A stretch of DNA of 63,845 nt, filler included. It is 4 parts of 4 records of this genome, joined end to end, with 100 filler letters (N's around TTAATTAATTAA, not from the genome) between each part and the next. Parts side by side here need not be neighbours in the genome. Positions count along the whole stretch, not along the records: positions 14,205 to 40,894 come from SRR22947727_1300; 3 more parts are not named here. One strand, 5' to 3'. The translations under genes were made by a program, and so were the position numbers. Every line of letters begins with the position of its first letter. Position 1 is the stretch's first letter. This document shows positions 1-63,845 of the stretch, one piece after another. The notes beneath the pieces were generated by a model that saw nothing but the letters and a program-made list of their open reading frames with translations, was not told the origin of the DNA and made no database searches.

Positions 1-101
1 TAGGGTACGTTCGATGAACCAACCCTATTGGTTCGAAAACGCAAAACGAATTGACAGGGGCTGTTCAACGAATCGCCCCCGTTTGATCGTAAAATCGCAG
101 A

Positions 102-1568
102 TCACAATTTCTTCGTATTAAACGGCGCGGTCGGAACTTCGGAACTGGCCTTTTCGTTCAATTGTTTTTTCAAACCGGCGATCAAAGCCGCGTGCTCAGG
201 TTTGTCGGCGAGGTTTGTGTGCTCGTCCGGATCGTTGTCGCGATCATACAATTCGTGTCCGGCTTTGCCTCCGTTCCAATCGATATAACGCCAGCGCTCG
301 GTTGAAATCGAGCGGCCCATGACGTGGCGCGCGCCGCCTTCCATGGGTCGAAGAACTTGGGTAATGCCAACGCCGTCCCATTCCGTTTCTGGATTTTCGA
401 GAAGCGGTTTCAAACTTCGGCCATCTAATTTCAGATCGTCGGAAACGGGCAACCCCGCAAGATCAGCGATGGTTGGATACATGTCGATGAATTCGACGAC
501 TCGCTGGCAGGTCGCTCCGTTATGAGCGGGGATTCGCGGGTCGGAAATGAATAGGGGCGCGCGGGCAGATGGATCAAACAGGGTCCGTTTTTGCCACAAA
601 AAGTGTTCACCGAGGTGATAGCCGTGATCACTCCAAAAGACGAGAATTGTGTTGTCGGAGAGCTTCAGACGATCCAGCGCATCGAGTAGCAAACCAACAT
701 TTGCATCGAGAAAACTGACCGTCGCCAGATACGAACGCAACGCCGGCGTGAGAATTTCGTCGCCGAGACCGTAATTTTTCAGCGGAATGTTATGCGGAAT
801 CGCCGGAGCAGGAATATCATCACGATCGTCCTCAGGGACTTTGGTCAGTTGGATATCTTCGAGCGGATACTGATCGAAATACTTGGCCGGGGCGACATAC
901 GGCGTGTGAGGCCGGAAAAATCCGACTGCGAGAAAAAACGGATCTCCCGCAGCGGCATTCTCCTCCAAAAGCCGGACGCCTTCGTTGGCAATCATGCCGT
1001 CGGTCTGCTCGCCGTCTTCCCCGGCTGAAGCCAGCCAGCTCATTGCCCCGGAAATCGCGCGGTGCGGTTCGGCATTAAAAATGAGGGGTTCATCGTCCAC
1101 GTCGCGGCCTTTTGGATTCACCACTTTTTGCCATGACGGAGCGTCGTCGAGTCCATCGGTTCCAATCCCTTTGGGCACGTTGTAATGGTAAATTTTTCCC
1201 ACGCGAGCCACCGAGTAATCGTGCTTTTGAAAGAGTTGCGGCAAGGTGACCGCATTCGGAGCGGATTCTCGAAAATGTCGTTCGAGATCGAAGACATCAA
1301 TCGCATCGGGACGTTTCCCTGTCATGACCGACGCACGGCTCGGATTGCAAAGGGGAATCTGGCAATAGGCGCGCTCGAAGAAAACGCCACGTTTCATCAG
1401 CCGATCAAAATTCGGCGTTTTCAGCCCGTGAGGACGCGTTTTCCCAAAGACATTCGCGAGATCATCCGCCGCGATAAAAAGGACGTTCGGCTTGGTGTTT
1501 TTCTTCTCCTGAGCCGTCGCGCTGAGAGTGAATGTGAAAATGAAAAGCAGGGCAATTTTCTGAAACAT
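102..1568 (-). CDS. Sulfatase (iduronate-2-sulfatase/choline-sulfatase-like), secreted
   Basis: Formylglycine motif CNPSR, PNVLFIAADD, WSDHGYHLGEH; signal peptide from ATG 1568 (MFQKIALLFIF...ATA). Confidence 0.9.
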   Translation of the reverse strand: MFQKIALLFIFTFTLSATAQEKKNTKPNVLFIAADDLANVFGKTRPHGLKTPNFDRLMKRGVFFERAYCQIPLCNPSRASVMTGKRPDAIDVFDLERHFRESAPNAVTLPQLFQKHDYSVARVGKIYHYNVPKGIGTDGLDDAPSWQKVVNPKGRDVDDEPLIFNAEPHRAISGAMSWLASAGEDGEQTDGMIANEGVRLLEENAAAGDPFFLAVGFFRPHTPYVAPAKYFDQYPLEDIQLTKVPEDDRDDIPAPAIPHNIPLKNYGLGDEILTPALRSYLATVSFLDANVGLLLDALDRLKLSDNTILVFWSDHGYHLGEHFLWQKRTLFDPSARAPLFISDPRIPAHNGATCQRVVEFIDMYPTIADLAGLPVSDDLKLDGRSLKPLLENPETEWDGVGITQVLRPMEGGARHVMGRSISTERWRYIDWNGGKAGHELYDRDNDPDEHTNLADKPEHAALIAGLKKQLNEKASSEVPTAPFNTKKL

Positions 1569-1608
1569 ATCGAGCGTTAGATTCTCGAGAATGGGGATTT
1601 TTTTCAAG

Positions 1609-1646
1609 AAAAAACGCCGACACGAACGGGGGTTCGCGATGGCGTT
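1609..1646 (-). terminator. Rho-independent terminator after BI-1 gene
   Basis: Minus strand AACGCCATCGCGAAC-CCCC-GTTCGTGTCGGCGTT followed by T tract. Confidence 0.65.
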
Positions 1647-1675
1647 AGTTCAAAAAAATTCTAAAAAATCAGAGA

Positions 1676-2374
1676 TCAGTCACGAGCCATGAAGATCCGG
1701 AGGATATACCAGAAAAGCAGGGCCACGCTTGAGAACAGCGATAGTGCAGCAGCAACGTGCTGATCAGTTCGGTAGTGCTTCATCACGTTGGACGTGCTGT
1801 AGAGAATCGCCACCGAAGCGAAAATTGCCATCGCACCGGCGAACCAGGTACCGAGATTGAATCCGAAAAGAATGCCGCAAACGATGATTCCCATGGCAAT
1901 GAAACCGCCGATAACGAGGAAGGATCGAAGGAACGAGAAGTCTTTCTTCGTTATAAAAACCGCCGAGGTCAATCCGGCAAAAATAAACAGCGTCACCAAC
2001 GCAGCCTTTGGAATGACATCTTTATCTGAAAAATTCACAGCAATGTAAAGAATGGGTAGAAAAATAAAGGCTTCGGCGACAATAAATAGTCCCAAACCGA
2101 GATACTGCATACCTCGTGAGGTATCAGACATCGCCCACTTATTAGCGATCCATGAAACGACCATGAAAGCACCGAGAACAAGCAACCAGCTCATTCCGCC
2201 AGTCATTTTCGTCGCCATGCTTTCAACCCAGGGTTGCTGGAGAATGACGTATTCAAGGCCGATGAAAGCCAAAATCGCCAGCGCCAAGTGACCATAAGTC
2301 CGGCGAATAAAGCCTGCGCGCTCGGCTGGAACCGCGCCAGCAACGGTGTAGGGATTTGCGTATCCAGATGACAT
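1676..2374 (-). CDS. Bax inhibitor-1/YccA family membrane protein
   Basis: 7 hydrophobic segments; FIRRTYGHL, KKDFSFL, AAALSLF..LFWYILRIF motifs. Confidence 0.9.
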   Translation of the reverse strand: MSSGYANPYTVAGAVPAERAGFIRRTYGHLALAILAFIGLEYVILQQPWVESMATKMTGGMSWLLVLGAFMVVSWIANKWAMSDTSRGMQYLGLGLFIVAEAFIFLPILYIAVNFSDKDVIPKAALVTLFIFAGLTSAVFITKKDFSFLRSFLVIGGFIAMGIIVCGILFGFNLGTWFAGAMAIFASVAILYSTSNVMKHYRTDQHVAAALSLFSSVALLFWYILRIFMARD

Positions 2375-2448
2375 AGTTTTAATCAGGTTCGGTAAACGTT
2401 ACGTTTGAATTCGGTTTCAGGGTAATCTGTTTGCCGGTTTCGAGCAAT

Positions 2449-3048
2449 CTAAAACGCCTCTTCTAAACCTTCGTTTCGTTGACGCACTGCTTCAAATAAT
2501 GAGACAGCGGCAGCATTCGAAACGTTCAAACAATCTACTTCCCCGGCCATTGGAATAACAATCAACTCGTTGCAATTCTCGCGAGTGAGCCGTCGCATTC
2601 CTTTTTCCTCAGATCCCATGACAATGCCGGTTTTGCCTTTTAGATCTGTGTCAAACAGGCTCTGGCTCGCTCCATCTGCCGTACCAACAAGGTTTACCTG
2701 GTAATGATCCCGCAATTTTTCGAGGCAACGGGCCATATTTCCCACTGTCACCACGGGGACGGATTCAGCAGCTCCGCAGGCAATCCGGACTACGGTTTCG
2801 GTAACCGGTGAGGATTTGTGGCGAGGCGTGACCACGGCCGTTACGCCGGCACCATCGGCTGAACGCAAACACGCGCCGAGGTTATGCGGATCCTGAACGC
2901 CATCAAGAATGAGCAGCAAAATTTCGTCGTCTTTCTCGGCCAGATCATACAAATGATCCTCTGACATCCGTGCCAGCGTGCCGATAGCGGCAGCTGCATG
3001 GACGTTTGGGCGGGCCTCGCGGCGACGGGGTGAACGATTTCGGGGCAT
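2449..3048 (-). CDS. rlmB: 23S rRNA Gm2251 methyltransferase (TrmH/SPOUT)
   Basis: LDGVQDPHNLGACLRSADGAG, MGSEEKGMRRL, IPM..CLNVSNA SPOUT motifs; start taken at ATG 3048. Confidence 0.85.
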   Translation of the reverse strand: MPRNRSPRRREARPNVHAAAAIGTLARMSEDHLYDLAEKDDEILLLILDGVQDPHNLGACLRSADGAGVTAVVTPRHKSSPVTETVVRIACGAAESVPVVTVGNMARCLEKLRDHYQVNLVGTADGASQSLFDTDLKGKTGIVMGSEEKGMRRLTRENCNELIVIPMAGEVDCLNVSNAAAVSLFEAVRQRNEGLEEAF

Positions 3049-3091
3049 GGCCCACCGTCCAACATCGCAACCGCTTTTCAATCGACAAAAT

Positions 3092-3811
3092 TCAACTTTC
3101 CAAGCAATAACCAACGCCATGAACAGTCTTCAAAAACTGCGGTGCGCCACCATTATCCCCGATTTTTTTGCGAAGCTGAGCAACGCACTGATCCAGCGTC
3201 CGCGTCGTCCCGAAATATTGAATTCCCCAGACCGCGTCTAAAATCGCATCGCGTGAGAGCACCTGGCCGCGCCGTAGGTGGAGGAATTTCAGTAATTCCA
3301 TCTCCTTTGGTGTAAGACGCTCGGGATCTTGTCCGTCCCGCGTTGCTTCGTAGGTCCGTTCGGAAATCATCGCTTTCCCGATCGAAAAATCTTCCACGGA
3401 ACTGAGTGCTTCAGCAGCGGCTGGCGCATCGATTCGCTGAACCCGGCGAAGCAGTGCATTGACCCGAGCTACCAGTTCGTGAACGCCAAATGGCTTCGTT
3501 ACATAATCATCCGCGCCAGAATCAAGTCCCACGACTTTATCAATCTCCTGCCCCTTCGCCGTCAACATCAGCACTGGCAGGTTGCAGCCACGTTTCCGCA
3601 AATCACGACAGATTTCGTAACCGTTTTTGCCTGGTAACATCACATCGAGAATGATCAGATCCGGCAATTCTTCGGCAATGGTGTTATCGGCCTCATCTCC
3701 GCGCTCGCAATCGGCTACGGCATAGCCTTCGGCGGCAAAAACCTCCGTCAGTCCAAAGCGAATGCTTGGATCATCTTCGACGACTAGAATTTTGGTCTCA
3801 CTTTTTTTCAT
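3092..3811 (-). CDS. OmpR/PhoB-family response regulator
   Basis: Receiver ILVVEDD...LDVMLP...KPF and winged helix RTLDQCVAQLRKKI...TVHGVGY. Confidence 0.93.
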   Translation of the reverse strand: MKKSETKILVVEDDPSIRFGLTEVFAAEGYAVADCERGDEADNTIAEELPDLIILDVMLPGKNGYEICRDLRKRGCNLPVLMLTAKGQEIDKVVGLDSGADDYVTKPFGVHELVARVNALLRRVQRIDAPAAAEALSSVEDFSIGKAMISERTYEATRDGQDPERLTPKEMELLKFLHLRRGQVLSRDAILDAVWGIQYFGTTRTLDQCVAQLRKKIGDNGGAPQFLKTVHGVGYCLES

Positions 3812-3828
3812 GGCGTTTTACGATCCAT

Positions 3829-6108
3829 TCAGTCCTTAGAAATAGGTAATGTCAGAGTGAAGCAGCAACCGCCTCCGTCGCGGCTTCGAAAGTTCAGGTC
3901 ACCGCTGTGCCCTTGGGCGATCTGCTTGGCGAGCGTTAAACCGAGGCCCGACCCTTGAATTCCGGTGGAAAGGGAATCGTCCGCGCGGTAGAATTTCTCG
4001 AAGATCTTCGAGGCATCTTTTCGACGAATTCCCGGTCCGCGATCCATCACGCAAATCGCGACTGATTTCGGATCCGGCGTGGTAATTTTGAGGATAATTT
4101 CTTTCCCACCACAGGCGTATTTATCAGCGTTTGAGAGCAGATTCACCAGCACTTGGGAAAGTGCATCGCGATCGCCATTGATCCAGGCAGACTCGCCGTT
4201 TTCGTTTTGAAATTTCAGTTCGCAGCCATCGGCCTCGAGATGCATTCGGTAATTTTCCACCGTCTCTTTGGCGAGAGCTACAGCATCGAGTTTTTCAAAT
4301 TGGTAATTCCGATCGCCACGATCCATCCCTGAAAAATCGAGGATATTATTGATCAATCGCGTAAGCCGGGCCGCCTCCCGCGAAATGATCCCGGAATACT
4401 CCGTGCGTTTTTCCGTCTCGATAGCTTTTGATGCGCTCAGCATATCCGAGAACATACGAATCGACGTCAGCGGAGTTTTTAATTCGTGACTCACATTGCT
4501 CACAAAGTCGGTTTTCTGACGCGCCAAAAACATCTCACGATTCACGTCGCGGAAAATCAATATCGAACCAAGGACGATGGCCGCGAGGAGAATAGGAACG
4601 AGCAACCACAACGTGAATCGCGCGGTTTGAGCCGATTTGGTGAGCGAATCAGGATCCACCCAATAGGCGCCGACTTCCCAATGCGGGAGGATTTCCCCGA
4701 CTTCCGAAGCGACAAAAGGACGGCGCCAATCGGTTGCGAAACCGGCTACTGTTTGCCCTACGACATCGACTTCGGAATCTAAAAGAGCGAGACAAACCTC
4801 CTCGTTGTTCTCCTGAAAAAACGCGGCTCCAGCTACGATTTCGGAGAGCCGTTCACGAATTTCTTTGAGATCCAATTCCGCCCAGAAAATTTTCCCGGGC
4901 GCATCCGGATGGCGTACCCACAACAAAACTTGTAGCCCGTTATTTAAAAACCGGGCAATCGCGCCTTCTGGCTGATCTCCGATAATTTCGTTCAATCCAG
5001 CGTTGTCGACATCGAGGCTGGACCAGGAAGTGGCATTGACCCCATTGCCTAACACATTGGTCACCGTCTTGTTCATGGCCTGCTCTCTCTGACCGATTTC
5101 GCCATTGCCGATTTGAACCCACGGGCTGACCGTTCGCGGTTTCTGAGGCGAAACAATCCCTCGCTGAGGCATCAACCCATCGGAGCTTAAATTCCCTCCC
5201 GCTGGAGCATCCTGTTGCGGCGGGGAATTACTTTGAATGGCGACGACATCGGCAAGTTTCTCTTGAATTTCCGGAGCCTCTTTCTGCGCATTTTTTTGAT
5301 AACGAAGCTGCTGTTTCTGAGTTTCATAATCGTTTACCGACGAAAAATCTCTCCGAGCTACGCTTTGACTCATTAACTTCGAATTTGCCACGGCGACATT
5401 CACTTTTTCCGATGCCTCTTGGGGAATGGCACCGGGCTCCATGGGAAGTGCAAGCGGAGCCCCTTTTTTCGCCTTTGATTTTTTGATTTCATCATCCGGC
5501 CGCATCGCACTGGCAGCAGGCGCAGCGGTTTTAGCAAGAGCTTCAGGCTCAGATGACGCAGATTTAGGAGCAGGTGCACCTCGATCCGACTTCTTGAACT
5601 TAAAAGAAGAAACCATCCTGTTCTCAGTCTCTGCTTTTTCCCGGTCGACCTCTTCTGTTTTAATGAAGTACCCCACCGGACTGGTTGTCGCATACACCTC
5701 CGCCCGGGTTTGATTGGAAAGAAAAAGCCGGTTGTAACGGAGAAATTCCTGCGATTCGGGATCCGTTGTATCTGCAGATGGAGAAAGAATAGCGCCCTGC
5801 TCAGTAACCACGCAACCCACCAACGCCTGTCCCCATCTGGATTTCAGCTCGGCATCGAACGTCGTCGATAGATTTTCAGCTCCTTTTTCATCCACCAAAT
5901 CTCCGACCACTCCCTGGAAATAAAGCCGAACATCATTCATGAATGTGTTCAGATCAGAAGCGAGCGCATCGGTCGCCGTCTGGTGCAAAATCGCACGCTG
6001 GCTTTGAACGACGATCTCCTGATCACGCAACGCACTCAACGCTAACCAAGCCAGAACGAGACTTGGCACGATGACCGCGATTGCAAAAATGGAGGCGAGT
6101 TTTTTCAC
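3829..6108 (-). CDS. Membrane sensor histidine kinase with large low-complexity extracytoplasmic region
   Basis: Two TM helices; H-box VSHELKTPL, N-box NLLSNADKY, DRGPGI, GSGLGL. Confidence 0.92.
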   Translation of the reverse strand: MKKLASIFAIAVIVPSLVLAWLALSALRDQEIVVQSQRAILHQTATDALASDLNTFMNDVRLYFQGVVGDLVDEKGAENLSTTFDAELKSRWGQALVGCVVTEQGAILSPSADTTDPESQEFLRYNRLFLSNQTRAEVYATTSPVGYFIKTEEVDREKAETENRMVSSFKFKKSDRGAPAPKSASSEPEALAKTAAPAASAMRPDDEIKKSKAKKGAPLALPMEPGAIPQEASEKVNVAVANSKLMSQSVARRDFSSVNDYETQKQQLRYQKNAQKEAPEIQEKLADVVAIQSNSPPQQDAPAGGNLSSDGLMPQRGIVSPQKPRTVSPWVQIGNGEIGQREQAMNKTVTNVLGNGVNATSWSSLDVDNAGLNEIIGDQPEGAIARFLNNGLQVLLWVRHPDAPGKIFWAELDLKEIRERLSEIVAGAAFFQENNEEVCLALLDSEVDVVGQTVAGFATDWRRPFVASEVGEILPHWEVGAYWVDPDSLTKSAQTARFTLWLLVPILLAAIVLGSILIFRDVNREMFLARQKTDFVSNVSHELKTPLTSIRMFSDMLSASKAIETEKRTEYSGIISREAARLTRLINNILDFSGMDRGDRNYQFEKLDAVALAKETVENYRMHLEADGCELKFQNENGESAWINGDRDALSQVLVNLLSNADKYACGGKEIILKITTPDPKSVAICVMDRGPGIRRKDASKIFEKFYRADDSLSTGIQGSGLGLTLAKQIAQGHSGDLNFRSRDGGGCCFTLTLPISKD

Positions 6109-6144
6109 AGATTCTAAATTAGGGGAATGACTACAATACGCTGA

Positions 6145-6200
6145 AAAACGGAAAACGTCCCCGCCGTTTCGGATTCAAAAAATCCTACGGCGAGAACGCT
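6145..6200 (-). terminator. Stem-loop/terminator between VWA gene and kinase
   Basis: Minus strand GCGTTCTCGCCGT-AGGATT...AATCCGAA-ACGGCGGGGACGT followed by TTTCCGTTTTT. Confidence 0.5.
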
Positions 6201-6231
6201 ATCTGCGCTCAACAGTTAAGTTTCAGGGACA

Positions 6232-7584
6232 TTATTTGACGGCTTGTTTCGAATTGCTCTGGCTGTAAATCCGACTCTGAAATGACTTCCGACCGGATTT
6301 TTCCAATCCACGACTTTCGTCCAGAGTGCTTTCAGTTTTTTCCAAAACGGTGATCTCTTCCTGAATCGCATCCGCCCATGCTGCAGGAGCCGCTTCTTTT
6401 GCTTTTTTCAAATTTCCGATCTGGGAAAAGATCTGGGTGCGGCATTTTGCAACGTCGCCGGAGTCCGCGAGTGCGAGTGCTTTTTTCGACTCATCGACGT
6501 TCTGATAAATCGCAGCAACGGCAACGATGTCTTGGTCACGCGTTTTTTCAGCGAGCGATTTGTCATCAGTGTAACCAACGACTACTTCGCGCTTCATCGA
6601 CTGTGCATTCTCATTTTTCACCGCGTCGTCGAACGTCATGACCACTTCCGCCATGGGCGCTCCCGCTTCGAATACAGAAGGATCAACCATTGCTTCAAGG
6701 ATCAATTCACGGCTTTGATCTCCTGCGAGCGTGCCGAATTTCACTGAGCCACGACGGTTTTCGAAGGCCTCACCACGTCCATAAAAGCGAATCGGCTTCA
6801 CGCCTTTCGGGCAGATAATTTCGACCACAATCTTCCGGGCGACGATACTCTGCAATTCACCGAGTTCCTTTTCAAAAACGTTCGGCAGCTCCTCGACATC
6901 AGCGACGTAGTAGTAATTCGCGTCGCTTGCCTCGGCCAACGAGGTCATCAGATCTTCGTTGTAATTATCTCCCAGCCCCACCGTGGAAACGGAAATCTGA
7001 CGTTTCGCCAGGGCCTGACCGAGCATGGAAATGTCACGGTTGCTCGACGGCCCGATATTTGCAATTCCGTCCGAAAGGAGAATCACGCGGTTGATTTTTT
7101 CGTCGCCAAAATATTCAGCCAACTGCTTTCCACCGGTCTCAACACCGTGGTAAAGCGCCGTGCTTCCGCCCGCTTGAATGTTGCGAATCGCCCGCTTGAA
7201 AGTCGAACGCTTGTTGCCGACTTTCTGAGCCGCAATCAGCACATCGACATCTGAATCATACATCACGAGCGAGAACACATCGTCCGCGGCAAGTTGATCC
7301 ACCAACATTTCAGCAGCCTGCTTGGCCTGCTCGAGTTTTTTGCCGGTCATCGATCCTGATCGATCCAAAACCAAGGCGATGTTCAATGGCATTCGCGTCA
7401 GCTTTTTTTCAATCGGAAGCCCAGCGACATCGATTTTGATGATGACTTTTTGTTCAACGCCATTTTTGACGATCAACGGTCGGTCGACCCGGGTTTTGAG
7501 TTCAACCGAATGCGCTGCGGCGAATTGTGAGAGGCCGAAAACGCCGGCGACAACAGGAATGAGATAGTTGATTTTTCTTATCAT
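6232..7584 (-). CDS. Secreted von Willebrand factor A domain protein (YfbK-like)
   Basis: Signal peptide; MIDAS LDRSGSM, GGST, LLSDGIAN. Confidence 0.88.
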   Translation of the reverse strand: MIRKINYLIPVVAGVFGLSQFAAAHSVELKTRVDRPLIVKNGVEQKVIIKIDVAGLPIEKKLTRMPLNIALVLDRSGSMTGKKLEQAKQAAEMLVDQLAADDVFSLVMYDSDVDVLIAAQKVGNKRSTFKRAIRNIQAGGSTALYHGVETGGKQLAEYFGDEKINRVILLSDGIANIGPSSNRDISMLGQALAKRQISVSTVGLGDNYNEDLMTSLAEASDANYYYVADVEELPNVFEKELGELQSIVARKIVVEIICPKGVKPIRFYGRGEAFENRRGSVKFGTLAGDQSRELILEAMVDPSVFEAGAPMAEVVMTFDDAVKNENAQSMKREVVVGYTDDKSLAEKTRDQDIVAVAAIYQNVDESKKALALADSGDVAKCRTQIFSQIGNLKKAKEAAPAAWADAIQEEITVLEKTESTLDESRGLEKSGRKSFQSRIYSQSNSKQAVK

Positions 7585-7614
7585 GCCCCAATCCTCGCAC
7601 CACTCTGAAAAGAG

Positions 7615-7654
7615 TTGTCAGGGGTGCGTAAAAGGGTTGTAAGAAAATTGTAAG
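7615..7654 (-). promoter_or_regulatory. Four direct repeats with 11-bp period; candidate OmpR-family operator
   Basis: TTGTCA 7615, GCGTAA 7626, TTGTAAG 7637, TTGTAAG 7648, upstream of the VWA-HK-RR genes. Confidence 0.55.
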
Positions 7655-7657
7655 TTC

Positions 7658-8374
7658 TTATAAATACTCCTGATAAAGCGGTTTCACGATGATCTCCGGC
7701 ACCACCACATGCGCCGGTAGGCCTGCAATTGCCACGACCAGCATACCAATGTCTTCCGGGTGAACCATCTTCGCCTTTACGTCATCAGGAACCGGCACGG
7801 GGCGATCGTCCAGAAGCGGCGTATTCACTTCGCCCGGGTACACATTGGTGATGCGAATTCCGTTCGGCGCCTCTTCCGCACCGACTTCGGTTCCGAGAGC
7901 AGTTGCGGCGAATTTCGAAGCTGCGTAAGCCGCGCCAGCTAGAGGCAACGCTCGTTTTCCGGCGATCGATGACACGTTGAAAATGATTCCATCCTGACGC
8001 TCACGCATTGAAGGCAGAACTGCATGCATCACGTTGAAAAAGCCCGTGCAGTTCACCGCGATCAGTTTGTCAAAGTCAGCGGGATCGAGCACTTCCATGC
8101 GGCGCTGCGCGATGTTCACGCCCGCGCAATTCACCACGATATCGAGCGGCCCGATTTCGTTGATCAGTTCAGAAATCCCATCCCGATCCGCCACATCACG
8201 CGCGCGAACGGCCGGTTTATTTTCGCCAAACGTTTCCGCCGCAGCCGCAAGTTTTGCTTCCGTCCGTCCCGTAATCGTGACCTCGCAACCTGCTTCAACC
8301 AGAGACTGCGCAATACCAAGTCCGATTCCACTTCCACCGCCCGTGACGAGCACTTTTTTTCCAGATAAATTCAT
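7658..8374 (-). CDS. Short-chain dehydrogenase/reductase
   Basis: TGGGSGIG, VNCAG, SS, YAASK catalytic motif. Confidence 0.92.
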   Translation of the reverse strand: MNLSGKKVLVTGGGSGIGLGIAQSLVEAGCEVTITGRTEAKLAAAAETFGENKPAVRARDVADRDGISELINEIGPLDIVVNCAGVNIAQRRMEVLDPADFDKLIAVNCTGFFNVMHAVLPSMRERQDGIIFNVSSIAGKRALPLAGAAYAASKFAATALGTEVGAEEAPNGIRITNVYPGEVNTPLLDDRPVPVPDDVKAKMVHPEDIGMLVVAIAGLPAHVVVPEIIVKPLYQEYL

Positions 8375-8526
8375 GGCGCGACCATTGCGCACAATTCGGC
8401 ATCCGGCAAGAAATCGAGGCTCCGCAGAACTTTTTGAAAGTTCGGCTACGTCTGGAATTCTACGATCCGATAGGGTTGGTTCATCGAACGCATACTGTTG
8501 GATCGTAGAGTCCGTTTTCGCTGGAA

Positions 8527-8901
8527 ATGCGCGACCGGAGTCTCCAAGATCGAGAAATGCGCCTTAACCGCGAAACGATAGACCTGCCGTTCGATATCCC
8601 GCCTTTGATTGGAACGACCATCTTCGCTGCGTTTCTATTTATCTTCGCTCTGGTTATCTTACGGATGCTGGCTCATTTCCTCTTGCTAGTTCTGGGACTT
8701 TTCTTCCGGAATCGGGAATCGAAAGAGGACTATCCAATCGAAAAAGGGGCTGCAACAGGCCTTGGGTATTTAGCAATCTTCGGGGCGGTTTTTTATGCCT
8801 ATCAATCAGTTGGTCTCATCCCGTCACTAATCGCTGCCGCCATTATTTTCTGCCTTCACTTCTTCTGGTTTCAACGTTCTAAGGAGCCCCACGAAGACTA
8901 A
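8527..8901 (+). CDS. Hypothetical membrane protein
   Basis: ORF with 3-4 hydrophobic segments filling an intergenic gap. Confidence 0.55.
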   Translation: MRDRSLQDREMRLNRETIDLPFDIPPLIGTTIFAAFLFIFALVILRMLAHFLLLVLGLFFRNRESKEDYPIEKGAATGLGYLAIFGAVFYAYQSVGLIPSLIAAAIIFCLHFFWFQRSKEPHED

Positions 8902-9002
8902 CCGCTAGATCAGATGGTAATTGGCGCCGATTTTTCTTTGTTCTCAGCGCTTGGTAGGCTTGAATTGGCACTTCCTCGTTTTCTAACACGAAACCTGAAT
9001 TC

Positions 9003-11885
9003 ATGCTCCTCCTCCGCAACTCGATCTTGTTGGGTTTTGCGGTCGTATTTTTCGCGACTGCAGGGGGAATCGTCGTCGCGCAAGATCCTGCCCCAGATCC
9101 GGCAGCACCTGCGGTGGCGGGGATTGAAACGGAAGGCCCTGTCGAATTGCTCAAACGCGGTCGCGCAGCGTTTGCGGCATCGAATTTTGCGGAAGCCGAG
9201 CAGGCGTTGGGAAAATTCGTGACTGATTACGGTGCCGACGAGCAAGCAAAGGAAGCGGCACGAATTCACACGCCCATGGTCGCGATTTCCAAGGTGGGCC
9301 TGAAGAAATTCGATGAAGCTCTGGTATGGATCGATCGCTCTTTTCAAGATCCCGAGCTCCCTCCGACGTTTCGCGATGAACTGAGTTTTTGGAAAGGCAT
9401 TTGCCTGATGACTCAACAGAAACTCGTCGAAGCGCAGGAAGCTTTCGGCGAATATTGGGCGAACGAAAATTTCAACGCGTTCAAGCGCTACGAGGCCCTG
9501 CTTCTTTTTGCAACGCTGTATTTGCAGCAGGAATTTCCGGCTTTCGCGGCGGATTTTCTGGAAGGCGAGCTTCCGAAGTTTCGCGACAAAGCTCCTGAAG
9601 CGGCCAGCCGGGCAGTGGTTTTACAGCTCTACGCACGACTCGCGGCGAAGCAAAATGACAAAGCTCTCGAACTCCTGAAAGCGGAATACCCCCGCATGAA
9701 TGAGATGACTCAGGTGATTAGCTTTCAGACGCTGGCGATGCAGCTGGGCGCGAGTTTTCTCGAAGCGAAAGACTGGCACAACGCGATCGCCTGCCTCCAG
9801 CGAATTTGGCCTCGCGAACGATTACTGGAATATCAGAATGCGAAGATTGCTGAAATCGAAGAGAGGATCGACATGCTGAAAAAGCGTCCAAATACGCAGT
9901 CGATCGTTTTTCAGCTGGAAGGAATTTTGAAACGGGTTCGCCGCGAAATGGAGAATTTTCAGAAAATGGAAAACTTCGATTCGGCACTCCGGCTTCGTTT
10001 AGCGATGTCACTTCAAGGACTCGGCCGGTATCGCGAAGCCGCGCTGGTGATGGAGGAAATGCTCAAAACGATGCCGCAGGATAAGGTCGTGGATTCGGCA
10101 AGTTTGGCGTTGGTTCAATGCTGGATGGAAATCGAGCGTTGGCCAAAAGCAATTGAAGCGGCCGATCTCTATGTCGAAAAATTCGGAGAAACGGGTGAAA
10201 ATCTGGCGACGGTTCTATTCTTCAAAGCGGAAGCGTTGAAGGAGAGCCTCGACTTTGCAGAAGCCCAACTGGCCTATGGCGAGCTCGTCGAAAAATTCCC
10301 CGAAGATCCCATCGCGCCGAAAGCGGTTTTCATGCAGGGCTTCCTTTATCTTCAGCAGGACGACAATGACGGCGCTCAATTTCAGTTTGATCAAGTCATC
10401 CGAAAATTTCCGGATTCACCGATGGTCGAAGCCGCAGATTACTGGACGGGGATGGCACTTTCTTTTGCGAAGGACTACGTCCCTGCGCGCGAGCACATGC
10501 AGGGCTATTTGGACCGCCACGATCAGCCGCAGTATAAAAAAGAAGCGCTGTTTCGAATCGCTGTCTGCACATTTTCGAATGCGGAATATGTCGAATCCAT
10601 CGCGCTTTTCGAAGACTGGTTGGCAACCTACGCGGGTGACCCAATGGCTGATGAAGCCAACCTATTGCTCGGTGATGCCTACTTTGGCGAAGGCGATGCT
10701 GAAAAAGGATTCGCTGCTTACGAAGCTGTCCGGCCAAGTTCGGTTCGATTTTTTGAAGACGCTTGGTTTAAGAAAGGCAAAGCCATGAAACTGCTTGAAG
10801 AGTTCGAGCAGATGCGTGGGCACTACGAGGAATTTGTGAAAACATATCCGACGAGCAATCGGATGCCGGAGGCGGTTTACTGGATGGGGTGGGTCGATTC
10901 AACCCAAGATCAGCCCGCGAAAGCCCGCGAAATTTACTGGCAGACCATCGACGAATTTGGGAATGATCCGGACATGACCACGGTCGTCGATTTGTTTTCG
11001 GCCTTGCCAAAAGCCTACAAAAACGACGGCGAAGAAGGACGGCAGGCGCTGCTATTGCGTCTCGAAAAAACGATGGCGACGGCCGAAGCCAAAGATCAAA
11101 AAACCCTGGCGCTGCGAGCAGCTTTTGCCCGGGCGAATCTAATTTCAAAGAAAAGCCCGCAACTTGGTCAGTCGGGATTATTGGCAGCTGGAAAATTCGC
11201 TGATCCGAAAATTCACAATCCAATGATCACTGTCGCAATTGCTGATGCGCAGCGCGAAGCGGGCAACCTGTTGGTCGCGAAAAAAATGTTCACCAAGATT
11301 CGAAAATGGAATCCACGAGCGGTTCAGAAAGATAAAATTTACGCAGGCCTCGGAGCGATCGCCGAGACGGAGAAAGATTATACGGAGGCGATCAAGTATT
11401 ACGAAAAGTTCGAGAAAGAAACGGCTTCTTCAACCGGGCTCGGCGACATCCAGTTAGCGAAGGCGCGAATTTATGCCGCCCAAGGTCAGAAACAAAAAGC
11501 TCAGGAAACGCTCGAAACGATGCTGGAAGGCGGGACGATCGCAGCGGCAACCAAAGCAAAGGCACTTTATGATATCGGCCAGATTCTGATTTCCGAAGGC
11601 GAGACGAAAAAAGCGACGGCCTATTTCGAGCGCGTCTATGTGGCCTACGGAAAATTTGGCGAGCTGAATGCAAAAGCATACTGGGCACGCGGAGAGGCTT
11701 TGGAGGATTTGAAAATGCTTCCTGAAGCGCTCGAAGTGTATCAGGAATTGGCCAGTCGCGACGATCTCTCGCGCTACGACGAGTTCAAGAAAGTCGGCGA
11801 GAAAATTAGTCGACTCGAACCGCTCGTTCCGAAAAAAATCGAGCCCGAAGTTCAGGAGAATGCCAACGAGGAGGTCGGAACATGA
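9003..11885 (+). CDS. Large secreted tetratricopeptide-repeat protein (BamD/YbgF-like repeats)
   Basis: Signal peptide; repeated A..F..LVEKFP.S...A.Y TPR pattern. Confidence 0.85.
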   Translation: MLLLRNSILLGFAVVFFATAGGIVVAQDPAPDPAAPAVAGIETEGPVELLKRGRAAFAASNFAEAEQALGKFVTDYGADEQAKEAARIHTPMVAISKVGLKKFDEALVWIDRSFQDPELPPTFRDELSFWKGICLMTQQKLVEAQEAFGEYWANENFNAFKRYEALLLFATLYLQQEFPAFAADFLEGELPKFRDKAPEAASRAVVLQLYARLAAKQNDKALELLKAEYPRMNEMTQVISFQTLAMQLGASFLEAKDWHNAIACLQRIWPRERLLEYQNAKIAEIEERIDMLKKRPNTQSIVFQLEGILKRVRREMENFQKMENFDSALRLRLAMSLQGLGRYREAALVMEEMLKTMPQDKVVDSASLALVQCWMEIERWPKAIEAADLYVEKFGETGENLATVLFFKAEALKESLDFAEAQLAYGELVEKFPEDPIAPKAVFMQGFLYLQQDDNDGAQFQFDQVIRKFPDSPMVEAADYWTGMALSFAKDYVPAREHMQGYLDRHDQPQYKKEALFRIAVCTFSNAEYVESIALFEDWLATYAGDPMADEANLLLGDAYFGEGDAEKGFAAYEAVRPSSVRFFEDAWFKKGKAMKLLEEFEQMRGHYEEFVKTYPTSNRMPEAVYWMGWVDSTQDQPAKAREIYWQTIDEFGNDPDMTTVVDLFSALPKAYKNDGEEGRQALLLRLEKTMATAEAKDQKTLALRAAFARANLISKKSPQLGQSGLLAAGKFADPKIHNPMITVAIADAQREAGNLLVAKKMFTKIRKWNPRAVQKDKIYAGLGAIAETEKDYTEAIKYYEKFEKETASSTGLGDIQLAKARIYAAQGQKQKAQETLETMLEGGTIAAATKAKALYDIGQILISEGETKKATAYFERVYVAYGKFGELNAKAYWARGEALEDLKMLPEALEVYQELASRDDLSRYDEFKKVGEKISRLEPLVPKKIEPEVQENANEEVGT

Positions 11886-12817
11886 ATCGGTTTCTTCTGC
11901 CAATCGTTGCTGCTATTTTTCTGGCAACCAGCTCACACGCACTTGATGTGATTCATCTGCCGGATGGTCAATCCATTCAGTGTCGGATCGATGCGATTAC
12001 CGACAACATCGTGACTTATTCGACCTCGGTGCGTCTGCCAAATGGCCGAACCGGAACTTCGCAGCGGACCATTCCAGCTGACCGCGTGAAGTTTATCGAC
12101 TTCGGGCCGATCCCCGGTGAAACGGAATTGATGGCGAAATTGGGAACGGCGACAGTCGAAGAAATTGACCTGATTTGGGATAAAAAATATCGCAATCTCC
12201 ATCGCCCGAAATCAAACACCGGAACGATTGGAATTGCTCTCGGCAATGCGCTGTTGAAAAAGGAAAACGACTTTCACTGGAAGCGTGCGCTCGAATTGTT
12301 CGGCATCATTCACAAAGAAGCGTGGGATCAGGGATCAAAGAATGCAGCGAAACAAGGGCGGCTCAAAACGCTGATTCGGCTGGGCGAATTGGAAACAGCA
12401 ATTACCGAGGCCCGACAGCTCGCGACCGAAACGGAAGATGCCACGATGCTGATCGAAGCTCGCTACATCGTGGCGCGTGCGGATTTTGAGAAACTGAAAC
12501 AACTCGAAGAAGAGAATCCCAAATGGGAAGAAGACGACACCGTTCGGCCCGATCGAAATCGATTGTATCACACCACGATCGATCAATTTTTATGGCCCTA
12601 CTTGTTTCATGGAACGAAAGTGGAAGTTGCTTCGCGAGGACTTTTTGCCGCTGGTGAAGTCTATCAGTTTGCAAATAAAGCAGATCTCGCCAAAGCCTGT
12701 TTTGCAGACATCGTGCAACTTTATCCTGAATCCGAAGCTGCGATGAAAGCTCAGGAAATTTTTCAGAATTTTAACACAACCACAGAACCGACTGATGACC
12801 CACCCGAAACCAAGTAG
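11882..12817 (+). CDS. Secreted hypothetical protein with C-terminal TPR
   Basis: Signal peptide; ATGA overlap with upstream gene; DIVQLYPES.AA TPR-type end. Confidence 0.75.
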   Translation: MNRFLLPIVAAIFLATSSHALDVIHLPDGQSIQCRIDAITDNIVTYSTSVRLPNGRTGTSQRTIPADRVKFIDFGPIPGETELMAKLGTATVEEIDLIWDKKYRNLHRPKSNTGTIGIALGNALLKKENDFHWKRALELFGIIHKEAWDQGSKNAAKQGRLKTLIRLGELETAITEARQLATETEDATMLIEARYIVARADFEKLKQLEEENPKWEEDDTVRPDRNRLYHTTIDQFLWPYLFHGTKVEVASRGLFAAGEVYQFANKADLAKACFADIVQLYPESEAAMKAQEIFQNFNTTTEPTDDPPETK

Positions 12818-13622
12818 CAGCCATTTTTGGAAAATTACCCTGCTTTCCGCAACCCTGATTTTTTCCAACGGAGCGATCAGCTTCGCCCAGGATGGCAATG
12901 CCGACACCGTCACTACAACTGAAGACGGCACGACTGTTGAAACGCAATCGGCGCTTGATCTTTACAAACAGGGCGGCGGTTTCATGCACGTGCTTTTGAT
13001 TTGCTCGATCGGCACGATTGCCGTTGCCGTTTATTGCTTTGTTCAAATCAACGCCAATAAAATGGTCCCCAAAACAATGGTCGATCAGGTGAATGCCGCG
13101 ATGGCCTCGAAAGATGTCGGCTCGGCCTATCAAGTTTGTCAATCGACGCCAAACAGCTACGCGAACGTCATTTCGAGTGCGTTACTGAAAGTTAATTTTG
13201 AGCGTGATTTAGCGAACAAGGTTTCCATGGTTGATGCCGCCGGCGAATTGCTCGACGAAGAAGAGCACAAACAGATGGTGTGGATCAATTACCTGAATGT
13301 CTTCGCGGTTCTTGCTCCGATGATTGGATTGCTGGGAACGGTTTGGGGAATGATTCAGGCGTTTGATCAACTAACCTCTGGAAATGCGGGACCCGCGGAA
13401 TTGGCGGGCGGTATTAAAATTGCGATGGTGACGACGGCGGGCGGACTTCTCGTGGGAATTCCGGCGATGTTTTTCTACCTGTTTTTCCGCGACCGATTGC
13501 AGGGAGTGATGACAAAAATTCAACGCCACGCCAGTTTCGCGATCGATATTTTATCCGGCGAAATTCGACTCGAAGGCGCATCCACTCCCGCTGAAGAAGT
13601 TGCGGCTGAGCCCGAAGCGTAA
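12795..13622 (+). CDS. exbB: MotA/TolQ/ExbB proton channel protein
   Basis: APMIGLLGTVWGMI..F and GGI..AMVTTAGGL.VGIPA. Confidence 0.9.
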   Translation: MTHPKPSSSHFWKITLLSATLIFSNGAISFAQDGNADTVTTTEDGTTVETQSALDLYKQGGGFMHVLLICSIGTIAVAVYCFVQINANKMVPKTMVDQVNAAMASKDVGSAYQVCQSTPNSYANVISSALLKVNFERDLANKVSMVDAAGELLDEEEHKQMVWINYLNVFAVLAPMIGLLGTVWGMIQAFDQLTSGNAGPAELAGGIKIAMVTTAGGLLVGIPAMFFYLFFRDRLQGVMTKIQRHASFAIDILSGEIRLEGASTPAEEVAAEPEA

Positions 13623-13647
13623 ATCCTGACTCCCGAATCCTTCCCAA

Positions 13648-14052
13648 ATGATCCGCAGAAAAAAAGCAGACGGAGAAGTCGCGTTCAACATCACGCCGAT
13701 GATTGACATGACATTTCTGCTTTTGATCTTTTTCATGGTGACCCAACGGATCACCGAACAGCAGATCAACGTTCCGATTACCCTCCCCATCGCGATTTCC
13801 TCTGTCAAACCCAGCAAGGTCGAGCGCGACATCGTGAACATCGACGGCGTAGGAAATTATTACATCGGCGACCGGCCAGCGACAAAGGACGAGTTGATGG
13901 CTCACCTTCGTATAAAATTTAAAGACTATCCGCCCCTGCAGATTTACCTGCGGGCGGACAAAAACACGCCCACCAAAAAGATCCGCGAATTCATGGACAT
14001 GGCCGCCGAAGTCGGCGCGCTCGATGTGATTTTTGGAACCTACGCCAAATGA
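13648..14052 (+). CDS. exbD: ExbD/TolR family protein
   Basis: NITPMIDMTFLLLIFFMV; LRADK motif. Confidence 0.9.
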   Translation: MIRRKKADGEVAFNITPMIDMTFLLLIFFMVTQRITEQQINVPITLPIAISSVKPSKVERDIVNIDGVGNYYIGDRPATKDELMAHLRIKFKDYPPLQIYLRADKNTPTKKIREFMDMAAEVGALDVIFGTYAK

Positions 14053-14104
14053 AATTTAACCTTCCAACGAACCTACAGGGCGACAAGCTGGCTCGCCAGC
14101 GGTC

Positions 14105-14204
14105 NNNNNNNNNNNNNNNNNNNNNNNNNNNNNNNNNNNNNNNNNNNNTTAATTAATTAANNNNNNNNNNNNNNNNNNNNNNNNNNNNNNNNNNNNNNNN
14201 NNNN
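14105..14204. other. Artificial contig spacer
   Basis: 44 N + TTAATTAATTAA (stops in all six frames) + 44 N; composition changes across it. Confidence 0.98.
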
Positions 14205-14729
14205 TTTACCAACTTTTTCCATAGCCTCAGCAATCATAGATCCTATGTCTTTGTCTGAGTTGGCGGATATAGTTCCAACTTGTTCTATTTCGTTCTGTGT
14301 TTTACATTGTTTTGATATTTTAGAGAGTTGTTCAACCACTGCATCAGTGGCTTTGTCCATTCCTCTTTTTAAATCCATTGGGTTCATGCCGGCAGTGATA
14401 TACTTAACACCTTCATTAACAATTGCTTGAGCTAACACTGTGGCAGTGGTTGTTCCATCACCTGCTTCTTCGTTGGTTCTGCTGGCAACTTCCTTAACCA
14501 TCTGAGCACCCATGTTGGCTAGATCATCTTTTAATAAAATTTCTTTTGCTACTGTGACACCATCTTTGGTTATTGCTGGAGCACCCCATGTTCTTTGTAG
14601 AACAACATTTCTACCTTTGGGTCCTAGAGTTATTCTCACAGCATTTGCTAGAATATCTACTCCTTGAATTAGTTTGCTTCTGCTACGAGATCCAAATTCT
14701 ACTTTTTTTGTTTTACCATTAATTGCCAT
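14205..14729 (-). CDS. groEL: Chaperonin GroEL (3' truncated by contig end)
   Basis: [33 protein letters not shown]. Confidence 0.96.
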
Positions 14730-14760
14730 GTGTATAATACTCCTTTGTTAATACTATGCT

Positions 14761-14790
14761 AGTATATAAGCATTTGTGTGTGTTTGTCAA
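14761..14790 (-). promoter_or_regulatory. Sigma70-type promoter for groEL
   Basis: TTGACA-N18-TATACT on minus strand, AGGAG RBS downstream. Confidence 0.65.
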
Positions 14791-14808
14791 GTGGTTTATG
14801 AATATATT

Positions 14809-15000
14809 TTAATGTATGGCTTCGGCAACACTGGCACACTTGTGTTCCTCAACAAATTGGACATCGTCCAGTTTGATTGTTGGTTCATTTTCCAACAGTG
14901 TTTCGTAAGCATCTTGAAGATCCATGGCATACACTTTGAAACAACTGTCGTCATCGGTGTGCATTAGATAAATTTTGACAGGGTATTCGATAGTCCTCAT
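14809..15000 (-). CDS. Small phage hypothetical protein
   Basis: 63-aa ORF in co-directional gene run. Confidence 0.6.
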   Translation of the reverse strand: MRTIEYPVKIYLMHTDDDSCFKVYAMDLQDAYETLLENEPTIKLDDVQFVEEHKCASVAEAIH

Positions 15001-15014
15001 ACCAACTGTTTATG

Positions 15015-15404
15015 CTATTGTTGTGGAGTTATTGTTAAATCGTGAGTAACAAACAGCAGGCAAGTGTCTTCGCTGATTGGGACATTCATTGTTGCCGCTG
15101 TGCTGGATCCATCTGAACTAATAAAATATGTGAGTAGAAACACAGGTTTGCCTTTGGGATCGGAATTAGTTCTACCCAAACTCATATTCACAGCCACAAA
15201 ACCTTTTGCTGTTAGTTCTTCGAAGATTGTATTTCCTTCAGCACACACCATGGGCAACTTCTGCCAATGGTAACCTGGAGTCAATGTAGGCAAAGTGGCA
15301 TTTGGTGTTTTGGGTGTTTCAGGTGTTTCGGATGTTTCTTCTGCAGTTATGCTAAAGTTTAATAAGAATACAGCAATCAACATTCCCCAAATAAAGTTTT
15401 TCAT
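15015..15404 (-). CDS. Secreted hypothetical protein
   Basis: Signal peptide MKNFIWGMLIAVFLL; two Cys; TAAATA 5 nt upstream of ATG 15404. Confidence 0.65.
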   Translation of the reverse strand: MKNFIWGMLIAVFLLNFSITAEETSETPETPKTPNATLPTLTPGYHWQKLPMVCAEGNTIFEELTAKGFVAVNMSLGRTNSDPKGKPVFLLTYFISSDGSSTAATMNVPISEDTCLLFVTHDLTITPQQ

Positions 15405-15429
15405 GCTAATATTTATTCTAAAAAGTAGG

Positions 15430-15726
15430 CTAGTTACTAGATTTTTTAGATTTTTTAGATTTATTTGAGTCTTTGGTTTTTTTACTACGCCAAGTTTTTG
15501 GAGTAATTGTTGTGGGAGGAATCCAACCTGCATTCTGATTAGACATACCCATTTCTTGATTAGTAACTCCGTAAGGAACTTTTTCAACTTTGCCACCTTT
15601 GGCAAGAAACTCTTTCATAAGTTTTTCTCTTTCCTTTGCTTTCTCTTCCAAAGTTAATTCTGGTCCATCAGGATGTTGCAGTTTAACAACTTTTTTGAAT
15701 TTTGGAGCATTTTTAGGTCTCATCAT
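15430..15726 (-). CDS. SutA-like RNA polymerase-binding protein
   Basis: EEKAKEREKLMKEFLAKGGKVEKV resembles the MEEFLxRGGKVQE core of Pseudomonas SutA. Confidence 0.55.
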   Translation of the reverse strand: MMRPKNAPKFKKVVKLQHPDGPELTLEEKAKEREKLMKEFLAKGGKVEKVPYGVTNQEMGMSNQNAGWIPPTTITPKTWRSKKTKDSNKSKKSKKSSN

Positions 15727-15926
15727 TTCACACTCCTCCTGTGTGAGTCTTGGTTATTACAGAAAACTCTTATCAGCCTAGACACGTCAACTTCCTCAGT
15801 CTTCAAAGACCTTGGATTTGTGAATCTAACGATACAATCGTTAACCTTCAATGTTGCCGAGTTAGTGTCTACAACGACTGCGTCGTCTGTGTTCTTTCTC
15901 CAATCGTGTGATGAGTATTGTGTCAT
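15723..15926 (-). CDS. Small phage hypothetical protein
   Basis: 67-aa ORF, ATGA overlap with next gene. Confidence 0.6.
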   Translation of the reverse strand: MTQYSSHDWRKNTDDAVVVDTNSATLKVNDCIVRFTNPRSLKTEEVDVSRLIRVFCNNQDSHRRSVK

Positions 15927-15965
15927 TAAATTATCTCTTTCTCTAATAAAACAAACAACTAAAAG

Positions 15966-16097
15966 TTATCCGTTTTGTGCTGATTCAATTATTGAATTAT
16001 ACAGATTGTTTGCATATTCAGTAATGGTCGATGCCCACTCTGGTTGTACAAGATATATGTACATTCCAATTGCACCAATTATTATGCCTTTGATCAT
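15966..16097 (-). CDS. 43-aa membrane peptide (not in ORF track)
   Basis: MIKGIIIGAIGMYIYLVQPEW...; AAGGAAAGG RBS. Confidence 0.55.
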   Translation of the reverse strand: MIKGIIIGAIGMYIYLVQPEWASTITEYANNLYNSIIESAQNG

Positions 16098-16142
16098 ATT
16101 GCCTTTCCTTTTTGCCTTTTTGTTAATAATATATCCATTGTG

Positions 16143-16334
16143 TTAATAAGTCAAGTATTTTGTTTTGTACCATTTGTAAAAATCTTTGTTTGAAAAGAAC
16201 TTTGCTACATCACTGGCAGGCACTTGATCACTTCTGATACAGTCTGCTATGTTTTGATATTCTTCTACCACAACGTCTTTGTTAGAGCCTTTCAGGATGT
16301 CTATCAATTTCTTTTTGCTCACTTTTCTAACCAT
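16143..16334 (-). CDS. Small phage hypothetical protein
   Basis: 63-aa ORF abutting upstream gene. Confidence 0.6.
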   Translation of the reverse strand: MVRKVSKKKLIDILKGSNKDVVVEEYQNIADCIRSDQVPASDVAKFFSNKDFYKWYKTKYLTY

Positions 16335-16591
16335 TAATGTATAACCTCTTTCTTATCTTTTTGAAAAGGTTCAATGTCTACTGCTGATGAACAAACATCA
16401 TCCAGTAATCTTTGGAAGTCTTCTTTGGGTAAACATGAACGATACATTTTCAATCCCAAAGCAAGATACACACTGGCTACCATTTGATGATCATTGTCTA
16501 TTCCTTTTTCAACCATCTGCTCAAAGATTTCTGCGTACAGTTCTTCGTGATGCTCTGCAATTTGAATTTTCTTTTTGATATCGTCTGACAT
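16334..16591 (-). CDS. Phage hypothetical protein
   Basis: 85-aa ORF, TAATG coupling. Confidence 0.65.
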   Translation of the reverse strand: MSDDIKKKIQIAEHHEELYAEIFEQMVEKGIDNDHQMVASVYLALGLKMYRSCLPKEDFQRLLDDVCSSAVDIEPFQKDKKEVIH

Positions 16592-16903
16592 TTATGCTCC
16601 AGCCCAATGTTTTAATAGTCCCAAACCAAGCAGGGCAACACCAATACTGTTCAGCACAATCAATGCTCTGTCATGCCAAAGTATTCCTACCCACAACCAA
16701 CCAGCAACTCCAATCATTTGTACTGCTATGTTGTATGGAAACAAATTGATTGAATGCAACATCCAACCTGCTATAACAAAAAACACAGACACCCACTTCA
16801 CATACCAACTTAGGTCATGCAGTGGAGTGATCTTCTTGTAAACTCTTGTGGAGTTCAATGCTTTGATCTTGTCGTTTAATTTGATATGTTTTTTATTAGT
16901 CAT
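16592..16903 (-). CDS. Small 3-TM membrane protein (DUF6552-like)
   Basis: KKITP..DLSWYVKW...GWLWVGILWHDRALIVLN pattern recalled from marine alphaproteobacterial proteins. Confidence 0.6.
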   Translation of the reverse strand: MTNKKHIKLNDKIKALNSTRVYKKITPLHDLSWYVKWVSVFFVIAGWMLHSINLFPYNIAVQMIGVAGWLWVGILWHDRALIVLNSIGVALLGLGLLKHWAGA

Positions 16904-17030
16904 GTCTTTTGTAAACTGTTAATAGATGATTTAAAACTCCTTCCCAATATGATTTAAACCAAGGATCCTGTGCTGAAAGCATAGAGTTTCTAGCATTACG
17001 AATCAGTCTTTCTTTACTGGGTTCAAACAT
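16896..17030 (-). CDS. 44-aa phage peptide (not in ORF track)
   Basis: MFEPSKERLIRNARNSMLSAQDPWFKSYWEGVL...; fills gap in gene run. Confidence 0.5.
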   Translation of the reverse strand: MFEPSKERLIRNARNSMLSAQDPWFKSYWEGVLNHLLTVYKRHD

Positions 17031-17031
17031 T

Positions 17032-17217
17032 TTACTGAGATTGTTCATCATTCACCTTTTCAATTTCACCTTTATCAGTTTCTTTTAGATAACCCATTGA
17101 AATCATCATGTCTACTGCTCTTGCACTGGCTAACATTGTGCCTCGTTCTTTGCCTAGTTTAAAACTGATATAGATTATTGCACCAATACCCAGTCCAAAT
17201 ATTAAAATTTCATTCAT
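17032..17217 (-). CDS. Small single-TM protein
   Basis: MNEILIFGLGIGAIIYISF; ATGA overlap. Confidence 0.55.
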   Translation of the reverse strand: MNEILIFGLGIGAIIYISFKLGKERGTMLASARAVDMMISMGYLKETDKGEIEKVNDEQSQ

Positions 17218-17354
17218 GACATGATCCACGGTCCGAACAGGATCAGTATCAACATGATGGGCACCACAATGGTCATGGGCCAAAAGTTCAACAACTCAAT
17301 CCAATCCTTTTTGGTTAATTTGTATTCTTTTTGTTTTCTTTGTTTCTTAATCAT
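17214..17354 (-). CDS. 46-aa membrane peptide (not in ORF track)
   Basis: MIKKQRKQKEYKLTKKDWIELLNFWPMTIVVPIMLILILFGPWIMS; ATGA overlaps on both sides. Confidence 0.5.
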   Translation of the reverse strand: MIKKQRKQKEYKLTKKDWIELLNFWPMTIVVPIMLILILFGPWIMS

Positions 17355-17524
17355 ACTATTCTAGTACCTTGAGTTAATTTTTTGATAGTATCTTCTATTT
17401 CATACAGTTGTTCGTCCAATTCAATAATCTTTTTTGTATTGGTTTCAAACTCTAATTGGTCTTTCACTGTTATTTTTTGACGCTCTAAATCAGCAACTTG
17501 TTCTTTGTTTGATTCTGTAAACAT
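17351..17524 (-). CDS. 57-aa coiled-coil early protein (not in ORF track)
   Basis: MFTESNKEQVADLERQK...; strong AAGGAGG RBS directly downstream of a consensus promoter. Confidence 0.65.
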   Translation of the reverse strand: MFTESNKEQVADLERQKITVKDQLEFETNTKKIIELDEQLYEIEDTIKKLTQGTRIV

Positions 17525-17545
17525 TTTTCCTCCTTAAGTTATCTT

Positions 17546-17575
17546 ATTATAACACATTTTGGTACCACCTGTCAA
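17546..17575 (-). promoter_or_regulatory. Consensus sigma70 (early) promoter
   Basis: TTGACA-N18-TATAAT with extended TG. Confidence 0.75.
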
Positions 17576-17607
17576 CTGCACAGAAACCGCAGTTTCATTG
17601 ACTTTTT

Positions 17608-17838
17608 CTACCAAGGCAGTGGCACAGTGTCCGAGTTGTTATAATAATCAGTTTCTTCTACAAATTTTGACCAACTGTATGGTTCGTTTGGAAAAAATTT
17701 AATCTGTTCTCCACACACAAAACAAACATCGTGTGCTCTGTAACCAGGAGCCTTGGCACCTTTTTGCCATTCTCCCATTGTGGCTGAACAGCCTTGAAGC
17801 AACGTTAGTAAAATAATTGTTGACAATATTCTATTCAT
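17608..17838 (-). CDS. Small lipoprotein with CxxC
   Basis: Lipobox LLQGC; CFVC; TTGACA-N17-TAATAT at 17844-17872 just upstream (leaderless-type). Confidence 0.65.
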   Translation of the reverse strand: MNRILSTIILLTLLQGCSATMGEWQKGAKAPGYRAHDVCFVCGEQIKFFPNEPYSWSKFVEETDYYNNSDTVPLPW

Positions 17839-17921
17839 ACTTTATATTACAATAAAACAACCGAAATGTCAATGGTTATAAAATGCTAGTTTTATTGGCT
17901 TTTCATAAATATAGATTGAAT

Positions 17922-18380
17922 ATGACAAAACTATTAGAACACAAACACATTATAATAAGAGCAGAAGCAAACAATCCTCCTAAGGATGAAACATTTGCTA
18001 TCAATTCACTTGCTAATTTAATCGAACGCATTGATATGAAACTGTTGATGGGTCCGTTTGCCAAGTATGTTGAAATGGAAGGCAACCGAGGATTAACTGT
18101 TGCCGCAATTATAGAAACCAGTCACATTGTATTACATAGTTGGGACGAACCAACGCCTGCTATCATACAACTTGATGTGTACACTTGTGGAGCATTTGAT
18201 CCCAACACAGTGTTTGAATGGTTACAACAGTTTGATATAGGTAAAGTAGATTGGAAATATATCGATAGAGAACACGGTTTACAAGAACTAGATTACACCC
18301 CTCCAGCAAGACCCTTGCCAACACACAATTACACAACCACAGAAATTGTTGAAGCAATGGACAGCATACTTTCTAGATAA
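17922..18380 (+). CDS. speD: S-adenosylmethionine decarboxylase proenzyme
   Basis: GLTVAAIIETSHIVLHSWDE and DVYTCG motifs; TAAATA at 17906. Confidence 0.85.
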   Translation: MTKLLEHKHIIIRAEANNPPKDETFAINSLANLIERIDMKLLMGPFAKYVEMEGNRGLTVAAIIETSHIVLHSWDEPTPAIIQLDVYTCGAFDPNTVFEWLQQFDIGKVDWKYIDREHGLQELDYTPPARPLPTHNYTTTEIVEAMDSILSR

Positions 18381-18413
18381 ATATGTTTATCACACAACCT
18401 AATGGAGGTGAGC

Positions 18414-18623
18414 ATGAAGTTACGATCCATTCAGATAAATCTAGCACTAGGTCAACAGATTCTAGTTGGTCACAAGGAAGAAAAAGCAACCATCACAAAA
18501 ATAGAACATTTTGAAAAGTCTGGAGATGTGGTTATAAAGACCACTAGAGGCACTAGGAAGGCACTCACTTTTAAGATGTTACCAGAGGTTCAGGCGGGCA
18601 ATTCAGCAGACAAATATCGCTAA
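18414..18623 (+). CDS. Small SH3/KOW-like hypothetical protein
   Basis: GGAGGT RBS before ATG 18414. Confidence 0.55.
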   Translation: MKLRSIQINLALGQQILVGHKEEKATITKIEHFEKSGDVVIKTTRGTRKALTFKMLPEVQAGNSADKYR

Positions 18624-18631
18624 ATATTTTT

Positions 18632-18868
18632 ATGAAAGTACAAGAAGTAATAATATCCGAAGCAGGGCCTGCCAGTAAAGCATTGTGTAGAAGCAAAAAA
18701 CCTGATCATGCACTGGGTGCCAGTCAGTTGGCAAGTTGTAAAAGTCAAGGTTACAGAAAACGTTCAGGAAAAAAATCTTACAAGATTGGCAAGAAGAGAG
18801 TTTATGTTTCTGGAAAGAAGATTAAAGGCGAGCCATACGGCGGACCATTACCATTGTATAGTAAATGA
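18632..18868 (+). CDS. Small basic protein, putative internal head protein
   Basis: N-terminus MKVQEVIISE; Lys-rich; TAAATA 5 nt upstream. Confidence 0.6.
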   Translation: MKVQEVIISEAGPASKALCRSKKPDHALGASQLASCKSQGYRKRSGKKSYKIGKKRVYVSGKKIKGEPYGGPLPLYSK

Positions 18869-19419
18869 GAACATCGATAACAGGATCTAAATGGCAAAAT
18901 AAGATACTAATCTCTACTCCCAAAATGGGACAGGATAGTACATTTGCAAGAAGTGTAGTATTTGTATATGAAGAGTCTCCGCAACATGTGGCAGGACTTG
19001 TTATTAATAAACCCACAAGAACAAAATTAAAAAAGATATTAGAATCTAAAGGATTTGCAACAGTTGACATGAAGGACCTAGTTTACCAAGGTGGACCAGT
19101 AAACCAAGAAAGTATTTTATTACTACACACAGACGAATGGAGTTGTAAGAACACTCTTAAATTGGGTAACGGATTCAGTTTAACAAGTGATGCTCAGATG
19201 TTAAAAAAATTACACGAAGAAGATTCACCAGACGAATGGAGATGTTTTAGTGGATTAAGTGTGTGGTCACCAGGACAATTAGAAGGAGAAATCAACAGCA
19301 AGTGTTGGTTGACTGCAGAACCATCAGAAGAATTGCTTTTAAACACTCCTATTGAACAGATTTATGAAAAAGCAATTAAAATCTGCTCACAACAAACATT
19401 CAACAAATACATAGATTAA
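18865..19419 (+). CDS. YqgE/AlgH (DUF179) family protein
   Basis: FARSVV, GLVINKP, YQGGPV, WSPGQLEGEI. Confidence 0.88.
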   Translation: MRTSITGSKWQNKILISTPKMGQDSTFARSVVFVYEESPQHVAGLVINKPTRTKLKKILESKGFATVDMKDLVYQGGPVNQESILLLHTDEWSCKNTLKLGNGFSLTSDAQMLKKLHEEDSPDEWRCFSGLSVWSPGQLEGEINSKCWLTAEPSEELLLNTPIEQIYEKAIKICSQQTFNKYID

Positions 19420-19444
19420 ACTGAGTAGTTAACTAAATACTGAT

Positions 19445-20623
19445 ATGCTTTCAGTTAATCCTTTTCAGGACATCATCAACAATCTCAAAGAGTCTGGAAA
19501 TTACAGAGTTTTCAATGACATTCTTCGTGAGAGAGGTGAATACCCAAATGCTATATGGTATGGCAAATACAATATTAAAAATATTGTGAATTGGTGTTCA
19601 AATGATTACCTAGGTATGGGTCAACATAAGGTGGTTCTAGATGCTATGCATACTGCATTGGATCAAACAGGTGCAGGCTCTGGTGGGACTAGGAACATAG
19701 GTGGAACCAGTCACTACCATGTAGCACTTGAAATTGAATTGGCTAAACTGCACAGCACTGAGTCGGCATTACTTTTCAGTTCTGCCTACGTTGCAAACGA
19801 ATGGAGCCTAATTGCATTAAAACGCATCATTCCTGATATTGTGTTTATTAGTGACAGCAAGAATCATGCTTCATTAATACAAGGTATCAGACATAGTGGT
19901 GCTGAGAAACATATTTTCAAACACAATGATCTCGAGCAATTGGAATCTATACTCAAAACCTGTAAAGGCACACCTTGTATTGTCTTTGAATCTGTGTATA
20001 GCATGGATGGGTTCATGAGTAAAATTACGGAAATCTGTGACCTAGCAGAAAAGTATGGTGCTATCACATATCTTGATGAGGTTCACGCAGTCGGCTTGTA
20101 TGGAAATAAAGGCGGAGGTGTTACTCAGAAATTAGATCTACAAGATCGAATAGATATTCTGAATGGTACACTTGGTAAAGCCTTTGGCACACAGGGAGGT
20201 TACATCGTTGGTAAGTCTGTTGTTTTAGACGCAATACGTTCTGTTGCCTCGGGCTTTATCTTTACAACTTCAATGAGTCCTGTGATTTGTGCAGGAGCAT
20301 TGGCAAGTGTCAAATACGTTTCAGACAACAACGATTTAAGAATAAAACATCAAGAAAGAGCAAACAGACTTAAAGATATTTTTCAACAGAAAAACATTCC
20401 AATGATTGAAAACGAAACTCACATAGTTCCGGTTCATGTTGGAGAGGCTAAGAAGTGTAAAGCAATCAGCGATACACTGATAAATGAATATGGAATATAT
20501 TGTCAAGCAATAAATTATCCAACAGTTGAAGTAGGCACAGAGCGACTACGTTTTGCCCCGACACCGTTCCATACAGATGCAATGATGCATGATTTAAGAG
20601 ACGCTCTAGAAAAGGTACTATAA
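19445..20623 (+). CDS. hemA: 5-aminolevulinate synthase (Shemin/C4 pathway)
   Basis: [45 protein letters not shown] lysine [19 protein letters not shown]. Confidence 0.95.
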
Positions 20624-21042
20624 TGAATAAGATAAAAAAATATTTGTATCAAGCATTGGGATTTCTATGTGTGGGTATTGCCTACATAGGTTTTGTTACT
20701 CCAGGAATACCATTCTCGATATTTTTAGTGGTTGCCGCTTGGGCATTTGCAAAGAGTTCACCTAAGATGGAGGCTTGGTTGTATAACCATCCATGGTTTG
20801 GTAAATTCTTAACCAACTGGACAAAGAAAAGAGTATTTCCTATAAAAGGAAAATACGCAATGATATTAGTAATGAGTTCCACTTTAGCATTTACTTGGTA
20901 TTTCACAGGTAATATGAAAGCAGTATTATGGTCAGGCATATCCATGGCACTAGTGGCTGTTTGGGCATGGCGTTATCCTTCTACTGTAGAAGAACACAAT
21001 GCCAGAGTGAAAGCAGGCAAGAAGATTGGTTGGCTAAAATAA
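20623..21042 (+). CDS. ybaN: YbaN/DUF454 family inner-membrane protein
   Basis: GFVTPGIP...AAWAFAKSSPKMEAWLYNHPWFG. Confidence 0.85.
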   Translation: MNKIKKYLYQALGFLCVGIAYIGFVTPGIPFSIFLVVAAWAFAKSSPKMEAWLYNHPWFGKFLTNWTKKRVFPIKGKYAMILVMSSTLAFTWYFTGNMKAVLWSGISMALVAVWAWRYPSTVEEHNARVKAGKKIGWLK

Positions 21043-21045
21043 TAT

Positions 21046-21624
21046 GTGTTTAAAAGAATAGAAAACGTATTATCAGAAGCAGACTACAATCAATTACACG
21101 ATACATTATCATCGTTCCAATTTGACTGGCACTACTTGCCATCATCTGTGCCACCAGATGTAATAGATGTTGTAAGTAAATCAAACTCATTTAACTTATA
21201 CGAGCCTGGACAATTTGTTCACATGTTCTACGATCAAAAACCGTTGAGTCCTTACTGGAAGTTGGTCGAACCTATTTTGAAATCACTAGATAAACCGGTG
21301 GTAGAGATGGGCAGAATCAAAGCCAATTTATTGATGCAGAATAACAGCGATAATCATGCTGTGAATTGTCCACATGTGGATAGAGATCGAGAAGGTTGGC
21401 ACAGTTTAATATATTATCTTAACGACTCCGATGGTGACACTGTATTGTTTGATAAAAAAGGCAATCAAGGCTGGGATAATTTACAAGTTCAAGACACAGT
21501 AACACCTAAGAAAAATACTGCTGTGCTGTTTGAAAGCGATCAGTATCATGCCGGAACGAATCCTATTGACAACACCAGACGAATTGTGTTAAACTTTATT
21601 TTAAAATTTAAAAATGTTATTTAA
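21046..21624 (+). CDS. 2OG-Fe(II) oxygenase superfamily protein
   Basis: HVD, IYYLNDSDGDT, H...RIVLN. Confidence 0.85.
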   Translation: MFKRIENVLSEADYNQLHDTLSSFQFDWHYLPSSVPPDVIDVVSKSNSFNLYEPGQFVHMFYDQKPLSPYWKLVEPILKSLDKPVVEMGRIKANLLMQNNSDNHAVNCPHVDRDREGWHSLIYYLNDSDGDTVLFDKKGNQGWDNLQVQDTVTPKKNTAVLFESDQYHAGTNPIDNTRRIVLNFILKFKNVI

Positions 21625-21646
21625 AAAATGACTGATAAATATTAGT

Positions 21647-21877
21647 ATGGATGATCATCGTATGCACATGGAAGAAATTAACCTAGTCGATTTATACCAA
21701 GAAGAAATTGATTTTCTTAATCAACAAAACAACTCGTTAGAAAAATCTACAGATCCTATAGACCAAAGACAGTGCTGGAAAAACGAAATTGTGATTCAAT
21801 ATTTCAAAAGAAGAATTGATGAAGAATTAGATATACAAGGTCAATTCAGAGCTCAATTGCCTAAAACTTTACATTAA
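21647..21877 (+). CDS. Phage hypothetical protein
   Basis: 76-aa ORF; TAAATA 5 nt upstream. Confidence 0.6.
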   Translation: MDDHRMHMEEINLVDLYQEEIDFLNQQNNSLEKSTDPIDQRQCWKNEIVIQYFKRRIDEELDIQGQFRAQLPKTLH

Positions 21878-22284
21878 TCGCAACTGCTGATAACTTTAAG
21901 ATACATGGAATCGTATTCCCAGTTAACACCGTGAACTTCCAATAGATATTTTTTTTGAAGTGGATATATTTCTGCTTCAGATTGAGCTATACAATCAAAC
22001 TTGGTGCCCACAGCATCATTCAAATCGTGTACATAATGCATTAACTCATGCATCAATACACCTTTGTCAAACACATTGAACATATTAAAAGTGTCTTTAA
22101 GATATATGGTGTCTGTGCTAGGATCATACAAAGCATGGATCTCACTGTCTGGTACGACATGACCAAAGTGCATTTGATTTAAACTGCTTTGACTCACCAT
22201 CTTTATTGCCGGATGTGGAATCAGAGTGTTGTAATCTGTTTCTGCACCAATCCACAATAATATAAAAGCAACCAATGTTTTCAT
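21874..22284 (-). CDS. HExxH zincin-like protein (DUF6647-like)
   Basis: ALYD....TIYL, LMHELMHYVH, C....EAEIY; start ATG 22284 with TAAATA 5 nt upstream. Confidence 0.7.
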   Translation of the reverse strand: MKTLVAFILLWIGAETDYNTLIPHPAIKMVSQSSLNQMHFGHVVPDSEIHALYDPSTDTIYLKDTFNMFNVFDKGVLMHELMHYVHDLNDAVGTKFDCIAQSEAEIYPLQKKYLLEVHGVNWEYDSMYLKVISSCD

Positions 22285-22417
22285 GCAAATATTTAAAATA
22301 AACAAGGTGTTTATTTTAGTGTCTTTTAAGTTATGTGAGTAGTTAATCCTTAATAGTATCTGATTATAATAACAGCATACTTTATTAAATATTAGTATAT
22401 TAAAAGAGGGCAACTAC

Positions 22418-25400
22418 ATGGCAATTTTTACAGATCCGTTAGCAATTGGGAAAATTACCACAGCCGAACAACCGTTCACAATTCAACGTGGTAATGAAAC
22501 GATAGAATTAAGCGAAGGTGATTTCATCTATCTAGATGACATGATCAGTGCTGGCGGAACTGCTGTGGGTATTGCTTTCGCAGATGAGACCACAATGTCC
22601 GTTGACCCAAACAGCACCATGGTCATAGATGATTTCGTGTACGATCCCGAGAATCCAACGGTGGGATCTATGAATGCCAATGTACTAGAAGGTAACTTCT
22701 CATTCGTCTCAGGACAGATTGCTAAAACAGGCGCTGACGCAATGAAGGTGACTACACCTGTATTAACAATTGGCGTAAGAGGTACACAGGTAGCGGGTAA
22801 AGCCAACACAGACGGTGAAGAAAATGAAATAGTATTGTTACCGAATGAAGATGGTTCAGTTGGACAAGTGATGATTAAAAACGATTCCGGTGAGGTGTTG
22901 TTGACAGAGGCATACCAAGCAACCATTATCACTGATCCATACACTGTACCAACAGTTCCAGTGATATTGTCAAAAGACGTAGTGCTTAAAAAGTTTGCGA
23001 AAACAATCGCAACAACTAAAAAAACAGAAGCCAAAGCAAAGGTGGAAAGGGATACCGAAGAAGCCACCAAAGAAAAAGCAGAAGCAGAAAAAGAAGGCGA
23101 GGAACTGGAAGAAGAGAAAGAACAACTAGAAGAAGAAAAAGAACAACTGGAAGAGGAAGCCGAGGAACTTGAAGAAAAATCTGAGGAACTGGAAGAGGAG
23201 GCAGAGGAACTTGAAGGAGAAGCCAAAGAGTTGGACGAGAAAGAAGAAAAGGTTTTAGAAGAAAAAGAACAAGCAGAGGAAAAGAAAGAGGAAGTTGCTG
23301 AGGAGATTGAGGAGTTGGCAGAAAAATTGGAAGAAGCACCCATCGAGGAAAGAGAAAAGATCGAACAAGAACTGCAACAGTTGGAAGAAGAATTCATAGA
23401 GATCGAAGAAGAGGTACAACAGATCGAACAAGAAATTGAAGTGGTTGCTCAAGAGAAAGCAGTTGTGGAACAAAAAGTTCAAGAGATAGAAAAAGAATTT
23501 GCCGAAATCAAAGAGGACTTCGCAGACATAGAAGCCAAAGTAGAGTTTGTAGAAAAAGAAGTGCTACAGGTTATCGAAAAGGAACTAGTGATTGAGCAAA
23601 GAGTTCTGGCTGTGGAACAGAGATTCGAGGCCATCGTACAAAACTTTGAAAAATTCCAAGAGGAATTCGTACAAGAGTTTGAAGAATTCATACCAGTGGA
23701 AGAGATGCAACAGTTCAAAGAAGAAGCACCACAGGACATGATGCGTGACGTACAGGAGAACGTCATGAAAGAATTCAATGAAGTGGTGGAAGCACCACAA
23801 GAGATCATGGAGGAGGAACCCAAAGACATCTTCGCTGAGGAGAACGTGGAAGAGCAGATGCAGGAGATGGAAAACAACGAAGAATTCCAGGAATTTGAAA
23901 AGATGATGGAAGAGGAAATGGCACCAGAGGGATTCAATGAGAGCGATGATGTGTTCAAGGTGGATGAGAAAAATCAAGTCGATGATCAAGCAGTGGAACA
24001 GTTCATACAGGAAGAAAAAGAGAAAGCACTGATGGAGGATCCCATAGCACAGGAGATGGACAACTTCTTCCAGGAGATGGATCCCGACAATAAAAAGATC
24101 GACCAACAGGTCAAAGACATGATTGTGATAGAATCCCAGAACATAAATGAATGGTTCGATGGTGCTGGTGCAGGCATCAACAACGCTGATGATTTTTACG
24201 CCCTAGAGGATAACGGTTATTGGGACATGATAGACAACAACGAGGACGCCTACTACGATGCCATAGAGGCAGATGCCATCATGGATCAGTTCATGTACGA
24301 CATGGCGGAGGAGCAGAACATCAACGTGGCCCCATGGTTGCAGATGCCCAACGCAGTCACGGTCAATGAAAATCTGGCAGTGAACGAGACTCTGGAATAC
24401 GTGTATGGATCAGATGCAAACAATGACCAACTGACGTTTTCGATATTTGATGATCCCACTGGCAAGTTGAAAATAGTAGGCAACAGGATAACATTGGACT
24501 CGGCATTCTCAGTGACCGAAGACACTACCTACACCATACTGTTGAAGGTGCAAGATCCATATGGTGCGTCAGACATAGACTCATGGCAGATCACCGTGGA
24601 GAACAACCACTCACCCGAGATATCCAACACCAGTGCTGTGTCACTGGGAGAGGATGACAGTATAGGCACAGCAGTGGCAACCATATCGGCCTCGGACGAA
24701 GAGAGCGAGACAATCACATACGCAATCACGGCGGGCAACACAGGCAACGCATTCACAATCAATTCAAGCACGGGTGCGATCACAACCGCGGCGGCGCTGG
24801 ACTACACGGCCACAGCCAGTTACACACTGACAATAACTGCCACTGACGCATGGGGCAACGCAACCACTACCACACAGACGGTGAACGTCACAGAAGGGGA
24901 AGGTGATGGGATTGCAAGTTCATGGGTCACAGCAGGAGATGGTTCAGCGGGTGCATACAAACAGAAGATCGGATACGTAGGAACGGGAGATGGTGCTGGC
25001 ATAATCACAGCACTGGGACACACTGCGGAGGCCTACGATGCCAACAACCTTGACACCTATGACGTGATAGCATACTACAATTCCTCCAACGGTCAGTTTT
25101 ACCCCAGTCCATTCAGCACGGCACTGACCACTTGGGTCGATGATGGTGGTGTGTTGGTGGTGTATGACAGATGGGTCAATGATGCAGGACTGGACACCAA
25201 CCTGCCGGGACACAATGGCAACGCCACGACAGTTAGAGATTCATCAGGCGATGATGCCGCGGCATATAATATAGTGGATGAAAGCACCTCCAACCTGCTC
25301 AAATACGGACCGGGTGGTATCATGGTGGACGACTCATCTGCGTTTAACGATGATCCAGGAGGAGATCACTCCGGTAACAACCACTTAGGCACTTTCAACA

Positions 25401-25999
25401 TAGGTGGCGGTCACGCAACCAACCACGGATACATGACAAATCTTGACTCGGACGTGTTGGGATTGGCCACACGTGACAATAGTAACGAATACATTGATGC
25501 GGTATGGTCTTACGGATCAGGTGCTGTGTACTACTCCACAACACCAACGGACCACTACATCGGTACCAACTTTGCGGAGAATGACGCTTGGGACGCCTAC
25601 GCACTGAACAGCCTGCACTACGCAACCAGTTTGATATTCGACGGATACAGCCAGATAGATGGCACCAGTTCAGCAGATCAATTGTATGGAACCGCTGGCG
25701 ATGATGTGTTCTGGAGCAAGGACGGCGCAGACGAGATATGGTCAGGCAATGGATCAGACACATTCCTGTACACACAGACCTATCAGACTGATCCCGGATC
25801 AAACGATGTGATACTGGACTTCGACTATCAGAACGACAAGATTGACATCAGTGCCATAACAGGTGGGGCAAGTGTCTCGAGGACATTGACCAACGGCACA
25901 CTGTTCAAACTGGACACGGACAACAACGGCACATACGAGATGCAATGGGATCTGGATGACTACACAGGCACAGCAGACCAGGTGACCGTGATAACATAA
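22418..25999 (+). CDS. T1SS cargo: FecR domain + acidic coiled coil + cadherin repeats + RTX/Ca-binding C-terminus
   Basis: FecR signature (FADETTMSV.PNS.MVIDDFVYDP; VTTPVLTIGVRGT); EELEEEK heptads; cadherin YAITAGN..NAFTINSSTGAITT...LDY; GTAGDD/DGADEIWSGNGSDTF/NDVILDF; no signal peptide. Confidence 0.85.
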   Translation: MAIFTDPLAIGKITTAEQPFTIQRGNETIELSEGDFIYLDDMISAGGTAVGIAFADETTMSVDPNSTMVIDDFVYDPENPTVGSMNANVLEGNFSFVSGQIAKTGADAMKVTTPVLTIGVRGTQVAGKANTDGEENEIVLLPNEDGSVGQVMIKNDSGEVLLTEAYQATIITDPYTVPTVPVILSKDVVLKKFAKTIATTKKTEAKAKVERDTEEATKEKAEAEKEGEELEEEKEQLEEEKEQLEEEAEELEEKSEELEEEAEELEGEAKELDEKEEKVLEEKEQAEEKKEEVAEEIEELAEKLEEAPIEEREKIEQELQQLEEEFIEIEEEVQQIEQEIEVVAQEKAVVEQKVQEIEKEFAEIKEDFADIEAKVEFVEKEVLQVIEKELVIEQRVLAVEQRFEAIVQNFEKFQEEFVQEFEEFIPVEEMQQFKEEAPQDMMRDVQENVMKEFNEVVEAPQEIMEEEPKDIFAEENVEEQMQEMENNEEFQEFEKMMEEEMAPEGFNESDDVFKVDEKNQVDDQAVEQFIQEEKEKALMEDPIAQEMDNFFQEMDPDNKKIDQQVKDMIVIESQNINEWFDGAGAGINNADDFYALEDNGYWDMIDNNEDAYYDAIEADAIMDQFMYDMAEEQNINVAPWLQMPNAVTVNENLAVNETLEYVYGSDANNDQLTFSIFDDPTGKLKIVGNRITLDSAFSVTEDTTYTILLKVQDPYGASDIDSWQITVENNHSPEISNTSAVSLGEDDSIGTAVATISASDEESETITYAITAGNTGNAFTINSSTGAITTAAALDYTATASYTLTITATDAWGNATTTTQTVNVTEGEGDGIASSWVTAGDGSAGAYKQKIGYVGTGDGAGIITALGHTAEAYDANNLDTYDVIAYYNSSNGQFYPSPFSTALTTWVDDGGVLVVYDRWVNDAGLDTNLPGHNGNATTVRDSSGDDAAAYNIVDESTSNLLKYGPGGIMVDDSSAFNDDPGGDHSGNNHLGTFNIGGGHATNHGYMTNLDSDVLGLATRDNSNEYIDAVWSYGSGAVYYSTTPTDHYIGTNFAENDAWDAYALNSLHYATSLIFDGYSQIDGTSSADQLYGTAGDDVFWSKDGADEIWSGNGSDTFLYTQTYQTDPGSNDVILDFDYQNDKIDISAITGGASVSRTLTNGTLFKLDTDNNGTYEMQWDLDDYTGTADQVTVIT
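23099..23230 (+). repeat. About six degenerate 21-nt tandem repeats encoding EELEEEx heptads
   Basis: GA(G/A)(G/C)AACT(G/A/T)GAAGA.. units repeating every 21 nt. Confidence 0.7.
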
Positions 26000-26016
26000 T
26001 AAATACTGGTAATATA

Positions 26017-27753
26017 ATGAAAACTCTAATACATTACACACTGATAGCAATGATGCTCAACTGGAACATAGCCGTCTTTGCGGAAGACAGTGGAGGGTGT
26101 GAATGGGAAGTAGTGGAAGTAACTGAAACTTATATTCAAGAGAAGTGTGGAGACAATCAAGTAAGAATTAAGTCCAAACCTATTGAAGGCATGAACATTG
26201 AGATAGTTGAAGCACCCAAAAATAAAAAAAACAATCCCATAAAAGAATTCAAAGACAAAGTAGAAAAGGCTCCCAAAGTTATTGAGAAAGTTGAAAAACT
26301 TGAGAAGATAGAACAGGAAGTCATAGCCACAGAAGATAAAGTTAAAGAACATATTGAGAAAAAGAAACTGGCAGAAACACCTGTTGCAGAAACAACAAAC
26401 CCCAAAGTTAAAAAAGAAATTGCTAAAAAACAAGTGGACATTAAATCAGATGAAAAACTGGTAAAACAAGCCACAGAAAAAGCATGGTCAGATGTTGACG
26501 CTGATCAAAAAATTACATGGATGCAGTTCCATGAATTGCTACCAAGACTGATCGTTGAGAATGAAAAGATCAAAGCGGCTGAACTAGATTACGAAGCGGC
26601 TGTTGAAGCATTAAAATCAGAATACACAGCATACTATCCTCAGGTTTCTGTATCAATTGGCAACAACTGGGAAGATGATAGAACTCCTGCAAAAGGTACA
26701 TATCCCAACAACACAATCACACACGATTCTAAACAGGGCATACAAAAATCAATCACAGTCACACAGATGATCTGGGACGCAGGCAGAACCACTGCCATGA
26801 TAGACAAAGCCAAAGCAACTGCTCAACAGGCACACTATAGATTGGAACTTACAAAAGAAGATGTTGTAATAGAGGCAATCAATGCTTGGTTAAATTTACA
26901 AAAGGCTTACAACACACACGAAGCGAATAAAAAAATAGAAGCCAATGCTAAAGTTACATTGTCTATGACAATAGAAAAAGTGAAAAAAGGCGAAGGTTCT
27001 AAACTTGAACAATTACAAATTGAACAACAGTACAGAACATATCAAACTCTTTCAATGACAAGTAGATTGGGATTAGACAGTGCTATACAAAGATTTCAAA
27101 ACGTTTGGAGATTCAAACCACACAACATCGCAGGCATGCCAAAACCTTTGGCAGATGCACTTGGTATAATTCCTGTACAAGGAACTCCAGTGTCCAACAA
27201 CACAACACTGCGTATTGCCAGCATGGATGTTACTATTGCTCAAGAACAATTAAATTTTGATAGAGCAGAATTTAAACCAAGAGTGGACGGCAAACTGTCT
27301 TACACAGAGAAGGACGGTGAACTGGCAGGTGGATATGATACAAGTAATTCGCAGAAAGAAGAATGGAGAGCAGACATCACCATGACATGGAAGTTATTCA
27401 ATTTCAAGAACAGACACATGACCAATGCAGACCGTTCTCGTTTGAATGCCGCTAACTTTAGATATTCTAATGTGTTAAGAACCACACAGGAACAGTTCAA
27501 TAACGCATGGAACAACTACGTGTTGGTTGAAAAGAATCTAGCCACTCTGAAGAGAACAGTTGAGATAAATCAAGAAATGTACAAACTCACACTGGCAGAC
27601 TTCCAAGCAGGTAACTCACCCATAATGGCGGTGTTTGGTATGAAGACAGCACACTTAATGAGTGAGGTTGCGTATCTAAACGCACAGATAGATTGGCAGA
27701 TAGCAAGATATCAACTGCACAAGGTGTTAGGTGTTGTAGACCCACTTCTATAA
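26017..27753 (+). CDS. TolC-family outer membrane channel with Lys/Glu-rich N-terminal extension
   Basis: Signal peptide; AYYPQVSV, TQMIWDAGRT, AEFKPRVD, ADITMTWKLFN, YQLHKVLG outer-membrane efflux pattern. Confidence 0.87.
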   Translation: MKTLIHYTLIAMMLNWNIAVFAEDSGGCEWEVVEVTETYIQEKCGDNQVRIKSKPIEGMNIEIVEAPKNKKNNPIKEFKDKVEKAPKVIEKVEKLEKIEQEVIATEDKVKEHIEKKKLAETPVAETTNPKVKKEIAKKQVDIKSDEKLVKQATEKAWSDVDADQKITWMQFHELLPRLIVENEKIKAAELDYEAAVEALKSEYTAYYPQVSVSIGNNWEDDRTPAKGTYPNNTITHDSKQGIQKSITVTQMIWDAGRTTAMIDKAKATAQQAHYRLELTKEDVVIEAINAWLNLQKAYNTHEANKKIEANAKVTLSMTIEKVKKGEGSKLEQLQIEQQYRTYQTLSMTSRLGLDSAIQRFQNVWRFKPHNIAGMPKPLADALGIIPVQGTPVSNNTTLRIASMDVTIAQEQLNFDRAEFKPRVDGKLSYTEKDGELAGGYDTSNSQKEEWRADITMTWKLFNFKNRHMTNADRSRLNAANFRYSNVLRTTQEQFNNAWNNYVLVEKNLATLKRTVEINQEMYKLTLADFQAGNSPIMAVFGMKTAHLMSEVAYLNAQIDWQIARYQLHKVLGVVDPLL

Positions 27754-27783
27754 TATTGTCAAATCAATTAAATACTACTATAT

Positions 27784-28533
27784 ATGACAAGTTTTTTACG
27801 ACAATTATTCCGCGATAAATCAAACGCCATAATGCTATTAACAAGCAGTTTGATCATTGCCATCTGTGCGTTGGCTCCGGCCTTGTTTGTGATTATTGTG
27901 TTGAACAAGTATCTAGCATCTGGAGTTACATCCACCCTGATATCTTTGGGTGTGGGTGCCATACTATTGTTGGCATTTGAATTTGGTTTCAGACAGAACA
28001 GAGCAGGCATGATACAGCAGTTGAACATTAGGATATTCACTCCATTGTTGAATGCATATGCAAAAAAGATTAAAGAAACTCAGATCACAGGAGAACAGTT
28101 TAAAAGATTAGAAGTTGCAGGTGGAACAATTAAGGGTGCAACCGGTTCCAGCATTACTGGTTGGATATTGGATTGGCCATTTGTGTTGGCATTTCTTATT
28201 GTGCTACTCTATATCAATTGGACAGCGGCTTTGATTGCTGGGATATTCATGATCATCATGATGGTGTTAACAGCACAGAGATTGAATCTCAGTCTACAAC
28301 AGGACAGCACAGCAAATTTAGAAATATTTTTAACAGGACTAATGACAGTGGTCATCATGTCAGTGGGTGCGACACAAATTATCGCAGGTTCATTGGACGT
28401 GGGATTATTAATAGGTTCCAACATATTGGCGGCAAGAGCACTGCAAGGTGCTAACAAATATGCCAAAGCAAAGGAGGCAATAGAAAAACGTGACCGAGCA
28501 ACAGCAGAAATCATCAATTTCATCAAACAATAA
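27784..28533 (+). CDS. T1SS ABC transporter transmembrane domain only (no nucleotide-binding domain)
   Basis: ALAPALFVIIVLNKYL, FEFGFRQ.R, LDWPF, GATQIIAGSLDVGLLIGSNILAARAL typical of T1SS ABC membrane domains; no Walker A/B. Confidence 0.8.
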   Translation: MTSFLRQLFRDKSNAIMLLTSSLIIAICALAPALFVIIVLNKYLASGVTSTLISLGVGAILLLAFEFGFRQNRAGMIQQLNIRIFTPLLNAYAKKIKETQITGEQFKRLEVAGGTIKGATGSSITGWILDWPFVLAFLIVLLYINWTAALIAGIFMIIMMVLTAQRLNLSLQQDSTANLEIFLTGLMTVVIMSVGATQIIAGSLDVGLLIGSNILAARALQGANKYAKAKEAIEKRDRATAEIINFIKQ

Positions 28534-29215
28534 ATTCTTTGGCTTGTTGACAAGTCTATTTGTTGTGTTCTTTGTATGGATGTCATTTTCCAAAGTCGAT
28601 ATAACTTCTGTCGCCAACGGACTGGTAATACCTGAAAAAAATATCACAACACTTGGCACAATGGTTACAGGAGAAATTGTGAAAGTGAACCACAAGCAAG
28701 GAGACGTGGTTAAAAAAGGCGACATCATAATCACAATTAATCCTGGAGTAGGATACGAACCTTATCACATACGAGCAAACATAGATGGGAAGATACAACA
28801 ACTTACATTTAAAAATCCAGGCTCTGTGGTAAAACAAGGTGACGCACTGGCAGTGCTGGTACCCCTAGATCAAAAATTAATTGTTCAAGGACAATTGCAA
28901 ATAAAAGACAGAGGCTATGTAGAAGTAGGACAAACAGCAAAAATTAAATTGGCAAGTTCAGAAGCATTCACATACCTTCCAATAGTAGCCAAAATAATTT
29001 CCATATCTCCTGATGCTGTACAAGGACAAGCAATGTCGTTCTATGAAATAGAATTAGAATTAGATTCACAGGCTTTTGCCAACGGAGACTTGCAGTACAA
29101 ACTAGTGCCTGGTGTACAAGTACACGTGTTTATCTTGACTGGAGAACGTACAATATTGAGTTACGTGACAACACCTTTTCACAACAGCATAGGACAGGCC
29201 CTACAAGAGAGATAA
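28490..29215 (+). CDS. Miniature HlyD-family membrane fusion protein
   Basis: TM anchor, lipoyl halves (GDVVKKGD...IRANIDGKI), ISPDA, LVPGVQV..FILTGERTILSY...ALQER C-terminus. Confidence 0.87.
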   Translation: MTEQQQKSSISSNNKFFGLLTSLFVVFFVWMSFSKVDITSVANGLVIPEKNITTLGTMVTGEIVKVNHKQGDVVKKGDIIITINPGVGYEPYHIRANIDGKIQQLTFKNPGSVVKQGDALAVLVPLDQKLIVQGQLQIKDRGYVEVGQTAKIKLASSEAFTYLPIVAKIISISPDAVQGQAMSFYEIELELDSQAFANGDLQYKLVPGVQVHVFILTGERTILSYVTTPFHNSIGQALQER

Positions 29216-29216
29216 C

Positions 29217-29573
29217 ATGGAACAAAAGAAATTAACAATCAGGGAAAGATGGCGTAAGGCCATGACTGCGGACAACATGGTTGATCTCAGTGTTGACATC
29301 TTCCTCATTGTGTTCGACGTGTTGAGCTCTCCCATACTGATCGTCATGAGAATTGTGCGTTGGATATTGGCCAAGTTCGTCAATGACCATGTAAAGAGTT
29401 TTATCAAGAGGATAGTGCATTGGTTCTTGGACAACAGGAAGATCAGACTAGAACGAGGACAGAACATATTCCGTTACTACTGGTACCTGTGGATGTTGAG
29501 TCCTTTTATTGTTTTTGCGTTGTGGATGCTGATAGCAGTCACAATAGGATTAAGACAAGGTGCAGGACTGTAA
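29217..29573 (+). CDS. Small membrane protein within the T1SS-cyclase cassette
   Basis: 118 aa, hydrophobic segments, TAATG coupling to cyclase. Confidence 0.65.
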   Translation: MEQKKLTIRERWRKAMTADNMVDLSVDIFLIVFDVLSSPILIVMRIVRWILAKFVNDHVKSFIKRIVHWFLDNRKIRLERGQNIFRYYWYLWMLSPFIVFALWMLIAVTIGLRQGAGL

Positions 29574-31498
29574 TGAAGATATTCACAAGCATATGGATGG
29601 TGATAGTGTTTGCGATTGTGCTGACAGGAATCAGGATAAACAACAGCGACACAGTAAAAATTATTAGATATAAGACTTGGGACAAATTTCAAACAATTCA
29701 ACCAAGACAGATGGTAAGTGATTCTGTCACTGTTGTAAACATCACAGAACAAGATATTAAGACGTATGGACAATGGCCATGGCCCAGACATGTGATGGCT
29801 ATGCTACACGCAGAGTTGTCTGATGCAGGTGCAATCCTTGTGAACTACAATATAATGTTTGCTGAACCAGACAGAATGAGTGGTGTTGAATATCTAAAAT
29901 CAATGCCTATGACCAATAATTTGCGAGAGCAATTGGGACAAGCATTGTTGGACACAGATGCAATATTCTCCATAGTGTTGAAAGAATCTAAGAAAGCCAT
30001 TTTAATGATGAGTGTTAAAAACACTGCTGACACAAACTTACCCAGCACAACACAGATCATAGAAAAAGGCAACGTGAAGCCATGGTTATACGAGTATGAA
30101 GGCATAGTGTCCCCAAATGCAAAAGTTTCCGTAGGTGCAACAGGCATGGGTGTGAATGTTACTTCACCGGAACCAGATGCTGTTGTGAGAAAGATGCCTG
30201 TGTTAATACGTGTGGGAGATAAGATATATCCCTCTATGCTACTAGAGAATGTTAGACTTTTAAATAAATCAAAAAGAATCAAAGTCATAGCAAAACAACA
30301 CGGCATAGACGAAGTGCTTGTGAGCAAGAAGGCAGGTATACCTGTGAATCATAATGCAGAAATGTATATCAACTATGCAGACCCTTCAATGTATGTTAAT
30401 GTGTCAGCCACAGATATACTGACAGGCAATTACAACGAAAACAAAGTTAAAGGCAGAATTATTGTTATAGGTTTGGATGCCGCAGGATTGAGTGTGTTGA
30501 AATATACACCGCATGGACTTACAACAGATCAAATGATTACTGCCCAATCATTGGATACATTGTTAACAGGCAAATATTTGTTGCGTACACCACAAGCAGA
30601 CACATATGAAATTGCGTTCCTGGCGTTGTTATTATTGCTGTTGATATTAGTACTGCCTAGAACCAGTGTGTTGTTGGCTGTACCTCTTTTATTATTTGTG
30701 GAAGTAGGTGTTGCCTACGGAGCATTCACGGCATACACTAACAAAGGATTTCTTGTAGACCCATCTTGGATAATGTTGTCTGTGTTTTTAATTTGGTCTC
30801 ATTCTGTGTACAACAACTTTGCGACACAGAGCAGATTGAAACAACAGATCAAGAAACAGTTTGAACACTACCTTGATCCTGGCATGGTTAAAAAATTACA
30901 AAAGGATCCCAGCCTACTTAAACTGGGAGGCGAGACAAAGAACATGACTTTCTTGTTCTGTGACATCAGGGGCTTCACACCTATCAGTGAGAAGTACAAA
31001 GGCAATCCAGCAGGACTCACAAAACTTATTAATAGATTCTTGACACGCATGACAGATGTTATAATCTCAAATGGTGGAACAATAGACAAGTTTATGGGTG
31101 ACTGTATTATGGCATTCTGGAACGCACCTATTGAAAATAAAAAACACAGAGAACTAGCAGTTAAAAGTTCTTTGGAAATGACTGTGGCATTGGCAGAATT
31201 GAATATGCATCTACAAGCAGAAGGACTTCCACAGATCAACATAGGAATAGGAATCAACACAGGCGATGCATTGGTGGGTAACATGGGATCGGAACAGAGA
31301 TTTGATTACTCTGTGATTGGCGATGCAGTTAATCTAGCAAGTAGATTAGAGAGCTCATCTAAAACATTAGGCAAAACCATAGTGATAGGTGAGAACACAA
31401 GACACACAATAGAAACAGTTTACCCGTTTGAGTACATTGACAGCATCACAGTCAAAGGTAAGACTGAAAATATAAAAGTTTATACTATTCCTTTATAG
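29573..31498 (+). CDS. CHASE2-domain class III adenylate cyclase
   Basis: CHASE2 GQWPWPR, PEPDAVVRK; TM helices; FCDIRGFT, IDKFMGDCIMAFWNAP, GINTG, RFDYSVIGDAVNLASRLES, VKGK; start ATG 29573. Confidence 0.93.
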   Translation: MKIFTSIWMVIVFAIVLTGIRINNSDTVKIIRYKTWDKFQTIQPRQMVSDSVTVVNITEQDIKTYGQWPWPRHVMAMLHAELSDAGAILVNYNIMFAEPDRMSGVEYLKSMPMTNNLREQLGQALLDTDAIFSIVLKESKKAILMMSVKNTADTNLPSTTQIIEKGNVKPWLYEYEGIVSPNAKVSVGATGMGVNVTSPEPDAVVRKMPVLIRVGDKIYPSMLLENVRLLNKSKRIKVIAKQHGIDEVLVSKKAGIPVNHNAEMYINYADPSMYVNVSATDILTGNYNENKVKGRIIVIGLDAAGLSVLKYTPHGLTTDQMITAQSLDTLLTGKYLLRTPQADTYEIAFLALLLLLLILVLPRTSVLLAVPLLLFVEVGVAYGAFTAYTNKGFLVDPSWIMLSVFLIWSHSVYNNFATQSRLKQQIKKQFEHYLDPGMVKKLQKDPSLLKLGGETKNMTFLFCDIRGFTPISEKYKGNPAGLTKLINRFLTRMTDVIISNGGTIDKFMGDCIMAFWNAPIENKKHRELAVKSSLEMTVALAELNMHLQAEGLPQINIGIGINTGDALVGNMGSEQRFDYSVIGDAVNLASRLESSSKTLGKTIVIGENTRHTIETVYPFEYIDSITVKGKTENIKVYTIPL

Positions 31499-31628
31499 AA
31501 TCTTTATCTATTTCTTTTACAGCAACAACTTCTTTGGGTTCATATGTTTCGTCCCAGCAACAGTCATCTCGGGAAACACACGTGCTCTCTACATATACTT
31601 TTTTGCTCTTCTTTTGATCTTCGTACAT
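31485..31628 (-). CDS. 47-aa Cys-containing peptide
   Basis: AAGGAG RBS before ATG 31628; MYEDQKK...TCVSRDDCCWD. Confidence 0.55.
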   Translation of the reverse strand: MYEDQKKSKKVYVESTCVSRDDCCWDETYEPKEVVAVKEIDKDSIKE

Positions 31629-31640
31629 TGTATTCTCCTT

Positions 31641-31769
31641 TTGTAAAATAATACTTGTAAATTTACTTATAGTAAACTTATAGTAAATTTTGTCGAAAAT
31701 CAATGTCTAAGGTGTAAATTGTGTTGAATGTTTGTAAATTTAAATTTACAAAATTTACAAATAGTAAAT
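31641..31769. repeat. Cluster of GTAAA(T) motifs with an 11-bp tandem repeat and a 22-bp perfect palindrome
   Basis: ACTTATAGTAA x2 (31665-31686); TTTGTAAATTTAAATTTACAAA (31731-31752). Confidence 0.65.
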
Positions 31770-31996
31770 TATTTTTTCTTTTCTCTAGCAGTTTTGACTT
31801 TGGTCTGTAATCTTATCAAATCGTTGTCGAGCAACCTTATCCTATCTATGAGTTTGATTAGTGTTGCTGACGTAGAACTCAACTTGGGTGTGATTTCTGT
31901 TGTAATAAACTTCCACAGGAAGTAAATGAAGTATGCTAGAAAGAATACAGCAACAATAGGAAATCCGTAATCGTTTATGAGTGTAACTATGTCCAT
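31769..31996 (-). CDS. Small single-TM coiled-coil protein (YvrJ/BhlA-like)
   Basis: INDYGFPIVAV + TM + LIDRIRLLDNDLIRL. Confidence 0.7.
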   Translation of the reverse strand: MDIVTLINDYGFPIVAVFFLAYFIYFLWKFITTEITPKLSSTSATLIKLIDRIRLLDNDLIRLQTKVKTAREKKK

Positions 31997-32277
31997 TAGT
32001 CTTTCCTCGCATCTGACTTGCCGTCTGCTCTAGCCACCCTGTCTGTGTCTATTGGCAATCCCAGTTGCTCGGAAACCTCCTGGTCTATTTTGAGTATGTC
32101 GTTGTTCATGGTCTTTACTCTGTTGTCCAGTTGTGAGATCACGCTCTCGATGAACTTGATGGAGTTTACTATGCCATTCAGGATGTATTTTATAATGAAC
32201 AGTATGAACACACCCATTCCCACCGTGGCGGCAATTGGTAATCCTAGCTCTGCTACTAATTGAAAGAACTGTGTCAT
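31996..32277 (-). CDS. Small single-TM coiled-coil protein, paralogue of downstream gene
   Basis: VAELGLPIAA + TM + LDNRVKTMNNDILKI; TATAAATA 8 nt upstream of ATG 32277. Confidence 0.7.
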   Translation of the reverse strand: MTQFFQLVAELGLPIAATVGMGVFILFIIKYILNGIVNSIKFIESVISQLDNRVKTMNNDILKIDQEVSEQLGLPIDTDRVARADGKSDARKD

Positions 32278-32320
32278 TATGTGTGTATTTATAGGCAGTT
32301 GTACACTAGGAATTAAAAGA

Positions 32321-32349
32321 TTGACAACCAAAAATACACCTGCTATACT
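32321..32349 (+). promoter_or_regulatory. Sigma70-type promoter
   Basis: TTGACA-N17-TATACT with extended TG. Confidence 0.65.
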
Positions 32350-32409
32350 GTGACTGCACAGTTTAATATTAGGATTTAATCGGTAAATACTAAAAAGTAG
32401 GCTAGAACT

Positions 32410-32676
32410 ATGAAAAAACATACCAGAAGCATATTAGACGAATTAAGAAACATTGGCAGAATTAACGATGTTGAAGCCTTTATTGAGACCACAGGCTCAA
32501 ATATCATCGAAAGTGCAGTGAATCTGCTCAATACTATAAAAGAAAATTATCCAGAGGACACAGCACAAGAACTGGAGAGAAGATTTTTAAACAGTATTCG
32601 TAACAAAGAAGCCAAAAAGTTTCAAGTTGGTGTGAAGAAGATAATTGAAAGTAAAAAATTAGATGACAATTCTTAA
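32410..32676 (+). CDS. Phage hypothetical protein
   Basis: 88 aa; first gene of a long co-directional block. Confidence 0.7.
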   Translation: MKKHTRSILDELRNIGRINDVEAFIETTGSNIIESAVNLLNTIKENYPEDTAQELERRFLNSIRNKEAKKFQVGVKKIIESKKLDDNS

Positions 32677-33415
32677 AGAAGGCGGCAACATATTCAAAGA
32701 CCCCAACGGAGAACTAGCCACTCAGAGAATTAATCAAGCAGATGTGGCTCCCACACTTGCCTGGTTGGAAAAAATCACAGGATTAGACCTACAAAGTAAT
32801 ATGTTGGGCACAACAGGAAAAGCACCAACATCGGGTGACTTGGATGTTGCAGTGGATCAAAGTAAGATTTCAAAAGACCAGTTGGCAGACACATTAACAC
32901 AATGGGCTATAAAGAACAAACAAGATCCTAAACTGTGGGTAAAGAAGAGTGGCATCAGTGTTCATTTTAAAACTCCTATCAGAGGCAGTGCAAAGAATGG
33001 ATATGTCCAATCAGATTTAATGTTTGGAGATCCAGACTGGATGCGTTGGAGTCTTCAAGGTGGACAACCTGGCTCACCATACAAAGGTGCAGACAGACAC
33101 GTGATGATGGCATCAATTGCCAAACCACTTGGATTCAAATGGAGTCACAAAGCAGGATTATTAAACAGAGACACAAATGAACCTATCACTAAAGATCCTA
33201 ACAAGATTGCTGAACTGTTATTAGGCAAAGGTGCAACTGCAAATGATTTAAACACAGTGGAATCTATTCATGCAAAAATAAAAAATAGATCAGACTATGA
33301 TACGTTGGTTGCTGATGTAAAAGATTCATTTGCTAAAGTGGGTAAGACATTGCCAGAAAGTATTAAAGATCCAATTGGATGGTACAGAGCAATACTAAAC
33401 AAAATTAAAATATGA
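32663..33415 (+). CDS. Putative Pol-beta-superfamily nucleotidyltransferase
   Basis: LGTTGK...SGDLDVAVD (hG[ST]..DxD) and YVQSDLM third acidic residue. Confidence 0.65.
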   Translation: MTILKEGGNIFKDPNGELATQRINQADVAPTLAWLEKITGLDLQSNMLGTTGKAPTSGDLDVAVDQSKISKDQLADTLTQWAIKNKQDPKLWVKKSGISVHFKTPIRGSAKNGYVQSDLMFGDPDWMRWSLQGGQPGSPYKGADRHVMMASIAKPLGFKWSHKAGLLNRDTNEPITKDPNKIAELLLGKGATANDLNTVESIHAKIKNRSDYDTLVADVKDSFAKVGKTLPESIKDPIGWYRAILNKIKI

Positions 33416-34545
33416 GACTAGTAGAATTTAAAGAAGTTGACAAAAAGAATGTCGCTCTCAAAGAATCAAGAATTCAACATGCAGAAGATTTAATTTTCTG
33501 GGAAGGTTCTAGAGGAGCCATAAGAGCAATTGAACAATTACAATCATTAAGCAAAAGCACACAGTCACTCACAATTAAATGGGACGGTTCACCTGCTGTG
33601 GTGTTTGGCAGAAATCCTAATGGAGAATTTATTTTTACAGACAAGTCAGGCTTTGTGGCAAAAGGTTATGACGGTAGAGCAACTAACTCAGCAGACTTAA
33701 AAAGTGCTATTGTGGGAAGAGGAAAAGATCCTACAAAAAAGAAAGCACAGGCACAGTATGCTTCTAAAATGGCATCAGTGTTTGATACTGTGCAACAAGC
33801 AGTGCCTGAAAACGTTCAAGGATATTTTGTTGGAGACATGTTGTATTTTCAAACTCCTAAAAAAGCAGGCGACAAATTTATATTCAAACCCAATGTGGTT
33901 CAGTATGCAGTGGATGTTAACAGCGAGATAGGACAACAGATTGCCAACAGCAGTGTGGGTGTTGTTGTGCACCACAAAATGACTGAAGACGGTAAAGTAT
34001 TACCTATTAATGATTTAGATATGATTCAAGGCAGTGTGTTGGCAATACCACCTACCACACTCAATAAGAAAGATCCAATACAAGTAAAAGGATTGGATCA
34101 ATTAAAATCACTACTCTCCAACAGTGGAGCAGAAATAGACAAATTGTTGAACAAGAACAAGATAGCAGAAATGAAACTGACTGATCTACCCAACATTTTA
34201 TACACCTACACCAACAGCAAAGTGGACACAGGATTAAACAGATTGGGTGAAGATTTTTTGAGATGGTTGGCGGCAAGTGCTGTGAGTCAACCCAAAAGAA
34301 TTAAAATTAAAGAATATGTAACAGCAAACATACAAGCATTCAGCAAACTGTGGATTTTGGTTGGCGGAATAATGAAAGTCAAAGATTCAATCATCAATCA
34401 GTTGGATCAAGCACAAGGCGACATAACAGCAACAATCAACGGCAAACCAGGTGGTGAAGGCTATGTTTTAGGCTCTCCAGAGGGTAATATTAAATTAGTG
34501 AAACGTTCTGGCTTCACGAAAGCCAACAGAGCGATAAATAGATAG
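33412..34545 (+). CDS. Putative ATP-dependent ligase-fold protein (DUF6267-like)
   Basis: KWDG (motif I), FVGDMLY (III), EGYV (IV), IKLV (V). Confidence 0.6.
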   Translation: MRLVEFKEVDKKNVALKESRIQHAEDLIFWEGSRGAIRAIEQLQSLSKSTQSLTIKWDGSPAVVFGRNPNGEFIFTDKSGFVAKGYDGRATNSADLKSAIVGRGKDPTKKKAQAQYASKMASVFDTVQQAVPENVQGYFVGDMLYFQTPKKAGDKFIFKPNVVQYAVDVNSEIGQQIANSSVGVVVHHKMTEDGKVLPINDLDMIQGSVLAIPPTTLNKKDPIQVKGLDQLKSLLSNSGAEIDKLLNKNKIAEMKLTDLPNILYTYTNSKVDTGLNRLGEDFLRWLAASAVSQPKRIKIKEYVTANIQAFSKLWILVGGIMKVKDSIINQLDQAQGDITATINGKPGGEGYVLGSPEGNIKLVKRSGFTKANRAINR

Positions 34546-34555
34546 GGAGAACAAA

Positions 34556-34945
34556 ATGAAAGCAAAAGAATTTATTAGAGAATTTAGAGACATAGATCCA
34601 GCAGATGATCCAAATGCAGGTATGGATCAAGAGTTCAAACAGGATCCTATATTTCATCAATTGGGTAAAATATTAGACAGCAGAGGCAATCCAAATCCGT
34701 TAGACACAGTGATAACAGATGATGGCAAAAAATTTAAAGTAACATTTAAACAAGCCACAGTGTTGAGAAGATTATTAACTGCACCCAGTGTTAAACCTAA
34801 TATTAAAGCACAGTTTACAAAAGATCTTCAACAAAGTCAAACACTTGAAAAGTATTTACAAGCAGATGACATGGTAGAGTTGTTTATTTCTACGTATAAT
34901 CCAGAAAAAACAGAACCTAGTCCATACACCAAATACGAAAACTAA
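34556..34945 (+). CDS. Putative internal head protein
   Basis: MKAKEFIRE N-terminus; GGGAGA RBS; TAAATA at 34535. Confidence 0.65.
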   Translation: MKAKEFIREFRDIDPADDPNAGMDQEFKQDPIFHQLGKILDSRGNPNPLDTVITDDGKKFKVTFKQATVLRRLLTAPSVKPNIKAQFTKDLQQSQTLEKYLQADDMVELFISTYNPEKTEPSPYTKYEN

Positions 34946-34970
34946 GACAGAGGATTTGTCCGTTTCAATT

Positions 34971-35873
34971 ATGACGACAAAACTATCAACACACACTGAC
35001 ACTTCACTGGACTTTCTAAGTTCACTGTTTGAAGCACGTATGACTCGTGACTCACAGGATCATAAAGTTCTTACCTACACAGATTGTGCTGAAAGATTGT
35101 ATATCACACTGTTGATACTGCAACTGTTGAATCAATATCCCACATACAGACAGTTGGCTTCCAAGTATTCCAGAGACACAAAACATTCAAACTACGATAG
35201 ATTCAGAATGTATTCCACAGATCTATACAACTTTGTGTATTTTGTGACAGGTGACGAAGAAGCAATGAACAAATTGAAAGATCCAGACGGTGCCAAAGCA
35301 ATGAGGAAGAAAAGCAGATTCCCCACAATGGCATTCAATAGATATTTGTCAGCATTACAACAGGGATTGATAGCACCCAGTATCATGCAGGTGTTTTTAA
35401 ATATTGAATCAGGACTTAACATACAAAACACAGACTACAAGTCAATCAGAAGAAGTCTATTTCAATTCAGCACACTGTCTACACGTGACAAACAAAATCT
35501 AGTTACAAGACTGCTTCATGCCGCCAGAGCCAAATTGAGAAGTTCAGACAGCATAGAGCATTTGGAAAAATTAGCCTCAGACAGAAATCTTGAAACAGGC
35601 AGAGTGAACGATGCTGAACCAAAAGTGAGTGTGCCAGATGTGAGTACTCAAGGCAAAGACCTTGCACTGTATAGATACATCATGGGTGGCAAAAATCTTG
35701 TGGCAGTGAAACGTTTTATAGATTCAGCACTGTCAGGCAAATCAATACCTTCTGCGATTGTGCAGGCATATCTACCAGCAATTCAACTGATAGATGATAT
35801 TGTGAAAGCCGGACCAGCATACGTGAGTGTGCTAAAAGCACTGCAATCTAGAGCCAAAAAGAGCCGTAAATAA
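34971..35873 (+). CDS. Phage hypothetical protein
   Basis: About 300-aa ORF in late block; GAGGA upstream. Confidence 0.75.
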   Translation: MTTKLSTHTDTSLDFLSSLFEARMTRDSQDHKVLTYTDCAERLYITLLILQLLNQYPTYRQLASKYSRDTKHSNYDRFRMYSTDLYNFVYFVTGDEEAMNKLKDPDGAKAMRKKSRFPTMAFNRYLSALQQGLIAPSIMQVFLNIESGLNIQNTDYKSIRRSLFQFSTLSTRDKQNLVTRLLHAARAKLRSSDSIEHLEKLASDRNLETGRVNDAEPKVSVPDVSTQGKDLALYRYIMGGKNLVAVKRFIDSALSGKSIPSAIVQAYLPAIQLIDDIVKAGPAYVSVLKALQSRAKKSRK

Positions 35874-35903
35874 TATAGTATCACACAATTATTACCAAAA
35901 CCT

Positions 35904-35939
35904 TATAAATACTTGCATATACACTTCGGAGCGAAGTGT
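35904..35939 (+). promoter_or_regulatory. T4-type late promoter TATAAATA with 5' hairpin
   Basis: TATAAATA 35904-35911; ACACTTCG-GAG-CGAAGTGT 35921-35939. Confidence 0.7.
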
Positions 35940-35968
35940 GTCATTAACAAGAAAAAAGGAGAAAAATA

Positions 35969-36304
35969 ATGGCATCATTAACATCAAATGCAAAAGCAAA
36001 AGCAGGCAACGGAACTGGTCCTAGAACTAGAATCATCAACCTTGCCAAATCAAACATGACACAAGCGGAATTAGACGCGGCAATCCGATACCTACAAGCA
36101 GGTGACGTTGCAGGCACTAACGATGCACACACAGTGGCAGGTGTTTCAGTACTTACAGAAAACGGTGTTTTCACTACTGGTGTAACTGACGCAGTACAAG
36201 TAGCAATCCAAGGCACAGGCGTAGCAACAATGGCGACTGACTTTGGAACAGGTTCAACTGGTATCACAGCAACTTTAATTGCTGAATATATCGACAGAGC
36301 ATAA
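35969..36304 (+). CDS. Small Ala/Gly/Thr-rich putative virion (decoration-type) protein
   Basis: AAGGAG RBS, own late promoter and terminator. Confidence 0.7.
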   Translation: MASLTSNAKAKAGNGTGPRTRIINLAKSNMTQAELDAAIRYLQAGDVAGTNDAHTVAGVSVLTENGVFTTGVTDAVQVAIQGTGVATMATDFGTGSTGITATLIAEYIDRA

Positions 36305-36323
36305 TTCTTAATTGAATAACTGA

Positions 36324-36356
36324 AAGAGCGTTCAGGAAACTGGACGCTCTTTTTTT
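36324..36356 (+). terminator. Rho-independent terminator
   Basis: AAGAGCGTTCAG-GAAA-CTGGACGCTCTT + T tract. Confidence 0.88.
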
Positions 36357-36392
36357 GTGACTTATAAGTACGTATGCTAGGAACAACAGCAT

Positions 36393-36797
36393 ATGAGATA
36401 CAAAATTTTATCATTATTAGATATAACAAAAACTGGAGCTCGTCGTGATCGTAACAGAGACAGTAAGACAATTGATCAATTCAGCAACTACATGTCATTT
36501 GAAAATTCTTTGCAACTGCGATCCAATATGAACATTGTTTCCGGACCCTCAGCAGAACGACAAGACATCACCAATTTGATATTTGGCGACAACTATCAGG
36601 GAGAACACATGGTGTGGACAGTGATAGTTGAACCTGACTTTCCTGACGCTGTCAATATGGATACACTGAAACAAGACTTTGATTTGGTACCCATGTTGAT
36701 TGGACTGGATGAATCTGTCAATATTAAAACAGGTGTGTTCAGAACCATGGACACGGACCATACCAACATCATGTTTATTAAACAGTTAGATAACTGA
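36393..36797 (+). CDS. Phage hypothetical protein
   Basis: 134 aa; TATAAGTA at 36363. Confidence 0.7.
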   Translation: MRYKILSLLDITKTGARRDRNRDSKTIDQFSNYMSFENSLQLRSNMNIVSGPSAERQDITNLIFGDNYQGEHMVWTVIVEPDFPDAVNMDTLKQDFDLVPMLIGLDESVNIKTGVFRTMDTDHTNIMFIKQLDN

Positions 36798-36902
36798 GAC
36801 TAACAAAGAATAAATAAATGTATAAGGCTTATTGAGACATAAAATACAGGCAACAACTTCCAAGAGAAATAAAATTGATATAATAACCGGAAGAGAGAGA
36901 AA

Positions 36903-37136
36903 ATGGCTACAGAGCTAGAGAAACAAAATTTAGAAGCACACGTTGATTTGTGTGAACAAAGATACAAAAACCTTGAATCTCGTTTGGATAAAATCGAGGA
37001 GAAGGTGGAAGATATCCACACAGACATTCAACATGGCAACAAAAGCATGGTGAAAGTGATCATTGGTGCCACAGGCACAATAGTTGCTGGACTGTTATCC
37101 ACTATTGTTGTGTTATTATTAAAATTTCCAGGTTAA
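36903..37136 (+). CDS. Coiled-coil protein with C-terminal TM (XhlA/holin-like)
   Basis: LESRLDKIEEKVEDI followed by hydrophobic helix. Confidence 0.6.
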   Translation: MATELEKQNLEAHVDLCEQRYKNLESRLDKIEEKVEDIHTDIQHGNKSMVKVIIGATGTIVAGLLSTIVVLLLKFPG

Positions 37137-37186
37137 TTCAAACACCCCCCACAACTGCTAAATATTCATACTAGACAGGGTAAAGC

Positions 37187-37555
37187 ATGAAAATTACAGA
37201 AATAATTACAGAATCAGTTGTTCAGATTTGGTCACGTACCAAAGCAGGTCAAATGGTTAGAAAGTACAGATGCACAGCAGGACCTAGAAAAGGTCGTGTG
37301 GTCAGTAAACCTTCTGTGTGTACACAGCCTAAAAAAATGTCATCTGTGATGGCAATCAAAAAAGCCAAAGCAAGATCTGGATCCACAATGAAAATTAAGA
37401 GAACTAGAACAAAGAAAACTGCTGGAGCAAGTATTAGACTAGGCAAACTGAATAGACCCAGTACATCAAGAAACAGACCAAACAGAAGAAGAAGTGTCAG
37501 TAGAAAAACATTCAGAAGAAGCGGTGGCGGAAAAAGGAAAGCAATCAGCACATGA
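37187..37555 (+). CDS. Highly basic putative DNA-binding internal head protein
   Basis: MKITEIITE N-terminus; Arg/Lys-rich; two Cys. Confidence 0.7.
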   Translation: MKITEIITESVVQIWSRTKAGQMVRKYRCTAGPRKGRVVSKPSVCTQPKKMSSVMAIKKAKARSGSTMKIKRTRTKKTAGASIRLGKLNRPSTSRNRPNRRRSVSRKTFRRSGGGKRKAIST

Positions 37556-37929
37556 AGATAAAAGATATCACAGAAACGCCGTACCTACAAAAAACACTGA
37601 ACACATTGGGCAGTCAGCAAAAGACAGGAGCACCTATACCTCCAAACAAATTACCCAAAGGGCCAATTAAATCAGGGTCAGTGAAAGCACCACTGAAACA
37701 AACCAATACTCAAGCACAGCAACAAATAGTCAAGCCAGGTAAAACTGTGCCCATGCCAACAGGGGCAAACAAAGAAACAGATTATGAAGTGGACAGAGTC
37801 CAAGGTGATCAAGTCACAATGAAAACCAAAACTCCGTCAGCTCAAGCACCTCAATCAATCACAGTGAATAAAAAAGAATTAGATCCTGTGATTACCAATC
37901 TACAACGTAGACAAAAAGCAACACAATAA
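37552..37929 (+). CDS. Putative head-associated protein
   Basis: MKIKDITE N-terminus; ATGA overlap. Confidence 0.65.
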   Translation: MKIKDITETPYLQKTLNTLGSQQKTGAPIPPNKLPKGPIKSGSVKAPLKQTNTQAQQQIVKPGKTVPMPTGANKETDYEVDRVQGDQVTMKTKTPSAQAPQSITVNKKELDPVITNLQRRQKATQ

Positions 37930-38144
37930 TGAAAATAAACGAACTTGTACAAGATTTTGTAATTCAAACTTCCAATGAAGAACAACACATATTGGATAAA
38001 CTAAAAGAAATGACAAATATGGATAATTTTTTAGAAAGAGAACAAGAAGTGATTCGAAATCTTATTAACAAGAGTTTAGTACGTCGCATTGAACGTGGCA
38101 ATAAAACATTGGTGGTTGCAAATGGATCTACAGAAACTATCTAA
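37929..38144 (+). CDS. Small phage protein
   Basis: MKINELVQ N-terminus; TAATG coupling. Confidence 0.65.
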   Translation: MKINELVQDFVIQTSNEEQHILDKLKEMTNMDNFLEREQEVIRNLINKSLVRRIERGNKTLVVANGSTETI

Positions 38145-38547
38145 AAAACTTAAATTATTCATAGACCAACAAGCAGAGCAGATGTGCCTACCCATTCAGC
38201 ACGGCAACAGTCTGCGTATCAAAAACTTTGTGGTACGTGAAAACAGCATGGGATTTTTGTTGTACGATATAAAAAACCATAAACAGGTTACCACAACATT
38301 CACAAAAACAGCGGCACTGGCTATGGCAAGGCAGATGTCCCAAAACAAGCAGGACAGTTTACAATACATAGGATCCACAGATGATCGAATACACCACAAA
38401 TACAATGAATGTGTGTTTTACAAGCACACAATAGCCAGAACCGATGATGATATCAAGCGAGAATCTGCTAAAATACGATACGATATTGCATGGGAAGATT
38501 TACTCAAGTTAAGAGACACCCTGGACGACTACATATTTGATAAATAA
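38122..38547 (+). CDS. Phage hypothetical protein
   Basis: ATG 38122 preceded by GGTGG. Confidence 0.65.
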   Translation: MDLQKLSKKLKLFIDQQAEQMCLPIQHGNSLRIKNFVVRENSMGFLLYDIKNHKQVTTTFTKTAALAMARQMSQNKQDSLQYIGSTDDRIHHKYNECVFYKHTIARTDDDIKRESAKIRYDIAWEDLLKLRDTLDDYIFDK

Positions 38548-38567
38548 ATTAACAAAGGAACACATTA

Positions 38568-39758
38568 ATGAAAATAGAGCAATTTAGACACCAAGCAACA
38601 ACTGAACAGTTAAACGATAGACTGTCAAAAGTGTTTGGATCAGCAATCAAACTAGAACAATTCACAGATGCACAGTTAGAAACTGCTCGTACAAGTGTGT
38701 TAGACAAGATTGCGAATTTAGAACAAAATGAGTCCTTTGATGGGTTAAGTCACAACGAAGACTACCATAAGCAAAAAATGTTTTTAGACGTAATAGATTC
38801 TGCCATCAACGACAGAACAGTAGAAGCAAAATTACAAAACGATATTTTAGTCCAAGCAGATGAAATAATTGGTGACTACATTGACATGGACAAAGAAGCA
38901 TTAAAAATGAACAAGCAGGCTGTTATTGCTGACATAGAAAAAAGACAAGCAACAGCACAAGGTGACGAATCATCTGCTTTACATTATGCAAAACAAAAAG
39001 TAGAACAAGATTTCGACGATACTGGAGCAGAAATTGAAAAATCAAATGAAGGTAATCAATTTGCACAGGCAGTACAAAAAGCCAAAGCGGCAGGCATGAA
39101 AGCAGGTGATAAATTCAAAGTAGGCGATAAAGAATTTACACTGCAAGATGCAGAAGAATTATTAGCAAACACAATGAACGAAAAATCAAAGCCAGACTTC
39201 CTAGACGTGGACAAAGATGGTGATAAAAAAGAACCTATGAAAAAAGCAATCAAAGACAAAAAGACAGCAGTCAAAGAAGGCGCAGAAGAATCTGCTCAAT
39301 TAGTAATGGCATCCAAAGACATGGTTGATAAAGTTACGGGTTGGATGGAAGACACAGCATCTATGCAGACTGAAACTATGTTAGAATTAGCAGACGCTAT
39401 TAGAGATGAAATGGGCGTGGAAAAATCAGAAGCATTTACAAATTCAGTGAAGCCAAGTTTAGAATCTTTATACACTTCACTTGAAGCAACAAGAGAAGCA
39501 CTAACAGGTGGCGTAGCCATTCTGACAGGCGAACAAGCACCAGACACAATTGGTGCGGATAGCGACAGTGAAGAACCAGCAATGGAACCTACAACAGATG
39601 ATGATGCAGATATGCCAGATCAAACAGATGATTTTTCAGCAAGCGAACCTGCAACAGGCGGCGAGGAACCAGCAGACAGAAGTAAAAGAGAATCATTCAT
39701 TCAGATGTCTAGAAGACTAGCAGAAACACTTTCAACAAAGTCAAAAAAAAAGGCTTAA
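38568..39758 (+). CDS. Acidic putative prohead core/scaffold-like protein
   Basis: Helical and acidic; several x-x-E|G/S candidate cleavage sites; DVDKDGD motif; TAAATA 38541; ends in A AAA AAG. Confidence 0.65.
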   Translation: MKIEQFRHQATTEQLNDRLSKVFGSAIKLEQFTDAQLETARTSVLDKIANLEQNESFDGLSHNEDYHKQKMFLDVIDSAINDRTVEAKLQNDILVQADEIIGDYIDMDKEALKMNKQAVIADIEKRQATAQGDESSALHYAKQKVEQDFDDTGAEIEKSNEGNQFAQAVQKAKAAGMKAGDKFKVGDKEFTLQDAEELLANTMNEKSKPDFLDVDKDGDKKEPMKKAIKDKKTAVKEGAEESAQLVMASKDMVDKVTGWMEDTASMQTETMLELADAIRDEMGVEKSEAFTNSVKPSLESLYTSLEATREALTGGVAILTGEQAPDTIGADSDSEEPAMEPTTDDDADMPDQTDDFSASEPATGGEEPADRSKRESFIQMSRRLAETLSTKSKKKA

Positions 39759-40081
39759 TTTCTGAAGCCTCTGACACAGAGTTAATTCAAGTTCTTAGAA
39801 ATTTAATCAGCAGTGCTGATTCACGTGATCAAAAAGCATATTTGAGTTTTGATGCGTTGAACAACATAATGACTAATGTCGGAGGCTTCTCAATCAATCA
39901 CGACAGTTTTAAAAATCTCTACAATAAAAGTTCTTCAATCAAAAAAATGATCAAAACATTTGACAAGTCAGGTATCACACTTGACACTGACGCTGAAGAA
40001 CCAAACATTCCCACAAAAAAAGGTGATCGCTCTGCTGGTCTAAACACAATGGCAAAGAGAGCAACCAAAAAACGCACTTAA
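39752..40081 (+). CDS. ORF in -1 frame lacking own ATG; probable frameshift extension of 38568-39758
   Basis: Frame open from 39713; GLISEASDTELIQVLRNL...MAKRATKKRT. Confidence 0.55.
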   Translation, partial: GLISEASDTELIQVLRNLISSADSRDQKAYLSFDALNNIMTNVGGFSINHDSFKNLYNKSSSIKKMIKTFDKSGITLDTDAEEPNIPTKKGDRSAGLNTMAKRATKKRT

Positions 40082-40181
40082 TACTTGACTTCTCACCAAT
40101 AGTATTATAATATTAAGAGATGGATAGAACCAAAGAACAAATACTTCATGACATTTTATCGTTTTGTAGTACAATAGTACT

Positions 40182-40894
40182 ATGAGCAAATTTTGGATGT
40201 TAGGTAATAAAATTACCAGCGAGATGTATGAGCGTGAACGGTTCGTCAAGGTGGCCCATGACATGGGCATTGACTTCAACGTGGTATTCTCGGACGAGAT
40301 AGACCTACTGGTGTCACGTGACGACAGGCGATCCATACGATACCGAGGTGAGGCAATAGCATTGCCCAACGTGTGCCTGGCAAGGACAGGAAGTGGCACG
40401 GGATTCTACAACCTATCAGTGCTGAGACAGTTGGAGAGGTTGAACGTGTTGACCCTGCCCAACTCAGCGGCGATAGAATCTTCCAAGGACAAATTCTACA
40501 GCAACCAGATACTGGCACAGGCGGGACTGCCCATACCCAAGACCATGCTGGCACGTTTCCCGGTCTCCCATGAACTGGTGGAGAAACAGATCGGTCTGCC
40601 ATGCGTGATCAAGGTGGTGACGGGTTCACACGGTGCGGGAGTGTACTTGTGCGAAACACTGAAACAATTTTTGGATCTGCAGGAACTGATAGCATCACTG
40701 GACTCAAAGAACTCCATGATCATCCAGGAGTACGTCAAGGAGTCCGCTGGGCGAGACCTGAGGGTGATCGTCGTGGGCGGCAAGGTGATAGGCGCCATGG
40801 AGAGATCCAGCACGGACGGGAACTTCCGGGCCAACGTCTCCAGGGGCGGGGTGGCCAAGACATATGCAATAGATGACGAGATGGAGATGCTGGC
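40182..40894 (+). CDS. rimK: RimK-family ATP-grasp alpha-L-glutamate ligase (3' truncated)
   Basis: DKF..QILAQAGLPIPKT, GSHGAGV, IIQEYV, GRDLRVIVVGG, FRANVSRGG. Confidence 0.9.
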
Positions 40895-40994
40895 NNNNNN
40901 NNNNNNNNNNNNNNNNNNNNNNNNNNNNNNNNNNNNNNTTAATTAATTAANNNNNNNNNNNNNNNNNNNNNNNNNNNNNNNNNNNNNNNNNNNN
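40895..40994. other. Artificial contig spacer
   Basis: 44 N + TTAATTAATTAA + 44 N. Confidence 0.98.
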
Positions 40995-41024
40995 GATTTG
41001 AACCTGCGACCTTCAGGTTATGAG
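40995..41024 (-). other. 3' fragment of tRNA-Met(CAT); probable att site of a genomic island
   Basis: Minus strand CTCATAACCTGAAGGTCGCAGGTTCAAATC (anticodon loop to T arm); 5' half of the tRNA absent. Confidence 0.75.
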
Positions 41025-41470
41025 TGAAAAAGATATAAAACAAAACTCTACCCCAATGAATTTGCAACTCTATGACTAAAGCCCAGGGTCCAAGGCGCAC
41101 GGTCCGCGATCCGGGGTCCCCGGTCCTAGCTTTTAATTGTCTCAGAAAGGTTCATATAACCTTGCGTCGTCTGGTAGGTAGATTGGTGGGTAAAATTATA
41201 TTTATTTATAATTTAATAAACATAAACAGAGGCTTATTATGGATTTATGGCGGTGCTGTCAGGCAAAAGGTCTTAAGCATCAGAAATGAGTGATAGATAT
41301 AAACTAAGAGATAATAGTAAAGTACGGTCCGACAAAATTAGCGTCACGGTTTAGCTCTAAGTTGGTGCATGAGTGGAAATGTATCCCCCAATAAATTTCC
41401 ACACCAACGTTAGAGGCCAGAGTCAATTGTGTAAGGATCGTGTTTCTAAGTCCCCGACACTTGGATCTAC

Positions 41471-41545
41471 GGCTCAGATTTAGGTTTTGGGCTAAACCAG
41501 TCATTCGTTCAATTTGCAGCGAATGGCCGCTAAGAGCCCAAAGTG
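41471..41545. repeat. Short palindromic intergenic repeat, copy 1
   Basis: GGCTCAGATTT...TTGGGCTAAA...GTCATTC...AGAGCCCAAAGTG, similar to 47121-47185. Confidence 0.7.
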
Positions 41546-41660
41546 ACTAATGCTGCAATTAGTTCCAATGTCCGGAATTAAGAACCTTAGCCTTCTGCCG
41601 TCTTTTTAGTGGTGGCCTGACACACTTGCACGGGACAGGTTATTTTTTTAGAAGGGACAG

Positions 41661-43130
41661 ATGAAGATTGGCCATCGTTTCAACTTGCCAGAGTATTCGC
41701 CTTTGCCACTCAGGGCTCAGATATGTGAGTTGATCGGTTCAGCAATTTCAACCGGAACAATTGGGCCAGGGCAACCGCTGCCGTCATGCCGCGATTTGTC
41801 CCGCCAGTTGGGTGTGTCCCGAAACACCGTTTTTTCCTCTTATGAACAACTCAAGGAGATGGGTATTATCATCTCAAAGGACCGCAGTGGATATTTTGTA
41901 AATCTGGAATTCGTGCGAGGTTCTGTCGAAGTCAAAATACACGCTATTCAAGAAAATTCGGTTGTGAGCAGTCGGCTCCCTTCACTTGGAAAACGTCCTT
42001 CTGATTTGCGTAAGATTGAGCATCCCCTTGACTGGAACCAATTTCCCTTTCCGTTCGTTTACAACCAGATCGATCCAAACAAGTTCCCAATCCAAAACTG
42101 GCGGGAATGCATGCGGTTGGCACTTAACAAACAGCGCCTGCCTGTCTGGAGTGGCGATTCAGACGGCGCGGACAGCACGGCGCTTGTCGAACAGCTGCGC
42201 AAACGCCTTCTAAGCTACCGTGGTCTCCGAGTGAGCCCCGACGAAATTCTGATCACCGCGGGCGCGCAAAATGCGCTTTTTATCATCGGCCTTCTTTTTC
42301 ACGACACTTGCGGCGCCGTCGGTGTAGAGGAGCCTGGATACCCCGAAGCGCGAAATGCGTTTCAGCTTTCGGGCAACCGCATCCAAGCTCTGAAAGTCGA
42401 TTCGGCGGGGTTGGACCCCGATACGATCCCTGCGGAATGTGGAATGATCTACACCACCCCCAGCCACCAATTTCCCACTGGAGTGACAATGTCCCTGGAA
42501 CGCCGCAAGCGATTGCTGGATGTGGCGCAAGCAAACCGATCGGTCATTGTCGAGGATGATTACGAGGCTGAGATGAACTACGTCCGCGACACGCTACCCT
42601 CGGTTCTGGCCTTGGATCAGACAGGATCGGTTATTTATGTCGGCAGCCTGTCCAAAACGGTTTCCCCGGGGCTTCGGCTGGGCTTCATGGTCGCGCCTCC
42701 GGATATCATCCGCGAAGCGAGAGCTCTCAGGCGCGCGATCCTTCGGCATCCACCTACGATTTTACAGGATGCAATGGCTCATTTCATCGGACTTGGTTAT
42801 TACGATGCCAACCTTCGCAGCCTGCATCGGCGATACAGATCCAGATGGCAGGCGATGAAAGATGCCATTTCGCGACACATGCCATCGGTTCAATTGACGC
42901 CTGGCGAAGGTGGGACTTGTTTCTGGGCCGACGTGGGGCCGAACGTTGATACCAAAGAGCTTGAATCGAGGTTAAAGAACAAAGGCGTTCTTTATGACAA
43001 CGGATGCGTTTTTTATATGGAACCCAATCGAGGAAACGGAAAGCTGCGCCTCGGTTTCGCTTCGGTACCGCTGAAATCCATTGAACCTGGCATTCGGGTT
43101 ATCGGCGAAGAGATCGCGGCACTTGCCTGA
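41661..43130 (+). CDS. MocR/GabR-family PLP-dependent transcriptional regulator
   Basis: GntR HTH LPSCRDLSRQLGVSRNTV; TPSHQFPTG, VEDDY, GSLSK..SPGLRLG. Confidence 0.93.
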   Translation: MKIGHRFNLPEYSPLPLRAQICELIGSAISTGTIGPGQPLPSCRDLSRQLGVSRNTVFSSYEQLKEMGIIISKDRSGYFVNLEFVRGSVEVKIHAIQENSVVSSRLPSLGKRPSDLRKIEHPLDWNQFPFPFVYNQIDPNKFPIQNWRECMRLALNKQRLPVWSGDSDGADSTALVEQLRKRLLSYRGLRVSPDEILITAGAQNALFIIGLLFHDTCGAVGVEEPGYPEARNAFQLSGNRIQALKVDSAGLDPDTIPAECGMIYTTPSHQFPTGVTMSLERRKRLLDVAQANRSVIVEDDYEAEMNYVRDTLPSVLALDQTGSVIYVGSLSKTVSPGLRLGFMVAPPDIIREARALRRAILRHPPTILQDAMAHFIGLGYYDANLRSLHRRYRSRWQAMKDAISRHMPSVQLTPGEGGTCFWADVGPNVDTKELESRLKNKGVLYDNGCVFYMEPNRGNGKLRLGFASVPLKSIEPGIRVIGEEIAALA

Positions 43131-43238
43131 CGTTTGTCGAGCTTCTGTCTTTTTTATTGTGGGTATCTGTCCCCTATGCGCAACAGCAGACTGTCGTTAG
43201 CTTTGCGGCGAACACTCAAAGCCGGGTGAACGGCGAAA

Positions 43239-44594
43239 ATGCGAAAGGACAAGATGATGAATGGGAACCAAATATCTGCGGCTCCGGTTTCTTGGGATAC
43301 TAATTCAATCATTGAAAAACGCGACCGATACTACGCGGCCTCACAGCGCGCCTTCGTGCCGTATGAAAAACCGCTGATCCTAAAACGCGGCAGGATGCAA
43401 TATCTGTGGGATGAAAACGGCAACAAACTGATCGACCTTCTGGGCATGAACCTTTGCATCAGCGTAGGCCACGCCCACCCGGCGGTTGTCGATGCCGTGC
43501 AGGATCAGGTGGCGCAGTTGACCCACTGTACGACCATGTTCCACCACCCGGTGCCCGCACATTTTGCCGAGGAATTGGCGGCGACCATGCCGGTAGGCCA
43601 CGACTGGGTCGTGCATTTCACAAATTCGGGCGCCGAGGCCATTGATCTGGCGATGATGATGGCGCGGGCATCGACCGGTAACCATGACATTGTGGCGCTT
43701 CGCAATTCCTATCACGGCGTCACCTATGGGGCGCAATCAGTAACCGGTGTTCAGGGGTTCCGGCAGAACATTGGGCAATTGTCTAACATAGCCTTCGCGG
43801 CGGAACCCAACCAATATCGCGGTGCTTTCGGCACCGGCACCCAACCCTATCTGGATGATCTGGACCGCACACTAGCCTACACCACTTCAGGCCGACTGGC
43901 CGGGATGCTGGTTGAGCCCGTTCAAGGCTATGGGGGTATCATTGAAATGCCCGAAGGATATCTGAAAAGCGCAGCAGAGCGCATACGGGCCGCGGGTGGT
44001 CTGATGATCATCGACGAGGTTCAGTCGGGCTTCGGCAAGACGGGCAAATCGCTGTGGTGTTCTGATGCCCATGGCCTTGTCCCAGACATAATGGTGCTGG
44101 CCAAAGGCATCGGCAACGGAATCCCGCTTGGTGCCGTGATCGCAAAGCGCGAGGTCGCCGAAGTCATGGGTGAGAAATTTCTCTTCCACACATATGGTGC
44201 TAACCCCGTTGCCTGTGCCGCAGGGCGCGCGGTGCTGCGTGTGATCGAGGAAGAAGGTATGGTCGAAAACGCGCGGGTTGTTGGCGCCGAACTTCACAAA
44301 GGGTTACAGGCAATGAAGAAGCGCTACGAAATCATCGGAGACGTGCGAGGAACCGGGTTCATGCAAGCCATTGAGCTGGTGAAAAACCGCAATACGAAAG
44401 AGCCCGCGCCTGAAGAAACCGCATATGTGTTTGAGCGAACACGGGAAAACGGGTTGGTTTTGTCGAAGTCCGGAAACTTCAAGAACGTTCTTAGAATGGT
44501 GCCCCCACTTTGCCTGTCGATAGATGACGTGGAGCCTGTTCTCAGCGCGTATGACAAGAGCTTCCGTGACCTGATAGACAACTTCCAGCCCTGA
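43239..44594 (+). CDS. Class III PLP aminotransferase (AGXT2/beta-alanine-pyruvate-like)
   Basis: NSGAEA, SYHG, EPVQG.GG, DEVQSGFGKTG, MVLAKGIGNG, HTYGANP. Confidence 0.92.
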   Translation: MRKDKMMNGNQISAAPVSWDTNSIIEKRDRYYAASQRAFVPYEKPLILKRGRMQYLWDENGNKLIDLLGMNLCISVGHAHPAVVDAVQDQVAQLTHCTTMFHHPVPAHFAEELAATMPVGHDWVVHFTNSGAEAIDLAMMMARASTGNHDIVALRNSYHGVTYGAQSVTGVQGFRQNIGQLSNIAFAAEPNQYRGAFGTGTQPYLDDLDRTLAYTTSGRLAGMLVEPVQGYGGIIEMPEGYLKSAAERIRAAGGLMIIDEVQSGFGKTGKSLWCSDAHGLVPDIMVLAKGIGNGIPLGAVIAKREVAEVMGEKFLFHTYGANPVACAAGRAVLRVIEEEGMVENARVVGAELHKGLQAMKKRYEIIGDVRGTGFMQAIELVKNRNTKEPAPEETAYVFERTRENGLVLSKSGNFKNVLRMVPPLCLSIDDVEPVLSAYDKSFRDLIDNFQP

Positions 44595-45059
44595 ATGTTA
44601 GAGCAGTCGCTTGTGAATTTTTTGACTTAGGGGAGAACCGGTCGTTCGAGGAAATACGTTGAATGGCCAATTCGTCCGCGCAGCAGACCTTGGGGTTCAT
44701 GAGCGCGAAGGTACGCTCTTCCTGCCAAGAGCTAAAGAGTAAAGTGCTTTTTGTTCTGTGGTTTGTTTAAGTAGAGCTACACGACACACCCAAAAATATG
44801 ACTTTCGATAAAGCCCTGCTGTCATAAAACATTTTTTCCACTGGACTTTCCTTGCCCCGCAAGCCTGTGTGTAGCTATGCCCGAACAAAAAAACAGTAAT
44901 TCTCGCTTAGTACAACCGACTAAAAATGACTGGGCGAATATAGGGGGCTAGACAATTGACAAAAATTTAAGGTGGTTTACCCTCAAATGGCACATCCGTG
45001 CGCCGTCTAAATTCATATTTGCGAATACTTGAACTCAAATTTTTAATTGAGAGTGTGCC

Positions 45060-47105
45060 ATGTCAGACCCGCTTTTATTGCCGTTTCAATTGGGGGCGAT
45101 GACTCTTAAAAATCGTATTGTCAGCACGTGCCACGCGCCTGCATTAGCAGAGGATGGTATGCCAAAAGAGCGATATCAACGTTACCATTTGGAAAAAGCC
45201 AAAGGCGGGATCGGGATGACGATGATAGGTGGTTCATCTTGTGTGAGCCCTGACTCACCTTCAGTCTTCGGTCAGCTAGATGTGTCGTCTGATCGGATGA
45301 TCCCTTATTTTAGAGAATTTGCTGAACGCATCCATAAAGAAGATTGCCGTATTGTATGCCAAATTTCGCATTTGGGACGCCGAACAACGTGGAATGACGG
45401 CGATTGGTTGCCAGTGATTGCACCTTCACGCGTGCGTGAACCTGCACATCGAGGGTTTCCGAAAGTGATGGACCATGCTGACATCAAACGCGTTATTGGT
45501 GATTATGTTGCCGCCGCGCGCCGTATGCGTGACGCAGGGCTTGATGGTGTTGAGATTTTGCAAAACGCGCATTTGCCCGGGCAGTTTCTGTCGCCTGATA
45601 CAAACCTGCGTGATGATGAATACGGCGGGGATTTAATAAGGCGGATGCGTTTTCTGCGTGAGCTTTATGAGAAGGTTAAAGAGGAATTAGGCACTGATTT
45701 TGTGATTGGTGCGCGGGTTGAAATGGAAAGTAAGCTGGCAGAAGGTTTGCAAAAAGAAGAAGCGTTAGAAGCCCTGAAGATTATTGAAGCAGACGGTACA
45801 ATTGATTATTTCAATCTAAATGTAGGGAGGTCAGATACGGAATATATGCTGGCAAATTATCCTGTACCTGCAATGTTTAAAGAGCTGGCTCCATTCTTAC
45901 AATTGGCGGGGACGTTTAAGGCTGAGCTGAAAACGCCAACCATCCATGCGGCACGCATCTCTGACCTTGCAACCGCGCGATATGCCATCCAAGAAAAGCT
46001 GGTTGATTTGGTGGGCATGACGCGGGCGCATATTGCTGACCCGCATTTGGTCAACAAACTGAAAGAGGGCCGCGCCGAAGAAATCCGACCTTGTGTGGGG
46101 GCAGGATATTGTATTGACCGTATCTATAATGAAGGTGAGATGTTGTGCATCCACAATGTTGCGACAACTCGAGAACGAAGTATTCCACATATCACTCCAC
46201 CATCTAGCGGCACAGCAAAAAAGGTTGTGGTTGTCGGTGGCGGGCCTGCAGGGTTAGAAGCGGCTCGTGTCTCCGCGTTGCGAGGGCACAACGTTACGTT
46301 GATCGAGGCGTCTTCTGAATTAGGAGGACAAGTTCGCCTTGCTGCAAAAAGCCAGGTGCGTAAAGACCTGATCGGCATTGTTGATTGGCTGAGCAGTGAG
46401 GTAATGCGGCTGGGGGTTGATATCCATTGGCAACAATTTGCAGATCATAAGATGATCGAAGCCCTCAACCCTGATATTGTGGTGGTAGCAACGGGTGGTG
46501 TGCCTGATATTGAACATATTAAGGGTGGTGAACTGGCGCACTCAACATGGGATGTGCTGTCAGGGGAGGCGCTCAAGATACCTTCGGGTGAAGAGATGGT
46601 TTTGGTTTATGATGACCACGGACAGCATCAAGCTGCATCAACAGTAGTTGAGCTGGCAAAGCGAGGGTTTAAAGTGCGGCTGGTAACACCCGACCGCCAT
46701 GCGGTTCATGAAATGGGGGCATCAAACTTCCCAATGTATATTAAAGCGTTTCATGACCATCAGGTTGAGGTGACGCCTGATTTCAGGTTGAACAGTATCA
46801 ACCGTGAAGGTAACGGAGTACTAGCTGAATTTAACTCTGATTACGGCGACCATCCCTATAAATTAAAGGCAGATTATATTGTGATCGAACACGGCACATT
46901 GCCGAATGACGAGCTTTACTATGAGATGGTGGCCAACGCGGCAAACCATGGAGTAGTTGATATTCCGGCCTTGATCGCAGGTGAGGCGCAACCGAGCATG
47001 TCTAATGACGGAGGTCATAATTTGTTTAGGGTTGGGGATGCGGTGGCGAGCCGAAATATCCATGCTAGTATTTTGGATTCTAGACGTCTTTGCCAAACGT
47101 TTTAA
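45060..47105 (+). CDS. NADH:flavin oxidoreductase (N-methylproline demethylase StcD/HpbA-like)
   Basis: Old yellow enzyme barrel, QFLSP.TNLRDDEYGG, IRPCVGAGYCI...CIHN Fe-S motif, GGGPAGLEAA. Confidence 0.85.
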   Translation: MSDPLLLPFQLGAMTLKNRIVSTCHAPALAEDGMPKERYQRYHLEKAKGGIGMTMIGGSSCVSPDSPSVFGQLDVSSDRMIPYFREFAERIHKEDCRIVCQISHLGRRTTWNDGDWLPVIAPSRVREPAHRGFPKVMDHADIKRVIGDYVAAARRMRDAGLDGVEILQNAHLPGQFLSPDTNLRDDEYGGDLIRRMRFLRELYEKVKEELGTDFVIGARVEMESKLAEGLQKEEALEALKIIEADGTIDYFNLNVGRSDTEYMLANYPVPAMFKELAPFLQLAGTFKAELKTPTIHAARISDLATARYAIQEKLVDLVGMTRAHIADPHLVNKLKEGRAEEIRPCVGAGYCIDRIYNEGEMLCIHNVATTRERSIPHITPPSSGTAKKVVVVGGGPAGLEAARVSALRGHNVTLIEASSELGGQVRLAAKSQVRKDLIGIVDWLSSEVMRLGVDIHWQQFADHKMIEALNPDIVVVATGGVPDIEHIKGGELAHSTWDVLSGEALKIPSGEEMVLVYDDHGQHQAASTVVELAKRGFKVRLVTPDRHAVHEMGASNFPMYIKAFHDHQVEVTPDFRLNSINREGNGVLAEFNSDYGDHPYKLKADYIVIEHGTLPNDELYYEMVANAANHGVVDIPALIAGEAQPSMSNDGGHNLFRVGDAVASRNIHASILDSRRLCQTF

Positions 47106-47120
47106 GTTTAAGGGCCTAGC

Positions 47121-47185
47121 GGCTCAGATTTTGCTCTTGGGCTAAATCGGTCATTCTTTCAAATTTCAGCTTAGAGCCCAAAGTG
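47121..47185. repeat. Short palindromic intergenic repeat, copy 2
   Basis: Aligns by eye to 41471-41545 with a 10-nt internal deletion. Confidence 0.7.
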
Positions 47186-47506
47186 CCGGATACTCTAGGT
47201 TGCGCGAAGGTCTGCTTTGATCATTCTGTACGCTCAGGAGGGCCTAGACTTGGCAGTAGACCAATCATCTTGGTAGCGGCATTACGTACCGCTTATCAGT
47301 TCTTGTTAACCACGTTTAAAGCGTTACTGTCATCTTATGGGATTAAAGAGTCTTCTTTCTGCGCGATCATCTGCGAAAAATGCAACCCTGCGTTTGCTTG
47401 CAGTGCGCTCCAGGCGTCCCGGTCGTATTCCTTTTGCTAGAATGCGTGCGGGGCCGGGTCACAAGTAACTAGACCTACCACTTCAAAGCATTCAAAAGGA
47501 AATATT

Positions 47507-48478
47507 ATGTCATCCCATGACCGTTCACTCTATCTGCGGTATGCAGAGGCCCTAAGTCATCCAAATGATTTTTCCGGCGCAATTGCCGCGTTCTTCGCCG
47601 CGGACGCCAACATCAATGTTGTTCACCCTTTCAACGAACTGCAGGGGGCAGACACATATCTCAACAAATTCCTGCGTCCGTTACAGAAGTCGTTTGATGG
47701 ACTTTACAGACGGAACGACATTTTTATGGCTGGTCAATTTGAAGGACAGAACTGGATCAGTTCTACAGGCTACTATGTCGGACGGTTTGCTCAAGACTGG
47801 ATCGGCATCAAGGCAACCGGCATGCTTAGCTATCTGCGCTATGGTGAGTTTCACCGCGTTGAGAAAGGCAAGGTGCTCGAAAGCTATATCTACCTCGACA
47901 TTCCGGAATTGATGATCGCCTGCAATCAATGGCCATTGTCGATGGGGCCGGGAATATCGCGCGGCCACACAGGGCTAATCCAAGGACCGGCGAGCAGGGA
48001 TGGCGTCATCATAGACGCTACCGATCCTATCGAAGACCAACGCAGTTATCAGATAGTAACAGATATGCTGGGTGTGTTGGCGACCAAGGATGAAGCTTGG
48101 CGGCCCTACTGGCACGAGAACATGATGTGGTATGGTCCAGGCGCATTTGGCAGCTTTGTCGGTATCGACGAATTTGCATCTTTTCAGGTCCCCTTTGAGT
48201 CCCAGTTTGACGGATGGTCTGGCGGATCCAAGGGAAATGGGATGACCAAGCATTTCACAAGGTATGGAGAAGGAAATTACACGTGTTCAGGAGGTTGGCC
48301 ATCCCTGACCGGTGTCAACGTGAAACCATTCTTGGGACAAGTTCCCACAAATAAGAGGGTCTTTATGCGGGTCTGTGACTGGTGGCGGCGGGAAGATAGC
48401 CTTCTTATCGAAAACTGGGTATTCGTGGATGTCCCGCATGTCTTGCTGCAATTGGGATTTGATCCGTTACCCAACTAG
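47507..48478 (+). CDS. Tandem SnoaL-like/ester cyclase protein
   Basis: Two NTF2-like halves (RYGEFHRVEKGKVLESY..LD; RVCDWWRRE...IENWVFVD). Confidence 0.75.
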   Translation: MSSHDRSLYLRYAEALSHPNDFSGAIAAFFAADANINVVHPFNELQGADTYLNKFLRPLQKSFDGLYRRNDIFMAGQFEGQNWISSTGYYVGRFAQDWIGIKATGMLSYLRYGEFHRVEKGKVLESYIYLDIPELMIACNQWPLSMGPGISRGHTGLIQGPASRDGVIIDATDPIEDQRSYQIVTDMLGVLATKDEAWRPYWHENMMWYGPGAFGSFVGIDEFASFQVPFESQFDGWSGGSKGNGMTKHFTRYGEGNYTCSGGWPSLTGVNVKPFLGQVPTNKRVFMRVCDWWRREDSLLIENWVFVDVPHVLLQLGFDPLPN

Positions 48479-48771
48479 CAGAGTCGGCAAAACTAATGCT
48501 CTTTACTTGATGAGTTGAAAAATTCGCTAGCAAACTAGCGTCAAAGTTCGGAATGTCTGCAGTCAATTGCGGACATTCAAATTGAACCGGGCAATGGCAG
48601 CTTTGTCCGCAGTGCAGTCATCAGTGCGCCTCGGCAATCTGTATCCGGCTCCCCGTGAAAACGTCTGGGATCTATGCCCCAATCAATCTCTAGCGTAGAC
48701 AAATGATAAATACAGAGATAACTGATTATCTTAAATTATGGGTTGGGATTGCTGTGCCGAATATTGACAAC

Positions 48772-49161
48772 ATGCCACCGTTAAACTGGCTACGCAGCTT
48801 TGAGGCTTGTGCCAGGCTCGGATCCTTCACAGCCGCAGCGGCAGAGCTGAACATCACCCAACCTGCGGTGTCGCATCAGATCCGGCTACTGGAGGCTCAT
48901 CTGAAACTTGCCCTGTTCCATCGAGTTGGCCGTACTAAGCAGCCGACAGACGAAGGTCGCAACTATCTGTACTTCGTGCATGAGGCTTTCGAGATACTGC
49001 GCGCTGGATCCCGAAAGGTCGCTGATCCGGACCGCGGAAAGTCGCTGACGTTGCGTGCGAACATGGCTTTGACGCTCTTCTGGCTCATGCCACGTTTGGG
49101 CAGCCTGTATCGGCAACACCCGTGGTTGCGGTTGAATATCCTACCACATGGTATTAATTAA
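48772..49161 (+). pseudogene. Truncated GcvA-like LysR regulator
   Basis: PPLNWLRSFEACARLGSFTAAAAELNITQPAVSHQIR; stops at about 130 aa into AT-rich DNA. Confidence 0.8.
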
Positions 49162-49626
49162 AATATAATCGTTTAATAACAATGCATTGTATATATATTG
49201 TGTCGGTGCGTTAAAAAATGCGCTAAATTATAATACGCAGACCACAAGAGCACCATGTTCAACAGGGTAATAATGCCTCTGCTAAACTCAGAACGCAAAC
49301 ATTTCTGAAGGTATTTTCTCAACGAAAACCAAACTGCCGCCTTTTGACGCCGCCAAGGCCATTTGGCGGGCTGATAATAACTACGTCGAACAGTTTCTTG
49401 CAGAATGTGTTTACCAAAACGCTGGTGATCGCATTGCCCTGAAATCATTATACGATAAATACGCTGGATGGTTTCAATCTACTGGCCCGACGGCCAGCAT
49501 GCGCTTTGGCTCGCTTCAGCTTTGTGACAAGCACGCGCGCCAAAGCTCCACACAATCTCCAAGCAAAGTGGCCCAATTTTACGTCGCGATTGACAAAGGA
49601 GGCCGCGACGCATTTTTACCAATCGG

Positions 49627-50583
49627 TCATCTATCAGGGAAATGCCCTCTAGTACCGGAACGAATTTGTCCGCCTCGCCAGTTGCCTTGCTCGACCTCAC
49701 CTACCAGTATCTTGCGGACGATATCGTAGACCGCGGCGGCAGCTCTGGACAACGGTCGCGAATTTGGGATCGCCAGGCAAACCATCCTGGACACTCTGGG
49801 GTTAACAATCTTACGGGCATCAATGTCGCCTGAAAACCATAGATCTGACATAGATGGCCAGTTCAAAACCGTCGCACCGATACCAGCCTTTACCATGCTG
49901 CGAATGGTCAAAAGCGATTGCTGTTCATACCGAATGTTCAGCTGCCCATTGAGCTTGATCATGGCAGTTTCTAGATTGCGGCGCACGTTCACTTTACGAT
50001 TGGGCATGGCGAGTGGAATGTCTTGTAGGTCTATCAGATCAACATCAGTTGTGTTCGGGTCTGTTCCCTCCCTCTTCGTAAAAAAGAACAGATCTTCTTC
50101 CAAAACTGGCTCAAAGGTCACGTTTTGTAAGTGTCCGACATTCGCCAAGATTCCGAAATCAACCTTACCAGAATCTATTGACTGGCCGGCTTGATATCCC
50201 AGCCCATCTTCGATGCAGATCGTAATGTCCGGATGGATTTTCCCAACGGTTTCAACAATCGGTGCTGCCAGTTGCGATGCCATGCCTACAGGCAGCGCGA
50301 TGCTCACTTCCCCCTCAAATATATTCGCCTTCCGGTGCACGCCCACCCGAGCCACGTCAATTTTTTCGAGTATATCGCGGGCGTGAAGGTAGAATTTCTG
50401 CCCCATCTCTGTGACTTTTGTTCCACCCGGGCCGCGGAGCAGCAATTGACAATCGAGTTCTTTTTCCAACTCGATAATCTGCCTGCTGAGCGCCGGCTGT
50501 GTCACGTTCAATTCTGCTGAGGCCGCAAGGAACCCGCCATTTTCAACGATGCCGCAAAAATACTTGATCTGAACAATCTTCAT
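49627..50583 (-). CDS. LysR-family regulator divergent from the TTT operon
   Basis: ASAELNVTQPALSRQIIELEKEL HTH; full-length substrate domain. Confidence 0.93.
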   Translation of the reverse strand: MKIVQIKYFCGIVENGGFLAASAELNVTQPALSRQIIELEKELDCQLLLRGPGGTKVTEMGQKFYLHARDILEKIDVARVGVHRKANIFEGEVSIALPVGMASQLAAPIVETVGKIHPDITICIEDGLGYQAGQSIDSGKVDFGILANVGHLQNVTFEPVLEEDLFFFTKREGTDPNTTDVDLIDLQDIPLAMPNRKVNVRRNLETAMIKLNGQLNIRYEQQSLLTIRSMVKAGIGATVLNWPSMSDLWFSGDIDARKIVNPRVSRMVCLAIPNSRPLSRAAAAVYDIVRKILVGEVEQGNWRGGQIRSGTRGHFPDR

Positions 50584-50831
50584 AAGTTGGCTCGTTAGGT
50601 TCGCTGATGCCTAATTTCTATAACTGCACCTGTCTTGAAGTCAAAGTTTAATGATGGAAAAGCGACAGAATGCACTGCAAATTGGGTATTATCGAAGTGA
50701 CGTGCGTAACGGTTGATAACAAACCGGCATTGGCCCTATGTGTGAAAACAATTAGAAATCCAGCCCGCGGCGGATACCCTGGGTCTTGGAATATCATGTC
50801 GAACTGACATTTTCATTTTCGGGAGGATCAT

Positions 50832-51785
50832 ATGAAACGCGTCAATACCCTACTCAAAAAGGTTCTGGCTGCAGGCCTTTCTTTTGGCTTAAGCGCAAGC
50901 ATGGCGTTAGCCGAGGACTATCCAAGCAAACCCATAGAAATGGTGATTGGGTTTAAGCCTGGCGGTTTTTCTGATGCAATGGCTCGGAAACTGTCTGAAC
51001 CATTGACCAAAGCGCTCGACCAGCCAATCGTTCACACCTATATGGGTGGTGCCGGTGGCAGCATCGCGGCAACTGCTGTCAAAGGAAAAGACGCCGATGG
51101 GTATACGGTTGTTGTGGCAACCAGTCTAACATTTGCATTCAACCCTTTGCAGGGCGAAGTCACCTATACAAAAGATGACTATGATTACCTCTTGACCATG
51201 GCACGGTTTGAAACCTCGTTCGTGTCTTTGGCAGACAAGCCCTGGACGGATTTACCCTCCATGCTGGAGCATGCAAAATCGACAGGAATGGCGCTTAAGT
51301 TTGGGTCTCTGGGCCCAGCAGATCGGCTTCAGGCCGAAGCGATATCCAAAGCAACAGGTGTCGTAATCATCCCAATTCCGGTCAAAGGCGGGGCGAACAT
51401 GATGCAGAATATTCTTGGGGGACACGTGGACTTCGGCCTCAGCGGTGGCCCGCATGTCAAATATGTGAAATCTGGTGAGATGATTGTACTGGCCGCTTCT
51501 GGCTCAGAACCACTTAATGCAACACCTGATGCGCCAACCATGTCCAGTCTTGGGTATCCCGCTGTAAGTTACAATTCTGTTATTGCCGCACCCAAGGGTC
51601 TATCCGCTGATGTGAAGATGGAGCTGGAAGCGGCCTTGCTCGATGCTGCAAACTCAACCGAGTTTCAGGAGTTGGTGCAGGGTCGCTATGTGGGGATAAC
51701 GCCCATGGGCGCGGACGATACCGCAGCATCAATCGACACAATCTCCAATGCAATGGAAGCTGTGATAAATGCATCAGGCAGCTGA
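50832..51785 (+). CDS. tctC: Tripartite tricarboxylate transporter substrate-binding protein
   Basis: Signal peptide; YPSKPIEMVIGFKPGG.SD..AR, GGAGG, KGG...ILGGHVD. Confidence 0.9.
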   Translation: MKRVNTLLKKVLAAGLSFGLSASMALAEDYPSKPIEMVIGFKPGGFSDAMARKLSEPLTKALDQPIVHTYMGGAGGSIAATAVKGKDADGYTVVVATSLTFAFNPLQGEVTYTKDDYDYLLTMARFETSFVSLADKPWTDLPSMLEHAKSTGMALKFGSLGPADRLQAEAISKATGVVIIPIPVKGGANMMQNILGGHVDFGLSGGPHVKYVKSGEMIVLAASGSEPLNATPDAPTMSSLGYPAVSYNSVIAAPKGLSADVKMELEAALLDAANSTEFQELVQGRYVGITPMGADDTAASIDTISNAMEAVINASGS

Positions 51786-51814
51786 TGTTTGAACAGGCAG
51801 ACATGCCAGGGTGA

Positions 51815-52315
51815 GTGTCGATGACAAACCGAAACATCACATCCTCAGTTGTCGCACTACTGGCAGGGGCCGCGCTTTGGTTCCTGCCTGATCATGTACG
51901 CGGTCAAAATACTCTATTTGCGATGAATGGCACCCTGTTGCCAGCCTCGGCGTTGGCTTTGATCTTTGGGCTTTCCCTGCTCGATTTGGCCTCAAGCATA
52001 GCCTTTTCGCAGCGATCAGATGCCAACAGGAATGTTGCGAAAGCGAACGACGTTGTCTTAACACGTGCTGCTGTCTATGGCTGTTTGCTGGTTGGTTCGG
52101 TTGCGTGCCTTTTCACTTTTCTCCTGCCATGGATGGGATATTTCCCGACGGCTACCGCATTGGTGGTGGCGCTAATGTTTGGAACCGGTGGGCGTAATCC
52201 GTTCTCCATTTTAGGCACCTCAGTTCTGGCGATCCTGATCCTGTATTGTGGCCTTCGTTATGGCCTTGGCTTGCATATTCAAGTTTGGCCCGACGTGGCC
52301 CGGCTGGGGGGCTGA
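51815..52315 (+). CDS. tctB: Tripartite tricarboxylate transporter small subunit
   Basis: 4-5 TM protein between tctC and tctA; LLPWMGYFP. Confidence 0.75.
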   Translation: MSMTNRNITSSVVALLAGAALWFLPDHVRGQNTLFAMNGTLLPASALALIFGLSLLDLASSIAFSQRSDANRNVAKANDVVLTRAAVYGCLLVGSVACLFTFLLPWMGYFPTATALVVALMFGTGGRNPFSILGTSVLAILILYCGLRYGLGLHIQVWPDVARLGG

Positions 52316-52317
52316 CG

Positions 52318-53853
52318 ATGGACGCACTGCTTGCGGGCATTCAAAATGCCACTTCTGTTGAGCCGCTTTTGGCAATTCTTGCAGGGGTCTCAATCGGCAT
52401 CTTTATGGGGGCGGTTCCCGGTCTAACTGCGGCCATGGCAATTGCTCTATTGGCGCCGGTAACATTCGGATTGGACCCGTTGACCGCTGTTGCCTTTCTG
52501 ATTGGGATATACAAAGGCGGAACCTTCGGGGGATCAATTTCAGCAGTCTTGCTCAACGTTCCCGGGTCACCGGAGGCCACGGCAACTGCGATTGATGGGT
52601 ATCCATTATCGCGAAAAGGGCGCGCCAAGCAGGTGCTTCAGATGGCGCTCTATGCATCTGTCGCAGGCGCAATTCTGGCGGATCTTCTTCTGTATCTTGT
52701 GGCCGCGCCTTTTTCGAAAATCGCATTGAAGTTCGGTCCGGCAGAGCTGACTTTTGTGGTGTTGTTTGCATTTACTTTTGTGGCAGGGCTGACCGGAAAA
52801 TCCATGGCACGTGGCCTGACGGCCTGCGCGTTTGGCGTGCTGTGCGCCATGGTCGGGCTTGATCCCATGAACGCCTCACCTCGAATGACGTTTGGCTTCG
52901 TGGAACTGTTGGATGGTCTGCCTCTGTTGCCAATCGCGATTGGGATGTTGGGCTTGGCTGAGGTGATGGTCGCCGCTGAACGTGCCTATGCGCGTAGGCT
53001 TGGCGGTACGAAGCACTCAGCAGAATCGATCAGCGCCACCAGCGGCCCGGCGCTTTCGATTGCTGAGTTTACTTCCCATTGGAAAACCATATTGCGTTCC
53101 AGCTTGATTGGCTCAGCGATTGGGGCTTTGCCCGGTATTGGGGCCTCGCTGGCTGCGTTTGTCGGGTATGGCACAGCACGGAAATATTCAAAAACACCCG
53201 AGGAATTTGGCAAGGGTATTTTGGATGGTGTCGCTGGCCCTGAGGCTGCAAATAGTGCCGTTGTTGGCGGCAGTTTTGTACCGCTCCTTACACTTGGCAT
53301 TCCGGGAAATGTGTCTACTGCGCTGTTGATCGGAACCTTTCTGGTTCATGGTATTGAACCGGGACCACATGTTTTCAGATCTGAGCCTGCCCTGATTTAC
53401 GGCATATTCACTATCCTGTTCCTTGCGAATTTTGTAAACCTCGCGGTTGGTTTGTTGGGCAGCGGGCTTTACAGCCATATCGTGAAAGCTCCTCAATACG
53501 TCAGTTATTCCATCATCGGATTGACCTGTATGACGGGTGTCTTTGCCTCAACCAACAGCCTGTTCAGCCTCTACATCATGATCATTTTTGCTGTGATCGG
53601 GTATTTGATGAAAAAGTTCGACTATTCTTTTGTTGCCTTTTTGATTGGCTTTGTACTGGCACCGGAATTCGAGGTGTCGTTCCGGTCATTCTTGCTGGTG
53701 GCCCAAGGCGACCCTCTTGGCTTTTTGATCCAACGGCCCATCGCCATGTTGTTCTGTGTGATAACTGTATTGTCGGTCGTTCGCATTGTTTGGACGGAAC
53801 ATCAAAAGCGGGCTGCTCAGGAACCGTCAACGTCCGCATCCCATGCAAAATAG
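52318..53853 (+). CDS. tctA: Tripartite tricarboxylate transporter permease
   Basis: [38 protein letters not shown]. Confidence 0.93.
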
Positions 53854-53874
53854 AGTTCAATTTCGGAGAAGGTC

Positions 53875-55605
53875 ATGAACGTTCAACCCAAAATTCGTGG
53901 CGGTGCCATTCTTGCCCGCGCGCTCAAGGAAAAAGGTGTGGAACATGTGTTTACCCTTGCAGGCGGGTTTTGCAATCCGGCGTTGGAAGGGTTTATGGAA
54001 TGTCAGATGCCGGTGATCAATTGTCCGCACGAACAGGTCGCAGGCCATCTGGCCGACGGGCACACGCGGATCACCCGAAAACCCTCTGTCTGCCTTGTGG
54101 GGCCAGAAGGGTTTGCCAATGCGGTCCCTGCCATGTTGGAAGCTTGGGGCGAACGCACGCCCGTGATCTTTGTGACCGGTTCTTCAACCCTCAAGCGACA
54201 AGGGGCTGGTGGATTTAAAGAGATTGATGATGTGGCGATTGCTGCGCCATTGACGAAATACTCGGTGCAGATCACCGATGGCGAACGGATCAGCGAATTC
54301 GTGGATCGGGCTTGGCGTGCGGCAACCACCGGCTATCCGGGGCCTGTGCATCTGTCGCTCCCGGTGGACATCATGTTTTCCTCGTTTGACGAAGACGCCG
54401 GGCGCGATGAACGCCCTTTTGATCGCACAGATCAACCCGTCCCACGGGCCTGGCCCGACCCAGAGCGCTTGGAACAGATTCTGGCGCTAGTCAAAGCCGC
54501 CGAACGCCCCGTTATCATCGGGGGCCACGGCATCTGGTGGTCTGGTGGCGAAGCCGCACTTAGTGCCGCCGGTACAAAATTGCGGATGCCGGTTTTCAAT
54601 GTGCCGTATCACACGAAAATACAGGATGAATCTTGTGACGCCTATATAGGATTGGCGGATTTCCACCAGTTTCATCCGTCGAAGCCCGCAATCCACGAAG
54701 CGGATCTGGTCCTGATGGTGGGGTGTCGGCTTGACAATCAAATGAACTTTGGCAATCCACCGTTCATTCAGCCCGAAACCAAACTGGTTTGTGTGAATGG
54801 CAGCCACGAGGAGTTGGATTACAACGTCGGCGCTGACCTGCAGTTGCTGTCTGACCCCGGCGCATTTCTAACAGCACTTGCACAGGTTGATAAAACCTTC
54901 GACGGCTGGCTGAATCTACAACGCAAGCGCCGCGCAGATTGGGTCTCTGAGTGGTCAGCGCATATCGCAACCGAAACCGCGCAGGACGCAGTCAAAGGCC
55001 GCAAGATGCATCCTTTGCAACTGGCTTTGGATGTTCAGGCGGCTATGAAAGACGACGATTGGTTGGTCTTTGACGGCGGGAATACCCATTTTTGGAACGA
55101 AATTGCCACCAACATCGCAGCGGCGCGGGGGCGAAAACTGGGCGGCATTCTGCATCCCGGCAACTACAGTCTGCTTGGGGTTGGTGTTTCTTTTGCATTG
55201 TCTGCCAAGAACCTGAACCGCGATAAAACAGTTGTTCTGGTGACGGGCGACGGGGCGTTTCTGTCTGGGGGCCTGTCAATTGAGGCCTGCTTTCAAGAGA
55301 ACATTCCAATCGTTGTTGTTGTTGATAACAACGGCGGATTGGACTGTATCAGCCAACAACAGGAACGTCTGTTCAAGAACCAACAACACTATGCAACGGA
55401 CTTCCGGGACATTCCATTTCATGGCCTGTTTGAAGGGTTGGGTGGATATGGCGAATTGGTCACAAAACGCGCTGACCTGCCGGCAGCCTTGGAACGCGCA
55501 ATGGCAAGCGGAATGCCTGCCTGTTTGAACGTAAAATGTAGGGGCGTAATTTCTCCTATTGTGGCCGCCACATCAGATAAACGTGACAAAGCGTCTATCG
55601 AATGA
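53875..55605 (+). CDS. ThDP-dependent enzyme (acetolactate synthase/2-hydroxyacyl-CoA lyase-like)
   Basis: HEQVAGHLADG catalytic Glu, GPVHLSLP.D, GDGAF...NN ThDP motif. Confidence 0.88.
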   Translation: MNVQPKIRGGAILARALKEKGVEHVFTLAGGFCNPALEGFMECQMPVINCPHEQVAGHLADGHTRITRKPSVCLVGPEGFANAVPAMLEAWGERTPVIFVTGSSTLKRQGAGGFKEIDDVAIAAPLTKYSVQITDGERISEFVDRAWRAATTGYPGPVHLSLPVDIMFSSFDEDAGRDERPFDRTDQPVPRAWPDPERLEQILALVKAAERPVIIGGHGIWWSGGEAALSAAGTKLRMPVFNVPYHTKIQDESCDAYIGLADFHQFHPSKPAIHEADLVLMVGCRLDNQMNFGNPPFIQPETKLVCVNGSHEELDYNVGADLQLLSDPGAFLTALAQVDKTFDGWLNLQRKRRADWVSEWSAHIATETAQDAVKGRKMHPLQLALDVQAAMKDDDWLVFDGGNTHFWNEIATNIAAARGRKLGGILHPGNYSLLGVGVSFALSAKNLNRDKTVVLVTGDGAFLSGGLSIEACFQENIPIVVVVDNNGGLDCISQQQERLFKNQQHYATDFRDIPFHGLFEGLGGYGELVTKRADLPAALERAMASGMPACLNVKCRGVISPIVAATSDKRDKASIE

Positions 55606-55973
55606 TGGCTTTGGTTACTTCTCATATGTTAAATAGTTTTGATGGGACCCACGCAGGCGGGATCGCAGTCAATCTCACGCGTGTTGGTGCTGACGAACGC
55701 CTTATTTTTTCTACACAAATGGATGAAGGCGGGCGTTTGTCTGAAACTGTTGATCTGAGGTCTGCTGACCCAGACGCTACCTATCAATTGCTTTTTGGAA
55801 CCGGACCTTATTGGAGCATTCGCCTTGGTCAGGCACGCCTACAGGGTATCATTAAGCAGATTGTGTTGCGCTTCCAGATGCCTGACCCGAAAGGACAGTA
55901 TCATATGCCTATTATTCTGTCACCAAATGGCTATTCATCTTGGCTATCTGACCAGCCCTCTGGTCAGGAATAA
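55602..55973 (+). CDS. Transthyretin-like/5-hydroxyisourate hydrolase-like protein (atypical C-terminus)
   Basis: TSHMLN, GGR, Y.L.F.TG.Y, YHMPIILSPNGYS; no YRGS. Confidence 0.78.
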   Translation: MMALVTSHMLNSFDGTHAGGIAVNLTRVGADERLIFSTQMDEGGRLSETVDLRSADPDATYQLLFGTGPYWSIRLGQARLQGIIKQIVLRFQMPDPKGQYHMPIILSPNGYSSWLSDQPSGQE

Positions 55974-55976
55974 GTC

Positions 55977-57446
55977 ATGGTGGGTGAACGACCGAGCGAC
56001 GCTTTTTTTGCAGATCTAAAATCCTGTGTCGGCCCGAAAGGGTGGATTTCCCCGCAGGCGTCTGGCAAGTATTTTGCCGATCCGAGAGGCCGCTTTGTGG
56101 GGGATGCTGTTTTAGTCGTACTGCCGTCTTCTACGGCACAAGTCTCTGCTGTTGTGGCTTTGTGTAACGCACATAAGATTGGGATTATCCCGTTTGGCGG
56201 GGGAACAGGTGGCTCTGCCGGTCATATAGAATTTGAAGGGCGGAATGCTATTGTTTTGTCGCTCGAAAGAATGAACACCATTCGATCAGTCGACATCGAA
56301 ACGGATACAATCACCGCTGAGGCCGGTTGTGTCTTGGCAAATATCCAAACAGCCGCCCAGCAAATAAATCGCCGCTTTGGCCTGTCGCTTGCGTCTGAGG
56401 GCAGTTGCACAATTGGCGGAAACTTAGCGACAAATGCAGGCGGCATTCAGGTTCTTCGGTACGGAAACGCACGGGATCTTTGTTTGGGGATCGAGGCCGT
56501 TTTGCCCGATGGATCTATATTAAACGATCTGCGTCCCCTTAGAAAAGACAACACAGGATTTGACCTGCGCAACCTATTGATTGGGTCCGAGGGGGCGCTT
56601 GGAATCATAACAGCCGCCACTCTTAAACTTGCGCCCCACCCTGACGAAACCGCGACATTTATGTGCGCCCTTAACTCACCAGATGCTGCGGTGACTTTGT
56701 TGCGTGATCTTCGCACAGCACTGGGCGAGACCGTCACCGCGTTCGAACTGATGTCGCAATTAGGCGTTACACTGGCAACCAAACACTTTCCAAGCTTGCT
56801 TGATCCTTTTGATCATCCACATGCTTGGTATGTGGTTGCTGATGTGGAAGGACATTGCGGGATCGCAGCCGGAGTGGCCGAGGTGCTACAAGCGGCGCTG
56901 GAGGTGGAGCTCATTGTTGACGCCATAGTTGCGCAGTCTGATACACAACGGAAATCCCTTTGGGCTCTTCGTGAATTTTCATATGAATACAACATGAAAG
57001 AGGGCGTATTTTGTAGTTCTGACACAGCTGTCCCGACTGATGAAATTACTAACTTTATTAGCCTTACCGATGCTGTTTTGGTAGGTTTGGACTCAGATTT
57101 ACGCGCCAACCGGTATGGGCATGTGGGTGATGGGAACATCCATGTGAATGTCTTCCCACCTGAAGGGATTTCAAAGGACGATTACCTTAATAAAAAGCCA
57201 AACATGCAAGAAGACGTTCGCACGGCAATCAACAACGCAACCGAAGCCTGCCAGGGATCAATAAGCGCTGAACACGGGATTGGCAGATTGAAACGCAAAG
57301 ATCTTCTGCAATTTTCAGATCCGACCAAAATGGCAACCATGCGTGCGATAAAAGTAGCCATAGACCCTAACAACATCATGAACCCGGGAGCACTCTTTAT
57401 GCCCGAATGCTTGGACCGGATCGATAGTAACAGGAGCCTTCAATGA
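55977..57446 (+). CDS. FAD-linked oxidoreductase (D-2-hydroxyacid dehydrogenase type)
   Basis: PFGGGTG, CTIGGNLATNAGG, LRKDNTG, IGSEG.LG, GHVGDGNIH, SAEHGIG. Confidence 0.9.
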   Translation: MVGERPSDAFFADLKSCVGPKGWISPQASGKYFADPRGRFVGDAVLVVLPSSTAQVSAVVALCNAHKIGIIPFGGGTGGSAGHIEFEGRNAIVLSLERMNTIRSVDIETDTITAEAGCVLANIQTAAQQINRRFGLSLASEGSCTIGGNLATNAGGIQVLRYGNARDLCLGIEAVLPDGSILNDLRPLRKDNTGFDLRNLLIGSEGALGIITAATLKLAPHPDETATFMCALNSPDAAVTLLRDLRTALGETVTAFELMSQLGVTLATKHFPSLLDPFDHPHAWYVVADVEGHCGIAAGVAEVLQAALEVELIVDAIVAQSDTQRKSLWALREFSYEYNMKEGVFCSSDTAVPTDEITNFISLTDAVLVGLDSDLRANRYGHVGDGNIHVNVFPPEGISKDDYLNKKPNMQEDVRTAINNATEACQGSISAEHGIGRLKRKDLLQFSDPTKMATMRAIKVAIDPNNIMNPGALFMPECLDRIDSNRSLQ

Positions 57447-58267
57447 ACTATCAGACCATTACTGTCCAAGCCTTGACCCCAACGCTGGGCGCCGAAATCC
57501 ACGGTGTTGATCTGGCAAAGCCACTAACCCCAATTCAATTCAAGGAGATTCACGACGCGTTTCTCAAACATCAAGTCATCTTTTTTCGTGACCAAGAACT
57601 TACTTTAGATCAACATAAAGAATTTGGTAGCTTGTTTGGAGAGCTAGACATTCATCCTTATGCGCCGTCGCAAAAAGGGCATCCCGAAGTATTACCCATT
57701 CACGCAGATGCCAATTCCAAGCAGATTGCAGGCGAACGATGGCATTCGGATGTCTCCTGTGACCCGGAGCCACCGATGGGGTCAATCTTGCACATACATA
57801 CTGTCCCTCCAGTTGGTGGTGACACGTTGTTTTCAAACATGTACGCTGCTTACGATGCGCTGTCGGATGGCATGAAAAGCTACTTGGAAGGATTGGTGGC
57901 CCTTCACGACGGTGCGCCAGGATACCGTAAGCGTGCTTCCATTGAAGGCAAGGAAGACAAGCGCCGGTTCCCCCGCGCTGAGCATCCAGTTATTCGCACC
58001 CACCCGGAGACTGGACAAAAACTCATCTTCGTGAACCCGGTATTCACCACCAACATTCTCGATCTACCTACAGGCGAAGGCGACGCAGTCCTTAAGCTGC
58101 TCTTTGAGCATTGCAACCAACCTCAGTTTCAGGCGCGTTTCAGATGGAAGAAAAACTCGGTCGCTTTCTGGGACAACCGTTGCGTGCAACATATCGCAAT
58201 GTGGGACTACTTTCCGCAAACTCGCTCCGGGAATCGGATTACGCTCAAAGGTGACAAGCCTTTTTGA
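57443..58267 (+). CDS. TauD/TfdA-family 2-oxoglutarate-dependent dioxygenase
   Basis: WHSD, GGDTLF, HPVIRTHPETG, WDNRCVQH, distal Arg. Confidence 0.92.
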   Translation: MNYQTITVQALTPTLGAEIHGVDLAKPLTPIQFKEIHDAFLKHQVIFFRDQELTLDQHKEFGSLFGELDIHPYAPSQKGHPEVLPIHADANSKQIAGERWHSDVSCDPEPPMGSILHIHTVPPVGGDTLFSNMYAAYDALSDGMKSYLEGLVALHDGAPGYRKRASIEGKEDKRRFPRAEHPVIRTHPETGQKLIFVNPVFTTNILDLPTGEGDAVLKLLFEHCNQPQFQARFRWKKNSVAFWDNRCVQHIAMWDYFPQTRSGNRITLKGDKPF

Positions 58268-58521
58268 GGTGCTGTCAGACAAAGTAGCCCAAGCATCAGT
58301 ATTGGATTGTCGACCCTTTTCTATGAGATCAGTAAGGAACGCCACTCGGTGAGAGCAGCGTCACGGTTTAGCTTGAAAGTACTGCGTTTTGAGAGTGACC
58401 TTTGTGAATTGAAGTGATTGTAAAATGAGGCGTGAATTGATGCGAACTTCTGTAGACTGTGTATGCGCCTAAACCGAAGCATTGCCCTTTCTCGTCGTCG
58501 AAAGGGTAAATGTGAATTCTC

Positions 58522-58621
58522 NNNNNNNNNNNNNNNNNNNNNNNNNNNNNNNNNNNNNNNNNNNNTTAATTAATTAANNNNNNNNNNNNNNNNNNNNNNN
58601 NNNNNNNNNNNNNNNNNNNNN
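58522..58621. other. Artificial contig spacer
   Basis: 44 N + TTAATTAATTAA + 44 N. Confidence 0.98.
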
Positions 58622-60735
58622 TCGAAATTGGTCAGAAACATGTACTATGCGGTTTGGTGGAGGGTCGACTCGTGAACGGGGCGTATCAGGCCGCCCTGGA
58701 GCAGCTGGCGTGTTCGCTGGAGGGCGTCGAGGAGTTTTACGATTCCATAGGGGGAATTGCGGGGTATCAGATGACGGCGCTCGGTATTATGCTGGAGACT
58801 GACGCGGGCGAGGTGGCAGACGGACGCGGCAACGCCGTGGAGATGCTGGTCCCAGAGGGGTTGGATATTCGCTCGGAGGAGGCCAAGTCGTCCATCCTCG
58901 AGGGTATTAAAGCGATGGATAGAATTGCTGAGATTTATCCATTGGGCGGAGCTGGGGATCGGCTGGGTCTGCAATGTGAGGAGACGGGGGACAGCCTGCC
59001 CACGGCCGTTTTGCCGTACTGTGGTCGATCCCTGCTCGAGCACCTTGTCCGAGACGTGCAGGGTCGCGAGTACCTCCATTTCCGGCTTTTTGGTGGTCAT
59101 AATGGTGTCGGAGGCGGGTTACATGAAGGGAAATCCGTGCCCAGGCGCCGCACGCCGATTGCCGTCATGACCTCGATGGCAAAGGGGAACCATAATCGGG
59201 TGATGCAGCTGTTCCAAGCAAACAACTGGTTTGGTCGGGGCTCGGAATCCTTTAAAATGTTCCAGCAGCCCATGGTGCCGATGGTAAGGGCTGAAGACGG
59301 ACGTTGGGCCCTGGGCGGGCCGTGTGAGGTCGTCATGAAGCCGGGCGGCCACGGGGTGATCTGGAAGCTGATGCTGGATAACGGCGTTTTCGACTGGCTC
59401 GAAGAATGCAATGCACGCTCAGCAATCGTCAGGCAAATAAGCAACCCCATGGCCGGCCAGGATAGCACCCTGCTGGCGTTGAGCGGTGCCGGTGTGTTGG
59501 GCGACAAAGCCTTCGGGTTTGCGTCGTGCGAGCGCGTCGTTGGCGCGGCCGAGGGGATGAATGTCATGCTTCGCGAGACTGATACGACGGGCAAAACAAC
59601 CTGTCGGATCTCTAACGTTGAGTACACGGAGTTCACCAAGCATGGCATCGAGGACAAGGCGGTCGATGGGAGCAATCACTCGCTCTTCCCGGCGAATACC
59701 AACGTCTTGTATCTCGGCCTTGAGCATGTCAAACGGAAGGTCGAACAGAGTGTCCGGGAGGGAACGACTGAGGCAATTCTCCCGGGAATGATTCTCAACC
59801 TGAACAAGTCGATTGGCAATGTCAATGTCGAGACTGGCATCGAGGAGTGCGCGCCTGCAGGGCGCCTCGAGTGCACGATGCAGAACCTTGCCGACTGCTT
59901 TAAGGTAGATGCTACCATTTTAGATGACGCACGCGCGTCGGGTGAGTCCAACGACCAAGGCTTGGGCCACGCACTGGAAACGTTTTTGGTCTACGGTCCC
60001 CGTAGCAAGGTGACATCCTCCGCCAAGAGGAAGCGCGCGCCAGGATCGCTCAAGATCCACCAAACACCAGATGGGTCCTTCTACGACCTGCAGAAGAACG
60101 CCAAAGCGATGTTGGAGGGATGTGGCATGTCCGTGCCTGACGTCGGCTCGGTTGCTGAGTACCTCAAGCGCGGACCAGGCTTCATCTGTCTATTTCACCC
60201 GGCCCTTGGTCCCCTGTGGGATGTCGTCGCCCAGAAAATCGCCGGTGGTAGGCTCCACGCGGGCGCGGAGATCCAGTTGGAGATTGCGGAGGCCTCGCTG
60301 ACCAACGTCAATGTCGATGGCAGCCTGCTTGTCATTGCCGACGCCGTGATGGGCGTGCCCAGCGACGATGGCACGCTCGAATACAGCAGTGATACGTGCG
60401 CTAGGATCATGCTAGAGGATGTGACCGTGCAGAACGCCGGCATCGACTACAAGAACCCGCACAACGTGTTTTGGAGACACCGCGTCAAGCGGCACGAGGC
60501 GTGTCGCATCGAGCTCCTCGGCCGCTCTGAGTTCGATGCCGCTGGCGTTGTTTTGAAAGGAAACCAGAAATTCGTCGTGCCTGACGGGCACCGCATGACG
60601 GTCCGAGCGACAGAGGATGCGGCGCGCCTGGATATCACCGTCGAGCCCCTGGACATTGTCCCGACATGGTCGTATCACTACATGCTTGCATCTGAGAACG
60701 GTGTTGAGAGCGTTCTTTTGACCAAAAGAAACTAA
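58622..60735 (+). CDS. UGP3: Plastid UTP-glucose-1-phosphate uridylyltransferase 3-like (5' truncated)
   Basis: FYDSIGGIAGYQ, EIYPLGGAGDRLGL, KPGGHGVIWKL, RQISNP, RLECTMQN.AD; frame open to contig edge. Confidence 0.85.
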
Positions 60736-60782
60736 TTTTATAACGTCATGATTCCATGCAAACAATTTTGAGCCCCATATCC

Positions 60783-61875
60783 TCACGAGATTTTCAAGCA
60801 CTCCCCGCTCACAAACCCAAGCGTGCTAAGCAGCTGCAGCTGCTCATCCGCACCATCCGACAGGCACCGATCCACCATCGCCAGCCGTACCAGGCACCGG
60901 CTTTTGACCCCGTTCGGAATCCGATCATCATTGATCAAAACGTCCTGCAGCTTGATAAGCAGCTCCTGGCACGGGTATCCCGCCAAGACAGCCTCGTCAA
61001 CCATCCCCGCCACCTTCGCAAATGCCTCACCCTTCACGCACGCTTCCAACAATGCAGCCACAACGGTGTCATCCACCGTCCCAGCAACGTCGAGCAACGT
61101 CTCTTTCTCGACCGGTGACCCCTTCAACCTGAATGCCGATTGCAGTGTGGTGATAGCCTTGCGCATATCACCCTGGGCAATCTTGGTGAGCGTGCCCAGC
61201 GCCTCATCTGCCAACTCTACACCCTCTTCGCCGCAAATAAAGTTTATCCGCTCGAAAATGACGTCCCCCTGCAGCGACTTGAACCGGAACTTTGCGCATC
61301 GAGATGCCAACGGCTCGATGATACGGGAGACGTAATTGCATATGAAGATGAAGCGCGTGACCCGTGAGTACGTCTCCATGGTACGGCGCAGCGCATTCTG
61401 AGCGTCCTTGGTCATCGAATCCGCCTCGTCAAGGATGATGACCTTGAACGGCGGGCACGGATAGCCCTCAACGGGCCTCCCCACAGCAACCGCAGCAAAG
61501 TTCTTAATCTTGTTCCTGACCACGCCAATGCCGCGCTCGTCCGACGCATTCAACTCCAGCACACGTGTCTTTGACAGCTCTGGCCCGAAGAGCTGCCGCA
61601 CCATGGCCAGCGCCGTGGTGGTCTTGCCGGTGCCCGGAGGCCCGTGCAGAAGGAGGTGTGGCATGGTCGTGGATCCGATCGACGCCTTCAGCGTCGCCGT
61701 CACTTCCCCCTGCGCCGCGATACTATCTAAATTTCGAGGACGACTGCGTTGTTCGTACAAATAACCACACAGTGAGCGACATGGCGACGCAGGAGTTGTT
61801 TCGATGATGAATTCAAATTCCAGAGCCATCCCAAACGCACTATTTCTCGACCCAGGGCTGGTGTGACACAGTCAT
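60783..61875 (-). CDS. RFC4: Replication factor C small subunit (human RFC4/yeast Rfc2 type); exons 61875-61841 and 61743-60783
   Basis: GT..AG intron 61840-61744 splits [42 protein letters not shown]. Confidence 0.9.
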
Positions 61876-62106
61876 GCCGGCTTGATTGATTGTGGAGATG
61901 ACCAATACAAGGCGTTCCGGTGTGTTGCAATTTCTCTTCTTTTCTGTTCTGGTCTGCTGTGCCCTCCACCCAAAAACGACGTACGGGCAGCCGGCAGTTC
62001 TTGGCGTATATTTGTATTTGATAATACGACCTAGACACGTAAGGCATCGGGACGCACGACAGATTCCCGTTTCGGCGACCAACGAGTTCCGGAAAAGACC
62101 AACGAA

Positions 62107-63087
62107 ATGGCATCTTCGTCGGAACCAGCTGTCGTGCACGCTGTGGCCGGTGCTTTGGGTGGATGCGTCGCGACTGTAATAACGTATCCGCTCTTGGCCA
62201 AATCGGCCCGCGCCGCCAACGCTCGTCGTCGGGAAACGTCAAAGGCAACAGACCCGGGGGAAGTGGATGCGTCCCCGAAAGGTCGGGCGTCCCCGTCGCT
62301 GAAACGATCCATACAGTCCCTCGCCCAGTCATACACTGGACTATCAGCTTCATTGTTCGGCACAACCGTGTCTCAGGGCGTCTACTTTTACTTCTACAGC
62401 CTCCTTCGCTCGTTTTTCGTCTCGAGACGTGGCGCGGAAACGCCCAGCGTCGTCGAGTCACTAGGCATCGCCTCCCTCGCCGGGATGGCTAACGTGCTTT
62501 TAACAAACCCGATCTGGGTCGTGGCGACCCGTCTCCAGACGTTGAGCGGCCGCAGCCCGTCCCCAGGGAGCAAGGAAGTGCCGGGTCAGGACTCGCCCAA
62601 ATCACCACGTCGACGATCCCGACCGAGGTCCGCGGTGTCCAACCTACAGGTGATCAAGTCTGTCTACACTGACTACGGTATTCCGGGCTTCTGGAATGGG
62701 TGTGGCGCGAGTCTCATCATGGTAGTAAACCCAACCATTCAGTACGCCATATATGAGTGGCTCATGGCGCGGACACAGAGGAGAAACCGGCGGGCGCCGT
62801 CGTCTCTTCACGTCTTTTTCTGCTCGTCCGTGGCAAAAGCCGGCGCGACTCTGCTGACCTATCCAATGCTGACGATCAAGACGAGAATGATGAGTGCGAG
62901 GCGTGACCAGCAGTACAATGGCGTCGGAGACGCCGTGAGGAGCATCTATCGGCGCGAGGGCATGCAGGGATACTTTCAGGGAATCGAGACCAAGATACTT
63001 CAGAGCATACTAGGGGCCAGTGTGCTACTGATGATCAAAGAGAAGATCACGGTGGCTGTCAAGGCCCGGCTGGTCGCTGGCCGGTGA
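62107..63087 (+). CDS. Mitochondrial-carrier family protein, peroxisomal PXN/PMP34-like
   Basis: GVYFYFY, LTNPIWVVATRLQ, NPTIQY..YE, TYPM..IKTRM. Confidence 0.82.
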   Translation: MASSSEPAVVHAVAGALGGCVATVITYPLLAKSARAANARRRETSKATDPGEVDASPKGRASPSLKRSIQSLAQSYTGLSASLFGTTVSQGVYFYFYSLLRSFFVSRRGAETPSVVESLGIASLAGMANVLLTNPIWVVATRLQTLSGRSPSPGSKEVPGQDSPKSPRRRSRPRSAVSNLQVIKSVYTDYGIPGFWNGCGASLIMVVNPTIQYAIYEWLMARTQRRNRRAPSSLHVFFCSSVAKAGATLLTYPMLTIKTRMMSARRDQQYNGVGDAVRSIYRREGMQGYFQGIETKILQSILGASVLLMIKEKITVAVKARLVAGR

Positions 63088-63210
63088 GGCATGCCCGCGG
63101 CGCCTCCGAATGTTACAACCTTACAACCTTACAACTTGCTTCTCTTCGTGCAAGTTAACCAGTATATCACGCCAGATACGCGACCCTCGGTCCCGTTCTC
63201 GAGCAACAAG

Positions 63211-63845
63211 ATGAGTTCTGCGTGGGGCGATGCCGCGACGGCGACGCAAAACAGCGCCTGGGCGGACTTAGAAAACGAAACGAGCAATGGTATGTCGTCA
63301 ATTGAAGTCTGTTGGTGACGTGTGAGCGCGGTATTCCGACGTTTGTCGTCTGCCGGCTGAAATGCCTCCTGACCTCCTGGCCAAACTCACCGACCCGCTC
63401 TGCGCACAGGAGCTATCGAGGCGAACGACCCTGCCCTTTCCAGGAAGGAGACTGGGGACTTTCCCGCCCTAGGCACGGAGTTCCCGTCCCTTGGCGCGGC
63501 GAAAGATAAGAAGAAGAAGAAGCAGACGATGTCGCTGGCCGACTTCCAGTCGTCCGGCTCTGGCGGTCGCTCCTCGCGCTTCGGCGATCTTCCGATGGGG
63601 CCCCGCAGATTCGACGTACATTCACTTCCAACGGGGCCCCGTACGCGTGGGCCCGGGGAGGAAGATGACGGGCCTCCAATGGGTGGTGGGTTCCGTGGCT
63701 ACGGGGGCGACCGCGATATGGACCGTCGCCCATCGCGTTACGGTGACGACGATCGCCGTGGACCTCCTCGTGATAGGGAAGACGAGATGATGCCGAGTCG
63801 CGCGGATGAGGTTGATAACTGGGGCGCCGAGAGGAAGTTTGTGCC
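63211..63845 (+). CDS. Plant-type translation initiation factor eIF4B (3' truncated); exons 63211-63289 and 63410-end
   Basis: GTATGT..CTCAC..CAG intron 63290-63409; spliced product FPSL..KKKKK.TMSLADF..LPTGPR..GGGF..SRADEVDNW. Confidence 0.82.

Follow-up and report, generated by a model that had tools for sequence, protein, structure and literature searches.

The window, the whole stretch of DNA analysed here, is 63,845 nt long and consists of several contigs with artificial N44-TTAATTAATTAA-N44 linkers between them. The genes of interest lie on a 26.7-kb contig (14205-40894, 37% GC), which is a separate molecule from the rest of the window; the 51% GC "flanks" around it are unrelated contigs. 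At its left boundary, a match to record G001 stops at 14104 and a match to IMG/VR record G002 begins at 14205; the contig is collinear with the latter at 88-99% identity. The original prediction described a co-directional run of genes for a cargo protein, TolC, an ABC membrane domain, HlyD, a small membrane protein and a CHASE2 cyclase, and each of these genes, with its domains, was found at the place it had proposed. The features are as follows.

14105-14204, no strand: artificial linker, N44-TTAATTAATTAA-N44, bounding the cassette contig on the left
21874-22413, minus strand: DUF6647 protein, divergent gene upstream of the cargo gene (Pfam DUF6647, E 3.3e-12)
22386-22391, plus strand: TAAATA box upstream of the cargo gene
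22418-25999, plus strand: cargo, 1193 aa (FecR, Cadherin and RTX domain matches)
26017-27753, plus strand: TolC-family outer-membrane protein (Pfam OEP, 170.1 bits, cut-off 22)
27784-28533, plus strand: ABC exporter transmembrane domain, 249 aa (NCBIfam LssB, ABC relatives, fold)
28490-29215, plus strand: HlyD-family adaptor, 241 aa (type_I_hlyD, TIGR01843, E 1.4e-47)
29217-29573, plus strand: orf118, 118-aa accessory protein with two TM segments, no family
29573-31498, plus strand: predicted CHASE2 class III adenylate cyclase, 641 aa (CHASE2 132.6 bits, Guanylate_cyc 78.6 bits)
31732-31751, no strand: perfect 20-bp palindrome within the 270-nt spacer after the cyclase gene
31769-31996, minus strand: 75-aa single-TM protein, paralogue of its 93-aa neighbour, at 11 of 12 IMG/VR loci
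31996-32277, minus strand: 93-aa single-TM protein, phrog_18771, at 11 of 12 loci
40895-40994, no strand: artificial linker bounding the cassette contig on the right

The cargo protein opens with a conserved FecR domain (about residues 1-200; 28.8 bits, cut-off 24), which is fused at residue 1 of the predicted exported protein. This is followed by a Glu-rich helical linker (about residues 205-560, 35% Glu), a Cadherin domain (residues 741-825, 58.1 bits), a region with no assigned domain (about residues 826-1080), an RTX block (residues 1081-1115; RTX repeat 28.3 bits, cut-off 23) and an acidic, serralysin-like C-terminus (E 3.7e-14). Neither a hydrophobic segment nor a Sec signal peptide was found in the cargo; judged from its sequence, the RTX block, the acidic C-terminus and the missing signal are traits of a type I substrate. 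The related cargos are cadherin/RTX proteins of 1,000-1,300 aa, in which the N-terminus is 66-95% identical and the remainder unalignable; the distal part is rapidly swapped, being exchanged between phages with 99% identical flanks, and looks like a ligand-binding fibre.

The three genes downstream resemble the parts of a type I secretion system (T1SS). The TolC protein, corresponding to the T1SS duct, matches TIGR01844 (E 4.2e-31) at 108.4 bits, below the full-length cut-off of 225, and consists of a signal peptide, a variable charged N-terminal extension (23-170), a conserved Cys...Cys motif and a conserved core. The 249-aa ABC protein has only a sub-threshold match to Pfam ABC_membrane (17 bits, cut-off 28), and its T1SS ancestry is seen in a match to NCBIfam LssB (E 1.9e-14), in matches to ABC relatives of 540-590 aa (E about 1e-22) and in a fold comparison in which HlyB ranks first. 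Its alignment to full-length T1SS ABC proteins falls into two blocks and lacks the nucleotide-binding domain (NBD) and 56 columns: about 56 residues are missing between TM4 and TM5, and in the alignment the protein stops before Walker A, leaving a transmembrane domain with no ATP-binding cassette. No PF00005 match above the cut-off was found in five related viral records, all of them fragments, and a separate NBD may be encoded elsewhere.

The HlyD-family adaptor is trimmed in a comparable manner. It scores 162.6 bits against TIGR01843 (cut-off 208.65), and its match to E. coli HlyD (E 8.2e-22) covers only residues 67-128 and 329-478 of the latter. The TM anchor, the lipoyl domain and the beta-barrel domain are retained, while the alpha-helical hairpin (HlyD 129-328) is skipped and the N-terminal cytoplasmic segment is absent. 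The gene has a GTG start with AGGAGG 11 nt upstream and overlaps the ABC gene by 44 nt. By these profile, alignment and fold matches, TolC, the 249-aa membrane protein and the 241-aa adaptor are all derived from T1SS parts. ABC homologues are 249-250 aa long in the best 120 of 843, and dN/dS is 0.075 for TolC, 0.13 for ABC, 0.09 for HlyD and 0.086 for the cyclase, with medians across five cassette genes of 0.075-0.13 and no stop codons. Since the length is fixed and selection is purifying, the ABC and HlyD proteins are reduced rather than broken, as the original prediction had held.

The predicted cyclase most likely starts at the ATG at 29573, with a one-base overlap with the orf118 stop codon, and comprises a TM segment, a periplasmic CHASE2 domain, a TM bundle and a cyclase domain. 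Alignment of the motifs DIRGFT, IDKFMGD and VNLASRLES to 6FHT, 2W01 and 3R5G shows an intact catalytic set, which we take to be the two metal Asp residues, the Lys for ATP at the purine-specifying position, and the Asn/Arg transition-state pair. The topology, domains and catalytic residues are thus those of a CHASE2 class III adenylate cyclase, and the Lys at the purine-specifying position is that of a predicted adenylate cyclase.

Small membrane proteins accompany these genes. orf118 has a tblastn match at seven of 12 IMG/VR loci, and at least four loci have no room for it. The two single-TM proteins were predicted to be paralogous and to converge on the run; they are indeed encoded on the minus strand, and their paralogy is weak, with 26% identity across 62 aa and a pairwise E of 2e-10 when composition is not corrected for. 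The ORF of the 93-aa protein extends to 32421 in a longer form, its family phrog_18771 is seen only in viruses, and its gene shares the cassette's strand at five loci and lies on the opposite one at six; the pair is missing at locus L030. On the other side of the cassette, the DUF6647 protein has a signal-like N-terminus, a likely start at M44 (22284) and a HELMH (HExxH) motif at residue 122. It is possibly a periplasmic metalloprotease, and as an analogue of a Lap-type retention component it is speculative. Of the six IMG/VR loci extending beyond the cargo on this side, five have its gene; L028 lacks it and L043 has it.

TAAATA boxes had been reported before the cargo, TolC and ABC genes, and were located at 22386, at 26000 (inside ATAAATA) and at 27769, respectively. 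Their total number is near chance (17 observed, 12 +/- 3.4 expected). They occur within 60 nt upstream of nine of 24 plus-strand starts, against 0.7 expected from a background that ignores the AT-richer intergenic DNA, and none of 300 simulations reached nine. The box is similar to the core of a T4-type late promoter.

As the window is a linker-joined pseudomolecule, a phage origin is not readable from its flanks and rests on related contigs; no virion genes were found on the 26.7-kb contig itself. TolC is present at twelve IMG/VR loci, and at each of them it is joined, in unchanged order, by the mini-ABC, mini-HlyD and cyclase genes. One of these relatives (G003; 148 kb, 35.7% GC) has nearly all genes on one strand, six tRNAs, an alpha-type tmRNA, and genes for a tail fibre (E 2.7e-49), a baseplate connector (E 3.5e-28) and a T4-type DNA polymerase (E 1.3e-202), which together support a phage origin for the cassette. 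The closest polymerases are those of jumbo phages of 349-469 kb. The related records have CheckV completeness values of 7-41% and would therefore belong to genomes of hundreds of kb; contigs of up to 286 kb are among the matches listed. The carrier is probably a Rak2/121Q-like jumbo myovirus of an uncultivated marine lineage, whose genome size, going by the CheckV values and the contigs, is probably above 200 kb. Searches of the related records, which are at most 41% complete, gave no capsid or portal match, and none came from control genomes either. Among 185,579 species genomes only two loci were found, both in one MAG and both carrying the same cassette (37.6% GC), which is therefore not a standard cellular locus. 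On balance, the gene content, the T1SS ancestry, the reduction and the viral carrier of the original prediction stand; its reading of the window as a single viral molecule does not.

The cassette had been thought undescribed in phages, and this is correct in part. FecR and cyclase genes adjoin CsgF, CsgG and curlin-repeat genes in both Pelagibacter phage HTVC008M and Methylophilales phage Melnitz. The linkage to a curli (T8SS) cluster has already been published for pelagiphages, the phages of SAR11 (PMC9599517; see also PMC7029224 and PMC9004378), and FecR and the adenylate cyclase (AC) of pelagiphages are described as 'putatively regulatory' in the available text of PMC9599517. In that same text, 'TolC' and 'type I secretion' do not occur, and no T1SS-derived version of the phage FecR-cyclase module was found in the literature listings searched.

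The two modules share a marine phage carrier and homologous FecR and CHASE2 cyclase genes lying side by side: the FecR proteins of Melnitz and HTVC008M match the cargo FecR domain with 36-37% identity (E about 1e-31), and the cassette cyclase is 31-35% identical to its counterparts over 93% of its length. Among 50,697 phage records, this FecR domain has matches in exactly six, the same ones that encode a full-length cyclase. In both modules these genes stand beside a device for export across the outer membrane and a protein of repeat or adhesin type (PA14 and curlin repeats in HTVC008M), and the alpha-type tmRNA is common to G003 and Melnitz. They differ in the export device (TolC, ABC transmembrane domain and HlyD as opposed to CsgG/CsgF), in the fibre (cadherin/RTX as opposed to curlin), in the FecR protein (fused to the exported protein and signal-less here, separate and signal-bearing there) and in the carrier (probably a Rak2/121Q-like jumbo phage, as opposed to a roughly 145-kb Kyanoviridae phage). 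No curli families, CsgG/CsgF included, were found among the cassette proteins with Pfam and NCBIfam profiles. The homology of FecR and cyclase to the published curli-phage genes therefore makes the cassette a T1SS-derived variant of a known phage theme: the surface fibre with FecR and cyclase is the known part, and the T1SS-derived export parts are the novel one.

Compared with canonical T1SS (HlyBD-TolC, PrtDEF, LapEBC/LapA), T1SS subfamilies give all three machine parts their best scores and the cargo has the RTX block, acidic C-terminus and missing Sec signal of a substrate, whereas the NBD, the TM4-TM5 cytoplasmic segment, the HlyD hairpin and the HlyD cytoplasmic N-terminus are all lacking. 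The gene order TolC-ABC-MFP is that of lapEBC. LapA carries an N-terminal retention module, and by analogy the folded N-terminal domain of the cargo could act in a similar way. In contrast with the Lap system, this domain is FecR-type, and neither LapG nor LapD families were found among the cassette proteins with the same profiles. There are functional precedents for the trimmed parts: SbmA/BacA are proton-driven, NBD-less ABC-like transporters, in which a membrane domain of the ABC-exporter type works without an ATPase, and Borrelia BesA is a hairpin-less adaptor serving a TolC-like duct. To our knowledge, none of these exports large proteins.

Genetic linkage of a periplasmic FecR protein to a CHASE2 sensor is also known from cells. 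According to the available text of the respective papers, a FecR-domain protein adjoins a CHASE2 kinase in the Burkholderia 'BiofilmReg' operon (PMC5192318), and S. meliloti CyaD1, linked to SMc02177, becomes constitutive once CHASE2 is deleted (PMC5498481), i.e. the cyclase output is restrained by this domain. Unlike in the cassette, these FecR proteins are described as Sec-exported, without fusion to a secreted fibre and without a secretion machine, and the output of the Burkholderia pair is a histidine kinase.

The reading we favour, with about even confidence, is that uncultivated marine jumbo myoviruses carry a surface-fibre module of T1SS descent, coupled to an envelope sensor that produces cAMP. 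During infection, probably late, the phage would make its own TolC, ATPase-less ABC transmembrane domain and hairpin-less HlyD. Of the Sec-independent cargo, the C-terminal RTX and cadherin part would be exported and would fold on seawater calcium outside the cell, while the FecR domain would be retained in the periplasm, tethered by the roughly 350-residue Glu-rich helix. There, through a putative FecR-CHASE2 contact for which the cellular pairs are a precedent, it would set the cAMP output of the phage cyclase by acting on its periplasmic CHASE2 domain. That FecR is fused at residue 1 of the exported protein points to a physical connection of the fibre with the sensor, and the infected cell probably bears an adhesin-like fibre coupled to a cAMP-making sensor. 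Energy for export might come from a host ATPase, the proton-motive force or a calcium ratchet, and cAMP might control aggregation or 'sibling capture', superinfection sensing or lysis timing. The cassette would then be the T1SS counterpart of the pelagiphage curli module, with FecR and the CHASE2 cyclase as a conserved core and an exchangeable export device and fibre.

Export by a canonical T1SS depends on ATP hydrolysis and on an MFP hairpin that docks TolC, and we know of no precedent for protein export by an ATPase-less ABC protein and a hairpin-less adaptor alone. It is conceivable, though unlikely, that the phage gives only the outer-membrane duct and the cargo, which a host ABC/MFP pair pumps, and that the mini-ABC and mini-HlyD are modulators and not the conduit. 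The missing NBD and hairpin speak for this, as does the failure to find an ABC ATPase in the five fragmentary related records, and pairing of a half-transporter domain with a half from the host is conceivable in principle. The TM4-TM5 segment of ABC exporters couples to NBDs, however, and its loss argues against a working host half as partner; moreover, the mini-ABC and mini-HlyD are always conserved together with the phage TolC and cargo, in fixed order and with overlapping genes. Modulators of this kind could enter host TolC-dependent machines as subunits or block them, or could serve the cyclase as a scaffold.

Less probable again is an envelope-gating or lysis-timing device, in which TolC, the trimmed inner-membrane parts and the two single-TM proteins form a regulated leak or channel timed by the cyclase and FecR. 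The phage-only single-TM proteins at 11 of 12 loci and the late-promoter-like boxes would fit, and for the analogous curli module the available text of PMC9004378 proposes the CsgGF pore as a pinholin or secretin. Yet such a device leaves unexplained a cadherin/RTX protein of more than a thousand residues with a rapidly exchanged distal part, and holin and endolysin families were not detected in the cassette. That FecR and the cyclase are ordinary regulators, with cAMP switching on the fibre operon via a host CRP-like factor and with no fibre sensor spanning the envelope, we regard as quite improbable: cellular FecR domains are part of signalling chains, which favours it, but a FecR domain fused to residue 1 of an exported protein is hard to square with a free regulator. 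Both proteins are nevertheless treated as regulators in the available text of PMC9599517. A reading as a cellular or plasmid locus of low GC, put in the wrong bin and wrongly called viral, is very improbable. The mixed pseudomolecule, the cell-like genes (DnaK, GroEL, RNR, aminotransferase, AlgH-like) and the one MAG are in its favour; the tail-fibre, baseplate and polymerase genes, single-strand gene order and tRNA cluster of the 148-kb relative, and the mere two loci among the species genomes, count against it.

In an independent run, one 5,847-nt DNA contig covers TolC through the cyclase gene. Short near-identical contigs from RNA libraries of two studies touch every cassette gene and may be DNA carry-over. 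The palindrome after the cyclase gene is a structural-variation breakpoint, with loose ends at 31732, 31743 and 31763/4 in four of four runs.

The cassette and the features around it that matter for its interpretation are as follows.

14105–14204, 40895–40994 and 58522–58621: artificial linkers N44-TTAATTAATTAA-N44, with stops in six frames
14157–14729, minus strand: GroEL gene, interrupted by the end of the cassette contig
21874–22413, minus strand: DUF6647 gene
22418–31498, plus strand: cassette (FecR/cadherin/RTX cargo, TolC, 249-aa mini-ABC, 241-aa mini-HlyD, orf118, CHASE2 cyclase)
31499–31768: spacer of 270 nt
31769–31996 and 31996–32277, minus strand: two small transmembrane (TM) genes

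The GC content of the window is about 51% at 1–14 kb and past 41 kb and about 37% between, and the steps fall on the linkers at 14105–14204 and 40895–40994. The window joins at least four contigs into one pseudomolecule, and synteny across the linkers is meaningless. Positions 3295–14104 are 99.97% identical to contig C68 of a 6-Mb bacterium (G001), beyond which the C68 sequence differs; from 33000 to the end, right-hand contigs included, the window has no match in that genome. Because the GC steps are linkers and C68 continues otherwise, the cassette belongs to a separate 26.7-kb contig (14205–40894), and the reading as an island or prophage of a host with 51% GC is ruled out. The genes flanking this contig are of cellular type (two-component system, FabG, others). 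The idea that the window is one viral molecule was therefore not borne out, as the linkers separate the cassette contig from unrelated contigs. The bacterial contig ends in a ~38-nt element (14067–14104) found at 24 more places in G001 with 80–95% identity, a REP-like dispersed repeat that is probably the reason for the assembly break. The final ~740 bp of the cassette contig (40155–40894), which have no match in G001, diverge from the viral record G002; GC jumps to 52–56%, and the segment encodes the first part of a RimK/ATP-grasp-like protein (phrog_2599, E 2e-33). Either it was acquired recently or the contig end is chimeric. Rfam returned zero RNA families in the window.

The inner-membrane components are recognisable as type I secretion (T1SS) parts from which defined pieces are missing. 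The best NCBIfam families for mini-ABC are the T1SS LssB, PrtD and HlyB types. Its AlphaFold model (pLDDT 83.2, pTM 0.74) retrieves HlyB first in Foldseek (E 1.9e-5, TM 0.71 on the query), followed by TmrAB, PCAT1 and PrtD. Pfam alone makes no call (17 bits for the ABC domain vs a cut-off of 28), and a single-sequence PDB search found only MsbA, at E 0.13. Among 3,695 candidates there are 843 homologues at E ≤ 0.001; the best 120 of these are all 249–250 aa, at least 89% identical and on contigs of up to 286 kb, and some of those listed carry JGI labels such as 'LapB'. An exhaustive search gave 325 representatives at E ≤ 0.001: a few are ~250 aa, with identity as low as 30%, and many are 540–590 aa, in which residues ~2–165 and 166–249 of mini-ABC align with 2–170 and 227–310. 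In alignment A1, 56 columns between TM4 and TM5 are empty in the short family, which stops immediately before the Walker A motif of the full-length relatives. Mini-HlyD likewise aligns with E. coli HlyD (8DCK chain C, E 8.2e-22) as two blocks, residues 23–84 with HlyD 67–128 and 93–241 with 329–478, so the ~200-residue α-hairpin and the cytoplasmic N-terminus are absent; it matches the NCBIfam model type_I_hlyD at E 1.4e-47, under the full-length cut-off.

These reduced forms are maintained. A TolC-based scan of IMG/VR, whose pattern matched 15 stretches (13 confirmed), gave 12 loci at 58–98% identity, representing about ten distinct variants since three of them (L021, L022 and L023) are near-identical to one another. 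All 12 contain TolC, mini-ABC, mini-HlyD and the cyclase in the same order, with identities of 61–100% (full length) for mini-ABC, 64–99% for mini-HlyD and 69–100% for the cyclase. The 118-aa orf118 (29217–29573) is present in 7 of the 12, and at least four have no room for it; DUF6647 is present in five of the six loci that extend upstream of the cargo. Nei–Gojobori dN/dS was calculated for 5–7 chosen orthologues per gene, omitting L020 for its closeness, L022 and L023 as duplicates of L021, and also L026, L027, L029 and L031, and setting aside pairs with saturated synonymous sites. The medians are 0.095 for the FecR domain (8/10 pairs usable), 0.075 for TolC (10/21), 0.13 for mini-ABC (17/21), 0.09 for mini-HlyD (15/21) and 0.086 for the cyclase (12/21), and no stops occur in the orthologues used. 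Every cassette part measured is under strong purifying selection; the description of the inner-membrane parts as reduced rather than broken in the original prediction is upheld by the mini-ABC and mini-HlyD values.

Scanning 185,579 species genomes with a pattern built on the mini-ABC alignment, a search limited to fairly close relatives, gave 80 pattern matches and two relatives, both with the same cassette, on 22- and 32-kb contigs (37.6% GC) of one MAG titled 'Rickettsiales bacterium'. TolC and mini-ABC have zero matches among 50,697 phage records, and the HlyD matches there are to complete T1SS genes, in records with a bacterial or fragmentary look. On these searches the cassette appears to be neither a standard cellular locus nor present in isolated phages.

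The carrier was identified from related contigs. Seven of 20 proteins scanned from the cassette contig have PHROG matches, none to a virion protein; besides the truncated GroEL gene, the contig has genes for SAM decarboxylase, an AlgH-like protein, an aminotransferase, DUF454, a 2OG-Fe(II) oxygenase and DUF6267. The viral record G002 (43 kb, CheckV completeness 12%) is collinear with this contig at 88–99% identity, has low GC on both sides, and additionally contains DnaK, full GroEL, an exonuclease, a tail-fibre-like protein and NrdA/NrdB. The 148-kb viral record G003, which holds one cassette locus, has a uniform 35.7% GC and almost all genes on the same strand. Ten of its largest ORFs inside single loci were scanned, omitting a 1,034-aa ORF across two loci. 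The tail fibre (E 2.7e-49), a connector of the baseplate wedge (E 3.5e-28) and a DNA polymerase of the T4 type (E 1.3e-202) are among their products, and three matched no family. The closest isolate polymerases are those of Sinorhizobium phage Phosso (469 kb, 49.7%), a 349-kb Vibrio phage and the 121Q group. CheckV completeness is 7–41% for fragments of 24–148 kb, and the genomes would therefore be several hundred kb. T4 capsid (Gp23) and portal profiles had no match in five related records, a null that is uninformative because control genomes were also unmatched and the records are fragmentary. We take the carrier to be a jumbo myovirus, on the basis of the related contigs and not of the window: the phage origin originally proposed stands through the virion and polymerase genes of G003. 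G003 also carries six clustered tRNAs and one tmRNA (L037:3211–3562, minus strand; L039:5819–7970). The tmRNA is of the alphaproteobacterial two-piece type (RF01849, 92 bits), which, like the title of the MAG, hints at a marine alphaproteobacterial host; one has also been reported in the Melnitz phages.

In the phage lineage DnaK (634 aa) adjoins GroEL (551 aa; L016:3677–7322), with no recognisable GroES, GrpE or DnaJ partners nearby. Genes for 2OG-Fe(II) oxygenases are common in marine phages, and several paralogues are dispersed over these contigs (window 21046–21624, L016:1020–1628, L017:14314–14934).

The cargo is conserved at one end. Its first ~210 residues are found in all six loci reaching far enough upstream, at 66–95% identity; beyond them BLASTP cannot align the proteins, even against G002, whose flanks are 99% identical. 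The relatives keep the domain plan (FecR, cadherin, sometimes RTX) and a length of 1005–1299 aa, suggesting a fibre tip that is rapidly exchanged. An atlas search with residues 826–1080 gave leads only (best score 0.85), and the AlphaFold model of the FecR domain (pLDDT 50.2) is below fold-search quality. TolC has a signal peptide, a Cys...Cys motif, a variable charged extension (31–83% identity) and a conserved core (68–95%). The motif, C-x-W ... E-E-T-x-x-Y-x-x-E-x-C, comes right after the signal peptide in 7/7 orthologues (26080–26150, residues ~22–45), and the extension that comes after it varies in length. The divergent DUF6647 protein has a HELMH zinc-protease-like motif and a signal-like N-terminus; by analogy with LapG, one may speculate that it processes or releases the periplasmic end of the cargo. 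Over-representation of TAAATA as a word overall is unsupported (17 vs 12 ± 3.4); its placement alone is unusual.

The cyclase retains DIRGFT, IDKFMGD and VNLASRLES. Its lysine agrees with the ATP-using engineered Cya2 (6FHT), at a position where the guanylyl cyclase 2W01 has glutamate. A modelled complex of the CHASE2 and FecR domains, made without alignments or controls, scored 0.00 and speaks neither for nor against binding. Full-length homologues of the cyclase (31–35% identity, 93% coverage) are found in six phage records, one a duplicate: Pelagibacter phage HTVC008M and four Methylophilales Melnitz phages. Exactly the same six of the 50,697 phage records have FecR-domain matches (36–37% identity over ~190 residues, E ~1e-31). 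The order there is CsgF, CsgG, a curlin-associated/curlin-repeat protein (record annotation), FecR, a second curlin-repeat protein and the cyclase; Pfam finds curlin repeats in the second protein, with PA14 also in the HTVC008M copy. The FecR proteins of these phages start with a signal-like segment, whereas here the FecR domain begins at residue 1 of a Sec-less cargo. The FecR and CHASE2 cyclase core is thus common to both, while the export device is a curli system (T8SS) in pelagiphages and T1SS-derived here.

The T8SS clusters of pelagiphages are described as containing FecR and adenylate cyclase, and as present at all 65 GOV2.0 stations and expressed (PMC9599517); 'TolC', 'type I secretion' and 'CHASE2' have zero occurrences each in that paper. 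The claim that no such system had been described in a phage therefore needs narrowing: FecR and cyclase with an export device are known (PMC9599517), and our literature search found no relevant report of a phage T1SS among the entries listed. Phage curli genes have been suggested to serve in 'sibling capture' or uptake, or to act as pinholin or secretin (PMC7029224, PMC9004378), FecR and the cyclase being unmentioned in the accessible portions. Cellular precedents are a CHASE2 kinase with a FecR protein beside it (PMC5192318), and CyaD1, which is constitutive without CHASE2, with a FecR-domain protein among Clr targets (PMC5498481).

The annotation-level facts on the cassette are secure, and several readings of its function have to be weighed. 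Mis-binned cellular DNA would fit the occurrence of the cassette in one MAG; the virion and polymerase genes of G003 speak for a phage. FecR and the cyclase could serve plain transcriptional regulation, or the cassette could be a lysis or permeability gate, recalling the pinholin and secretin proposals. We favour over these a surface fibre made by the phage, with a periplasmic FecR end that would signal to the CHASE2 cyclase, because FecR is fused to the exported protein, because two different export devices are each accompanied by the FecR–cyclase pair, and because the fibre tip is swapped rapidly. We consider the chances of this reading to be evenly balanced. Its weak point is the energy source, as there is no ATPase and no hairpin; export might instead be host-assisted, with the trimmed ABC and HlyD parts acting as modulators.

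A fuller version of the surface-fibre reading, which we regard as improbable, combines ATPase-free export with a FecR plug that reports tip contact to the cyclase and so sets cAMP. Of the T1SS there would remain an ABC domain confined to the membrane, an adaptor lacking its hairpin and a TolC carrying a long charged tether of its own, and the ~1,200-residue fibre would be driven out by proton-motive force, by calcium-dependent folding in seawater, or by both. The N-terminal plug would report an outer-tip ligand (sibling cells, particles or superinfecting phage), making the infected cell a phage-controlled mechano- or ligand sensor in which cAMP could drive aggregation or lysis timing.

Having lost its ATPase, the segment that couples to the NBD and the hairpin that docks TolC, the cassette is a natural experiment on the minimum for a T1SS-type machine. 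We know of no identified signal for the FecR–CHASE2 pair, even in bacteria. Its association with two unrelated export devices in different marine phage families is comparative evidence that it monitors an exported surface fibre, and the question of what CHASE2 senses becomes directly testable. The debate on 'sibling capture' and lysis timing now reaches jumbo phages, and cAMP is pointed to as a phage-controlled second messenger in ocean bacteria.

Parts of the cassette are plentiful in marine metagenomes and strongly selected despite the missing T1SS pieces. A near-identical cassette (at least half of sampled words) is found in 13 runs, and some of it in 19 of the 23 listed runs, from 11 studies, almost all marine, with six RNA libraries. 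A 5,847-nt contig from one DNA run covers 25915–31761 with nine differences. Three RNA-library runs (two studies) gave short contigs, several with 0–2 differences to the cassette; they touch the cargo, TolC, mini-ABC, HlyD/orf118, the cyclase and the small TM genes, with DNA carry-over possible, and the stretches without such cover are not evidence of silence.

The spacer downstream of the cyclase contains a perfect 20-bp palindrome (31732–31751) surrounded by GTAAAT-type repeats, and is missing from relatives such as L021 (gap ~38 nt). The small TM genes beyond it occur in 11 of the 12 loci, on the opposite strand in six and on the same strand in five; the pair is thus inverted beside the palindrome in 5/11 relatives. 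Contigs from 4/4 runs compared end at 31732–31764, and the region looks like a recombination or inversion hotspot.

Follow-up and report, generated by a model that had tools for sequence, protein, structure and literature searches.

A 249-aa protein encoded in the 63,845-nt stretch of DNA analysed here (the window) is confirmed as the membrane domain of a type I secretion (T1SS) ABC exporter of the PrtD/LapB/HlyB kind. We propose, with moderate confidence, that this protein, termed mini-ABC, acts in the inner membrane as a subunit of a reduced T1SS-like module, which is built by a phage and has no ATPase of its own. The features of the window discussed below are as follows.

14205-40894 (26.7 kb), no strand: jumbo-phage contig, GC ~0.37, between N44-TTAATTAATTAA-N44 linkers
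22418-25999, + strand: giant protein of 1193 aa, presumptive substrate; FecR N-terminal, E/K-rich, cadherin-like and RTX C-terminal parts
26017-27753, + strand: TolC-like outer-membrane factor, 578 aa; PF02321 5.8e-50 and TIGR01844 4.2e-31, residues 182-575
27784-28533, + strand: mini-ABC ORF, 249 aa, ATG start; six-helix membrane domain of a type IV ABC exporter, without NBD and without ICL2
28273-28323, + strand: short cytoplasmic TM4-TM5 connection of mini-ABC, AQRLNLSLQQDSTANLE, residues 164-180, standing in place of ~57 residues
28490-29215, + strand: mini-HlyD, membrane-fusion protein of 241 aa, GTG start; TM helix, lipoyl and beta-barrel domains
29217-29573, + strand: small membrane protein of 118 aa, without family or Pfam match; optional, present at some loci only
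29573-31498, + strand (likely start): fusion of a CHASE2 sensor to a class III adenylate/guanylate cyclase; PF05226 2.4e-38, PF00211 5.9e-22

Phage origin of the contig

The window joins bacterial contigs to the phage contig through N-linkers. By BLAST, positions 14205-40154 match an IMG/VR record (G002) at 89-99%. A related 148-kb record (G045) has genes for a T4-type DNA polymerase, a clamp loader, RNR, baseplate and tail fibres, with 173 of its 201 ORFs on one strand; its DNA polymerase is closest to those of jumbo phages of 345-470 kb. The nearest clusters are labelled 'Viruses 100%' in the Atlas. Relatives were compared through the nearest records (G001 and G002) and through the records behind the related loci. 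As judged from sequence, the 26.7-kb contig is DNA of an uncultivated marine jumbo phage. Among 42 genomes of one bacterial order the mini form occurs in a single genome, on two short contigs that resemble the phage module and are taken as putative binned phage contigs.

Neither megablast of positions 22000-32000 nor tblastn of mini-ABC found a match among GenBank phages, in a collection that may omit records near this stretch. A full-text literature search returned no description of phage T1SS-like modules or of NBD-less T1SS ABC proteins, and term searches of the main texts of two jumbo-phage papers found no such module there (PMC9123017, PMC12619734). The initial annotation of the ORF was silent on the jumbo-phage origin of the DNA, on the loss of the hairpin and cytoplasmic N-terminus of HlyD, and on the constant presence of the CHASE2 cyclase and the FecR-RTX giant.

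Anatomy and fold of mini-ABC

Models of T1SS ABC permease/ATPase proteins match mini-ABC in their membrane part only. The match to TIGR03375 (LssB) has an E value of 1.9e-14 and places residues 4-163 on profile positions 140-304 of 696; TIGR01842 (PrtD) matches at 2.7e-7 and phrog_2392 ('ABC transporter') at 2.6e-13. The curated cut-offs are not reached (52.9 against 693.1 bits for TIGR03375, 29.5 against 510 bits for TIGR01842). Pfam ABC_membrane (PF00664) gives 17 bits, with a cut-off of 28, and is matched at E <= 0.01 in only 6 of 16 mini members. PF00005, with its Walker A/B and signature motifs, was absent in Pfam and NCBIfam profile searches of mini-ABC. The C-terminus, residue 249, falls right behind the cytoplasmic extension of TM6, where the ATPase linker would begin, and the protein is therefore without an NBD. 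Aligned with its nearest full-length relatives (564-572 aa, 28-35% identical), it is short by ~250-320 C-terminal residues. Going by its amino acid sequence, mini-ABC itself cannot bind or hydrolyse ATP. The T1SS-type membrane domain ending at the NBD linker, as initially annotated, is thus found again in profiles, alignments and fold matches.

The AlphaFold2 model of mini-ABC has a pLDDT of 84.1 and a pTM of 0.75, and its best Foldseek matches are HlyB, PCAT1, PrtD and TmrAB; among PDB sequences phmmer found MsbA alone, marginally (E 0.13). In the structural alignment that the initial annotation had called for, done with VIA-align, the whole model (residues 1-249) fits the membrane domains of solved exporters with Z between 17.8 and 20.0: PCAT1 (8vox_A) at Z 20.0, HlyB (7sgr_B) at Z 18.6 (rmsd 3.4, 248 aligned, chain 141-450) and PrtD (5l22_B) at Z 17.8 (241 aligned, chain 13-314). 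About 60 chain residues of the solved exporters are skipped in these alignments.

A short TM4-TM5 loop had been noted, and the alignments bear it out: all 8-9 mini proteins show a single gap of ~57 columns relative to 32-38 full-length relatives. The deleted segment comprises the cytoplasmic extensions of TM4 and TM5 and coupling helix 2, that is, the ICL2 hairpin. In the model TM4 is helix 146-164 and TM5 helix 173-200, with ~8 residues between them. The TM2-TM3 hairpin is 5-8 residues shorter than in full-length relatives. The further claim that coupling to an ATPase is lost stands for ICL2 and coupling helix 2; it does not extend to the ICL1 hairpin, where coupling helix 1 sits and which the model retains as TM2-ICL1-TM3 (helices 49-98 and 103-144), nor to the TM6 extension (206-248). 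Since both of these are kept, mini-ABC may still have a cytoplasmic partner. A complex prediction for two mini-ABC chains with mini-HlyD scored 0.26 (mark 0.34) and carries no weight either way.

Conservation of the mini form

A homologue search for mini-ABC yielded 843 proteins, and the best 120 of the 843 are all 249-250 aa long; two close homologues (P0114 and P0099) are on contigs of 229 kb and 286 kb. Seven further 50%-identity clusters (247-257 aa, 30-61% identity) carry both deletions of mini-ABC, and a length of 247-260 aa is maintained in lineages down to 27-30% identity. For 26 of 28 pairs of mini genes dS was computable, with dN/dS (omega) between 0.033 and 0.217; none of the eight mini genes compared has a stop or a frameshift. 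Eight of nine mini proteins form one clade in the tree (SH-aLRT 98), and a single clade of all nine is not rejected (p-AU 0.92). The mini form is not a product of chance, because its length and sequence are kept in hundreds of records under purifying selection. The initial annotation had argued against a simple split gene, and the mini form is indeed neither simply split nor broken: every relative of mini length, at identities as low as 30%, has both deletions.

The best conserved parts of the mini proteins are TM1, TM2, TM3 and TM6, with a pairwise identity of 0.41-0.53 against 0.36 overall. Their most conserved residues (E66, R70, R73, D130, P132, the TM5-TM6 turn and the TM6 motif) are positions that are also conserved in transporting relatives. 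In a region-wise comparison of mini with full-length proteins the normalised conservation ratio was 0.76-0.85 for the ICL1 tip and the TM3 extension, where both groups are poorly conserved.

Neighbouring genes and conservation of the module

The GTG start of mini-HlyD overlaps the 3' end of mini-ABC by 44 nt, and this start, overlapping the mini-ABC stop, is kept at all 10 loci compared. Mini-HlyD matches TIGR01843 at 1.4e-47 and PF13437 at 2.2e-16. The TIGR01843 match is limited to profile positions 10-75 and 272-422; positions 76-271, the alpha-hairpin, are unmatched, and the loop PGVGYE replaces the hairpin in 15 of 16 aligned members. The cytoplasmic N-terminus is only 6-15 aa long. The model (pLDDT 82.4) is all-beta beyond the TM helix, and its best PDB match is BesA (4kku, E 1.3e-11, 24% identity), with MexA, MacA and EmrA among the others. 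The HlyD of one lineage (L066) is intermediate in form, with a hairpin of ~69 residues. The reduction of the ABC protein and that of HlyD, which lacks the hairpin and nearly all of the cytoplasmic N-terminus, appear to have been co-ordinated. The elements known to capture a T1SS substrate in the cytoplasm, according to textbook accounts of HlyB/HlyD, are the NBD, a C39-like domain and the cytoplasmic domain of the membrane-fusion protein, and the module lacks all three. Nor is a hairpin-less adaptor known to open TolC through the canonical tip-to-tip contact. Both points weigh against the preferred explanation given below.

The phage TolC has a charged N-terminal extension of ~170 aa. The giant protein matches Pfam FecR (44-139), Cadherin (741-825) and HemolysinCabind (1081-1115), has a long E/K-rich region, and resembles the serralysin C-terminal region at 3.7e-14; no N-terminal signal peptide was seen by eye. 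RTX proteins with a serralysin-type C-terminus are the kind of substrate handled by PrtD-type exporters. The TAA stop of the 118-aa gene shares one base with the ATG of the cyclase. This ATG, at 29573, is the likely start: the longest ORF runs from 29420, and relatives of the cyclase align from residue 41-53 on.

Module neighbourhoods were compared at ~60 related loci. Every related locus with enough DNA has the FecR-cadherin-RTX giant, TolC, mini-ABC, the hairpin-less HlyD and the CHASE2 cyclase. Mini-HlyD follows mini-ABC in 13/13, 15/15 and 28/28 loci with downstream DNA, and wherever the contig is long enough TolC lies upstream and the CHASE2 cyclase downstream of mini-ABC.

Search for an ATPase

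The stand-alone NBD that the initial annotation suggested looking for was sought with PF00005 at its cut-off, and neither the module nor any of 11 phage records (G002, G045-G054; 19-172 kb, CheckV completeness 3-47% per record) yielded an exporter-type NBD. The only match above the cut-off, in G050, was considered as an exporter ATPase and rejected; it is SufC and adjoins SufB. If the records are collinear, the search spanned an estimated ~190 kb around the module, about half of a ~360-kb genome. The rest of the phage genome, or the host, may encode an NBD. A gene-fission partner adjoins mini-ABC at none of the ~60 loci.

Comparison with known systems

Mini-ABC shares with the T1SS exporters PrtD, LapB and HlyB (TIGR01842, TIGR03375, TIGR01846; 5l22, 7sgr) the six-helix domain (Z 17.8-18.6), the motifs of TM1, TM2, TM3 and TM6 (28-35% identity) and an operon that also codes for an adaptor of HlyD type and a TolC-type channel, beside an RTX protein. 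Unlike these proteins of 540-720 aa, it has 249 aa, is encoded by a phage, and lacks the NBD, the TM4/TM5 extensions and coupling helix 2.

A cellular FecR-RTX T1SS (locus L106, with a 542-aa ABC protein in the cluster P0174-P0176) encodes a giant protein whose FecR region is homologous to that of the phage giant (40% identity over residues 9-185). As in the phage module, the giant has RTX repeats and stands beside HlyD, TolC and ABC genes. The cellular system differs in its full-length ABC protein with PF00005, in an HlyD of 449 aa and a TolC of 464 aa, in its cellular neighbour genes and GC of 0.47, and in having no cyclase in the DNA seen. G003 has the same TolC-ABC-HlyD-CHASE2 cyclase order as the phage, but at identities of 19-34%, and recent capture from its lineage was dropped as an explanation.

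Two other proteins offer partial parallels. BesA of Borrelia burgdorferi (4kks/4kkt/4kku), which serves an RND pump, is like mini-HlyD an adaptor that presumably lacks an alpha-helical hairpin, a feature on which the PDB entry titles are silent. Unlike BesA, mini-HlyD belongs to the HlyD lineage of T1SS (TIGR01843) and has an N-terminal TM helix anchor. SbmA/BacA (SLiPT) transporters have a membrane domain resembling that of ABC exporters and operate with no NBD. According to the abstract of PMC13316013, SbmA is driven by protons and has a structural relationship to ABC membrane domains; we take it as a precedent for ABC-type membrane domains that function in the absence of an ATPase. SbmA differs from mini-ABC in being an importer outside any tripartite envelope system, and among Pfam families at E <= 0.01 mini-ABC matched PF00664 only, not SbmA_BacA or ABC_membrane_2. 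Proton coupling of mini-ABC is pure conjecture.

Function of the module

In our preferred explanation a PrtD/LapB-type T1SS exporter carried by a phage would have lost its ATPase and the TM4-TM5 hairpin with coupling helix 2. The resulting mini-ABC, probably a dimer, would serve as the channel or scaffold subunit in the inner membrane. It would belong to a reduced, T1SS-like envelope module with which a marine jumbo phage equips its host, together with the translationally coupled, hairpin-less HlyD and the phage TolC with its N-terminal extension; the putative cargo is the co-encoded FecR-cadherin-RTX giant, which may be exported or anchored at the surface, and the whole appears genetically tied to the CHASE2 cyclase. 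Energy could come from the proton-motive force, from the RTX part as it folds with calcium once outside the cell, or from host components. Our confidence in this explanation as a whole, a derivative of the PrtD/LapB type acting as channel or scaffold of an envelope module that handles the giant protein, falls a little short of even.

Several other explanations fit some of the same data. Mini-ABC and mini-HlyD may depend on the host, inserting into its full-length T1SS ABC and membrane-fusion proteins or competing with them, so that the host ATPase machine would be redirected to the phage TolC and RTX protein, or blocked in a dominant-negative manner. This is unlikely but of appreciable probability. 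The membrane parts that form exporter dimers are kept and are the best conserved, the module encodes no energy source, and full-length relatives are found in marine bacteria: in G003 a T1SS is complete and accompanied by a CHASE2 cyclase, and 28 of the 42 genomes of one order, besides G003, give matches (frames of ~530 aa and ~730 aa, apart from a few that are short or cut). Against it, the phage brings a full parallel set of TolC, ABC part, membrane-fusion part and substrate, where one poison subunit would be enough for a block; by the ABC mechanism, an ATP sandwich cannot form in a heterodimer that has only one NBD; and identities between phage and G003 are low (TolC 19%, HlyD 30%, cyclase 34%). 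A still separate idea, powering by a stand-alone NBD from elsewhere in the phage or host that docks on the ICL1 hairpin, draws on the retention of this hairpin and of the TM6 extension and on the partial coverage of the phage genome in the NBD search. Type IV exporters couple to their NBD mainly through ICL2, and its deletion in every mini member, with SufC as the sole NBD above the cut-off in the 11 records searched and no adjoining fission partner at ~60 loci, makes a split transporter very improbable. That mini-ABC is the decaying, functionless remainder of a T1SS gene taken from a host is scarcely credible. Its scores below the Pfam and NCBIfam cut-offs and the shortening of both inner-membrane genes would agree with decay; the selection and conservation data contradict it, namely the constant length at low identity, omega of 0.03-0.22, intact reading frames and the conserved overlapping start of the next gene, as do, weakly given possible DNA carry-over, fragments in RNA libraries of three studies.

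The mini-ABC could also be an exapted, non-conducting domain that organises a trans-envelope signalling complex, with the CHASE2 cyclase as output and the FecR domain of the giant protein as the periplasmic partner of CHASE2. The cyclase belongs to the module at every locus with room for it, and the cellular T1SS cluster of G003 likewise encodes a CHASE2 cyclase, along with cNMP-binding domains of which one is part of an HlyD fusion. In an operon of Burkholderia and relatives, according to a section of PMC5192318, genes for FecR-domain periplasmic proteins adjoin those for CHASE2 sensor kinases, and this adjacency also favours a signalling role. We nevertheless consider a scaffold of this kind rather improbable: the most conserved TM2, TM3 and TM6 positions are those of transporting relatives, so that a retained conduit fits; no cyclase lies at the cellular FecR-RTX locus L106 as far as its DNA could be read; and a periplasmic FecR domain presupposes all the same that the giant protein gets through the inner membrane. 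Transport and signalling might be combined in an ATP-independent, trans-envelope 'threaded sensor' built by the phage, in which a plugged giant protein signals to the cyclase; this is quite improbable. The giant would thread C-terminus first through mini-ABC, mini-HlyD and TolC, pulled by the proton-motive force or by calcium-driven RTX folding in seawater, and its N-terminal FecR domain would keep it plugged in the channel and contact the periplasmic CHASE2 domain of the adjoining cyclase. The infected cell would acquire a phage-made surface receptor reporting to cAMP/cGMP, and a single co-ordinated redesign of a T1SS would account for the loss of the ATPase and ICL2 as well as of the hairpin and cytoplasmic tail of the adaptor.

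Textbooks present type I secretion as a machine of three parts that runs on ATP. The present module, common in marine data, under strong selection and carried by a virus, has another design: its ABC protein has neither an ATPase nor the main coupling loop, its adaptor is hairpin-less, and a dedicated TolC, an RTX giant and a cyclase constantly accompany them. Under the preferred explanation, in which the cargo would be exported or anchored, an ABC-exporter membrane domain could work in a tripartite system without a motor of its own. The module would then be a natural minimal system for studying what the membrane domain itself contributes, and a case of a jumbo phage that re-plumbs the envelope of its host and perhaps its cyclic-nucleotide signalling.

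The RNA-library fragments mentioned above are short contigs over parts of TolC, mini-ABC and mini-HlyD, at an identity of at least 90%. They are at most a weak sign of expression, DNA carry-over being possible in such libraries, and gaps in their cover are without meaning. One of them is a 282-nt contig over 28392-28673.

A reduced ABC exporter domain

The ORF under study and its neighbours lie in the window as follows.

22418-25999: giant protein, 1193 aa, with N-terminal FecR, long charged region, cadherin-like domain, C-terminal RTX repeats and serralysin-type C-terminus
26017-27753: TolC-like protein, 578 aa, OEP part from ~residue 180
27784-28533, + strand: ORF for the mini-ABC, 249 aa
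28490-29215: mini-HlyD, 241 aa
29217-29573: membrane protein, 118 aa
29573 (ATG) to 31498: CHASE2-cyclase

Matches of the mini-ABC to T1SS ABC permease/ATPase models are confined to the membrane half of those models. TIGR03375 (LssB) matches residues 4-163 at profile positions 140-304 of 696 (E 1.9e-14), TIGR01842 (PrtD) matches at 2.7e-7 and phrog_2392 ('ABC transporter') at 2.6e-13; the score on Pfam ABC_membrane is 17 bits, below the 28-bit cut-off, and no curated family takes in the protein in Pfam and NCBIfam-type profile searches. The closest longer proteins are exporters of 564-572 aa with PF00664 and PF00005, which share 28-35% identity with it across 89-100% of the query. The mini-ABC was compared with full-length relatives in two alignments with the closest of them (A1, A2) and in a 40-row alignment. 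Its C-terminus falls directly past the cytoplasmic extension of TM6, which upholds the loss of the ATPase domain (NBD) proposed in the initial annotation; the protein cannot bind ATP. The alignments also contain one gap of ~57 columns between TM4 and TM5, and the TM2-TM3 hairpin (ICL1) is 5-8 residues shorter than in the relatives. The TM4-TM5 peptide singled out previously corresponds to residues 164-180. The initial annotation had the coupling loop lost as well: this is correct for ICL2, the TM4-TM5 hairpin that carries coupling helix 2 and is the main NBD-coupling element, but ICL1 is still present in both the alignments and the model.

The AlphaFold2 model (pLDDT 84.1, pTM 0.75) has helices at residues 2-10, 12-43, 49-98, 103-120, 124-144, 146-164, 173-200 and 206-248. 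The mini-ABC is thus modelled as a six-helix exporter domain in which only a few residues connect TM4 to TM5, with cytoplasmic extensions of ~20-28 residues kept on TM2, TM3 and TM6. The top Foldseek matches are HlyB, PCAT1, PrtD and TmrAB. With VIA-align, the whole model aligns to the membrane domains of solved exporters: PCAT1 8vox_A (Z 20.0), HlyB 7sgr_B (Z 18.6, rmsd 3.4, 248 aligned, chain 141-450) and PrtD 5l22_B (Z 17.8, 241 aligned, chain 13-314), with ~60 chain residues skipped in each. Because alignments, model and skipped residues agree, the original observation holds, subject to the correction for ICL1. E66, R70, R73, D130, P132, the TM5-TM6 turn and the TM6 motif are common to the mini-ABC and its transporting relatives, and the membrane core is retained.

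Conservation and ancestry

A word-indexed search returned 843 homologues, the best 120 of which are all 249-250 aa, 89-100% identical and from marine sources. An exhaustive search of 1.84 billion representatives gave 325 matches at E <= 0.001. Seven of these are clusters of mini length (247-257 aa) that span the whole query at 61, 47, 40, 39, 38, 36 and 30% identity, and all seven have both deletions; the full-length matches align in two blocks of the mini-ABC, 1 to ~165 and ~170-248. No internal stops were found among eight copies of the gene, and omega lies between 0.033 and 0.217 in the 26 of 28 pairs that gave a computable dS. The mini-ABC is maintained by selection and is not a degenerate remnant. 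RNA libraries from three studies contain short contigs that cover parts of the gene, which is no proof of transcription.

In a quick maximum-likelihood tree of nine mini-length homologues, 39 full-length membrane domains and one outgroup, eight of the nine form one clade (SH-aLRT 98). The ninth lies on a long branch, and constraining all nine into one group is not rejected (p-AU 0.92). From this topology and test, a single origin of both deletions would therefore be compatible with the data.

The module

Gene order in the window is giant protein, TolC-like protein, mini-ABC, mini-HlyD, 118-aa membrane protein and CHASE2-cyclase. As read from synteny tables for three sets of loci, mini-HlyD follows mini-ABC in 13/13, 15/15 and 28/28 loci with downstream DNA, counts that include duplicates (some contigs sit in two collections). 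The second set represents 16 of 17 new loci, with L068 excluded (last 54 residues only) and L043 stopping at the gene; the third derives from 35 loci, 32 with the mini form, of which four end at the gene. The other three loci of that third set (L104-L106) have longer ABC matches that include the TM4-TM5 region, and only L106 is confirmed as a full-length ABC. Wherever the contig extends far enough, TolC is found upstream and the cyclase downstream. In 10 of 10 loci, the HlyD reading frame opens at a GTG and shares 44 nt with the 3' end of the ABC gene. The mini-ABC is co-inherited and translationally coupled with a reduced adaptor, and co-inherited with TolC, RTX protein and cyclase.

TIGR01843 covers mini-HlyD at profile positions 10-75 and 272-422 only. 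The cytoplasmic N-terminus has 6-15 residues, and a conserved PGVGYE loop occupies the hairpin site in 15 of 16 aligned HlyD members; the L066 lineage keeps a hairpin of ~69 residues. The model (pLDDT 82.4) is all-beta past the TM helix; among PDB structures it comes closest to BesA (E 1.3e-11).

At its N-terminus the phage TolC is extended by 150-280 residues (26017-26560 in the window, 2708-3500 in L066), which comprise a small segment with Cys and low-complexity repeats rich in charge. It differs by lineage (TolC of 578 aa in the window, 681 aa in L066) and might compensate for the absent adaptor hairpin. The C-terminal half of the giant-protein gene (24001-26000) has a GC of ~0.50 versus 0.37-0.40 around it and, of the whole module, varies most among relatives (44-88% identity). 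In many of the loci L005-L017 and L043-L103, two genes for small single-TM coiled-coil proteins (phrog_18771 and a 75-aa paralogue-like ORF) lie past the cyclase and in its orientation. In the window (31769-32421, - strand) and some other loci the pair is inverted and followed by a block at 32410-35873 that includes DUF6267. Either the segment is invertible or the genome comes in two arrangements.

Phage setting and search for an ATPase

The window strings together separate contigs of a draft assembly, one of them from a jumbo phage and the others bacterial with a GC of 0.51. Linkers of the form N44-TTAATTAATTAA-N44 at 14105-14204, 40895-40994 and 58522-58621 connect these several molecules, and because they separate contigs, adjacency to ExbB/ExbD (12795-14052) is meaningless. 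GC is ~0.37 in contig 14205-40894 versus ~0.51 in the rest, and 14205-40154 matches a 43-kb IMG/VR record (G002) at 89-99%. The related record G045, 148 kb long, clearly comes from a large tailed phage. It has 173 of 201 ORFs on one strand and carries genes for T4-type DNA polymerase, clamp loader, ribonucleotide reductase, ligase, baseplate and tail-fibre. The closest matches to this polymerase come from jumbo phages with genomes of 345-470 kb (Sinorhizobium phage Phosso 49.7%, Vibrio phage 2.275.O 46%, Escherichia phage 121Q 44% identity). CheckV completeness, 12% for the 43 kb and 41% for the 148 kb, implies by arithmetic a genome of roughly 360 kb. The nearest ESM Atlas clusters to the mini-ABC (249-252 aa, 51-55 members) are labelled 'Viruses 100%'. 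The module also occurs on two contigs of one MAG, Rickettsiales bacterium isolate MED657; within the order to which this MAG belongs, a single genome out of 42 has the mini form, and both contigs are probably binned phage DNA.

Other genes of the contig include a phage-encoded GroEL (14157-14729, - strand; phrog_5725, 1.1e-63), truncated by the contig start, followed at 17883-21624 by genes for SpeD-like AdoMet decarboxylase, AlgH-like protein, aminotransferase, DUF454 and 2OG-Fe(II) oxygenase; these look like auxiliary phage genes. At the extreme end of this low-GC contig, 28 bases past the G002 match, begins a RimK-like ATP-grasp gene fragment (40182-40894, GC 0.53). It was not found in G001, G002 or G045 and could reflect chimeric assembly or the recent capture of a cassette.

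A stand-alone NBD had been suggested as a target for searching. No PF00005 match over the cut-off was present in phage records G002, G045-G049 and G051-G054, and the only one among the phage records, in G050, was rejected as an exporter ATPase: it is SufC (TIGR01978, 3.8e-103) beside SufB. As the records are 3-47% complete, and would, if collinear, span an estimated ~63 kb on the upstream side of the module and 125 kb on its downstream side, the absence of an exporter-type NBD applies to the sampled part of the genome. The SufC region (L069, 6.6-10 kb of G050) has a glyoxalase-like gene as well as the SufB-like and SufC genes, and contains the first part of an ORF that resembles TonB-dependent receptors.

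Possible roles

The mini-ABC could be the inner-membrane subunit, with no motor of its own, of an envelope module that derives from a T1SS and that the phage builds for the giant protein; we favour this reading tentatively, as something short of probable. There are precedents for ABC-type membrane domains that do without an ATPase, and truncated LmrA is reported to transport still after loss of its NBD. SbmA is described in PMC13316013 as driven by protons and as a structural relative of ABC membrane domains.

That the mini-ABC relies on, or interferes with, the host's own T1SS is a less likely reading, and one to be weighed against the adaptor and TolC that the module itself encodes. Its use as an exapted scaffold for CHASE2-cyclase signalling would accord with the FecR-CHASE2 gene neighbourhood described in PMC5192318; with the transporter motifs also in view, we consider it improbable. 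Given SufC as the sole PF00005 match over the cut-off in the sampled phage DNA, and the deletion of ICL2, a split transporter is very unlikely, and decay, set beside the low omega values, can hardly be entertained.

Cellular counterparts

Locus L106 is cellular, with a GC of 0.47 and neighbouring genes for hydantoinase, bactofilin and SDR, and encodes a homologous FecR-RTX giant of 1428 aa. Unlike in the phage module, the giant is flanked there by a canonical HlyD (449 aa), a TolC (464 aa) and a complete, NBD-bearing ABC (542 aa). Since this full-size T1SS accompanies a homologous giant, the phage module looks like a reduced version of the cellular T1SS for FecR-RTX giants, and RTX giants headed by FecR seem to form a class of cargo for the T1SSs of marine bacteria. 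A mini-ABC homologue was absent from the GenBank phages searched, and full-text literature searches, with term look-ups in jumbo-phage papers, found no description of the protein or module. The module belongs to a known kind of system, type I secretion, but has an unexpected carrier.

A cellular T1SS supercluster occurs in the bacterial genome G003 (L019; contig C17, 320-340 kb). Its gene order is ABC (532 aa), HlyD (424 aa), TolC (445), an unknown 294-aa protein, C39-ABC (719), HlyD with an N-terminal cNMP-binding domain (575 aa), CHASE2 cyclase (796 aa), cNMP-binding protein and DUF1538, apparently type I secretion wired to cyclic nucleotides.

Follow-up and report, generated by a model that had tools for sequence, protein, structure and literature searches.

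In an uncultured marine giant (jumbo) phage we have identified a conserved recoding site, a run of nine adenines (A9) at the end of a late gene whose 396-aa product we call the carrier. Recoding at this site very probably takes place and would yield, beside the carrier, a 504-aa fusion in which a start-less -1 frame adds a winged-helix-like domain, the cargo. The site itself is real and conserved: an A run lies at the frame transition in 110 of 113 distinct start-less junctions of related phages, and the remaining three have six A's. We propose that host RNA polymerase realigns on the nine A:T pairs and inserts one A, some products then continuing into the -1 frame, and that a ribosomal -1 slip on the embedded heptamer A_AAA_AAG probably adds to this slippage.

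Layout of the junction and its surroundings

The window, which is the whole stretch of 63,845 nucleotides analysed here, consists of joined contigs that differ greatly in GC content. The contig bearing the junction has a GC content of mostly 35-40%, against 49-59% in the other contigs, and was probably binned wrongly; the bacteria on either side are therefore no guide to its host. Its close relatives are IMG/VR contigs. Three near-complete outgroup relatives measure 328-355 kb and each carries a T4-type gp23 capsid gene; no gp23 match was found in five partial contigs or in G011, all six of which are incomplete, and the nearest genome (G001) gave no match to the carrier.

The preliminary description had reported the carrier frame, the slippery heptamer and an open -1 frame with no ATG nearby, and all of these coordinates were confirmed (Table 1). 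The -1 frame stays open between 39713 and 40081, and one shift joins 395 carrier codons to the extension, giving 504 codons. The A9 is the sole run of nine or more A's on either strand of the window. The hairpin that had been noted behind the heptamer is present; a stimulatory role for it did not hold up, as it starts 16 nt behind the heptamer, folds no better than expected to a significant degree (z of -1.2 to -1.75) and has been lost from close relatives. By eye, and in close relatives only, a GGCTT/AAGCC stem starts at the heptamer's last base (39749-39772), and this stem, taken with the T run, is scored as terminator-like on the minus strand.

Several products of the late gene cluster upstream of the carrier start, on inspection of their N-termini, with MKI/MRL-x-(E/D) leaders resembling head-targeting propeptides, a role that is putative. 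Elsewhere on the phage contig, positions 22418-31498 encode a cadherin/RTX-repeat protein with a FecR domain, outer-membrane efflux and HlyD-type secretion parts, and a CHASE2 adenylate/guanylate cyclase. SAM decarboxylase, AlgH-like, PLP aminotransferase class I/II and RimK-like genes lie at 14157-14729, 17883-20623 and 40182-40880, together with what we take to be a groEL-like fragment.

Table 1. Positions of the features in the window
Feature	Position	Strand	Remark
Phage contig, low GC, between N spacers	14205..40894	.	Neighbours are unrelated higher-GC contigs
Late gene cluster	32410..38547	+	First gene matches phrog_11854 virion structural protein
Shine-Dalgarno-like AAAGGA of carrier gene	38554..38559	+	Sequence
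Carrier ORF, 396 aa	38568..39758	+	Ends TCA AAA AAA AAG GCT TAA
A9 run (TCA AAA AAA AAG), recoding site	39743..39751	+	
In-phase heptamer A_AAA_AAG	39746..39752	+	Within the A9 run
-1 frame extension, 109 codons	39752..40081	+	Without start
0-frame stop TAA	39756..39758	+	
I-S-E, candidate prohead-protease site (L/I-X-E)	39758..39766	+	[ILV]xE conservation; motif as in passages of PMC9026906
Hairpin CTCTG-ACA-CAGAG	39769..39781	+	Present, not conserved
First TTG (39842) and first ATG (39869) of the -1 frame	39842..39871	+	Atlas record begins at the ATG, missing helix 1
Promoter-like site directly after -1 frame stop	40085..40113	+	9/12 consensus match only

Conservation and history of the site in related phages

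The related group comprises 3896 proteins at E 1e-5 among 7994 scored. Four viral scans returned 275 loci, of which 267 had both genes (the eight without the pair were dropped), and collapsing duplicates left 175 distinct junctions. In 110 of these an A8-A10 run is followed by a -1 frame without ATG; three (L102, L112 and L114, a single lineage) have only A_AAA_AAG, that is, six A's plus G; the other 62 have a cargo with its own ATG and no run of eight or more (14, 8 and 40 in frames 0, +1 and -1, respectively). The conserved run and the start-less frame support the earlier proposal of a 504-aa fusion made by a programmed -1 shift.

Among the aligned rows carrier identity falls as low as 34%. 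Within the 110 run-bearing junctions the run numbers nine A's in 101, ten in seven and eight in two, and it keeps the same codon phase in 107. The codon preceding KKK ends in A in 107 of the 110, though TCA accounts for only 767 of 1962 Ser codons (39%), and the run can be followed by G, C or T. In the 724 kb of flanks, stretches of at least nine A's are rare (9 observed vs 52-57 expected), and eight of these nine are a second copy of the motif. An in-phase X_XXY_YYZ heptamer is present in all 113 start-less junctions.

Nine loci (L034, L052, L056, L057, L066, L075, L230, L257 and L269) carry a second TCA AAA AAA AAG 46-67 nt before the carrier stop. The -1 frame of this second motif closes in 4-5 codons, and a slip there would remove the final helix and add a third product; not every such run, therefore, leads to a long product. 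L108 contains two copies of the carrier end and the cargo gene, separated by 1.2 kb, the second of them fused to an exonuclease-like start; duplication or misassembly may explain this.

Trees were built without the junction columns (FastTree, 150 rows; IQ-TREE quick, 80 rows). The run-bearing clade (SH-aLRT 88) is nested inside ATG-type outgroups, whose two genes are mostly coupled through ATGA or TAATG overlaps, and the ATG state changes four times on the tree, three of these changes being forced by starred branches. Rooted on the freshwater-type ATG group, this topology implies that the run was gained once and that an own ATG came back about three times; the cargo is an ancestrally free gene. 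Every reversion adjoins forms that stop with TGA, and such a stop places a GTG in the -1 frame. In revertants KKK is gone or the run is interrupted by synonymous changes; they have acquired a leader (M-K/R-x-x-E, for example MKIFE or MRVSE) and often a Shine-Dalgarno-like site (56% vs 0%).

Proposed polymerase slippage and its alternatives

Both polymerase and ribosome may slip at this site, and either would produce the same junction, KKK-GLISE. Passages of PMC3711429 discuss both mechanisms for poly-A sites. Slippage is described as efficient at nine A/T (parts of PMC5009743 and PMC1088944) and ribosome sliding as weak on A9-A10 (parts of PMC4363877); PA5oct depends on the host polymerase, according to a portion of PMC7318152. 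From the sequences we lean towards polymerase slippage on the A9 as the dominant event, since the run stays at nine A's, stimulators are not conserved and the A9 of a second gene stands in other codon phases. The shift announced in the preliminary description stands as programmed, and the ribosomal cause assigned to it must be qualified, run-length conservation pointing at least as much to the polymerase.

The second gene was found by listing all A9 runs in ten records; it lies outside the window (L293:1348-3008 and L283:1338-3010, both on the minus strand, and L369-L448). It encodes about 500 aa with hydrophobic N-terminal stretches, has no PHROG or Pfam match, and carries an A9/A10 site giving alternative C-terminal tails. 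Eight of 80 loci ran off, and 54 distinct ends were obtained, with the conserved tail in the -1 frame in 28, in frame in 17 and missing in nine. All 28 of the -1 frame tails stand behind A9 or A10; seven of them retain a run of exactly nine A's whose phase offers no AAG, and 11 have the run in another phase. In three A10 sequences the more constrained tail is in the +1 frame, where loss of one A would be needed (synonymous/nonsynonymous counts of 5/4, 6/2 and 3/2 for the +1 tails vs 2/6, 1/5 and 1/3, from three sequences with fewer than ten substitutions per pair). A near-identical virus, whose contig holds L004 and L383, carries both A9 sites. A possible third recoding site, judged by its sequence, is the A10 of L287:751-2474 (G007), which ends a 258-codon frame (phrog_28018) and is followed by a 324-codon -1 frame with its first ATG 54 codons in. 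S-K-K-K is also encoded on A9/A10 within other genes (L286:1305-2129, minus strand, and the centre of L298), where a slip would truncate the product.

The same fusion could instead arise mainly through a programmed -1 shift of the ribosome on A_AAA_AAG, with the adjacent stop and the re-pairing of a third lysine codon as aids; we give this reading a real but minority chance. Conservation of the heptamer in homologues, which had been proposed as a check, was borne out, with A_AAA_AAG in phase in 102 of the 113 start-less junctions, though AAG makes up only 25% of Lys codons. In 99 of 110 junctions the run ends no more than 4 nt from the 0-frame stop, the single lineage with a bare heptamer fits the ribosome alone, and only tRNA-Lys(UUU) appeared in the related tRNA loci scanned. 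Against this, AAG is missing from 11 of the 113 junctions, the two additional 5' A's are conserved, and the second gene retains its A9 in phases that offer no AAG. Nor was a conserved stimulator found: Shine-Dalgarno-like sequences occur upstream in 16% of 95 rows vs 32% in control windows, and 3' folding, with a mean z of -0.85 in one window of 95 rows, gave z of -0.2 to -0.6 across offsets (46 rows, pseudoknot-free folding), no lower than in ATG-type genes and with scattered helix starts. Unstimulated heptamers work at only 2-10 times a background near 0.05%, according to passages of PMC4066793.

It is improbable that re-initiation, at a non-canonical codon or at the internal TTG or ATG, yields the cargo as a protein of its own, with the run a by-product of the SKKK tail. 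The window does have TAATT, the geometry of the ancestral TAATG overlap, and in the outgroups ATGA/TAATG overlaps link the two genes; a GTG covers the stop in 15 of 113 start-less junctions and some near-cognate start codon is available in 46. The other 67, however, contain no ATG, GTG, TTG, CTG, ATT, ATC or ATA, and a Shine-Dalgarno-like site before the stop-overlapping codon was found in none of 95. Initiation at the internal codons would remove the helix at cargo residues 4-23, which is confidently predicted and conserved, E4 and L10 reaching 90% or more, and the TTG at 39842, which had been named as a potential independent start, proved to be an ordinary hydrophobic position after this helix. 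KKK also disappears wherever ATG returns, and other KKK triplets in carrier genes mostly use other codons.

Independent assemblies show the same A9 and no homopolymer error, the concern raised when the site was first described. The run recurs in three IMG/VR contigs of the same or a near-identical virus (L001, L002 and L004) and in six metagenome contigs encoding identical or almost identical proteins (L303-L308). Searching metagenomes with the cargo gave 58 loci: A9 in 55, A11 in one, an own ATG in one and no junction in one. RNA-library contig X17 crosses the run as A9 with no gap, bearing in mind that contigs drop minor variants, and X19 extends 15 nt past it without a gap. In several runs the cover of RNA contigs thins or ends near the A9, and X15 ends at 39751; as the end of X15 at the last A could reflect a graph branch, oligo-dT priming or low cover, we did not use it as evidence. 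DNA-level phase variation or assembly error, by which some genomes with an extra A would encode a plain fusion, is highly improbable, for although A runs mutate in replication (passages of PMC1088944) and runs of 8, 10 and 11 A's occur, in-frame carrier-cargo fusions number none among the 175 junctions, 328 carrier segments and 35 longer proteins (these being cargo with C-terminal modules), the 10- and 11-A cases retain the -1 offset, and no indel appears at the A9 in contigs from eight public runs.

Carrier, cargo and known systems

The carrier is predicted to consist mostly of long helices with disordered acidic parts and an acidic linker, with a net charge of -34 (pTM 0.38). It is homologous to the PA5oct virion protein gp247 (HMM E 1e-23, hhalign 97%), a match reached for the window's carrier through L078. 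The gp247 record has an ESI-MS/MS note, in a mass spectrometry list that includes seven non-virion enzymes. Neither carrier nor cargo of the window gave a tblastn match in annotated phages or a Pfam match, and PHROG matches of the carrier span just a 30-residue motif. The term head-core-like used for this protein survives in part: its homologue is a virion protein, but one encoded about 70 kb from the portal-protease-capsid module, and no core or scaffold match was found. A role as T4 prohead core or scaffold (gp22, gp67, gp68) was rejected on this distance, on the lack of a match between the carrier and PA5oct gp330, gp332 or gp333, and on the carrier's one strict L/I-X-E site in 396 aa, where many would be expected.

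The cargo comprises a winged-helix-like domain at about residues 1-80 (counted from 39755), a disordered linker and a conserved M-A-x-x-A tail. Three to four helices and a small wing are predicted (pLDDT about 90 over residues 11-80). Structure matches are mostly winged-helix domains, the best at Z 6.7, below 8, a level that speaks for a common fold and not for DNA binding; the MCM8 WH is among the top ones (Z 6.4, rmsd 3.2, 68 aligned). The Atlas record of the cargo starts only at residue 39, so gene callers likely truncate it. In PA5oct, gp246 adjoins gp247, its record also has an ESI-MS/MS note, and it is the best of 132 segments for the cargo yet a weak one (E 0.008-0.011), unsupported by hhalign (0.2%); we regard it as the probable positional orthologue.

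In 55 ATG-type relatives the free cargo has a short N-terminal leader ending L/I/V-x-E, as in the neighbouring late genes. Fused forms have lost the leader's start and retain [ILV]xE behind the shift site in 113 of 113 junctions, which upholds I-S-E as a candidate cleavage site and suggests head loading in the style of Gag-Pol followed by release by a protease. Propeptides with L/I-X-E are capsid-targeting and gp21 cleaves after this motif, according to passages of PMC9026906. By analogy, loading and release of the cargo are probable. The carrier would replace the cargo's own leader and enter the prohead, pulling the winged-helix-like cargo in at a sub-stoichiometric ratio, with the slip rate setting its copy number; the head protease would then free, after I-S-E, a small, slightly basic internal protein (net +5) of about 105 residues that may bind DNA. 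In one outgroup lineage (P0122-P0156, L077) the free cargo has varied C-terminal modules at E-containing motifs (250-529 aa).

The mechanisms involved are known, and the protein family and this use of recoding are undescribed. In a literature search in which subscription papers mostly lay outside the scope, we found no description of the site and no productive slippage in a structural gene of a tailed phage. We tentatively suggest that a widespread clade of aquatic jumbo phages may exploit stuttering of the host polymerase on A9 as a general dosing switch across several genes, here for Gag-Pol-style packaging, and that a DNA-binding cargo gave up its start and leader, rides the carrier into the head, is cut free there, and has reverted to a free gene at least three times. 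The site shows an evolutionary switch, running in both directions in an abundant group of uncultured phages, between a free gene with a leader and a recoded fusion. Its natural variants (A9G, A9C, A10, A8G, A6G and GTG-bearing forms) allow the division of labour between polymerase and ribosome at A-rich sites to be tested.

Thermus thermophilus dnaX and the IS orfA-orfB genes likewise have a coding A9 that is avoided elsewhere, two products sharing one N-terminus and no need for RNA stimulators (passages of PMC1088944, PMC3711429 and PMC5009743); in contrast to them, our site lies in a late gene of a tailed phage, the slip extends the product and does not truncate it, and slippage is proposed. 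E. coli dnaX has the same in-phase heptamer A_AAA_AAG (part of PMC3711429), whereas at our site no upstream Shine-Dalgarno-like element or downstream hairpin is conserved and the run is longer than the heptamer needs. As in the T3/T7 capsid extension, A2, A118/A500, PSA and lambda G-GT, a fraction of a virion protein would gain a C-terminal domain by a change of frame (passages of PMC5009743), but the carrier is not a major capsid, tail shaft or tail chaperone protein, and the added part is winged-helix-like, not Ig-like, descends from a free gene and carries a cleavage-like motif where the two parts meet. The cargo would ride a structural carrier into the particle at a set ratio, like retroviral Gag-Pol (part of PMC5009743), and be cut free like the T4 internal proteins with a capsid-targeting sequence and gp21 cleavage at L/I-X-E (part of PMC9026906); in contrast, our system shows no positive homology to Gag or T4 IPI-III, and its cargo contains no known enzyme. 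A further counterpart is PA5oct gp247 with gp246, where, in contrast to the window, the genes are separate (TAA then GTG), no A run is present and the similarity of the cargo is weak; the carrier is homologous, the next gene is of similar size with an I-L-V-E leader, and an exonuclease gene lies close behind, as in the relatives.
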